Below, one piece after another: positions 1 through 32,000 of a DNA stretch of 32,000 nt. This DNA is from Erysipelothrix larvae (lineage in GTDB: Bacteria; Bacillota_I; Bacilli_A; Erysipelotrichales; Erysipelotrichaceae). Both the position numbers and the translations under genes were made by a program. The stretch lies in contig NZ_CP013213.1 of the NCBI RefSeq assembly GCF_001545095.1, positions 1,800,001 to 1,832,000 on the forward strand. The letters run 5' to 3'. Numbering within the stretch: position 1 is the stretch's first letter; each line of letters begins with the position of its first letter. Under the pieces are notes generated by a model, which had not been told where the DNA came from, did not search any database, and saw only the letters and a program-made list of their open reading frames with translations.

Positions 1-134
1 ATTACTGGAGCATTTTCTGCTGTTGCTGCCCCAATTATAGCTCTTGCCTGTTCCATATTTGTACAATTAATTGCGACAACAGCATAATAGTTTTCGTGTG
101 CATGTTGTAACATGCCTTTCATTGAAACATACAT
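1..134 (-). CDS. class II ketose-bisphosphate aldolase (fructose/tagatose-bisphosphate aldolase family), N-terminal part; the gene runs off the left edge
   Basis: Hand translation of the minus strand from the ATG at 134 gives MYVSMKGMLQHAHENYYAVVAINCTNMEQARAIIGAATAENAPVI. This fits the conserved N-terminus of class II aldolases. It lies directly downstream of the PTS EIIC gene on the same strand. Confidence 0.6.
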   Translation of the reverse strand, partial: MYVSMKGMLQHAHENYYAVVAINCTNMEQARAIIGAATAENAPV

Positions 135-153
135 AATTTTTCTTTACCTTTCA

Positions 154-1206
154 CTAATCCAGTGCTGCTTCTTCGGTCAGAGGTTTCTTAATAATCGCAT
201 AAATAACACCTGTAATAATTGTACCGATTCCTAAACATGTTAAGAAAACAAGTGGGTTATTCATCATTGGAACAACAAATATTCCACCATGTAAAGCCGG
301 AGATTCAACCCCCCACATTAATGCTAAACCACCTGCTACCGCAGAACCTGGAATTGTTGAACACCAAACTCGAATTGGGTCATTTAGATAAAATGGGATA
401 GCTCCTTCGGTGATATAACACATACTTAAAGGAACTGCTACTTTCGCATTTTCTATATCTGCTTGAGTAAATTTCTTTCGAGCTAACAATACAGCAAGTG
501 CCATTCCTAAAGGAGGTGCCATACCAGCTGCCATTTTTACAGACGTTGGTCCATAAACTCCATCAGCATTCAATCCATTTGCAAATGATGCTGCAGTTTT
601 CGTAAACGGTCCTCCGAAGTCAATCCCCCAACATGTTCCCATTACTGCTCCAAGAATGAATTTAGATCCTCCTTGTAATGATGCTAGCCAATTAACCATT
701 GCGTTCATTACAAATGCGATAGGCTCACCAATAATGAATTGGAAGATACATCCAACCGCTAAGGTAACAGTTACAGGAATAACAAGAATCGGCATAATAC
801 CCGTTGCCCAATTTGGTACCTTTAGTTTTTTGAACGCCAATACCATATAACCAACAAGGAATCCACCAATCAACCCTCCAACGAATCCAGCGTTAATTTC
901 ATTTGATAGATAACCAATTGCTAAGGCAGGACCAATTGCAGGTCTATCACCAATTGAATATGCAATTGCTGCTGTTAAAATAGGAACTGAGAAGAAGAAC
1001 GCTGATGCACCAATCTGATTAATTAAATAAGCAAATGTACCAGGATTATTCGCAACATCATAGCCACCAATTGCTTTTGCAATGGCCATGATAATTCCAC
1101 CGGCTACAATAACAGGGATCATATACGATGTTCCAGTTAAAAATGATGCTTTTATTTTTTCTCCTTGACTGACTTTTTTGTTATTTTTTCTAGTGATAGT
1201 TGCCAT
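154..1206 (-). CDS. PTS fructose-family EIIC permease component
   Basis: 350-aa polytopic membrane protein rich in glycine and hydrophobic residues, with typical fructose-subfamily IIC sequence. Its start overlaps the EIIB stop (TAATG), suggesting translational coupling. Confidence 0.85.
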   Translation of the reverse strand: MATITRKNNKKVSQGEKIKASFLTGTSYMIPVIVAGGIIMAIAKAIGGYDVANNPGTFAYLINQIGASAFFFSVPILTAAIAYSIGDRPAIGPALAIGYLSNEINAGFVGGLIGGFLVGYMVLAFKKLKVPNWATGIMPILVIPVTVTLAVGCIFQFIIGEPIAFVMNAMVNWLASLQGGSKFILGAVMGTCWGIDFGGPFTKTAASFANGLNADGVYGPTSVKMAAGMAPPLGMALAVLLARKKFTQADIENAKVAVPLSMCYITEGAIPFYLNDPIRVWCSTIPGSAVAGGLALMWGVESPALHGGIFVVPMMNNPLVFLTCLGIGTIITGVIYAIIKKPLTEEAALD

Positions 1207-1514
1207 TATGAAATTGCCTCCAATAATTCATCTACAAGACCTAATCCGTCTTTTACAGCTTCTGATACTCTACATTCAAGCACAGGAATATCATCAAATC
1301 TCTCAGGATTTCTAATTTTCACATCACTTGCAATGATAATACCAGCTGCTCTAGAAATGTCCTCTGAAGTAATTACGTTTTCAGGTCCTTGAGCTCCTTG
1401 AGTTTCAATCTTAATCTCCACATTACGTTTTTTTGCTGCTTTTTGTAAATTAGCTGCCGCCATGTAGGTGTGTGCAATACCTACTGGGCAGCTTGTGATT
1501 GCTAAAATAAACAT
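1206..1514 (-). CDS. PTS fructose-type EIIB component
   Basis: 102 aa with N-terminal MFILAITSCPVGIAHTYMAA, the phosphocysteine loop of fructose-type IIB. It sits between the EIIA and EIIC genes. Confidence 0.85.
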   Translation of the reverse strand: MFILAITSCPVGIAHTYMAAANLQKAAKKRNVEIKIETQGAQGPENVITSEDISRAAGIIIASDVKIRNPERFDDIPVLECRVSEAVKDGLGLVDELLEAIS

Positions 1515-1525
1515 ATTTTTTCTCC

Positions 1526-1993
1526 TTATCTTTCTTTATCAATACTCTGAAATATACTTATTATTTTTTCTTTCGAAGAAGCATTAACAATACCGGTTCT
1601 AAACTCATCATTCATCAAATTATATGACAAAGTAGAAAGCAGTTTTAGAAAATCACCCGTCTCATTTGCAGGTACCGCTAGCATTATAACAATACTAACA
1701 GGATCCCCATCAAGTGATTCCCATTCAACATTATTTTTTAGTTTTACTATTGTAAAACATGTTTCGTTAACGCCATTACTTCGCGCATGGGGAATTGCGA
1801 TTCCCATTCCAATTCCTGTAGAATACTCACTTTCTCTTTTAAAAACATCATCTTCAAACACTTGTTTGTCATTAAGTAGCCCTTCATTTGATAAAACTTC
1901 AACAATTGAAGATATTACATCTTTTTTTGTATCCCCCCCAAAATCAAATTGAATCAAATTTGGTGTTTTAATTAATATTTCTGCTAAGCTCAT
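1526..1993 (-). CDS. PTS EIIA component (type 2, mannitol/fructose family)
   Basis: Contains the IAIPHARS phosphohistidine motif. I chose the ATG at 1993 (MSLAEIL...) because GAGGG lies 5 nt upstream. The longer ORF in the track starts at a GTG at 2005. Confidence 0.8.
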   Translation of the reverse strand: MSLAEILIKTPNLIQFDFGGDTKKDVISSIVEVLSNEGLLNDKQVFEDDVFKRESEYSTGIGMGIAIPHARSNGVNETCFTIVKLKNNVEWESLDGDPVSIVIMLAVPANETGDFLKLLSTLSYNLMNDEFRTGIVNASSKEKIISIFQSIDKER

Positions 1994-2001
1994 TTTTACC
2001 C

Positions 2002-3921
2002 TCACTTTATAAATTTTTTGAATGATCTAAGGTCTTTGGTTTGAAATAACTTGTCTAGGACATCGACTTGATTAACAAGAGTAATAATTTCGTTGGCAAT
2101 GTCACCAAAATCTTGACTTGACTTAAGGTCAATAGCTAGGGCAAATACGAGTTGTACTTTTGCTCCGTTCCAATCAAATGGTTTTTTCGAAACGAGAAGG
2201 CCAATACCTTGATTTAAGACATGTCCATGATAAGCATGAGGAATTGCAACCATATTTCCTATGAATGTTGAGGATAATTCTTCCCGTAATAGACAGGAGT
2301 CTCTGTATTCATGATCTACAAAACCTTGCTTAAACATTATGTTACTAAGTATTGATATAGCATCATTTTGATCTTGAACTTTCTCATCAAATACTGAAAT
2401 AGATTCATGTAGTAAAGGAATCAATTTAGATCCTCTGGTGTTATCTACTTGAGATTTTCTCAAATTTATTTTTGAAATATCCCGTTCAGTTAATATTGGA
2501 GAGATATAGGCAATGGGTTCCCCTTGAATGTCGAGAGGGATTGTAGATATTATTAAATCATAATCTATCTGATGTTTTTCAATGTTGAGCTTGAAAGATG
2601 ATACTTCACCAACGATCTCAAATTCTGGGAAAAGATTCTCTAGTTTTGCTTTAAGAAACATTACAGTTCCAATTCCTGAAGCGCAAACTAAAATCACTTT
2701 TAATTTCCTTTGTTCTAATTTCCTTGCCCTTTCAAAGGCACCACCGAAGTGCATTGCAATGTAACCAACCTCATCATCATTCATCTCAACATTAAACTGA
2801 TCACTCAGTTTCCGAGAAAATTCTGCTGATAATTCAAACATCAACGGATGTTCTTCTTTTATATTCCCTATGAATGGATTATGTAGTGAAATACCATTTT
2901 TCAAACGGTTTATCATCGGTTTGATATGAAGAAACAATACACTCATAAAATATTCATCTTCTATGAATGGGATATTAATTTTATCCGATAGTGAACCTAC
3001 AATTTTTTCGATCTTCTCATACAACTCTATATCAATTAACTTAACTGATTGTGGTGCTTCGACTGTTTTTGATAAATTTGCACCCATTAAATGGATTGTA
3101 ATATACCCGCATTCTTCATCATCAAGTGAAGTATCCAAATTATGGTTAAGTTCCTGGACTAACTTCTGAGCAATCGTCCATTCTTTTTGCATTGATAGGA
3201 ATTCAAGATCTTTCATTTCTAGAACAACCCTTTTGTTTTTATTTACTCGATTAACAGTTATTGCTAAATGAATAATCAATCCTTTCATTGCTATATATGA
3301 CAAAGAAATGTCATTGTTCTGTTGAATCGTTTGGACTGATGCTATTATGGGCTCTAGTAGAGTATTTGGAAAATAGTCCGTTAGGTCTTTCAATAAAGAC
3401 GTTGTTATTAGTTCACCTGATCGAAACTTAATTAATTCCGCTTTAGCAATCCGAATATTGGTCTCTGACCCTTCTACATGAATCCCAAGTTTTGGCTTTC
3501 GTTTTAACACAATCGAATATTTTTCAAGAAATTTCTCTATTTTTACGAGTTCTCGATAAACTGCACTATTGCTAAGATAAAACGACTCAGCAATGTCATC
3601 AATTGTTCTTGACTCATTTATCTCTAGGAGATTTTGAGCTATAGTTGACCACCTATTATGATCATCTTCTTCGATACACACATCGTTGAAAATGCGTGAA
3701 CGAAACTCATCAATGTCTTCCTGAAGTTCTAGCCAAATTCCCAATGATTGCTTTGATACTAAGGTTGCACCATATTCTGATAAGCAAGTCTTTAAGTGAT
3801 TTATCGAATTGCTAATGGTTCTTTTACTTACGTTCAATTGAACCGCTAAGTCAATGATCCGTACAGGACTTTGGCTATCAAGAAGGATTTCAATAATTTT
3901 TTTCTCGCGCGATTGAAGCAA
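2002..3921 (-). CDS. PRD-domain transcriptional activator (MtlR/LicR-like): HTH, two PRDs, EIIB-like and EIIA-like domains
   Basis: 639 aa. The N-terminus has a winged HTH (IIDLAVQLNVSKRTISNSINHLK). The middle region is PRD-like. An EIIB-like segment reads KVILVCASGIGTVMFLK and the C-terminal EIIA-like segment has AIPHAY. It is the first gene of the PTS operon. Confidence 0.85.
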   Translation of the reverse strand: MLQSREKKIIEILLDSQSPVRIIDLAVQLNVSKRTISNSINHLKTCLSEYGATLVSKQSLGIWLELQEDIDEFRSRIFNDVCIEEDDHNRWSTIAQNLLEINESRTIDDIAESFYLSNSAVYRELVKIEKFLEKYSIVLKRKPKLGIHVEGSETNIRIAKAELIKFRSGELITTSLLKDLTDYFPNTLLEPIIASVQTIQQNNDISLSYIAMKGLIIHLAITVNRVNKNKRVVLEMKDLEFLSMQKEWTIAQKLVQELNHNLDTSLDDEECGYITIHLMGANLSKTVEAPQSVKLIDIELYEKIEKIVGSLSDKINIPFIEDEYFMSVLFLHIKPMINRLKNGISLHNPFIGNIKEEHPLMFELSAEFSRKLSDQFNVEMNDDEVGYIAMHFGGAFERARKLEQRKLKVILVCASGIGTVMFLKAKLENLFPEFEIVGEVSSFKLNIEKHQIDYDLIISTIPLDIQGEPIAYISPILTERDISKINLRKSQVDNTRGSKLIPLLHESISVFDEKVQDQNDAISILSNIMFKQGFVDHEYRDSCLLREELSSTFIGNMVAIPHAYHGHVLNQGIGLLVSKKPFDWNGAKVQLVFALAIDLKSSQDFGDIANEIITLVNQVDVLDKLFQTKDLRSFKKFIK

Positions 3922-4094
3922 ATTATATTCCCCCTTTGTATTTCTGTATAGCTAATGTAATTACACTTATATTATAGACCAGATCAAAAAAAATGCCATT
4001 TTATAAATTGCAATAACATAGTGCAATAATAAAGATGATAAAGTTTTTCAGATAATATAGACTTAGTATATACATTAAGAAAGGATATTAATAT

Positions 4095-5282
4095 ATGATA
4101 AATTTTGAATTTCATAACCCAACGAAAGTAGTTTTCGGAAAAAAATCCGAAAGCCAAGTTGGTCAACTCATTAAAAGCTTTAACGGTAATAAGGTGCTAA
4201 TCCATTATGGAGGAAATTATTTATTTGAAAATGGTGTTATGGATGCAATAACAACTAGCATCACTCAAGAAGGTTTAGAATATATACTATTTGGAGGTGT
4301 TGTTCCTAATCCAAGATTAGAATTAGCCAAAGAAGGTGTTGAGTTAGCAAAAAGAGAAAAAGTAGACTTTATTCTTGCTGTTGGGGGTGGTAGTGCAATA
4401 GACTCAGCTAAAGCTATCGCATATGGCCTCGTAAATGACTTTGACTTAGAAGACCTATTTATGGCAAAAGTAACTACATCAAACATAGCACCAATTGGTT
4501 GCATCTCAACTATAGCAGCAACCGGTTCTGAAACGAGTAATTCAACTGTTGTTACACTTGAATATAATGGTGAAGTATTAAAACGTTCCTATAATCACGA
4601 TTGTGCTAGACCACTTTTTGCAATTATGAATCCAGAGCTAACATTCTCAGTTCCTCCGTATCAATCTGCAAGTGGCGGAGCAGATATTATGTTTCATACC
4701 ATGGAAAGATATTTCTCAAATACAGAAGATGTGAAGTTAACCGATAAAATCGGTGAGGCGATTCTTCAAACCGTATATCAAGAAGTTCCGAAAGTATTAA
4801 CTAATCCTAATAATTACGAAGCACGAGCTAACTTAATGTGGGCAGGCAGTCTTTCACATAATGGGCTGACAGGAACAGGTAGAGCTTCTGATTTTCCTGT
4901 GCACAAAATATCGCATGAGTTAAGTGCAATGTATGATGTCACACATGGTGCTAGTTTAACAGCAGTTTGGGGAACATGGTCACGATATGTACTAAATAAT
5001 CACATCAATAAATTTGCTCAGCTAGCAGTTAATGTATTTGGAATTGATCCAAATTTTGAAGATTTAAAAGAAACTGCATTAAATGGAATTGTTGCATGGG
5101 AAACATGGTGCAAAGACATAGGAATGCCAACTTCTTTATCAGAACTAGGGGTTAATCCAACAGATAAAGAGATTGAAGAAATGGCAAATCATGCAGTGAT
5201 GACAGGAGGTGGGACAATTGGGAAGTTCTTTAAACCCTTATCTCAAAAAGACGTTGTTAATATTTTCAATCTTGCAATGTAA
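4095..5282 (+). CDS. iron-containing (group III) alcohol dehydrogenase, butanol dehydrogenase-like
   Basis: 395 aa with the Fe-ADH signatures GGGSAIDSAKAIA and HELSAMYDVTHG. An AAGAAAGGA ribosome binding site lies upstream. Confidence 0.9.
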   Translation: MINFEFHNPTKVVFGKKSESQVGQLIKSFNGNKVLIHYGGNYLFENGVMDAITTSITQEGLEYILFGGVVPNPRLELAKEGVELAKREKVDFILAVGGGSAIDSAKAIAYGLVNDFDLEDLFMAKVTTSNIAPIGCISTIAATGSETSNSTVVTLEYNGEVLKRSYNHDCARPLFAIMNPELTFSVPPYQSASGGADIMFHTMERYFSNTEDVKLTDKIGEAILQTVYQEVPKVLTNPNNYEARANLMWAGSLSHNGLTGTGRASDFPVHKISHELSAMYDVTHGASLTAVWGTWSRYVLNNHINKFAQLAVNVFGIDPNFEDLKETALNGIVAWETWCKDIGMPTSLSELGVNPTDKEIEEMANHAVMTGGGTIGKFFKPLSQKDVVNIFNLAM

Positions 5283-5297
5283 TTAAATTTTAAATTA

Positions 5298-5337
5298 AAA
5301 GGACAGTTCTATGTCGGCATAGAATTTGTCCTTTTTT
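5298..5337 (+). terminator. rho-independent terminator after the alcohol dehydrogenase gene
   Basis: aaggacagttctatg ... catagaatttgtcctt forms a stem and is followed by a T-run. Confidence 0.6.
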
Positions 5338-5989
5338 AGTATAAATATGCATATAATGATTGTAATAAAAAGGCAAATATAGAATTACTAATGTGTTTTT
5401 TCACTACAAATTGAATCATTCTTCTTCGATGTATTAGAATCTATATCAAACTATCCACTAAATGATTATTCGCTCTGGTTGAGGAATTATTCGGCATTAC
5501 CCCAGTCAGTGGATAGACATACTATGAATAGAAGAATAACTTTCATTCGTATTGTATATCACAGTTCCGATGATAAAGATGTATTTCAAATCTATGCTAG
5601 GTTATTATTTCAATAATATTCGTTTGAAAATCATTAATTCATGTAAACAAATTCATAAGAAAGCTGTCGGGTTTTATATATTATTTCTGATTATTATACT
5701 GCTGTAACATTGTAACAGTGAAGAAATAGGATACACGATCATTGTATAAGTGAGACATAAAAGGACTTATTATGAGCAGATCCCAAAATCTCGAACAAAG
5801 ATGAGGATATGCAGTTCTCTATAAGTCTTTACGTTTTTTTGATTTGATTTAAACTAACAACGCTTATATCTGTGCTGTATTCAAGTTTACACACCTTTAC
5901 AATGCTTCAATTATATTCGAATTCTCCATTAAATCGATCAAATATTCTCCTTTTACTTCATTTCTATATTTTCCTAACAAGTAGATTCC

Positions 5990-6757
5990 TTATAGAACTA
6001 AGAAGTTGATAAAGTTCAGAAGTACAAGAAAAACCATCACACAACTAAATAAGCGTTTCAAAGTGTTTTCTGATGTACGTCGCCCAATATAAGTTCCAAT
6101 AACACCCCCTAATAAGGCAAAGGGTATGATGTATAAAAGGTATGAAAGGTCAAAATAAGTGAAGCCTCGTGTGAGTCCTTTTGTTGCAAGTGATGTGATT
6201 TGTGAGAACATAATGGTCGCAATGGAGTAAATGGTTGCGGCTTTGAAGTTAAACCCAAAGAGAATTGTGAAGGCTGCGACATTAATGGGACCGCCTCCAA
6301 TGCCTAAGAATGCGGACATGAATCCTAACACGATCCCTACTGTAAAGATTGCGAGTTTATTTTTTATTTTGTAGCTTTTATAGCGAATGATCATACTTGA
6401 GAGTACAAACAACAATAAGACAATGAGTATTGCGGATTGGATATTTGAGACAATGGGTTCACTGAATACTTCGATGAGTGCGTCAAAGACCATGGTACCT
6501 ACAAAACCACCCAATGCTGCTCCGATTGCAACTGTCACCACAATATTCAAATCAAACTGTCGTTCTCCTTTTAGATTCTTATAAACGCTGTAACACGACA
6601 TTACAAGCACCGCACAGGATGAATAAAAAGAAATTGATGTGACATCGTGATACCCTATAAAGTCAAACATGGGCTTGATGATCACGCCCCCACCAAGACC
6701 AGTCATAGCGCCGATTGAGGTTGCGGTAAATACGATAAGGCTGTAGAGGATTTTCAT
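5990..6757 (-). CDS. TauE/SafE family sulfite/anion exporter (membrane protein)
   Basis: Polytopic membrane protein with duplicated GxGGG motifs (GLGGGVIIKP, GIGGGPINVA) typical of TauE/SafE. The first ATG is at 6757 (MKILYSL). The track ORF begins at an upstream TTG. Confidence 0.8.
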   Translation of the reverse strand: MKILYSLIVFTATSIGAMTGLGGGVIIKPMFDFIGYHDVTSISFYSSCAVLVMSCYSVYKNLKGERQFDLNIVVTVAIGAALGGFVGTMVFDALIEVFSEPIVSNIQSAILIVLLLFVLSSMIIRYKSYKIKNKLAIFTVGIVLGFMSAFLGIGGGPINVAAFTILFGFNFKAATIYSIATIMFSQITSLATKGLTRGFTYFDLSYLLYIIPFALLGGVIGTYIGRRTSENTLKRLFSCVMVFLVLLNFINFLVL

Positions 6758-6921
6758 TGCGCACCACTTTCTAATGTGAACCAAGATTCGGGTTCTCTTT
6801 TTAATATGTTTTGTTTTAGTGTTTTATGGTTTTGTCTGTTTCGTGACTAATCGTCATTTATACTTACGCATCAATCACCTTTGTGATATGATATGTCTAA
6901 TTTATAAAAAGGAGATTATGT

Positions 6922-7851
6922 ATGATTCCCATTATTGATTGGCACTGTGATGTGCTTTATAAACTTGAGAAACATCCTGAATGGCGTTTCTCTGATTGTG
7001 AGCATCTTGATGTGAATGCCCTCAAGATGAGACAAGGCGGAGTTAAGGTTCAAGCGTTCGCGCTTTTTATTGAACCATCCATTCCCATTGAAGATAAGTT
7101 TGCATCTGCAAAGTGTCAAGTTGAGCGGTTTAAAACCCATGTACTTTCAACACCCGGCTTTGTACAGATTCGTCATTTCAAAGAAATTCATGATCTTAAA
7201 GACGATGAAATTGGGGTGTTCTTAACCCTTGAAGGGCTTGACTGTGTTGGGTCTGACCTTGATAAAGTGAAGTATTTCCTGGATGAAGGTGTACTTTCTG
7301 TTGGTTTTACCTGGAACAATGCGAATCTAGCCTGTGATGGCATCATGGAACCACGGGGTGCAGGGTTAAGTGCATTTGGATATGACGTGGTGTCACTTCT
7401 TAATGAGCGTGGTGTGTTTGCGGATGTATCCCACATTAGTGAACACGGATTTGAAGATATCCTTAACAGTGCTGATCATGTTATCGCAAGTCATTCAAAT
7501 GCACGTTCTGTATATCACCATGTCCGTAATTTAACGGATCATCAACTCAGTCGGATGCTTACAAAAGGGGCACCCGTTCACCTGGTCTTCTTTAGTCGAT
7601 TCACGTCCGATCATTCACCGTGTACACTGGATGACCTTATAAAACACGTTGAATACATGATTCAAATGGGTTTAGTCTCACAACTTGGTTTAGGTTCTGA
7701 TTTTGATGGAATCGATGATAAGATTGTTGGTCTTGAAGATTCCAGTCAAACCCAAAACTTACTCTCTCATCTTGAAAAGCACTTTGGACAGGACATTGCA
7801 CAGCGTATTGCTTATAAGAACTTCATGCACTACGTTGATACAAAGCTTTAA
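6922..7851 (+). CDS. membrane dipeptidase, peptidase family M19
   Basis: M19 motifs are present: IIDWHCDVL, SHSNARSV and GSDFDG. A GGAG ribosome binding site lies upstream. Confidence 0.85.
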   Translation: MIPIIDWHCDVLYKLEKHPEWRFSDCEHLDVNALKMRQGGVKVQAFALFIEPSIPIEDKFASAKCQVERFKTHVLSTPGFVQIRHFKEIHDLKDDEIGVFLTLEGLDCVGSDLDKVKYFLDEGVLSVGFTWNNANLACDGIMEPRGAGLSAFGYDVVSLLNERGVFADVSHISEHGFEDILNSADHVIASHSNARSVYHHVRNLTDHQLSRMLTKGAPVHLVFFSRFTSDHSPCTLDDLIKHVEYMIQMGLVSQLGLGSDFDGIDDKIVGLEDSSQTQNLLSHLEKHFGQDIAQRIAYKNFMHYVDTKL

Positions 7852-7861
7852 ATACCCTTAT

Positions 7862-7888
7862 ACATTCTCATATTGGGAATGTTTTTTT
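7862..7888 (+). terminator. probable intrinsic terminator after the dipeptidase gene
   Basis: acattc ... gaatgt forms a short stem followed by T7. Confidence 0.45.
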
Positions 7889-8057
7889 ATGCGGTTTTAA
7901 TTTGATGGGACCATCACTATAAACACGCACTTTTCACAGTATGTGTGTACACATTCAAAACACGTCAACATCAGGTAGATATCGACTGCTTCGCTTATTA
8001 TTCGCACAATTTGTATTCTAACACTTTAGGCTATGCCACACCATGAAATCTCGATTA

Positions 8058-8094
8058 TTCACATGGTGATTCAAAATTCTATCACTTATTTCAC
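8058..8094 (+). promoter_or_regulatory. conserved 37-nt element (TTCACATGGTG...TATCAC.TATTTCAC), copy upstream of the LPXTG gene
   Basis: 31 of 37 positions are identical to 11614-11650, and nearly identical to 16315-16351, both upstream of the Mga-like regulator copies. It lies 188 nt upstream of the 8282 start codon. Confidence 0.35.
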
Positions 8095-8281
8095 AGAGAT
8101 TTCTCATTGAGTTTAACCCATATCATTTTTACGGGCATTATAACAACCTTTTATACGAATAAGTAAGGTGCATGCGTGTTTCAGATAGGTCCATATTGTA
8201 CTCACATATAAACTTAGGTACGATAGGTGTATAAGGAATCTTTATCCATGGGTTTATATCGGATAAAGATAGGGAGGGACT

Positions 8282-9586
8282 ATGAAACATAGACTGAAAT
8301 TGTATTGTTTTTATATCATTGCTGTATGCACGTTGTGCTTATGTGTGTTCTTTAGTTTACCTACGTATGCAGACGATACTTCATCTGAAATTCCACAAAC
8401 ACTCACAGATATCAAAGAGGCTTGGGTCGAAGATATTACGCGTAACAGTGCAAAGTTTGTTGTGACAGCTGTGGATGAAACACTGGATTATAAAGTACAG
8501 TGGCAACAGTATAATGGGACACAATGGGATGACATACCCAATGCAACAACCCCAACATATGCACTCACAAACTTACCATCTAATACAAGTGTTTCGGTTC
8601 GGGCGAAGATGTTTGTGTCCACAACCAAGACGATTGCTCCAGATGAGAACGAGTATATTTTTTATGGGTCACTTGTGCTTTGGGATACTGACGATGATGG
8701 TTGCAGTGATGTCATGCCTGCGGAAATTGAAGAAAGCATGGGGGACTCAAGTGATGAAGTCATCCTAAGAAATGCGATCCAGGTGCTTCAAGAATCACCT
8801 ACAGACAGTAATATCTATGTTTGGAACGGAGCAACGAATCATCATGATTATAGAGCATGGTGTAAAGCAACATTAGTGTACCCAAATGGTGGCTTGGCGA
8901 TTCCAGCGGATGAAGTTGATGCGTATAAAACCTTATCAACAGTTACAACGCGTGAAAGTATTTCACCTACATTAACCTTTACAACATTAATTGATCCAAA
9001 TACATATATACCAAAAATAGATACGATTGAAACTAAAACAATCACGGATAACAGTGCAACCATCAACGCATCAACCAAGGATATCATTGATGATTTAATC
9101 TATGAGTGGCAAATGCTTATTGATGGTTCATGGAAAGTCATCGATGGTGAAACATCATCAACACTATCGCTATCTAACTTAACAGATGATACTTCATATA
9201 CAGTAAAAGTAACAATCACAAATCCGTTGAATAACGAAACAACTTCAAAGGAATATACGTTTAAAACACTACCAAAGGCAGTTAGTGAATGTAAGTGTGA
9301 GGCCACACCGAAACCTGCTGAACCAGCACCAGTTAAGCCTGCTGAACCAACGCCAGTTAAACCAGTTGAACCAACACCAACAGATCAATCAACTCAACAG
9401 GATAATACACAGCGTACATCAACTCAACAACTTCCCGCAACATCTGGGACAAACACACCTATTAAGACCCCAGCTCAAGAACTTCCAAACACTGGACAAC
9501 ACCACATATTCATGCCGATTGGCTTCGTTTCACTTTGTGTTGGATGCTTCTTAGTGGGATATCTTCGATTCAAACGAAATCAATAA
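8282..9586 (+). CDS. LPXTG-anchored cell-wall surface protein with two Fn3-like repeats and a Pro-rich stalk
   Basis: It has an N-terminal signal peptide and two related modules of about 90 aa (ITRNSAKFVV... and ITDNSATINA...). A PKPAEPAPVKPAEPTPVKPVEPTP stalk follows. The C-terminus has LPNTG, a hydrophobic segment and RFKRNQ. An AGGGAGGG ribosome binding site lies upstream. Confidence 0.85.
   Translation: MKHRLKLYCFYIIAVCTLCLCVFFSLPTYADDTSSEIPQTLTDIKEAWVEDITRNSAKFVVTAVDETLDYKVQWQQYNGTQWDDIPNATTPTYALTNLPSNTSVSVRAKMFVSTTKTIAPDENEYIFYGSLVLWDTDDDGCSDVMPAEIEESMGDSSDEVILRNAIQVLQESPTDSNIYVWNGATNHHDYRAWCKATLVYPNGGLAIPADEVDAYKTLSTVTTRESISPTLTFTTLIDPNTYIPKIDTIETKTITDNSATINASTKDIIDDLIYEWQMLIDGSWKVIDGETSSTLSLSNLTDDTSYTVKVTITNPLNNETTSKEYTFKTLPKAVSECKCEATPKPAEPAPVKPAEPTPVKPVEPTPTDQSTQQDNTQRTSTQQLPATSGTNTPIKTPAQELPNTGQHHIFMPIGFVSLCVGCFLVGYLRFKRNQ
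9313..9384 (+). repeat. three 24-bp tandem repeats encoding the P(A/V)EP(A/T)PVK stalk
   Basis: The units are cctgctgaaccagcaccagttaag, cctgctgaaccaacgccagttaaa and ccagttgaaccaacaccaacagat. Confidence 0.7.
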
Positions 9587-9608
9587 TTCGTCATACTTCA
9601 ATCAGTGA

Positions 9609-9634
9609 AAAACACTCCTTAAGGGAGTGTTTTG
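9609..9634. terminator. bidirectional terminator shared by the convergent LPXTG and cupin genes
   Basis: aacactcc ttaag ggagtgtt forms the hairpin, flanked by an A-run on one side and a T-run on the other. It overlaps the last codons of the cupin gene. Confidence 0.6.
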
Positions 9635-10098
9635 TATGCTAAGCGTTTAATCACGGATTCATGGTGTGGATAGTCTTCAAGGAGCATATCCTGTGTAAAG
9701 AGTTCAAATGCTGTATAGTCAAACCCTGGGGATACCATACAACTTACCAATGCATAATCATGATCAACCGATGATCCAAAGATTGTGCCTTTAGGAACCA
9801 CAAACTGTAGTGTTTCTCCATTTTCAATGTCTTTACCCAACCGTATTTCGTCATAGGTGCCATCAGGATAAATACAGTGAACACTTAAAGGTGCACCATC
9901 ATGATAGTACCAGGTTTCATCCGCATCCAGTCGATGAAAGTGTGAGGGTGAATCGGGTGTGAGTAAAAATAAGATGTTTGTATAATAAGCCCGTCCATTC
10001 TCAAAAGTTTCATTCGAACGGCTTGTTTCCTTATAGTATCCCCCTTCTGTATGGGGTTGTAATTCAAGTGTTTGTATCCATGTATCAATTGTTTTCAT
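9619..10098 (-). CDS. DUF985-type cupin domain protein
   Basis: The sequence from MKTIDTWIQTLELQPHTEGGYYKETS onward matches the DUF985 cupin pattern. The ATG at 10098 is preceded by GGAGGAAACA. The longer track ORF has no ribosome binding site. Confidence 0.75.
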   Translation of the reverse strand: MKTIDTWIQTLELQPHTEGGYYKETSRSNETFENGRAYYTNILFLLTPDSPSHFHRLDADETWYYHDGAPLSVHCIYPDGTYDEIRLGKDIENGETLQFVVPKGTIFGSSVDHDYALVSCMVSPGFDYTAFELFTQDMLLEDYPHHESVIKRLAYKTLP

Positions 10099-10135
10099 TG
10101 TTTCCTCCACTGTTGTATCACTATTATACACAAGT

Positions 10136-11485
10136 TTATGACTGGTGTGTCTTGAGTTCATGAAAGAAATCGTAAATTCGACCAATATCCGAACCAACAA
10201 GATAACTGCTGACCGTGACTTTAGGTTGTTCTACCTTATAAGGAAAGTCACAGGTAGATATAATCCCCATGCACTGATGACGCCAGTAGAAATCCAGAAA
10301 CCCATTCATCTCAGGTGCACGGTATGTAACATCTCCTTCATAAACATGATAAGTGTTTAATGGAAAATTTGTGCCAAGGTGTGCCTTGAGTGCATAGGCA
10401 TGATCACGACTGATATCGCTATAGATCATGACATTTAATGAGTGCGGTTGGTCTAGTGACGGTTGAATTGAATCAATGTTAAAGATTAAGTTTGCGAATA
10501 CATGTTCGTAGTCTTCAGACATTTTGGATAGGATTGCTTCAATGCGCTCTTTATGCATTTCAAACTTCTTACGATTAATCCGTGAGTAGTTTTTTACATA
10601 GTAAAGCACGGAATGTAAGTTAACATTGTTGACGGAATAAATAACATCACGCATGTATAAGATATGACATAGAATGGTAGAGACTTGCCCATGCTTTGTG
10701 TCATCAAAGACATATCCCATATCTTGAAGTGCATCCATGAGCTCTTCAAAATGATCTTCAATACGTGCATGCATTTTATCAAGTGCCTTAATGTATCGAA
10801 TGATTATTTCTTGTGACTCTTCTTCAAGTGTCAACACTGTTTCACAATCATTCAAGCGATATCCTTGCCTATAACGCATTGCAGAGGATTCCTCAAGGCT
10901 TTTTAAGAAGTAACGAAACTTAGAGCTTATCGAAAAGTATGGTTCAACCTTAGGGCTATAAACAATGTTTATCTTAGGCAGCATGAAGTTGCGTTGGAAA
11001 CTATCATAGAATGAAGCAATAAAGAATCGTACTTTATCTTCTTCACCAATAATCTCATAACTTAAACGCTTATCATTAAGCTTCACTTCATAGTGTCTTA
11101 AGATATCGTCAAGATCACACATCAACTTACGCGTTGATTGTGGACTCTTATTGATTTCATTTGCATAGAAATCAATAGGCATGTTTGGCCTTTCAATAAT
11201 CAGTCGTAATAGTCTTGTTCTTGGTTGACACGCAATAATGTTTTCATAGATAAATTGAATATTCCCAACAGAGGTATGACTGGATACAATGTTAGAATGA
11301 CTAAAGTCTAATTCAATTAAATCATTGTAGTTATCAATTAAATAATAGATATCGTTATATACTGTTCGTTCCACACACTGATTCACTGCAGCAATCTCTG
11401 CAATTGATATCACACGATCGTTTTTAATGAGTAAATCTAAAATATTCGCAAGACGATATACTTGCTTCTTGTACTTCAAAAGCAT
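10136..11485 (-). CDS. Mga-like / HTH-domain transcriptional regulator (full-length copy)
   Basis: 449 aa from the ATG at 11485, with GGGAGGAACATATT upstream. The N-terminal HTH reads YRLANILDLLIKNDRVISIAEIAAVNQCVERTVYNDIYYL. Its size and layout resemble stand-alone Mga/AtxA-type regulators. The family assignment is by eye only. Confidence 0.6.
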   Translation of the reverse strand: MLLKYKKQVYRLANILDLLIKNDRVISIAEIAAVNQCVERTVYNDIYYLIDNYNDLIELDFSHSNIVSSHTSVGNIQFIYENIIACQPRTRLLRLIIERPNMPIDFYANEINKSPQSTRKLMCDLDDILRHYEVKLNDKRLSYEIIGEEDKVRFFIASFYDSFQRNFMLPKINIVYSPKVEPYFSISSKFRYFLKSLEESSAMRYRQGYRLNDCETVLTLEEESQEIIIRYIKALDKMHARIEDHFEELMDALQDMGYVFDDTKHGQVSTILCHILYMRDVIYSVNNVNLHSVLYYVKNYSRINRKKFEMHKERIEAILSKMSEDYEHVFANLIFNIDSIQPSLDQPHSLNVMIYSDISRDHAYALKAHLGTNFPLNTYHVYEGDVTYRAPEMNGFLDFYWRHQCMGIISTCDFPYKVEQPKVTVSSYLVGSDIGRIYDFFHELKTHQS

Positions 11486-11650
11486 AATATGTTCCTCCCT
11501 TTTAAGCGTCTCATTGTATAAGCATTCGACCCACATCAAATACTTACCCAAATGACCACCCACAGGATATATGCTAACATACGAGCTAAAAGAGACCTAG
11601 CAATCCATGTGCTTTCACATGGTGGTTCAAGTACCTATCACCTATTTCAC
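11006..11650. repeat. 645-bp direct repeat, copy A (5' half of the regulator gene plus 165 bp upstream)
   Basis: It aligns base for base with 15707-16351 at a constant offset of 4701 bp. I saw no indels and roughly ten substitutions by eye. Confidence 0.9.
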
Positions 11651-11794
11651 GTGGCTTTCATAATTGATATAAACAGTATGTTTCATCAAGTTAGTTTTCA
11701 GGGAATAATTTAAAAGTGCCAGGAACTGTAACAGTAAATATCATCGTTTTTAATTGATCTCTCAAAACTAGAATACTTTCGTTATTAACATTAT

Positions 11795-12829
11795 CTAAAG
11801 AAGAGAAACCGATGCTTTTATATACTTAAATGCTTCTGAGTCGATTTTCTTCACTCTATTTAAATTTGCATATATTGTTCCATGAGGAATCAGCTCTTCT
11901 ACATCAATTGTATCAATATAACTCAAATCCAAATCATGTCGAATCATCGATGCTATATAGAGCACTTTACTCACATGAGGAATTGCTTTTATTCTTGAAT
12001 AACTACCAAATATATGAGTGCCAATTTTTTTTATTCCACCTTTAAGTTCCTTATAAAATTGTGATTTATCATAATGAGCGCCATCACTTAGTATTGAAAT
12101 ACATGCTTCAATTGTATCATTTAAACAATCCTGAAAATCTATATCCAGCCTCCGATATTTAATTTGTATTTTTGAATATTCGTAATACGCTCGTTTTACA
12201 ACTTCAAAATCTTCAATATGATCAAACAATACCGCAACATCATGCATTTGCTTAATTATTTCTAGATCTTTTCCACTATTATATAACACTCCAATTGTAT
12301 TTGGAGCAAAAGCTGACAGTTTATCAGCAATCATATAGTCTACAATTGGAACTTTTACGTATGAAGGTGGATCTTCTGTGATATGCAATGAATTTTTGAT
12401 TTCAACTAACTTGGTGTCAATAAAATCGTCATCTTCAAAAACAACATCTAAAATAATATTTGATGGTGTATTACTTATTATTGAGGTATATTCAAATTTA
12501 AAATGTCTCTTCTCAATTCCGTTATTCCTTCTTCTATGATGCTCAACACAACTCTCAAAAGGAAAAAGTTTGCCTGCCTCTGTTATAAACTCATCAATAT
12601 CTGTATCAGCATTTACCATGATATCAATATCTGTTGAGAATCTTCTAGGATTATCAAGAAAAAGTAGCAGACAGGTTCCACCTTTGAATACAAAGTCGAG
12701 ATTTACATCAACGAGCGATTGTAATAAACCAAATGCAAAAAGCACCCTTTCGAAAATTGCTTTATCGCCTCCATATTCTTTTACCATATTTTCCAAGTGT
12801 TCCTGTGAATAGTTACTTTTTGATATCAT
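11795..12829 (-). CDS. abiEii: AbiEii/AbiGii-family nucleotidyltransferase toxin (type IV TA)
   Basis: FVFKGGTCLLLFLDNPRRFSTDIDIMV matches the GG-x(n)-D-x-D pol-beta-type NTase motif of the DUF1814/AbiEii family. It lies directly downstream of an AbiEi-like gene. The first ATG is at 12829. The track ORF starts at a TTG at 12865, so the start is uncertain. Confidence 0.8.
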   Translation of the reverse strand: MISKSNYSQEHLENMVKEYGGDKAIFERVLFAFGLLQSLVDVNLDFVFKGGTCLLLFLDNPRRFSTDIDIMVNADTDIDEFITEAGKLFPFESCVEHHRRRNNGIEKRHFKFEYTSIISNTPSNIILDVVFEDDDFIDTKLVEIKNSLHITEDPPSYVKVPIVDYMIADKLSAFAPNTIGVLYNSGKDLEIIKQMHDVAVLFDHIEDFEVVKRAYYEYSKIQIKYRRLDIDFQDCLNDTIEACISILSDGAHYDKSQFYKELKGGIKKIGTHIFGSYSRIKAIPHVSKVLYIASMIRHDLDLSYIDTIDVEELIPHGTIYANLNRVKKIDSEAFKYIKASVSLL

Positions 12830-12836
12830 AATATTT

Positions 12837-13516
12837 CTACTTGTCCCTATGAATATGTTGATCAACTATGTTCTGCTTATTACGACGCAATGAATATCTA
12901 TTTAACGTCGCATAGTCAATAATGTAGCGCTCCATCATGGAGTCTACAATTTGTTGATACTCACTTTTATTTATAATCTCTTTGATATATTTATTAGCAA
13001 ATAAATCAACAATCAGTTTTTCAATAACTATTTTGTTACTGTCGTTCTTGTTACTAATGGTTTCACTAATAAGATTAAGGACAACAATTAAATTGTTAGT
13101 TAAAACTTGATTGAATGTTTTTACATCCGGTTTGAGTAAAACATTCCCTTCATTTTTTTCCTTAATACTTTCAAATATAAACTCTTCGTATCCTTTTTCA
13201 ACTTCTACAAAAATTACATTAGTCGTTAATTGATGATTTAGGAATTCATTTAGCATTCTTAGTTCCCATATTTGAAATTGGATTTCATCAAAATCAAATA
13301 GCACCTCATCTAGTATTTTTTTGCTTGCGTTGATAATTCATATTCAAATCGACGTTGATTGCTAGTGCTAGATTTTACATATTTATTACGTCCAATACGA
13401 GTAATTTCATTCTCTTTCACTAACTTATACAAGATCCAAGAAATACTGTTTTTCTTAATGTCACCAAATCCGTCAATATATCGTCGATTAATCTCTGTTC
13501 TACTAAAAGGTTCCAT
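12837..13516 (-). pseudogene. abiEi: AbiEi-like antitoxin split into 68-aa (wHTH) and 155-aa ORFs by a frame change at an A7 tract
   Basis: The N-terminal ORF has the AbiEi/DUF6088-like wHTH pattern (ISWILYKLVKENEITRIGRNKYV). It ends ...GCA AAA AAA TAC TAG at 13310-13324. The -1 frame reads through as AKKILDEVLFDFDE into the 155-aa ORF. Together they would make about 225 aa, which is the expected size range for AbiEi. Confidence 0.55.
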
Positions 13517-13552
13517 ATCAGTTAATTGACTTAAATAATATCTGAACTTTTT

Positions 13553-13596
13553 GATACTGCGTAATTTTCTTCACTTTTATCACCTAATTGCAGTAT
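13553..13596. promoter_or_regulatory. inverted repeat upstream of abiEi (possible autoregulatory operator)
   Basis: The arms are atactgcgtaatt and taattgcagtat (one indel), separated by about 18 nt. They lie 37-80 nt upstream of the abiEi start. Confidence 0.3.
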
Positions 13597-13911
13597 TGTA
13601 TTTGTTAATCTAAAAAAAACGGCAATTTTAATACATTTTTGCCGTTTAATTATGATAGAGGAAGTTACATAAATTTATCTACTAGAAACTCAAAGTACAT
13701 TTTTTGTGTTTGTATATTTGGTAGTCAATGACTACTTTGGATTGACAACAACTTCTTCGTAAAGCATTAATAGACCGTATACCGATTCCAATACACATTT
13801 GTGATATCACCTCTTTCACCTCCAAAAGCATTATCACACACTTCTGAAGTTATAAAAATAGTGGACCAGTTTTCAATTGAGAATTGGCCCACTTTTAGAT
13901 TAACAAATACA
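13597..13911 (-). mobile_element. 315-bp MITE-like derivative of the IS21-family element
   Basis: 13796-13911 is identical over 116 bp to the istA-proximal end of the intact IS (30820-30935). The opposite terminus, tgtatttgttaatctaaaa at 13597-13615, is a perfect 19-nt inverted repeat of that end. The interior has no transposase. Confidence 0.6.
13617..13647 (-). terminator. hairpin aaacggcaa/ttgccgttt followed by T8 on the minus strand
   Basis: 9-bp GC-containing stem with a 13-nt loop, and a T8 run when read on the minus strand. Confidence 0.5.
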
Positions 13912-14003
13912 TCTTGTACTTCAAAAGCATAATATGTTCCTCCCTTTTAAGCGTCTCATTGTATAAGCATTCGACCCACATCAAATACTTACCCAAATGA
14001 TCA
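13912..14003. repeat. third, 92-bp copy (B) of the regulator promoter/5' end, truncated at codon 7 by the IS21 terminus
   Basis: It matches 11467-11558 and 16168-16259. It shares the gatca variant with copy C. It abuts the IS terminus ...aacaaataca at 13911. Confidence 0.85.
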
Positions 14004-14290
14004 TTTCGTCAAGAATATATTCAAAGTATGATTGAATATCAAGATTGTTTAGCTTTGCAGTTTCTACGATGCTATAGTAGATTGAACTCATTTGTGCATC
14101 ATTCTTTGTGTTAGAGAATAAAAAGTTCTTTTGTCCAATTACAAATGGTTTGATTGCATGTCTGCTCGATTATCGTGAGTTCAAGACGACCATCCAAGAA
14201 ATAGTTTCTAAGATATATTTCGTTGTTGATTGTGTGAGTTATTGCGACACCCATCTATGCGACTACGCTTCCCTTTGGTTCTTAGCCAAT
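14002..14290 (-). pseudogene. IS66-family transposase C-terminal fragment (frameshifted, truncated)
   Basis: Hand translation gives ...NNEIYLRNYFLDGRLEL, then after a frameshift HAIKPFVIGQKNFLFSNTKNDAQMSSIYYSIVETAKLNNLDIQSYFEYILDEM. This matches the conserved LDDGRLEIDNN..ER.IRPFVIGRKNWLFS block of IS66 transposases. Confidence 0.6.
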
Positions 14291-14381
14291 TTGATTGGGG
14301 TAACTACTCCCATTATTTAATATGTATATTCAAAGTTCTCATATAATGGTATACTATATTAAAATAAAAAAGAGGTGTAAT

Positions 14382-15278
14382 ATGTCAAATATAAGTGTTT
14401 TTAACACAAGTGATGAGAATAACATTAGACAGCTAGAGAGTACTTCCTATTCACTTGAATCACATTTGCAAAAACTAATTGAAAGAAATATGAAATCATT
14501 CTTTTCAGTAGATTTTTTAGCAAGCGAATACTCTTTTCCTAGTGGTAGAATTGACAGTCTTGGAATTGACGAAAACAACTGTCCTGTTATATTTGAATAT
14601 AAACGAAGTATGAATGAGAACGTTATTAACCAAGGTCTTTTCTATTTAGAATGGTTACTTGATCATAAAGCTGATTTTAAACTTCTAGTATTGGATAAAT
14701 ACGGAGACAACAGAGCTAATGCAATAGAATGGAAGACACCAATTGTGTATTGTATTGCAAACAATTTCAACAAATATGATGTAAATGCAGTTAAAATTAT
14801 GCAAAGAAATATTTATTTGGTGGAGTATAATCTTTTTGAAAATGATCTGATTATATTTGATTTCCTAAACTTAGATTCTAAAGTCAAAGAAGTAGGCAAT
14901 GATTTAATAATTGATAAATCAAAAAAAATGCAGCGAGATATTAATGATAGAATGAACACACTGAATAGTAATTTAAAGCCAATCTTAGAAGATTTACGAT
15001 CCTTCATTAGTGAAATAGGTGACGATGTTTCTGAAGTAGTTTTACGTCAATATATTGCTTATAAAAAGATTGGTAACTTTGTTACGATTGATATGACAAA
15101 TGATAAAATTCAAATGTATCTGAAAGTTGACCCTTCTGAAATTGAACTTAAAAATAATATGAGAGATATGACTAAAATCGGACATTTTGGTACTGGAAAC
15201 TTAGAAATAATAATTACATCAATAGATGACTATTATAACTCGAAATACTATATTGAATTAGCATATAATCAAAACTAA
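14382..15278 (+). CDS. NucS/DUF91-like PD-(D/E)XK nuclease domain fused to a DUF5655-like C-terminal domain
   Basis: The nuclease core GRIDSLGIDENNCPVIFEYKR (D...E-x-K) is followed by a QGLFY (QxxxY) motif. The C-terminus has a GHFGTGNLEIII block typical of DUF5655. The ATG at 14382 is preceded by AAGAGGTG. Confidence 0.65.
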   Translation: MSNISVFNTSDENNIRQLESTSYSLESHLQKLIERNMKSFFSVDFLASEYSFPSGRIDSLGIDENNCPVIFEYKRSMNENVINQGLFYLEWLLDHKADFKLLVLDKYGDNRANAIEWKTPIVYCIANNFNKYDVNAVKIMQRNIYLVEYNLFENDLIIFDFLNLDSKVKEVGNDLIIDKSKKMQRDINDRMNTLNSNLKPILEDLRSFISEIGDDVSEVVLRQYIAYKKIGNFVTIDMTNDKIQMYLKVDPSEIELKNNMRDMTKIGHFGTGNLEIIITSIDDYYNSKYYIELAYNQN

Positions 15279-15391
15279 TTCAATGTATTTAGAATTACCA
15301 AAATGTTACAAACTCTAATTAGGTTTCTAGCTTTCAGGATGCAATTTATATAATTCTGATAAATAGGTTGTGGAAGCCAATTCCTAGAATC

Positions 15392-15670
15392 TTAAGTTAC
15401 GGTACTCACTAGAATTTCTAGTGAGTACTTTTTATTATTTCCAAACTTACCATAGTATTACAAATTAAGAGATCTCTTGTTCTAAAATTTTCAAAACTTC
15501 GATAACCGTAGGCAACCCGTTTTATCACTTTGTTTAAATTGTTTGTCCCTTCTAAGCGACCAATAGAGTATGGATACTTTAGTGCGTTTGAGACAGATAC
15601 TTCATATTCTTTTTACGTCTTAATTAATTTCTTCATCTGTTTCGATATGTTCTTAGGTGGATATATTTAG
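15392..15670 (-). pseudogene. ISL3-family transposase C-terminal fragment
   Basis: Hand translation gives ...SNALKYPYSIGRLEGTNNLNKVIKRVAYGYRSFENFRTRDLLI. This matches the ISL3 C-terminal consensus SNG.LEG.NN.IK.IKR.AYGYRNF.NFR.RIL. There is an in-frame stop upstream and no N-terminal part. Confidence 0.6.
15402..15433 (+). terminator. strong intrinsic terminator after the NucS-like gene
   Basis: gtactcactag aattt ctagtgagtac forms an 11-bp perfect stem followed by T5. Confidence 0.7.
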
Positions 15671-15706
15671 AATCTCTATGAGTGTGGTGATGTTGTCTTA
15701 TTACGG

Positions 15707-16351
15707 ATAGAATGAAGCAATAAAGAATCATACTTTATCTTCTTCACCAACAATCTCATAACTTAAACGCTTATCATTAAGCTTCATTTCATAGTGTCTT
15801 AAGATATCATCAAAATCACACATCAACTTACGCGTTGATTGTGGACTCTTATTGATTTCATTTGCATAGAAATCAATAGGCATGTTTGGCCTTTCAATAA
15901 TCAGTCGTAATAGCCTTGTTCTTGGTTGACACGCAATAATGTTTTCATAGATAAATTGAATATTCCCAACAGAGGTATGACTGGATACGATGTTAGAATG
16001 ACTAAAGTCTAATTCAATTAAATCATTGTAGTTATCAATTAAATAATAGATATCGTTATATACTGTTCGTTCCACACACTGATTCACTGCAGCAATCTCT
16101 GCAATTGATATCACACGATCGTTTTTAATGAGTAAATCTAAAATATTCGCAAGACGATATACTTGCTTCTTGTACTTCAAAAGCATAATATGTTCCTCCC
16201 TTTTAAGCGTCTCATTGTATAAGCATTCGACCCACATCAAATACTTACCCAAATGATCACCCGCAGGATATATGCTAACATACGAGCTAAAAGAGACCTA
16301 GCAATCCATGTGCTTTCACATGGTGGTTCAAGTACCTATAACCTATTTCAC
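15707..16351. repeat. 645-bp direct repeat, copy C
   Basis: Partner of 11006-11650 at an offset of 4701 bp. Confidence 0.9.
15728..16186 (-). pseudogene. truncated duplicate of the Mga-like regulator (HTH-containing N-terminal 152 aa only)
   Basis: It has the same ribosome binding site, ATG and N-terminal sequence as 10136-11485, with a few substitutions (for example CDLDD to CDFDD). The reading frame ends a few codons inside the repeat boundary at 15707. Confidence 0.8.
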
Positions 16352-16449
16352 ATTTCAATCATATTTCGTAAGTAATGTTAATCATTCCAGCAAGCATTAC
16401 AAACCATAGAAGTAAAGCAATGTCCATTCACTTAAAAAGTGTTATGGAA

Positions 16450-16510
16450 CAAAAAAGTCAAATTGACCTAACACTTTAACTAAGTATTTTGGATTAATTT
16501 GACTTTTTGC
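16450..16510 (-). terminator. possible terminator downstream of the 618-aa gene
   Basis: A 13-bp inverted repeat aaaaagtcaaatt/aatttgacttttt has a T-run on the minus strand. The loop of about 32 nt is unusually large. Confidence 0.35.
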
Positions 16511-16546
16511 TGTAAAACTTACTGGTATTAACTGACGTATAACAAT

Positions 16547-18403
16547 TTATTGACCTGGTAAGGGAATTATAATTCTCTCGGCAATTTCTTTTAAATGAAC
16601 ATATTTTTCAAAGGATTGAGTATTAAAAACCTGACCCAGATTCGTTAGTATACTAATTGCCTCCAATAATAAATTTGTCAGTTCATCTTCACTATACACA
16701 AAAGCTCTTTCCTCAATTGAATCAAACACAACACTTGATTCAACATTCTTATAATTAATTGATTTAAATAGTTTAGGATATAACAATTTTTCTTCTTCAA
16801 ATCTAAAGAGTTCTGTTTTGAAAACATCATAAAACGCACCACATAACCAACTCAACATATTTGGTAGCTCATTATTATGATAGTATTGACTATTCGAATT
16901 CATGATACGTAGAATTGTGTAGAAATCACCTTTATTAAATGTTCTATAGAAGTTTTTCAAATATGAGAAAAGATTTATTGCATAATCAAATTGCGTAGCA
17001 TTAAGACAATAATCGACTAGAAAGTTATTAAATAATGTTAGCTCAGCTACACCTACAAACTGGTCCCGAATAACAAGAAGATCTTCCGCATCAAATACGC
17101 AGTAAATAGAAATGTCGGAGAAGTTTTTGCTACTAAGATAGTAGTTACTTCTTAATTTTGAAATCAAATCTAAATGCGTATCAATTGATGACGATAAAAA
17201 CACACATCTTGCACGTAAACTTACTTGTTCTTTAGCCAAATTAACATTTTTACAAGTTAACTTATAGTACTCACAATTTTCTAAATCTTCGTCAAAGAAC
17301 ATAATCTTAACACATTCAGAAACTAATGTTTTGGTAGAATCGGGTAATACATCAAATACGGATGGATAAGACTGGAAAAATTGAACAAATTTAAACATCC
17401 TACTCTCACGCTTATAGTTTGCAATGACCATAAAACTTATTTCATTGGCATCCTTTTTATCAGAAAAAGATTTAATTGTTTCAGGTTGAAGTTTATTTCG
17501 TAGATACTCATCTTCAATTAACAGATTAGTGTACCTGCTCTTATCTTCTTCAAATAAGTAACATAAAGCAAAATAATTTGCCTCCCTATTAAGTTTGCAA
17601 TCATTATCATCAAGCACAAATGTAAATTTACACAAAGTCTTGAAAAGCTTGTCCTTAATTTTTTGAGTCATCCTTTTGAAGAATTTATCCTCAACAAATT
17701 CTCGAAAGCCTCTTGTATTTAAGCGCTTATAATATTCATTCGTCTCACTTACGAAAAAATTAATTACATCTTTCCCAAGTATAGGATCACGTAAGAACAC
17801 TATTTCAAAAGCCTTACGAATCAAATCTATTGCTGTTTCTTTTGTTATTTCCTTTAAAACAACATTTTCTTCTATAGAGTAGATTGGGTGTGCAGCATAA
17901 TTCCTACATTTTTTTAAGTACATAAGCTCTTCTTTTTCCACATTTGAGAGCAGTTCTGTTTTCTTTGCTATTTCATCAAGTAGAGTTCCTTCCCACTTAG
18001 AACTAGTAATGTTTTTTTTCCTTTCCTCGTCGATACAAAGTAAAATTTCTTTTGCATTATTTATTTTATTATCATTTTTGTTATCATTTTTGTTATCATT
18101 TTTGTCATCATTTTTGTCATCATTTTTGTCATCATTTTTGTCATCATTTTTGTCATCATTTTTGTCATCATTTTTATTATCATTTTTGTTAGCATTTTTG
18201 TTAGCATTTTTATTATCATCATAGACATCACTAAGTATAACAAGTTTTTGAAGCAAATCATAAATTAACGTTGTGTATAAGACTACTACAGTTGCCCTAT
18301 AATTTCCATTATTATAACATGACAATACTTCTTTTAACTTGTCCTTAGTATTCGCATTACTTACATTTTCTATTTCCAAATCAACTTTGAATACACTCAT
18401 CAT
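16547..18403 (-). CDS. large orphan protein with an N-terminal HEPN-like domain (RNxxxH), an internal (N/D)-K tetrapeptide repeat, and about 430 aa I cannot assign
   Basis: 618 aa. AGAGGGGGA lies 5 nt upstream of ATGATG. The helix LKEVLSCYNNGNYRATVVVLYTTLIYDLLQKL is followed downstream by LKKCRNYAAHP, which is the canonical HEPN R-N-x-x-x-H motif. I see no other motif. Confidence 0.6.
   Translation of the reverse strand: MMSVFKVDLEIENVSNANTKDKLKEVLSCYNNGNYRATVVVLYTTLIYDLLQKLVILSDVYDDNKNANKNANKNDNKNDDKNDDKNDDKNDDKNDDKNDDKNDNKNDNKNDNKINNAKEILLCIDEERKKNITSSKWEGTLLDEIAKKTELLSNVEKEELMYLKKCRNYAAHPIYSIEENVVLKEITKETAIDLIRKAFEIVFLRDPILGKDVINFFVSETNEYYKRLNTRGFREFVEDKFFKRMTQKIKDKLFKTLCKFTFVLDDNDCKLNREANYFALCYLFEEDKSRYTNLLIEDEYLRNKLQPETIKSFSDKKDANEISFMVIANYKRESRMFKFVQFFQSYPSVFDVLPDSTKTLVSECVKIMFFDEDLENCEYYKLTCKNVNLAKEQVSLRARCVFLSSSIDTHLDLISKLRSNYYLSSKNFSDISIYCVFDAEDLLVIRDQFVGVAELTLFNNFLVDYCLNATQFDYAINLFSYLKNFYRTFNKGDFYTILRIMNSNSQYYHNNELPNMLSWLCGAFYDVFKTELFRFEEEKLLYPKLFKSINYKNVESSVVFDSIEERAFVYSEDELTNLLLEAISILTNLGQVFNTQSFEKYVHLKEIAERIIIPLPGQ
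18071..18214. repeat. 12 tandem copies of a 12-bp unit (atcatttttgtY) inside the 618-aa ORF
   Basis: There are six perfect atcatttttgtc units, flanked by variants (gtt, att, agc). They encode NANK/NDNK/NDDK tetrapeptides. Confidence 0.9.
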
Positions 18404-18779
18404 ATCCCCCTCTATTACATTACTAAATAAATCTACTAATTCTAATCCAAAAAATAAAAATCAAAGCGAAGATAGATATTCAAAACCAACTCATGAATTT
18501 AGAATATACTGCATTATATATTCATCCAGATAAATGAAATCTAATCGTATATACTAACATTAACGGATTCATTAATCAAAACCCATATAATGTAGTTAAC
18601 TTTAATGCAGTAAAAGAATCTACTATAATCATATTCAATAATGTATTTATAATGTTATCATAACATTTCGTGAAATAGTTAACAATGATGGTTATTGGAA
18701 TATCGCGCAAAAAAGGAGTGGAGATTCAAAAAAATGGAATTATTTGCTATATTTTAAGGATTTTTTTGATATCGTCACA

Positions 18780-19375
18780 AAGTGTGTTTAATTAATGTGT
18801 TTCGTAAAGAAGTTTGATTTGATGATAAAGATTTGAACAAATAAGCATAACCATATCTATCATGTTTTGAACATTTCAAAATCCATAACTCTTTCTTATC
18901 AAAATCTTGAATTTGTTGTTCATTGATTTAATGTGTGCATGTGAGAGCTAATGCCCTACAGTTTTGATGAATGAGTCATAGTGCCTTTTATCTTTTTGTT
19001 TAGAATCACAAATGGAGGAATACAACAACAACTAGCCCATGATAACCATTTCTTTAATTTTGTTTCTACATTCTCAAAATCTGATTTAAACTGTGGCTTA
19101 AATGCTTTTTTGTAAGAAACTCCTTAAACAGTTTTGGATAATCAATTCGTATTGCATCCTTAGTTGATTGTTGTTTTTAGTTTACTTCTCTGGTTTTTAA
19201 TCTAGTGGGTATCCAAGACCTTTGATCTCAATCACTGGCTTCTAATATACAACTTCTCTACCTCTATACCTCCAAATGCATATTCCCACTTCTGATGTTA
19301 TATAAATATTGGACTCATTTCCAACGACAATACACTGCTAAAGTTTACCACATTTAATGTGCAACAAACATGACA
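18780..19375 (-). pseudogene. degenerate second IS21-family element end (istA 5' region with many stops, plus a diverged terminal repeat)
   Basis: 19262-19375 is a diverged homologue of the intact IS end: acctccaaatgcat...cacttctgatgttata.aaata.tggac...aacaaacatgaca compared with 30841-30935. The region upstream of it translates only in broken frames (for example VIEIKGLGYPLD*). Confidence 0.4.
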
Positions 19376-19378
19376 CAT

Positions 19379-19416
19379 AAAAAAACGGCAATTTTTGTTC
19401 GTTTTTGCCGTTTTTT
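19379..19416. terminator. bidirectional hairpin aaaacggcaa/ttgccgtttt with flanking A- and T-runs
   Basis: It has the same stem sequence as the hairpin at 13617-13647. It lies immediately outside the degenerate IS21-like terminus. Confidence 0.5.
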
Positions 19417-19672
19417 ATGAAAGTGACAGTTATCTCAAACTCGTTTTATTGAACTATATTTTCATTAATCTGACGATACTACAATTTCAAGTTTTATTTA
19501 AATTGTGATTTCGCTGTCATAGTGATTTTTGAATTAGTGTGCATTATTTTCTTATGTTAGTGTTAATGCTAAAGTTCTTGCTTTAATATTGCTGGTTCTA
19601 AGATATCAAACTAACAATTGAATCTGTTAGTATATTATTTCTTTTTTTTGTGTTTTGAATTCAATTTTGATT

Positions 19673-20111
19673 TTATGAACGCTGAGCATACATCTGAGAG
19701 AGAGAGATCCCAATGCCTTCCTTATAATTGAACCCAAGGAGCTGCATAGTCTTAAGGGTATCTTTATTGAGTAGTTGTATCAACATTGTTATCAACTGAT
19801 TTGTATCTTCAGTTTGAGGTGCAAAAAAGTTGAGAATTTTAATTAATTGCTCAAGAGTGTTATGTAGGTATTCAATATTCTCATCACTAATCACTACATT
19901 ATCTAATTGCTGTTTATAATCTCTTGCTATCGTAATTAGTTCTTCTTTATCTGTGAGTAAGTTATTAACTATTTCCTATATGTAAGGGATTGATCCTCAA
20001 GATTTTTTTCTGTTTTGCTGTCTCCATTTTTGTACTAACAAAACTAATAGTATTACTAGAAACAACATCAGCAAAAGTAATACCTAATTGAATTAATTGA
20101 TCATCCATCAT
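19673..20111 (-). pseudogene. small hypothetical gene in two frames (48-aa N-terminal ORF plus 73-aa ORF)
   Basis: A strong AGAGGAG ribosome binding site precedes ATGATG at 20111. Frame 1 stops at 19965. The second frame is open from 19975 to 19673 (EIVNNLLTDKEELITIARDY...). I recognise no family. Confidence 0.3.
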
Positions 20112-20906
20112 AAAATCTCCTCTTTTTAGTTGAGTTATAGCAAATAATCTTACCTTATGAAAGTTCAGTGATTAATTTTGGAATTAACCCAATAGTATCT
20201 TATAATTGATCTATTTAGAACATTATGAAAGTCACTGCGAAAAATATGAAAAAACGTATAACTACTGTTATTGGAATTAGAATGAAAGATTATGCATAAA
20301 CTCACGAATAACAACTTTCTTACCTTCTCGTAGAAGAATACTTCAAACCAAGGATAGCATATGTTGAGACACTCTTGAAGTGTTAATGCTTAAAATGATT
20401 GCTAACAAAGCAAGCATAGCTGTACCAACAGCATCTAACTTGAACTATTAGATTCAATTCATAAAAATACGAAATTTAATCAAACAACCCTTATCGGTGA
20501 AATTTTAACTTGTGTTGCAATTTATACAAATAATGGGCAAAGACGGATATGTGATAGATTTCTAAAGCTGTCAATATTAGCTCCTTTCATCACTTTATTT
20601 GAGGACTGCTCCCCTACTTATGTTGAGCATCCAAATCTTTTAGTATTATCATAATACATAGGTTAAAATTTATATCGCACACCAAACATAGAAGAACTAG
20701 AGGCATTGTCGTTAAAGCCACGAAAACAAAAGAGCTACTATTCAGAAAGGAGCTCGAAAACAGAAACTGAACTAGAAGAATAAAAATAGGATTAAGATAT
20801 ACTAAATGTAACTTGATAACATAATTTAATTGAGTTTATGATGGAAAATATAGCAATAATATGCCATAATCAATTTAACCATAAACTTTTTGAGTAGGAG
20901 AGAAAG

Positions 20907-23117
20907 ATGACAACACAAATTGACCTTAAGCTTGTGAATATAGGCCCACATAAAACTATAGACTTTAGTAAAACCCTAAATAATATGAGAATTTCGATAT
21001 ATGCAAGAAATGGTGCAGGAAAAACATTCATCAGCCGATGTTTCAATGTATTTGCAATGAAACTAGAGGACAGAAATGAATATTCAAAAATTCTACTTAG
21101 GTATGGACAACAATCTGGAAATTTCTCATTTAACATTGGAAGTAATAGCGCAAGCTTCCGTTTAAGCAATAATGGAATTGATAATTGTCAAAACCTTTTA
21201 GACCGCAAGTTCCATGTTTTTAACAATGATTATATTATTGAGAACTTCAGCGAAAAAGAGTTTATTCCTAATAGTAATATCGAAGGAATTGTGCTAGGAA
21301 AAGGAAATATTGATCTATCTTCTGAAAAGAGGATGCTCAACTCACTTTTAGATGAGGGAAATTCGCTTAGATCAAAAATAGAAGAAAATATAGTAGAGGC
21401 AAAATCAAATCTTAAAAAGTACAAAATTTCAAACTCTTTAACTAAGTGTAAGGATATAAATTACACTAATATAATTGAATACAAACCAACAGATGTAGAC
21501 TATAGTGTTGAGGTGGGAAAATATTCTGAACTTTCGAGTTTACCTGATGATATCCGTGACTTTAGATTAGATGATAGAATTTCTGATATTGGGATAGAAA
21601 TAAGTGACCTTAAAAATCTGTTGAAAACAAAGTATACTTTGAATAAATTTGAAGCTGATTTTAGGGAATATGTAAAAACAAATTTAAAGTTTATAGAGTT
21701 GGGACTTAAATTACATGAGGGTAACAATTGTCCATTTTGCAAACAGAATCTATCCGACAATGCCTTTCAATTAATTAATCAATATGTTCAATTTGTTAAC
21801 GATGAAGAAACAAAGGTTAACAAAATGTTAATAGCATATTTCGATAAGTTTGAAGAGATAAGAAGACATATTGATGAATATTATCGATATTTAGGAGAGT
21901 TCGAGGAGAGAATCAGATATTACAACCAATTTTTTGGGCCATTTGACTTAACAAGTATTGTTTCACTAAAAACTCATATTGATGAGTGGAAAGACTTAGC
22001 AACTATGATTTTGGAAAGAGTAAAGTCTAAGAAGCAAAATATCACTCTTGATTTTGACAGCACTGACATAACTAATGAGATTATAGATAAATTAGCTAAC
22101 AATATTAAGCAAATTAACATGAGCTTATCTGAATTTAACATAAAAAAGAATAACATAGCAAAACTAAAAACAGAGTATAGAAGATCAATTTGTGAAGGTT
22201 TATTCAATAAACTTCACTCTGAAAACAGGAAACTAATTGATAGAATAGTTGTTCTTCGCAAAAATACCTTTGACCTTAGAAGTTTAATTTTAGAAAAGGA
22301 AAACACGAATCAATCCAATAAAAAAGATTTAGTAGCAAATGACTTAGAAAAATACTTATTTCAATTTTTCAGAGATAAGTACGTTCTAAATAAAGATGAT
22401 TTTACTTTAACATTAAAAGAATATAATATTAATACAAGTTCAAATAAGGCCCTCAGTGAAGGAGAAAAGAGTATACTTGCATTTTGTTATTTTTTAGCAA
22501 GCATTCATGAGGTTGTCAGTGATACTGAAGAGTATAATAAAATAATTCTTGTAATAGATGACCCAGTATCAAGTATGGATATCCAATATACATATCAACT
22601 TGTTGCTTTGCTAAAGAACTATCAAAAAGATATTGAAGGGTTTCAATTGAAGTTTATAATGCTTACTCATAATTTAGAATTTTTTAATATTTTATCAAGA
22701 AACAATTTATCTAAACATAAGTTAATCTTGGAAGATGGATTGGATGAATATAAAAATGAGATTTTAATGCCTTATGATTATCATTTATATGACGTGTGGT
22801 CAGTTGCAAAAGGGAAAAAGCTACCAAGTCATACCACTCCCAATTCTATTAGACATATTATTGAAACAATTGCACAATTTTGCGGTTATGGTGATAAAAG
22901 CTCAAGTTTGTATAATATGATTTGTGAGAAAGAACAACTAAACCAAAATTTAGAAATTTATACATTTATGCAGGACTTATCTCATGGGAACTTTAGATTA
23001 GATACTGCGTACACTTCGGATGTATTAAAAGAAGGAGCTGTCGCAGTTATAAATTACGTCACAAAAGAATTCCCAAAGCAACTGATTCAATTTAGTAATG
23101 AAAGTAATCAAAGCTAA
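20907..23117 (+). CDS. RloC/PrrC-like AAA_13 ABC-type ATPase with a coiled-coil/CxxC zinc hook and a C-terminal anticodon-nuclease-like motif
   Basis: ATPase motifs: Walker A ARNGAGKT, signature LSEGEKS, Walker B/D-loop LVIDDPVSSMD and H-loop LTHN. A long K/E-rich insert between them carries NCPFCKQ. The C-terminus has NSIRHIIETIAQF (R-x3-E) followed 40 residues later by LSHGNF. An AGGAGAG ribosome binding site lies upstream. Confidence 0.7.
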   Translation: MTTQIDLKLVNIGPHKTIDFSKTLNNMRISIYARNGAGKTFISRCFNVFAMKLEDRNEYSKILLRYGQQSGNFSFNIGSNSASFRLSNNGIDNCQNLLDRKFHVFNNDYIIENFSEKEFIPNSNIEGIVLGKGNIDLSSEKRMLNSLLDEGNSLRSKIEENIVEAKSNLKKYKISNSLTKCKDINYTNIIEYKPTDVDYSVEVGKYSELSSLPDDIRDFRLDDRISDIGIEISDLKNLLKTKYTLNKFEADFREYVKTNLKFIELGLKLHEGNNCPFCKQNLSDNAFQLINQYVQFVNDEETKVNKMLIAYFDKFEEIRRHIDEYYRYLGEFEERIRYYNQFFGPFDLTSIVSLKTHIDEWKDLATMILERVKSKKQNITLDFDSTDITNEIIDKLANNIKQINMSLSEFNIKKNNIAKLKTEYRRSICEGLFNKLHSENRKLIDRIVVLRKNTFDLRSLILEKENTNQSNKKDLVANDLEKYLFQFFRDKYVLNKDDFTLTLKEYNINTSSNKALSEGEKSILAFCYFLASIHEVVSDTEEYNKIILVIDDPVSSMDIQYTYQLVALLKNYQKDIEGFQLKFIMLTHNLEFFNILSRNNLSKHKLILEDGLDEYKNEILMPYDYHLYDVWSVAKGKKLPSHTTPNSIRHIIETIAQFCGYGDKSSSLYNMICEKEQLNQNLEIYTFMQDLSHGNFRLDTAYTSDVLKEGAVAVINYVTKEFPKQLIQFSNESNQS

Positions 23118-23629
23118 TAGAATTACTTTTATATCAACTTAGAAGTTTTAATCCCTTTATCTACTTGTATTGACACATATTGTTAATTAGTGTTCCGTAA
23201 TATATTCTGTCTTTTCTAAATATTCAAATCATTTAAATACTTCTATTCTTTTGATAATGAACGTAGATGCTCACATTGTGCCTTCTCCAAATTATTGATG
23301 TATTAATGGAAACGCACCAAAAATACTTATTCCTAATACTTCCGGTTTTCTTTTATTTGAGATTTACTCCTATTTTAATTTTGATTTTCTTCTCGATTCA
23401 ATGCCTTATATGCACTTTCATTTCCAGCAAGTAGATGATATACCAAGCATGAGTTGTACCCATAAATGCTAAACGATAATTACGCCTATCTATTAGTAGA
23501 TTTGATCACTCAAGCCCTATCTATGCATTATGTTCGCGATATAACTTTCATGAAGTTCAAGATAAAGCAACGCAAGGTACTTATTTTGTTGACTTTTTGT
23601 GCTACATTATATTGAACTCGCTAATCTTG

Positions 23630-24516
23630 TAAATGTTAATATAAAAAATAGTTTTTTTATCATATAAGAATGTAGGAAAACCAACATTTTTATATGAGAT
23701 TTTTGTCGCTTTCCTCCTTTTCGATACTTCCCATTTTTTCCTTCATTCGGTATGACGGACCCTTAATATTTATAATATGTGAGTGATGAAGGAGTCGGTC
23801 AAGTAGTGCGTTTGTAAGCGTTAGATTCTGGAATATATCACCCCATTTACTAAAAGGTGTATTTGTCGTTATGATCGTACTATGCTTCTCATATCGCTTA
23901 GCTGTCAATTGAAAAAACAGGTTCGCTGCCTCAGTATCCATTTCTAAATAGCCCAGTTCATCAATGATTAACACCTTATATTTTACAAAGAATTTCAATC
24001 GCGTTTCGAGTCTGTTCTCATAGTTGGCCTTTTTCAGTTGATTAATTAGTTCTTCAAAAGTTATGAAGTATGTTGAGAAGTGCTTAATAGCAGATGCAAT
24101 TCCAATTGCAGTTGCTAGGTGTGTCTTACCTGTTCCTGGTGTCCCAACAAAAATAATATTCTCCTTGTTTTCAATAAATCGAAGCGAAACTAGATCTATA
24201 ATTTGCTTTTTACTAACACTAGGCTGAAAATCAAATTCATAGTCTCTTTCAGTTTTAAGGTATGGAAAATTACTGACCTTCACCCAAGAGGTAATTGCAC
24301 CTTCGTCTCTGAATGACATCTCTTTTTCGCTGAGTTCATAGAGTGCTTGTGCGAATGTCATATCATTTCGATTGACTCTATCGGAATATTCATCGAAATT
24401 CTCAATCATTTTGGTGAGTCCTAAATCTTCTAAGTTGTTAATCAATTTTGCAGTCACTTAATTTGTTCCTTTCGTAAGCCTTTAAATCTTGCTATACTTC
24501 TGTAATCAATGTGCAT
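23630..24516 (-). mobile_element. truncated IS21-family element retaining only istB and about 60 nt of the istA 3' end; boundaries approximate
   Basis: An intact istB-like ORF starts with a GTG that overlaps a TGA (GTGA) closing a 20-codon ORF remnant (MHIDYRSIARFKGLRKEQIK). No istA body lies upstream. Confidence 0.5.
23690..24457 (-). CDS. istB: IstB-like ATP-binding transposition helper (orphan)
   Basis: 255 aa with Walker A GTPGTGKTHLA and Walker B VLIIDELGY. It shows overall similarity to the IstB at 28616-29362. Confidence 0.85.
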   Translation of the reverse strand: MTAKLINNLEDLGLTKMIENFDEYSDRVNRNDMTFAQALYELSEKEMSFRDEGAITSWVKVSNFPYLKTERDYEFDFQPSVSKKQIIDLVSLRFIENKENIIFVGTPGTGKTHLATAIGIASAIKHFSTYFITFEELINQLKKANYENRLETRLKFFVKYKVLIIDELGYLEMDTEAANLFFQLTAKRYEKHSTIITTNTPFSKWGDIFQNLTLTNALLDRLLHHSHIINIKGPSYRMKEKMGSIEKEESDKNLI

Positions 24517-24951
24517 AATTTCACCTATTATTACAGCAAAAAAATGCTGCACTTGGCATTAGTTATGCACAACATAAATTCTAACCTATATACTATGATA
24601 ATATTAAAAATTTTAATTCTCAAGATAAGGCGACGCAAGGTGCTCATTTTGACTTCTGTTTGCAAATTTGACACTATTTTTATATTAGAATAAAAAAAAT
24701 AGCAATTGAAGGCTATGTAAAATGCTATGAATAGTGTAAAATAATTTTATATTAGTCTTTTTGATAGTATATGGTATAAAGAAATTATTGCTTACACACT
24801 AGCATTTTTTCTTTAAGAAGAGGAGTATATTCACGAGAAGCTTGATAGCTTGGGAATTATAAACTATAATTTGAAGGTTGTGTAATGATGACATAAAGAT
24901 AAATGAATATTTTAAGTCACAACGTATGTAAAGAAACGATGAGAGGTATAT

Positions 24952-26421
24952 ATGAAGAAACAAAAAGGATCAAATCCAAAAAGAGATCTTACAATGAAAC
25001 GTTTTGGATGGGTAGTCTTGGGAATTCAAGCGTTATTTTCTGCGTTATCGATTTACGCAATTATCGATGCGAATGTTTTACCAACACGTTATCTATTAAT
25101 TGCAATGGGCGTGATCGTACTGCTCCTTATCTTGATGGGTCTATGGGTCATGAAGACCAAAGGCTTTGCATCACGAATTATCAGTTTAATATTATCGATT
25201 GTGATTTTACTGGGAACCATCTACGTCATGAATGCCAGTGGTTTTATTGGTGGTGTAACTGGAGGGAGTACAAATACACACGTTATTAACGTACTTGTAT
25301 TGGATGAAAGTCCTGCGAAAAATATTTCCGATGTCAAAGATGAGCAGTTTGGTGTAAATACACAACAAGAACAAGAAACTGCAAACCGTGCAGTAACCCT
25401 TATTAAAGAGAAAGACAACATTGATATCTCAATTAAGGCATATTCTGATTATGAAACCATGATTGATGATCTCTATGATGGAACGGTCAAAGTGATCATT
25501 ATGAGTGAAGGAAACATGTCATTAATGGATGAAATTGATGAAAACTTCACAAGTAACGTACGTATTATTGCGTCTTACAAGTATGAAGAAGAAGTCGTAC
25601 AAAGAGACACACGTCCTGACGTCTTAAAGGAAACCTACAGTATCTTCCTCAGTGGAATTGATACCTATGGACCAGTTTCCACAGTATCACGTTCAGATGT
25701 GAATATGATTATTACCGTGAACCCAAAAACAAATCAAATTTTACTCACAAGTATTCCACGTGATTACTTCGTAACCCTAGCATCACGAGGTGCGAAGGAT
25801 AAACTCACCCATGCGGGACTTTATGGTGTTGAAGAATCCATGAATACACTTGAAAACTTATTGGACATCGATATTGATTTCTATGTTCGTGTTAATTTCT
25901 CATCTGTAACCGATATTGTGGATGCTTTGGGTGGCGTTGAAGTTTATACTAAATATAACTTTATTACGTTACCTGAACACGGTGGATATCGATTTACTGC
26001 AGGGAATAACTCAGTAAATGGCGCACAAGCATTGTCATTTGTGCGTGAACGTTACAACTTGCCAAATGGTGATAATGATCGTGTTTACCACCAACAACAA
26101 CTTGTACAAGGGATCTTAAATAAAGCAATGTCACCATCCATTATTACACGCTTTAGTTCAGTCCTTAACTCAGTGTCAGGTTCACTTCAAATGAGTTTCT
26201 CAGAAAGTGAACTCACATCCATTATTCGTCATCAAGTGGATTCGATGGAAAGCTGGGATATCCAACAAGTACAATTAACCGGTACGGGATCATCGGGTGT
26301 TACATACAGTATGCCAGGACGCAATTTATACATTATGATTCCAAACCAAGATTCAGTAAACCGTGCATCATCATTAATCCATCAAATGGAAAAGGGTGAA
26401 GTAGTTCAAGTTACAGATTAA
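24952..26421 (+). CDS. LCP (LytR-CpsA-Psr) family cell-wall glycopolymer ligase
   Basis: It has an N-terminal transmembrane anchor. The LCP core reads LSGIDTYGPVSTVSRSDVNMIITVNPKTNQILLTSIPRDYFV, followed by FVRERYNLPNGDNDRVYHQQ. Confidence 0.9.
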   Translation: MKKQKGSNPKRDLTMKRFGWVVLGIQALFSALSIYAIIDANVLPTRYLLIAMGVIVLLLILMGLWVMKTKGFASRIISLILSIVILLGTIYVMNASGFIGGVTGGSTNTHVINVLVLDESPAKNISDVKDEQFGVNTQQEQETANRAVTLIKEKDNIDISIKAYSDYETMIDDLYDGTVKVIIMSEGNMSLMDEIDENFTSNVRIIASYKYEEEVVQRDTRPDVLKETYSIFLSGIDTYGPVSTVSRSDVNMIITVNPKTNQILLTSIPRDYFVTLASRGAKDKLTHAGLYGVEESMNTLENLLDIDIDFYVRVNFSSVTDIVDALGGVEVYTKYNFITLPEHGGYRFTAGNNSVNGAQALSFVRERYNLPNGDNDRVYHQQQLVQGILNKAMSPSIITRFSSVLNSVSGSLQMSFSESELTSIIRHQVDSMESWDIQQVQLTGTGSSGVTYSMPGRNLYIMIPNQDSVNRASSLIHQMEKGEVVQVTD

Positions 26422-26550
26422 TTCAAAAATTAATAATTTTGCGTTTGTTGTTCTCACAACGATTGTTTCTACACTTTAATTAAAAGGCTTTGTTCAAGTT
26501 GTGGCACAGTATTTAGTTCGAAAAATTGTTTCGTATACTAATGATACAAT

Positions 26551-26727
26551 TTATTTGTATTTTCGGATAAAGAGCATAGAGGACCCTTTTCTAAACTGAG
26601 TGAAATTTTGACTGCCATTGGTAATTGCAATATAAGAGCGAATCCTTGAGTTCGCATTTTCTGCAAAAGCATTTATATTCATTATGTGGGTGAATAAAGG
26701 AACTAATATTTTCTTGTTTCCGATATA
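26551..26727 (-). pseudogene. transposase C-terminal remnant (ISL3-like pattern)
   Basis: Hand translation gives ...INAFAENANSRIRSYIAITNGSQNFTQFRKGSSMLFIRKYK*. This follows the N...E..N..I(K/R)......G..NF..FR pattern. A stop codon lies upstream. Confidence 0.35.
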
Positions 26728-27245
26728 TCAGAAAACTTAAAATCTGACAAAACAAAGAAAAAGTCTAGGGGTAGTTATCTAAAGTAATCATATAAAAATT
26801 CAAAATGATCGCAAAAAAAATGAGATGATCTCAGAATATTCCATCTCCGGACTTACTGAAAATCATCTCTTTTTCTTTGTTGTTACCCACACGGTATTTT
26901 AGAGCGCGATTTCTCAAAACCACACGCTATTTTAAATTACTCATATAGTCTGCTAAAGTAGCCACAAGTGATAACTTGCTGAGAACAATTTTCGACATTC
27001 ACAAGAGTCGCAACACATATGTTGTCTAGCACTATTATCACATAAAATCAAAGTGCTATGTTGTATAGTTGTTTTTGTCATACTCGGTTTTCAGTTACCA
27101 TTAATAAAATATATACTTAACTAAGCTTATCTAATTTTCTTACACAATTTTAATAGAAACTGTATAAGAGCAATCTAATATTAGTTATTTTTCACAGAAA
27201 AAAGAGTTTGTTAATATGATTGTTATAGGGAAGCTTTGCACTATA

Positions 27246-28412
27246 CTATATTATATTTGTCCACATTTCTATTATCTGTTTCAAATTGAAATCATCAGCT
27301 CTTTTTTTTGCATTAATTCCCATTTGAACCCTCTCCTTGTAGTCTCTTGAAATTTTATTCATTGCAGCTGCAAATAAATTCACATCATATTTCTCTATAA
27401 GATTTCCACAATCATACCCATTTAAAATTTCATGGGGTCCAGTTGTATCGAAAGAAATTACCGGAACTCCCATTTCCAAGCTTTCCACGACTACAAGCCC
27501 AAATCCTTCAAGTTTTGATGAAAGTAAAAAACAACTACTATCTAACAAGTAATCCTGAATGTTGTTAATTCGTCCGTGTAAAAAAACTTTATCTCCTAAA
27601 TTGTAAAATTTAATTCTTTCTTTAATTTGATCTTTTATATTGCCTTCCCCCAGAATAGATAAACTCCATCCATTATTCTCATTGCAAAAAATACTGAATG
27701 CTTCCAACATCATATCAAATCCTTTTACAGGATCCAGTCTTCCTGCTGCTAAGAATTTTTTACTAGTTAAATTGGATTGTTTGTCTGACTCAAAGCTTTT
27801 AGCATTATAGATTCTGATGCAATCATAATCAAATACCTCTTTCATACGTCTTTTATCATAATCAGTCAATACTACATAGTTATCCAAATTTGGCAACAAT
27901 TTCTTAACCATCCGGTGCTCATTAATCATGCGCATATTTTTCTCATTAAAATATCCTTCAAAACTACTATGTTGCCATCCAATTGTTGTGCAATTTAGTT
28001 TAGGCGCAATCATAGCTAAGGTGAAAATCATTTCAGATCCTAGAGCTATGACAGTATCGTACTTTCCGGTCTTAATATTAGATTCAACTGCAACCTTGCA
28101 AGTCTTATCAGACAGTAAGTATTCACATATTCTTGAACTCCAACTAAATATTTTTGTTTTTCTATTCAATCCACGAAATTTTTTTAATAAGAATCTGTTT
28201 ACCCTTTCTATTTTATTATATTCTTTTGGATAATATATATTAATGGTATTCTTTAGACCAAAAATACTTCTGTCTTCTTTAGTCTCAATGTCTCTGCAAA
28301 AAATAGATACATCATACCCTAACGAGACAAATTCATTGGCATAGACAGATAGAACACGCTGTTCACCTCCCAAAGTAAACAAACTATCTATTATAAACAA
28401 AATTTTTTTTCT
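27246..28412 (-). CDS. GT4-family (GT-B) glycosyltransferase
   Basis: The EGFGLVVVESLEMGVPVIS E-x7-E motif is present. The N-terminus KKILFIIDSLFTLGGEQR is typical of the family. The ATG at 28412 is preceded by AGGAGAA. Confidence 0.85.
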   Translation of the reverse strand, partial: RKKILFIIDSLFTLGGEQRVLSVYANEFVSLGYDVSIFCRDIETKEDRSIFGLKNTINIYYPKEYNKIERVNRFLLKKFRGLNRKTKIFSWSSRICEYLLSDKTCKVAVESNIKTGKYDTVIALGSEMIFTLAMIAPKLNCTTIGWQHSSFEGYFNEKNMRMINEHRMVKKLLPNLDNYVVLTDYDKRRMKEVFDYDCIRIYNAKSFESDKQSNLTSKKFLAAGRLDPVKGFDMMLEAFSIFCNENNGWSLSILGEGNIKDQIKERIKFYNLGDKVFLHGRINNIQDYLLDSSCFLLSSKLEGFGLVVVESLEMGVPVISFDTTGPHEILNGYDCGNLIEKYDVNLFAAAMNKISRDYKERVQMGINAKKRADDFNLKQIIEMWTNII

Positions 28413-28615
28413 CATATATTCTCCTATAACTTTAACTAAGTAGTACAAAATAATGTATGTGTATTCCTGATACTACCAAACCAGGAAGAATGTTTATCAT
28501 AAAAAAGAGTGCTGTTACTATTAGATTCAACTGTGACTAATCAAAATTAGACAAGTGTATTTGTCAACTGAATAATGGTCCAAATCTCAATTGAAAACTG
28601 GTCCACTACCGTTTG

Positions 28616-29362
28616 TCATTCTTTGCTCTTTAGCCAAGCAATTGTTTCTTCAACACGATAACTCTCTCCACTCATATTTAATAGATGTGATTTATAGGTT
28701 AAGCGGTCGACTAGAGCAGTTGTTAGAATGGGATCTTTGAATATTTCTTCCCATCTATCAAACATTAAATTTGTTGTAATAATCATAGAGCCCACTGTTA
28801 TTCTATTTGAGATTAGATTGAATAGAATTTCACTTCCTTCTTTATCAAATGACACATAGCCGAGTTCATCAAGAATTACTAGATCAAATTTTTCAAACTT
28901 CTTTTTGTATTGCGTAATTTGATTTTTTGACATAGCTTCTTTTAACTCTATAATTAGATTAGGAACGCTGATAAATAGCACTTTTTTATTTTCTAGACAA
29001 GCTTTGATTCCAAGTGCGGTCGCATAATGTGTTTTTCCCATTCCAGGATTACTCATTAAGATAATGTTTTCTTTATTTTCTATAAAGTTCAATGTTTCCA
29101 GTTCTTTAAACTTTCGTTTTAATTCTGAATTAAATTTTACAGTCGTAAAATCCTCCAATGTCTTGTTTTGAGGAAATCGAGCAGCACGAATGCGTTGTTT
29201 TATTCCGTTGTCACGACGATTGTTTCGTTCGCAATAAAGCAGTTCGTTAAGAAATTCTTGAAAATCCAATCCTTTGTGTTTCGCTTCCTGTATTGCTGCT
29301 TCATAGTGTGTTTTTATGAATGAAAGTTTTAATTCTTTTGACAATTGTTCAATTGTTTCCAT
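28616..29362 (-). CDS. istB: IS21-family IstB ATP-binding helper
   Basis: Walker A NPGMGKTHYA and Walker B LVILDELGY. It lies 11 nt downstream of istA. Confidence 0.9.
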   Translation of the reverse strand: METIEQLSKELKLSFIKTHYEAAIQEAKHKGLDFQEFLNELLYCERNNRRDNGIKQRIRAARFPQNKTLEDFTTVKFNSELKRKFKELETLNFIENKENIILMSNPGMGKTHYATALGIKACLENKKVLFISVPNLIIELKEAMSKNQITQYKKKFEKFDLVILDELGYVSFDKEGSEILFNLISNRITVGSMIITTNLMFDRWEEIFKDPILTTALVDRLTYKSHLLNMSGESYRVEETIAWLKSKE

Positions 29363-29373
29363 TAATTTTTCTC

Positions 29374-30822
29374 CTAATGCATTAATTGGCTTATTTTCTT
29401 AAGTTGTTTACGTGATTGTTCTTGTATGCTGTCATCATACTCAACGGTGTCAATTGTATTTGAAACCAACCGATACTTTAAAGCATCTTTGAGCGTTTTA
29501 TACGTTTCATTCCTGTTTTCTTGAAGAATTTCTATGAACTCTTTAGTTCTTGTTTTATAATGATTATGGTAGATGTTATAAAGCTCAGGATGTTGTTTTA
29601 GGACAAGTGAATTCTTTACGGATCCCGGCTTAGTCATCATTGTATTCAGATAGTGGTCCAACACAAGCTGATATTGATGGTGACCATCTATCTTTTTATG
29701 TTCGTACACAAATGTGTGATTTGAATAGATGCGTATCGAATTTACGGTGTTTTTGACCGTAACTCTTTTGTGTTGGAGATAGTCTGGGACTGAATAAAAA
29801 TTATTTTCAACGTGTATACAACCATACTTGTCAACACTATATACTTCGATATCAGCGAATTCATAAGGAATTCTGTAAGGTTGAAGTTCTTTCTTTTCAT
29901 CTTCGATTGAACTCTTTATATTGATTTCATCAAGAGTCTGTTCAAGATGAACACATGCCTCTTCAAATGTTTCAAACTTATAGTCCTTTGCGAATACACG
30001 ATTTCGAATTACCTTAACACTGTTTTCTACACTTCCTTTTTCATGACCACTTCGTATATTAGTCAGGTTAATTTCAAAATTATAATAGAGTGCCAGTTTG
30101 AGGCAATCATCATTAATTTCTTTTTCATAAGGCGTTATAAAGCGCTTCACGACGTTTCTCATATTGTCATATACAACTTCACCCCAAGAGCCTTTAGAAT
30201 GCTCAAAGAAGCGAACATGTGCATCTATGAATACTTGTTTGCGTTGGTTTGGATATAAATATGCATACCGATATCCGCTTGCTGGTGATGAGAAAACAGC
30301 GAGATAATATGTTCTTAGTTCACCATTAATTAAAAGCTTTACTTCTCCAAAGTCAAACTCTAACCGCTCACCATATCGATAATCTTGTCGAATAAATGTT
30401 TCTCGTGAAGCTTGAATTTCATGCACAAAATTTCGTATGGTTGTCTGACCAATATCATGTCCCTCGCTTTTGATAATTTCAAATATTTGAGTGACTGTTA
30501 ACTTTTGCTTATGATGTCTTCCTAGTAACATATCTTTATCTTTTTCTGAATCCATAATTTCAATGATGCGTGCTTGAATTTCTTGCGTTAACTTGCGCTT
30601 ACCTCGTTTGCTTGCATCATAGTGACGGTCCCCAACAATTTGATCAATGACTTCTACTTTTCTTTCGTCTGATAAATCATGATTATCAATCAATTGTATT
30701 TGACATTTATTATATTCCTGAAGATACCGTGCGACCGTCTTTCGGTCTATACCCAATTCAAGGGCAATCTTTCTGTTGGACCATCCTTTCTTTTTTAATG
30801 TGATAATTGAATATTTGCTCAT
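29374..30822 (-). CDS. istA: IS21-family IstA transposase
   Basis: The N-terminal HTH reads SIITLKKKGWSNRKIALELGIDRKTVARYL, followed by a DDE integrase-like core. I chose the start at ATG 30822 (MSKYS) because GGAGGTGAAAGAGG lies upstream. Confidence 0.9.
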   Translation of the reverse strand: MSKYSIITLKKKGWSNRKIALELGIDRKTVARYLQEYNKCQIQLIDNHDLSDERKVEVIDQIVGDRHYDASKRGKRKLTQEIQARIIEIMDSEKDKDMLLGRHHKQKLTVTQIFEIIKSEGHDIGQTTIRNFVHEIQASRETFIRQDYRYGERLEFDFGEVKLLINGELRTYYLAVFSSPASGYRYAYLYPNQRKQVFIDAHVRFFEHSKGSWGEVVYDNMRNVVKRFITPYEKEINDDCLKLALYYNFEINLTNIRSGHEKGSVENSVKVIRNRVFAKDYKFETFEEACVHLEQTLDEINIKSSIEDEKKELQPYRIPYEFADIEVYSVDKYGCIHVENNFYSVPDYLQHKRVTVKNTVNSIRIYSNHTFVYEHKKIDGHHQYQLVLDHYLNTMMTKPGSVKNSLVLKQHPELYNIYHNHYKTRTKEFIEILQENRNETYKTLKDALKYRLVSNTIDTVEYDDSIQEQSRKQLKKISQLMH

Positions 30823-31485
30823 TTGTGATATCACCTCTTTCACCTCCAAAAGCATTATCACACACTTCTGAAGTTATAAAAATAGTGGACCAGTTTTCAA
30901 TTGAGAATTGGCCCACTTTTAGATTAACAAATACAACAAGACGACTACTCATGAAAAATTTTAGCACAGAAAACTACAATACACAATCATAGAGTATGAG
31001 CATTAACTAAAATACCTACAATGAACTTTAAGAACTGCTCAATCACTTGCTTAAGACAAACCTAACTGTTTTCTTAACTATTATATACATGGTGTTTGTG
31101 GTTGTAATTTTGCGTAATTCAGGGAACGAATTTTATTCACTTGAGACCTCAAAACCATTTGGCAATCAATAAAGGTTTGGATACCAAAAGATCGTAGCAG
31201 TGACTTCCACCAACAAACTATTCACCGTATGCACCAAGGACGGTTGATTTGGGAACGTCCTTTCATCGTATATATCTTTTAAGGTATAACTACTTCAAAG
31301 ATTTCAAATTTCATCGGAAAAAAGTTAGATATGCTTACCGAACAAAAAACATTTCTAATATCACAAGTGTTGTTAGGTAACATGTATAAGCGTTTCATTC
31401 TAGAATTTTTCTTCAAATCAAACTACCTTATGAGACTAGTTAATTAATTACCTATTCTTTCTGATGAAATCTTTAAAAACATAGT

Positions 31486-32000
31486 CTAGTTTTCCTCAAA
31501 CAAATCACGTGTATAAACTTTTGAAGTAACGTCTATTAAATCATCACTCCATCTATTAGCCAAGATAACATCGGAAATCTTCTTAAACTCCGATACATCA
31601 CTTACTACTCTTGACTTGAAGAAAGTATCTTCTTTCATTGTGGGTTCATATATAACAACCTCAATACCTTTAGCCTTAATTCTCTTCATTATTCCCTGAA
31701 TCGCACTCTGCCTATAATTATCAGAACCTGATTTCATTGTTAGTCGATAAATCCCAACTATCGCAGGATTCTTTTGAATAATCATATTGGATATATGGTC
31801 TTTACGTGTTCTATTAGCATCAACTATTGCAGAAATCATGTTTTGAGGAACATTTTGATAATTTGCTAATAGTTGCTTAGTATCTTTTGGCAAACAATAT
31901 CCACCATAACCAAAAGAAGGGTTGTTATAATGCATTCCAATCCTTGGATCTAAACCAACGCCTTCAATGATTTTTTTTGAGTCTAAATCATTAACTTCAG
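31486..32000 (-). CDS. ugd: UDP-glucose 6-dehydrogenase, C-terminal part; the gene continues past the right edge
   Basis: The motif [18 protein letters not shown] is present. The frame stays open upstream of the track's Met ([13 protein letters not shown]) to the window edge. Confidence 0.85.

Follow-up and report, generated by a model that had tools for sequence, protein, structure and literature searches.

A four-module defence island with nested copies of a regulator's 5' end in Erysipelothrix larvae

Transposase-dense chromosomal defence islands are known from Firmicutes, among them those of Streptococcus thermophilus, for which conservation of the flanks has been demonstrated in many strains (PMC11514479). 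In the CR3 defence island of S. thermophilus, several systems of the abortive-infection type are neighbours, interspersed with transposase genes, and a dedicated integrase is absent (PMC11514479). Two of the closest described relatives of the genes discussed below cleave tRNA. PD-T7-3, or DARNA, is a HEPN tRNA anticodon nuclease, and for the E. coli prototype it has been reported that single-stranded DNA presented by the phage SSB leads to cleavage of the tRNA anticodon loop, upon which the infection is aborted; the protein carries an RX4H motif and a C-terminal ssDNA-binding helical domain and forms a dodecameric assembly (bioRxiv 10.64898/2026.02.22.705581). RloC of Geobacillus kaustophilus is a wobble-nucleotide-excising anticodon nuclease with the catalytic triad R692/E696/H737 (PMC2610378).

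We have analysed a window of 32,000 nucleotides of the Erysipelothrix larvae chromosome (NZ_CP013213.1), of which positions 11651-24934, about 13 kb, constitute a defence island: four distinct PADLOC families (AbiE, PDC-S18, PD-T7-3 and PDC-S06) are found within 11.3 kb. The original prediction had placed four unrelated immunity-type modules in this interval, and each of them was borne out by PADLOC or Pfam profile matches. PDC-S18 and PDC-S06 are PADLOC candidate families. The genes concerned, together with the right-hand neighbour, are the following.

11795-12829, minus strand: AbiEii nucleotidyltransferase toxin (PADLOC PDLC02299, E=1.6e-110; Pfam PF08843 (DUF1814), E=9.6e-18)
12837-13516, minus strand: AbiEi antitoxin/regulator, split gene (PADLOC AbiEi profile, two matches)
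14382-15278, plus strand: PDC-S18 candidate defence protein, NucS_C-like PD-(D/E)xK nuclease with DUF5655 (PADLOC PDLC04946, E=1.3e-111)
16547-18403, minus strand: PD-T7-3/DARNA ('Dandelion') homologue, 618 aa (PADLOC PD-T7-3, E=3.1e-65; PDB 9wxf, E=9.2e-22)
19682-20108, minus strand: decayed gene with two frameshifts (blastn 66.8%; tblastn 51-54% in two frames)
20907-23117, plus strand: PDC-S06, RloC-like ABC-ATPase and predicted anticodon nuclease, 736 aa (PADLOC PDLC04898, E=1.6e-175)
24952-26421, plus strand: LCP (LytR-CpsA-Psr) gene, right edge of the island (Pfam 1.3e-41)

The interval is a real yet fairly ordinary phage-defence island, with a content and layout as the literature on such islands would predict. 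Like the CR3 island it combines defence systems with transposase sequences and has no dedicated integrase, and there is overlap in content, as both AbiE and PDC-S06 have been recorded from S. thermophilus (PMC11514479). It differs from the S. thermophilus islands in being small (13 kb), in containing nested copies of the 5' end of a neighbouring regulator gene, and in its flanks, the conservation of which is doubtful here and established across strains there (PMC11514479). The little-studied genus Erysipelothrix thereby gains a defence island that is small and well delimited.

Four long ORFs of 298-736 aa are still open and have kept their catalytic motifs; from this observed gene content and these motifs we infer all biochemical activities given below. 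The AbiE genes are arranged as in type IV toxin-antitoxin systems: AbiEi lies directly upstream of AbiEii, is separated from it by 7 nt and has the same orientation, and both partners give strong profile matches. AbiEii has the nucleotidyltransferase motif KGGT...DIDI, as read in the translation. Both AbiEi domains, the winged-helix N-terminal and the C-terminal one, are present and adjacent, in different frames: a 68-aa ORF (13310-13516; PADLOC AbiEi E=3e-10, model 17-78) and a 155-aa ORF (12837-13304; E=7.8e-48, model 85-231). Unlike in other AbiE systems, AbiEi is thus broken by a homopolymer frameshift, the loss of 1 nt from an A-run (A7), where A8 would give back a single ORF (...AKKILDEV...). 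The missing nucleotide may be due to a sequencing error or to phase variation of the tract, or the gene may really be inactive. As a type IV pair, AbiEi would restrain the AbiEii GTP-nucleotidyltransferase, an enzyme that we presume to be possibly tRNA-directed by analogy with MenT-type nucleotidyltransferases. The PDC-S18 profile matches its protein over the full length; Pfam recognizes DUF5655 (6.5e-7) and NucS_C (5.7e-5), and a D...EYK motif was read in the translation. A literature search found no functional test of this family. The protein is a predicted PD-(D/E)xK nuclease that would act independently of the other modules, as all four presumably do.

The DARNA homologue is a predicted HEPN RNase for which the E. 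coli prototype can serve as a model. Its N-terminal HEPN domain has an intact RX4H motif (R167-NYAA-H172), which was aligned with PDB 9wxf and 9wx2 ('Dandelion-hepn') and in which R167/H172 correspond to R117/H122 of E. coli DARNA; the C-terminal region is probably likewise alpha-helical. The protein differs from DARNA in length (618 aa versus about 456-460 aa) and by a 53-aa (KNDD)n insert in the HEPN domain, which is flanked by the residues that align with chain positions 69 and 72 and is encoded by a tandem repeat of 13 units of 12 nt at 18064-18219. Moreover, the C-terminal domain matches weakly in sequence (residues 389-513), and a DARNA-type activity, a dodecamer and an ssDNA trigger are putative here. 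The newly characterised DARNA/PD-T7-3 family of tRNA nucleases is thereby extended to the Erysipelotrichaceae. Because AbiEi is frameshifted and the HEPN domain carries the low-complexity insert, at least two of the modules may be inactive.

Features of RloC are recognized in the PDC-S06 protein. Pfam identifies AAA_13 (2.2e-38) besides weak matches to SMC_N and SbcC_Walker_B, and the PADLOC PrrC profile matches the C-terminal half (residues 470-724, E=2.1e-19). The ABC motifs (Walker A GAGKT 36-40, LSEGE 516, Walker B VIDDP 549 and H-loop HNLEF 588) are split by an insert with a CXXC zinc hook (CPFC 275-278), as in RloC, and the C-terminus has the Arg-x3-Glu...His triad of the anticodon nuclease (R649/E653/H693), in which Glu and His are 40 residues apart, versus 41 in G. 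kaustophilus RloC (PMC2610378). The likeness is one of motifs and spacing; the protein has about 736 aa, its PADLOC class is the candidate family PDC-S06, and sequence search yielded no PDB relative. As is usual for RloC, the gene is unlinked to an intact type I restriction-modification (R-M) locus: ORF and six-frame Pfam scans found no hsdM, hsdS or hsdR anywhere in the window, for which reason PrrC sensu stricto, whose gene is embedded in a silencing type I R-M hsd locus, was rejected. In a departure from RloC, the decayed gene located 0.8 kb upstream is of a kind that elsewhere heads a type I R-M operon; its homologue is a 161-aa protein heading such an operon on an Enterococcus faecium plasmid. 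The RloC-like protein would combine a Rad50-like ATPase with an anticodon nuclease in one chain and would shut down translation when DNA is damaged or restriction has failed. The suggestion made beforehand that the HEPN-like and RloC-like proteins are RNA- or tRNA-directed effectors thus proved a good guess, PD-T7-3 being an anticodon nuclease and the other protein having the RloC motifs and triad spacing. Up to three of the four modules (the DARNA-like, the RloC-like and possibly AbiEii) may target tRNA.

The modules are separated by debris: two pieces of IS21, a scrap of IS66, the tails of two ISL3 transposases and the decayed gene. The insertion-sequence (IS) features of the window are listed here.

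13796-13911, minus strand: solo IS21 left end, 116 nt (100% identical to 30820-30935 of the complete IS21)
14005-14073, minus strand: IS66 transposase C-terminal scrap, 23 codons (Pfam PF13817 DDE_Tnp_IS66_C, E=9.7e-4, below the gathering score, six-frame scan)
15475-15642, minus strand: ISL3 transposase C-terminal remnant (Pfam PF01610, E=2.1e-13, profile positions 184-239 of 240)
18858-19013, minus strand: second, weak ISL3 transposase C-terminal remnant (Pfam PF01610, E=8.4e-4, below the cut-off)
23690-24457, minus strand: orphan istB of a second IS21-family element (Pfam IstB_IS21 5.5e-79; NCBIfam 5e-81)
28556-30935, minus strand: complete IS21 with istA, istB, inverted repeats and a 5-bp target duplication (ACAAG), outside the interval in a polysaccharide locus

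All three IS families that had been named for the interval are present, in smaller pieces than had been indicated; the expected three or more IS21 pieces came down to two. The solo end comprises the inverted repeat and the first 15 istA codons (tblastn, IstA residues 1-15), and the complete copy represents its source family. The orphan IstB shares 39% amino acid identity with the IstB of that copy, so the two pieces derive from different elements; no IstA signal was found upstream of the orphan istB in 24458-24951. Since the complete copy has its 5-bp target duplication and lies 4 kb away, the IS21 family has transposed locally. The long ORF-free stretches reported earlier were recovered at 18404-20906 (about 2.5 kb), where the weak ISL3 tail and the twice-frameshifted gene remnant are located.

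The composition of the island had been described as AT-richer than its flank. In bulk GC this holds (0.298 for the island versus 0.392 for 6.0-10.1 kb; elsewhere in the window 0.342 at 1-6 kb and 0.322 at 26.4-32 kb), and the four defence genes are uniformly low (0.28-0.31). At the third codon position the difference disappears, with a GC3 of 0.21-0.25 for the defence genes, which is no lower than the 0.19-0.23 of the PTS genes. The low GC is therefore a weak sign of foreign origin and no proof of it, because GC3 fails to separate the island from the flanking PTS genes.

The most informative feature of the locus was overlooked in the original prediction. The 5' end and promoter of the regulator gene at the left edge occur in three copies (once in the intact gene, once as a scrap of 92 nt and once as a longer stretch of 645 nt), which delimit defence modules and at the junctions of which IS sequence is found.

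10136-11650, CDS 10136-11485, minus strand: intact Mga/AcpB/MafR-like regulator (Pfam Mga HTH 1.6e-6)
11006-11650, minus strand: repeat copy 1, part of the intact regulator (repeat search)
13912-14003, minus strand: repeat copy 2, 92 nt, regulator +19 to -73, with RBS and promoter region (100% identical to 16168-16259)
15707-16351, minus strand: repeat copy 3, 645 nt, regulator +480 to -165 (98.45% identical to copy 1)

The entry of the intact gene takes in 165 nt upstream of the CDS, with the RBS GGGAGG; the NCBIfam match to AcpB/EbpR/MafR (1.4e-22) is below the cut-off. Only the copy that is joined to the rest of the regulator gene is intact. Copies 1 and 3 have equal extents and differ by 10 mismatches, 9 of them transitions; as a direct repeat they bracket a 4,056-bp segment that contains AbiE, PDC-S18 and copy 2. 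The latter is also 100% identical to 11467-11555 over 89 nt, and its closer tie to copy 3 than to copy 1 depends on a single informative site. The IS21 left end has its outer terminus precisely at regulator +19, and the IS66 scrap is situated just as precisely at -73, from which it follows that at least one further regulator copy was struck by two IS elements. Copy 3 starts in the middle of the ISL3 transposase gene, the 5' side of which (15475-15642) is cut off there; this junction is illegitimate and not an IS end.

Together, the three nested copies and the IS sequences at their junctions favour stepwise recombination over a single integrative element. We consider it probable that this four-module island has grown in steps through recombination at a single site, namely the 5' end and promoter of the Mga-like regulator, and that insertions of IS21, IS66 and ISL3 and IS-adjacent deletions later trimmed the older layers. 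Each step could have been the integration of a circular fragment by a Campbell-type single crossover, or a homologous crossover combined with an illegitimate join. We infer the order of events and the recombination mechanism from the observed repeats and junctions, which are scars in one genome and not variation from strain to strain. If conspecific genomes confirm them, the nested copies would be the useful part of this locus, as a rare sequence-level trace of integrase-free island building. Of the earlier proposal of assembly by IS and homologous recombination without an integrative element, the mechanistic part was supported: the nested copies and the IS-bounded, homologous or illegitimate junctions agree with it, and neither ORF scans nor six-frame Pfam scans of the ORF-free stretches revealed an integrase or recombinase. 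The part that gave way concerns the core genes thought to enclose the island, as the regulator, cupin and LCP genes are not demonstrably core. The best full-length relatives of the regulator are 35-36% identical (among 1.84 billion representatives), and neither a word-based search nor two scans of collections gave any match; the nearest relative of the cupin is 65% identical and comes from Enterococcus. The nearest relative of the LCP protein is 98% identical, with DNA homology limited to the ORF (it sets in about 17 nt before the ATG and extends to the final few codons), on a contig that stops 1.8 kb upstream of the gene. In every relative examined the LCP gene lies in a different context, which is an unrelated one in E. 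rhusiopathiae and in a 57% relative, and among the genomes searched there was no conspecific or second genome with the regulator-to-LCP interval.

The same observations bear on other histories. The block could be what is left of one decayed element, integrative or derived from a plasmid, that arrived once, for example through cointegration mediated by IS21, and lost its integrase or replication genes afterwards; the uniformly low GC of the defence genes, the IS remnants at or near both ends and the rearrangement of the LCP-adjacent region relative to the nearest relative would fit. A single import, however, leaves three internal copies of the 5' end of a chromosomal gene unexplained, and the two IS21 pieces stem from different elements. 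In addition, the block contains no conjugation, replication or phage genes, the island has no tRNA gene or Rfam family and no repeat of at least 10 nt common to both ends, and megablast against 72,556 plasmids and 50,697 phages gave no match. An integrative element in the strict sense (genomic island, ICE or prophage) was rejected for lack of a recombinase, a tRNA gene and end repeats, and the decayed version is quite improbable. An accumulation of pseudogenes and IS sequences in which defence-like genes survived by chance, so that their clustering has no functional meaning, is still more improbable: AbiEi is frameshifted, the gene at 19682-20108 has decayed, there are at least five IS scraps and some 2.5 kb is ORF-free, but random debris would hardly hold four open ORFs with catalytic motifs and four defence or candidate matches in 13 kb at PADLOC E values of 1e-65 to 1e-175.

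The repeats might also be of local origin. If the regulator copies arose by tandem duplication through unequal crossing-over and decayed in place, the defence genes being inserted separately or already there, the repeats would be uninformative on the arrival of the cargo. The 1.55% divergence, nearly all transitions, and the nonsense change in copy 3 are as in a decaying duplicate, and the 645-nt copies have identical extents; the latter would equally be produced by a single crossover with a circular fragment. Tandem duplication should, moreover, have copied the whole 4.7-kb unit, of which nothing else is duplicated, and the 92-nt copy, bounded by two different IS ends, requires extra events anyway. 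We regard this alternative as unlikely and retain stepwise recombination at the regulator.

A bolder version of the stepwise reading, which we put forward as a rather unlikely one, is that the regulator's 5' end and promoter form a recurrent homology 'landing pad' that serially captures defence cassettes without a site-specific recombinase. With each capture a new, intact copy of the regulator would come in and the older copies, trimmed by IS elements, would be displaced outward. The locus would then preserve a record of its acquisitions comparable to tree rings, and the 4.7-kb unit flanked by the 645-nt repeats could be looped out or amplified. Copy 3 itself encodes, owing to its nonsense change, a 152-aa stub with three amino acid replacements in the translation; this stub is also present in the protein collection as a separate 152-aa protein (98% identical).

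The stretch between the Mga-like regulator gene and the LCP gene is a genuine defence island of known kind: prototypes have been described for two of its systems, and the other two are PADLOC candidates. Its overall interest is modest, and the sole feature worth following up is a nested set of copies of the regulator 5' end. The window contains the following features:

154-3921, fructose-type PTS genes and a PRD regulator
4095-5282, Fe-ADH
5990-6784, TauE
6922-7851, M19 dipeptidase
8282-9586, LPXTG surface protein, without Pfam domain
9619-10095, cupin (DUF985)
10136-11485, minus strand, Mga/AcpB/MafR-like regulator
11651-24934, defence island
24952-26421, LCP
27246-28448, GT4 glycosyltransferase
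28556-30935, complete IS21
31486-31935, UDP-glucose dehydrogenase fragment (149-aa ORF)

Three copies of the 5' end of the regulator gene, which went unnoticed in the original prediction, are found in and beside the island. Copy 1 (11006-11650) belongs to the intact gene, and copy 3 (15707-16351) comprises the same 645 nt, reaching from codon 160 back to a point 165 nt before the ATG. These two are 98.45% identical; nine of the ten differences are transitions and one difference creates a stop codon. Copy 2 (13912-14003) is a piece of 92 nt that extends from regulator position +19 to -73 and is identical to copy 3. The AbiE genes lie between copies 1 and 2 and the PDC-S18 gene between copies 2 and 3, and the DARNA-like gene and all that follows lie outside copy 3. 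The junctions of the copies involve insertion sequences: regulator position +19 adjoins the outer terminus of an IS21 end, position -73 adjoins a scrap of IS66, and copy 3 begins midway through a gene for an ISL3 transposase. The last join is therefore illegitimate and does not correspond to an IS end.

The 645-nt repeats are of identical extent and bracket a segment of 4,056 bp. Precisely this arrangement would arise if a circular fragment entered by a single crossover. The repeats would also fit a homologous crossover together with an illegitimate join, as well as a local duplication followed by decay. Whichever mechanism applies, at least three copies of the regulator were formerly present at the locus, and the older ones have been cut by IS elements. 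The most likely history is that the island was built stepwise by recombination at the regulator 5' end and was later trimmed by IS elements. There is no sign of an integrative element in the island. In agreement with the original prediction, neither the ORFs nor six-frame scans of the ORF-free DNA revealed an integrase or recombinase; tRNA and Rfam scans yielded no tRNA gene or Rfam family, the two island ends have no repeat of 10 nt or longer in common, and a megablast of the island against plasmid and phage collections gave no match.

All four defence modules that had been proposed are real, as judged from PADLOC profile matches and, where found, Pfam matches. AbiEii (11795-12829) matches the PADLOC AbiEii profile (1.6e-110) and PF08843 (1e-17). 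The abiEi gene is located directly upstream and consists of two ORFs instead of one, so that the toxin ORF is open while the antitoxin gene is split. From the reading of the translation, the split reflects a deficit of one base in an A7 homopolymer at about 13305-13325: the A-run GCAAAAAAATAC yields AKKY-stop, and one additional A yields AKKILDEV with both halves in one ORF. The deficit could stem from an error in sequencing the homopolymer, from a phase-variable tract or from real decay that inactivates the antitoxin. The NucS_C/DUF5655 protein (14382-15278) corresponds to the PADLOC candidate PDC-S18 (E=1.3e-111) and retains the D...E-x-K nuclease motif.

No Pfam family matches the 618-aa protein (16547-18403). 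The protein does match the profile of PD-T7-3 (3e-65) and the solved structure 'Dandelion' (PDB 9wxf, a 12-chain entry; 9e-22), and its R167-x4-H172 aligns with the HEPN catalytic motif. PD-T7-3 has been renamed DARNA in a 2026 preprint, where it is shown to be a HEPN RNase that acts by abortive infection, cleaving the anticodon loops of tRNAs upon presentation of ssDNA by phage SSB (bioRxiv 10.64898/2026.02.22.705581). Within the HEPN domain, the gene carries an in-frame 12-nt tandem repeat (18064-18219; 13 copies, 94% matches) that encodes (KNDD)n of about 53 aa, placed between the residues aligned to 9wxf positions 69 and 72. Slippage could make the copy number of this repeat variable.

The fourth module, a 736-aa AAA_13 protein (20907-23117), corresponds to PDC-S06 (E=1.6e-175), with a PrrC match in its C-terminal half (2e-19), and possesses Walker A, a CPFC zinc-hook, the ABC signature, Walker B and the H-loop. 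The spacing of its R649/E653/H693 triad is as in the proven RloC triad R692/E696/H737 (PMC2610378). Unlike that of PrrC, the gene is situated outside any hsd locus, and we therefore liken the protein to RloC and not to PrrC. A tblastn search among plasmids returned nothing beyond ~24% identity to AAA ATPases. The predicted long ORF-free stretch of the island (18404-20906) precedes this gene and holds a weak ISL3 tail and a decayed gene remnant. The remnant, at 19682-20108, is a twice-frameshifted homologue (51-54% at the amino acid level) of a 161-aa protein, for which NCBIfam gave no match and whose gene is the first of a type I R-M operon, before hsdM, on the Enterococcus faecium plasmid NZ_CP096052. 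This remnant may be all that is left of a type I R-M system beside the RloC-like gene.

The IS21, IS66 and ISL3 debris that had been reported for the island is real, but more modest than claimed, with two IS21 pieces in place of at least three. A left end of 116 nt (13796-13911) matches the end of the complete IS21 without a difference. The second piece is an orphan istB (23690-24457), for which a search for an adjoining istA remnant found none; it derives from a different IS21-family element than the complete copy (39% IstB identity), which rules out a composite IS21 transposon carrying the LCP gene. The IS66 scrap (14005-14073) is a weak C-terminal match (E=1e-3) in which the typical motif is present, and ISL3 transposase tails occur at 15475-15642 (2e-13) and 18858-19013 (8e-4). 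Just downstream of the latter, weak tail lies one arm of a 42-nt inverted repeat (18788-18829 and 31406-31447; 79% complementary); the two arms, separated by 12.6 kb, may be ends of ISL3 or may match by chance, the DNA being AT-rich. A strong hairpin with a 13-bp stem followed by a T-run (15401-15429) separates PDC-S18 from the ISL3 remnant. Furthermore, a terminator-like hairpin of 35 nt (AAAAAAACGGCAA...TTGCCGTTT) occurs twice with 89% identity, upstream of abiEi (13613-13647) and in the ORF-free stretch (19379-19413). A promoter and terminator scan gave fewer promoter-like sites than in shuffled sequence.

The AT-richness that had been noted by eye holds for bulk composition, the GC content of the island being 0.298 against 0.392 at 6.0-10.1 kb (0.342 at 1-6 kb and 0.322 at 26.4-32 kb). 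However, it does not extend to a GC3 contrast with the PTS genes: the defence genes have GC3 values (0.21-0.25) that do not fall below theirs (0.19-0.23), so that the first and second codon positions account for most of the bulk difference. As evidence of foreign origin, the difference in composition is weak.

The view that the island lies between core genes is unsupported, given the results for the regulator, the cupin and the LCP gene. Among 1.84 billion representatives the regulator has 55 relatives at E<=1e-3, the best full-length ones being 35-36% identical, and its 98% match is to the stub that copy 3 encodes in the window itself. No regulator homologues emerged from scans of the genome and metagenome collections or from a word-based search. 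To judge from its relatives, the regulator, which adjoins the LPXTG surface-protein gene (8282-9586), is nearly an orphan and is not demonstrably core. Exact-protein matches were absent for the regulator, LCP, the dipeptidase, PDC-S06 and IstB, and also for the E. larvae LCP paralogue P0081. The nearest relative of the cupin, from Enterococcus, is 65% identical, and the sole match to the dipeptidase in the genome scan was one of 38% in Paenibacillus.

A single near relative of the LCP gene (~98% identical) is located on the Logan contig L002 (SRR6161627); all other relatives are from Erysipelothrix or Erysipelotrichaceae, and the metagenome scan gave matches of about 30% only. The DNA homology with L002 (window 24935-26421, L002 1771-3248) extends from ~17 nt before the ATG to a few codons before the stop, and both L002 flanks are unrelated to the window (NCBIfam gave no match for the 421-aa neighbour in L002). 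The alignment looks as if the LCP gene alone had moved, or as if the locus had been rearranged at the exact LCP borders. The genomic context differs also among more distant relatives: Erysipelothrix rhusiopathiae has a 50% LCP orthologue amid housekeeping genes, and in a 57% relative the LCP gene lies downstream of a polysaccharide cluster. The GT4 glycosyltransferases beside LCP in the latter and in the window share 21% identity and were rejected as orthologues. The right side has the look of a variable locus for cell-envelope polysaccharide that IS elements have disrupted; the complete IS21 is inserted within the glycosyltransferase/UDP-glucose dehydrogenase locus and has a target duplication of 5 bp (ACAAG).

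Follow-up and report, generated by a model that had tools for sequence, protein, structure and literature searches.

The window analysed here is a stretch of 32,000 nucleotides of Erysipelothrix larvae (contig NZ_CP013213.1, positions 1,800,001 to 1,832,000), and all coordinates below refer to it. An open reading frame of 618 codons spans positions 16547–18403. It lies on the minus strand, as do all its features given below; the strand was absent from a preliminary description of this DNA that had been made from the letters alone. Direct reading of the sequence locates the ribosome binding site of that description, AGAGGGGGA, at 18405–18413, 1 nt 5′ of the first ATG and 4 nt 5′ of the second, the mRNA start being AGAGGGGGA-T-ATG-ATG. 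Because alignments of homologues begin at the second Met of the E. larvae protein, the true start may be at 18400, which would give a product of 617 aa. About 40 nt past the stop codon there is a terminator-like hairpin followed by a U-run (16449–16510; RNA fold −27.6 kcal/mol, z = −3.58 relative to shuffled sequences), which was missed by a simple terminator scan that demands a GC-rich stem. A promoter scan stayed at chance level (23 sites, 17.7 ± 3.8 expected), and no promoter is claimed. In the 2.5 kb upstream (18404–20906) no ORF exceeds 73 aa and a Pfam search gave no match. Flanked upstream by 2.5 kb that hold no co-oriented gene and downstream by the terminator-like hairpin, the gene has a single-gene organisation without an operon partner, as previously proposed, and the neighbourhoods of its homologues have no conserved neighbour gene either.

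The surroundings are those of a defence island, in agreement with the earlier reading of the locus. Neighbours include AbiEii/AbiEi, PDC-S18 and a PDC-S06/PrrC-like ATPase, the last encoded at 20907–23117, 2.5 kb from the gene under study, and the GC content of the island is 26–33% vs 35–41% in its flanks. Homologues of the same long form (see below) sit near AbiE, Schlafen-AlbA_2, HNH and PemK genes. A truncated regulator copy had been seen next to the gene, and this is borne out by a 174-aa ORF (15728–16252) that is 98% identical to residues 5–178 of an Mga-type regulator of 475 aa (10136–11563). The insertion sequence debris said to flank the gene directly on its other side could not be recovered: no IS signature was found in 18404–20906, and the closest traces of IS21 are an orphan IS end (13796–13911) and a solo IstB gene (23690–24457). 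The ORF at 29374–30861 was considered as a paralogous regulator bounding the island and rejected, as it is an IS21 IstA transposase. A megablast search of positions 14000–21000 against plasmids gave no match.

The preliminary description saw in this ORF an orphan HEPN protein, the candidate founder of an unassigned defence family whose architecture would be new. Sequence profiles lead elsewhere. The PADLOC model for PD-T7-3 (PDLC04108), a system that comes from Vassallo et al. 2022 (PMC9519451), matches the protein in three stretches with E = 3.1e−65 (219 bits), and PD-T7-3 is the sole PADLOC family matched at E ≤ 10. With phmmer, the protein alone finds PDB entry 9wxf, a 12-chain entry named “Dandelion”, at E = 9.2e−22, and a profile built from 33 homologues matches the same entry at E = 7.3e−68, covering residues 10–259 and 264–419 of the 460-residue chain and, with them, both domains. 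The profile also matches the related entries in which the domains are separate constructs, namely 9wx2 (“Dandelion-hepn”; E = 2.4e−39) and the C-terminal domain 9wwz (E = 1.1e−23). In the literature, no relevant paper was found that links “Dandelion” to HEPN and phage, so the PDB entries are the only source of the name. All 16 residues named in a preprint on E. coli DARNA (bioRxiv 10.64898/2026.02.22.705581) are the same amino acids in 9wxf at a constant offset of +5, from which it follows that DARNA and 9wxf are the same protein and that the published mechanism applies to the solved homologue. [quoted passage not shown]

The family has 1,903 representatives, with at least 1,266 cluster representatives at 50% identity and E ≤ 1e−10. 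Nearly all the homologues are unnamed hypothetical proteins. Identity to E. coli DARNA is about 28% over alignable residues; the closest relative in the collections searched is about 40% identical, and the best match among GTDB species representatives is 38–43% identical. The namelessness of the homologues, together with Pfam and NCBIfam searches of the protein that gave nothing above threshold, is what an unassigned family would predict. Pfam searches of all 33 homologues likewise gave only sub-threshold matches, to DUF4145 in five and to a HepT-like domain in one; weak matches to CDC45, CobT, EbpS and others were discarded because they arise from a low-complexity insert. Against this stand the PADLOC match, the homology of both domains to the DARNA/Dandelion structure, the many existing representatives, and the order of the domains and the catalytic and sensor motifs, all of which are shared with DARNA, and we regard the founding of a new family as extremely improbable. 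These profile comparisons put the E. larvae gene in the known DARNA (PD-T7-3) family of phage-defence genes, as a divergent member of greater length. The locus is therefore no novel type of system: the profiles assign the entire protein to a named family and the claim of novelty falls with this, while the proposal of a HEPN protein acting as a stand-alone abortive-infection gene holds, the gene being monocistronic, set in a defence island and related to DARNA. Taken as a whole, the observations are best explained by a long-form DARNA-family single-protein abortive-infection system with a DARNA-like mechanism, to which we would give a probability of about 0.7.

The N-terminal HEPN domain (residues 1 to about 210; 17774–18403) is predicted by AF2 to consist of seven helices and a short beta-hairpin (pLDDT 81.6, pTM 0.75), and its assignment agrees with Foldseek and with homology to 9wx2. 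The best Foldseek match of the model is the HEPN protein 2hsb (probability 0.99, target-normalised TM 0.68), followed by 2q00 (0.69) and the HepT toxins 6m6u, 6m6w and 5yep; HEPN proteins make up seven of the 15 matches, every one of which has an E-value of 0.35 or weaker. The R-N-x-x-x-H signature on which the original HEPN proposal was based lies within LKKCRNYAAHP (residues 163–173), and the long helix noted before it, LKEVLSCYNNGNYRATVVVLYTTLIYDLLQKL, corresponds to residues 23–54. HMM and pairwise mapping to 9wxf R122/H127 equates R167 and H172 of the motif R167-N-Y-A-A-H172 (17888–17905) with the catalytic R117 and H122 of DARNA, and R, N, A and H of this motif are invariant in all 33 homologues. 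No R-x4-H other than R167-x4-H172 occurs in the protein; a single motif implies that the active site is formed by a dimer, as had been surmised. The preprint assigns K69, R98, K201 and K204 of DARNA to an RNA patch and F6, N33 and E347 to the interface of a homododecamer assembled from HEPN dimers (bioRxiv 10.64898/2026.02.22.705581). Three of the four RNA contacts stay basic, all as lysines (R98 to K148, K201 to K252 and K204 to K255), K69 being replaced by E119 with K118 adjacent. Two of the three tested dodecamer-interface residues are retained (F6 as F5 and N33 as N32), and E347 is not. The equivalent of the occluding loop would be formed by residues 131–135 between predicted helices 109–130 and 136–148, and has the same length in both proteins (NITSS here, DPYSP in DARNA).

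The C-terminal region of about 430 aa had previously resisted placement, although a sensor role was suspected. Residues from about 211 to 618 (16550–17773) can now be identified, by profile matches to 9wxf residues 160–419 and to 9wwz, as the homologue of DARNA's ssDNA-sensing domain, which is Pds5-like; this is in keeping with that suspicion. The predicted model of this region is all-alpha, with pLDDT mostly above 85. With the full-length model as query, Foldseek retrieved from the PDB (entries to April 2026, without 9wxf) only generic α-solenoids at E ≥ 0.015, namely HAT, TPR and HEAT repeats and cohesin SA2, which fit the published Pds5-like description and are not diagnostic. The protein has no NTPase motif. 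In DARNA, the bases of a ‘CT’ motif are read by F368, D372, N402, Q403, Y405, W406 and N408, and the W406A mutant is inactive (bioRxiv 10.64898/2026.02.22.705581). According to HMM alignments, the thymine-stacking F368 corresponds to F472 (16988–16990; F or Y in 33 of 33 homologues), and the base-reading loop N401-N402-Q403-C404-Y405 falls within M-N-S-N-S-Q-Y-Y (residues 501–508; 16880–16903). Of this site, N401 is kept as N504 (33/33), Q403 as Q506 (32/33), Y405 as Y508 (29/33) and N408 as N511, while D372, W406 and N402 are replaced by I476, H509 and S505, respectively. A simple global alignment of the protein with the reconstructed chain of 9wxf placed F368 elsewhere and was dropped for the C-terminal domain, where two HMM alignments agree.

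As judged from the alignments, the E. larvae protein belongs to a long form that is a rare subfamily of about 560–590 aa vs about 430–460 aa in the short form. About 115 extra residues are distributed over three additions to the C-terminal domain, including a C-terminal extension (residues ~530–618; 16550–16816) with conserved EEKxLY and IE(E/K)RA motifs that is absent from the short forms of 430–460 aa; accordingly, positions ~467–574 of the 574-position homologue profile are without counterpart in 9wxf. In two sequences, P0091 and P0115, the C-terminal domain is fused to TIR_2, and P0079 has it behind a TIR domain and what is left of a HEPN domain, in which the catalytic Arg is replaced by Lys; the TIR fusions retain the extension. 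Joining to either HEPN or TIR fits a sensor module with interchangeable effectors. These features raise the possibility that the protein shares the family and the HEPN effector with DARNA and yet senses a trigger other than CT-containing ssDNA, the candidates being another sequence, another nucleic acid, or a phage protein to which the long-form extension binds. Among the 33 long-form sequences, the positions of D372 and W406 are variable, the extension is conserved over about 90 aa within the long form, and the long-form domain moves as a unit with TIR effectors. On the other hand, the base-reading core (F/Y472, N504, Q506 and Y508) is strongly conserved, which argues for a related nucleobase ligand, and neither a partner gene nor a protein-binding domain was detected (the latter by Pfam in the protein and its 33 homologues). 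We consider such a distinct trigger unlikely.

Returning to the DARNA-like reading, it is established that the protein belongs to the family, has a fold of the HEPN class and carries the catalytic motif, that its RNA-contact and base-reading residues are conserved in part, and that the gene stands alone within a defence island. By homology to E. coli DARNA, we infer RNase activity, a tRNA target, an ssDNA trigger and dodecameric assembly. The exact DNA motif is probably other than the ‘CT’ of E. coli DARNA, since neither D372 nor W406 is preserved in the long form. In the mechanism that we propose, N-terminal HEPN domains would dimerise, with R167 and H172 of two subunits forming one composite RNase site, and the helical C-terminal domain would act as a sensor that reads exposed bases of single-stranded nucleic acid. 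The likeliest ligand would be ssDNA left accessible by the phage SSB during phage replication. Its binding may free the active site from the covering α4-loop-α5 element, whereupon the enzyme would cleave host tRNAs (in the anticodon loop in the case of DARNA), translation would halt and the infection would be aborted.

PrrC and RloC bring about abortive infection by cleaving the tRNA anticodon loop and remain latent until a phage cue. A DARNA-type protein would share this mode of action, but PrrC and RloC carry an ABC-type ATPase N-terminal domain and another nuclease domain, which sets them apart from the NTPase-free E. larvae protein. Csm6 senses cyclic oligoadenylate through a CARF domain, and HepT and RnlA are controlled by antitoxins. 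Sensor domain and trigger thus differ in Csm6/Csx1, the HepT toxin, ApeA, AbiD/AbiF and RnlA/LsoA, and there is no sequence-level membership in any of these groups; ApeA, AbiD/AbiF and RnlA/LsoA gave no PADLOC or Pfam match at E ≤ 10. DARNA itself is alike in being a single gene with an N-terminal HEPN domain bearing one R-x4-H and an all-helical Pds5-like C-terminal domain, and in its catalytic Arg and His, three of the four RNA contacts (as lysines), two of the three tested interface residues, the length of the occluding loop and the core of the base-reading site (F, N-x-Q and Y). The E. larvae protein differs in its Gram-positive host, in its length (618 vs 456 aa) and in its position inside a defence island, PD-T7-3 having been reported outside such islands (PMC10799925). 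The low identity, the non-conservation of D372, W406, K69 and E347, the additions to the C-terminal domain and the insert discussed below speak against a DARNA-like mechanism. BxaP (ORF376), a single-protein anti-phage factor that was found by structural similarity to PD-T7-3 and protects against T4 and T7, lies within type 3 BREX loci and was described as lacking any detectable annotation by sequence (Nat Commun 2024, PMC10799925).

The analysis places an E. larvae “hypothetical protein” and some 70 unnamed homologues, from Clostridia and related gut and oral bacteria, in a defence family whose structure is solved and whose mechanism is known. It also points to an uncharacterised long-form clade, whose comparison with E. 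coli DARNA could reveal which of the ssDNA-reading parts set sequence specificity. The TIR fusions suggest that sensing of ssDNA exposed by phage SSB, if conserved, is a reusable module.

The low-complexity NDDK repeat pointed out in the preliminary description proved to consist of 13.0 copies of a 12-bp tandem unit (18064–18219; TRF, 94% matches, no indels), which encode an N/D/K insert at residues ~64–116. This block of 52 aa (NDDK/NDNK/NANK) lies at the α3/α4 junction, directly preceding α4 of the α4-loop-α5 element, and is absent from all 32 aligned homologues. The spacing from YR to R-x4-H is 131 here vs 76–90 in the 202 other family members, which makes the protein the sole outlier of 203; in 198 of the 203, the segment has 79–81 residues. 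Abutting the regulatory α4 element, the insert could disturb regulation or assembly. One may therefore ask whether this is a decaying or compromised copy, in which slippage has made an insert that abolishes assembly or regulation, and whose ORF survives only because the expansion was in frame. Apart from the uniqueness of the insert in a segment otherwise near-fixed in length, such a reading could draw on the decay evident in the island (truncated regulator copies, an orphan IS21 end, a solo IstB gene and 2.5 kb of gene remnants). It could also draw on an exact-sequence lookup in a 15-billion-protein collection, where the protein is absent with either start and neighbouring proteins with unambiguous ATG starts are present; as the collection may filter low-complexity sequences, we draw no conclusion from this. 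However, the frame is intact over all codons, every family-invariant residue is kept, and neither the ribosome binding site nor the terminator is damaged. A 12-bp unit always preserves the frame, and the insert is predicted to be disordered (pLDDT < 50, residues 62–113) and is placed in a loop between helices. A comparable N/D/K-rich insert is tolerated in P0036, where it directly follows the catalytic motif. Decay thus appears quite improbable. For a functional DARNA-type protein, a unique in-frame insert beside the regulatory element amounts to a natural perturbation of the activation mechanism. More speculatively, the long-form C-terminal domain, with its conserved extension absent from the characterised protein, might be a portable nucleic-acid sensor with non-‘CT’ specificity, mounted on at least two effectors, a HEPN RNase and a TIR NADase-type domain, and the N/D/K tether at the base of the α4-loop-α5 element may tune the activation threshold. 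We hold this combination to be rather doubtful; if true, the repeat of variable length would give the abortive-infection switch a ‘gain control’ adjustable by slippage.

The 618-aa product of the ORF at 16547-18403 (minus strand) has every sequence feature ascribed to it in the preliminary description: the helix (residues 23-54), LKKCRNYAAHP (residues 163-173) with the sole R-x4-H motif of the protein (R167-x4-H172), and the N/D/K repeat. Its designation as an orphan of an unassigned family does not hold. Pfam and NCBIfam searches gave no matches above threshold; the sole PADLOC match is the PD-T7-3 model (E=3.1e-65). A search of the PDB sequence file retrieved 9wxf ('Dandelion', 460 aa, 12 chains; E=9e-22), and the profile of 33 homologues matches this chain with E=7.3e-68 over residues 10-259 and 264-419. 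Two further entries in this file are 9wx2 ('Dandelion-hepn') and 9wwz, which covers the C-terminal part. PD-T7-3 comes from a functional selection in E. coli by Vassallo et al. (PMC9519451), and was named DARNA and characterised in a preprint of February 2026 (10.64898/2026.02.22.705581). The preprint names 16 residues, and 9wxf has the identical amino acid for every one of them, at a constant offset of +5; therefore, Dandelion is DARNA and the homology spans both domains. The protein is almost certainly a member of the DARNA/PD-T7-3 family.

DARNA (456 aa) is composed of an N-terminal HEPN domain (aa 1-159) with catalytic R117 and H122 and a helical, Pds5-like C-terminal domain, and assembles into a homododecamer that cleaves the anticodon loop of most tRNAs (10.64898/2026.02.22.705581). 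Its activator is ssDNA of at least ~30 nt with several CT motifs, which is accessible under phage SSB and sequestered by host SSB; D372 makes the cytosine-specific contacts, and W406A renders DARNA inactive (10.64898/2026.02.22.705581). We mapped DARNA residues onto the protein using HMM alignments, the homologue alignment and comparison with the 9wxf chain. The catalytic pair corresponds to R167 and H172, invariant in all 33 homologues. Three RNA contacts are still basic (R98 to K148, K201 to K252, K204 to K255), and one, K69, is lost to E119, next to which lies K118. At the dodecamer interface F6 and N33 are retained as F5 and N32, while E347 is not conserved; the occluding loop (DARNA 81-85, here 131-135) has equal length. 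Among the residues reading ssDNA bases, F368 corresponds to F472 (F/Y in 33/33), N401 to N504 (33/33), Q403 to Q506 (32/33) and Y405 to Y508 (29/33), whereas the positions of D372 (I476) and W406 (H509) vary among long-form sequences. Since the former four are kept and the latter two are variable, the ligand-binding patch would be recognisably that of DARNA, with a sequence specificity that probably differs; the same CT-ssDNA specificity as in the E. coli enzyme is unlikely. By homology, a nucleic-acid-activated HEPN tRNase is the most likely mechanism, and an overall DARNA-like mode of action is likely. The earlier reading of a single-gene, HEPN-based abortive-infection effector is supported, and we assign the DARNA-family explanation, taken whole, a probability of roughly 0.7.

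The full-length AF2 model is all-helical (pLDDT 82.3, pTM 0.66), with residues 62-113 disordered. Foldseek comparison of this model with a PDB copy that did not include 9wxf returned only weak solenoid matches.

Three variant features are worth noting: the long-form C-domain, the existence of relatives with a TIR fusion, and a repeat insert unique to this protein. An exhaustive profile search over 50%-identity cluster representatives yielded 1,903 members at E<=1e-3, 1,266 at E<=1e-10 and 462 at E<=1e-30. Most representatives have a DARNA-like length of 425-460 aa; the long form (550-600 aa) accounts for few clusters. The closest relative returned from the protein collection is 40% identical, with none above this value, and the closest genomic relatives (38-43%) come from Eubacteriales, Filifactoraceae, Lachnoanaerobaculum, Hungatella and Gastranaerophilales. 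The long form exceeds 9wxf by three C-domain segments, one of ~24 residues following profile position 254, a second of ~25 residues around positions 319-343, and a C-terminal one of ~65-90 residues in which EEKxLY and IE(E/K)RA motifs are conserved. In three metagenomic representatives a TIR_2 domain precedes the long-form C-domain. Two of these (P0091 and P0115) lack the HEPN domain entirely, and the third (P0079) keeps a half-HEPN remnant that has Lys at the position of the catalytic Arg (EKNYAAHP). TIR is mentioned nowhere in the DARNA preprint (10.64898/2026.02.22.705581). Effector swapping of this kind independently supports the C-domain as the sensor. Long-form homologues likewise stand alone; they occupy variable regions and have AbiE, Schlafen-AlbA_2, HNH, PemK and resolvase genes nearby. 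At the homologue loci L014-L017 (8545-9957), L019 (7834-9189) and L020 (613-1968), which come from two different lineages, a TRAM/tRNA-U5-methyltransferase (RlmD-like) gene directly precedes the long-form gene on its upstream side; this site may be a recurrent integration hotspot.

The N/D/K block (residues 64-116) arises from a 12-bp unit repeated 13.0 times (18064-18219; 94% matches, no indels), a unit length that keeps the reading frame at any copy number. The block is found in none of the 32 aligned homologues. Spacing between the invariant YR of α3 and R-x4-H is 79-81 residues in 198 of 203 family members; it is 131 here and at most 90 in every other member. The insert falls between DARNA residues ~64 and ~67, at the α3/α4 junction, directly before the α4-loop-α5 element, the part of DARNA in which K69 and R98 lie and which occludes its active site. 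The central repeat copies are perfect and those on both sides degenerate, which points to recent slippage. The long-form relative P0036 has an independent N/D/K-rich low-complexity insert, NENKNDKDDDKDDNQNYEF, directly after RNYAAHP (alignment columns ~200-220), so that such inserts may be tolerated by-products of AT-rich genomes.

The gene start is preceded in the mRNA by a ribosome-binding region, the sequence reading AGAGGGGGA-T-ATG-ATG; either ATG is possible, because the homologues' alignment begins at the second Met. A long terminator-like hairpin followed by a U-run (16449-16510; z=-3.6) lies ~40 nt past the stop codon, so the gene looks monocistronic. Neither the 618-aa nor the 617-aa version has an exact match in a collection of ~15 billion proteins, although the lookup did retrieve six of the seven E. 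larvae neighbours tried; an annotation choice or the filtering of low-complexity sequences could explain the absence.

Neighbouring proteins are identical to Erysipelothrix larvae AOC36_08330, AOC36_08375, AOC36_08385 and others. The gene resides in a low-GC island together with AbiEii/AbiEi, PDC-S18, a PDC-S06/PrrC-like AAA_13 ATPase and IS21 remnants. The 736-aa ATPase (AOC36_08375; 20907-23117, plus strand; PADLOC PDC-S06, E=1.6e-175), whose C-terminal part matches PrrC (E=2e-19), is a candidate second effector of the anticodon-nuclease type and lies 2.5 kb away from the DARNA-like gene. PDC-S18 (318 aa; 14322-15278, plus strand; PADLOC E=1.3e-111), a candidate defence gene, has NucS_C-like and DUF5655 regions. 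AbiEii (11795-12865) is full length; the AbiEi antitoxin (155 aa, GTG start; 12837-13304, minus strand) appears N-terminally truncated, because only positions 85-231 of the 234-position profile are matched. The 2.5-kb gap upstream of the DARNA-like gene, previously described as IS debris, contains short broken ORFs (19673-20111, minus strand) that are 67% identical at the DNA level to a hypothetical gene of the Enterococcus faecium conjugative plasmid NZ_CP096052.1; these probably represent a decayed gene, not an IS remnant.

The truncated regulator copy noted beside the gene is real and is one of a series of repeats. Three stretches with 99-100% identity (11467-11558, 13912-14003 and 16168-16259) carry the 5' end of the Mga-type regulator gene (10136-11563), and they separate the AbiE, PDC-S18 and DARNA-like cassettes. 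Similarity at the third of them continues for ~650 bp (15707-16360 matches 11006-11660) and takes in ~100 bp of sequence preceding the regulator start. This arrangement suggests serial rearrangement or insertion at a single target site. A complete IS21 element lies at 28616-30861 (IstA 29374-30861, IstB 28616-29362), and a solo IstB gene without IstA at 23690-24457. An orphan 116-nt IS21 end (13796-13911), ~490 bp upstream of the AbiEi ORF, is 100% identical to 30820-30935 of the complete element and abuts the second regulator copy; the island appears to have been shaped by IS21 activity.
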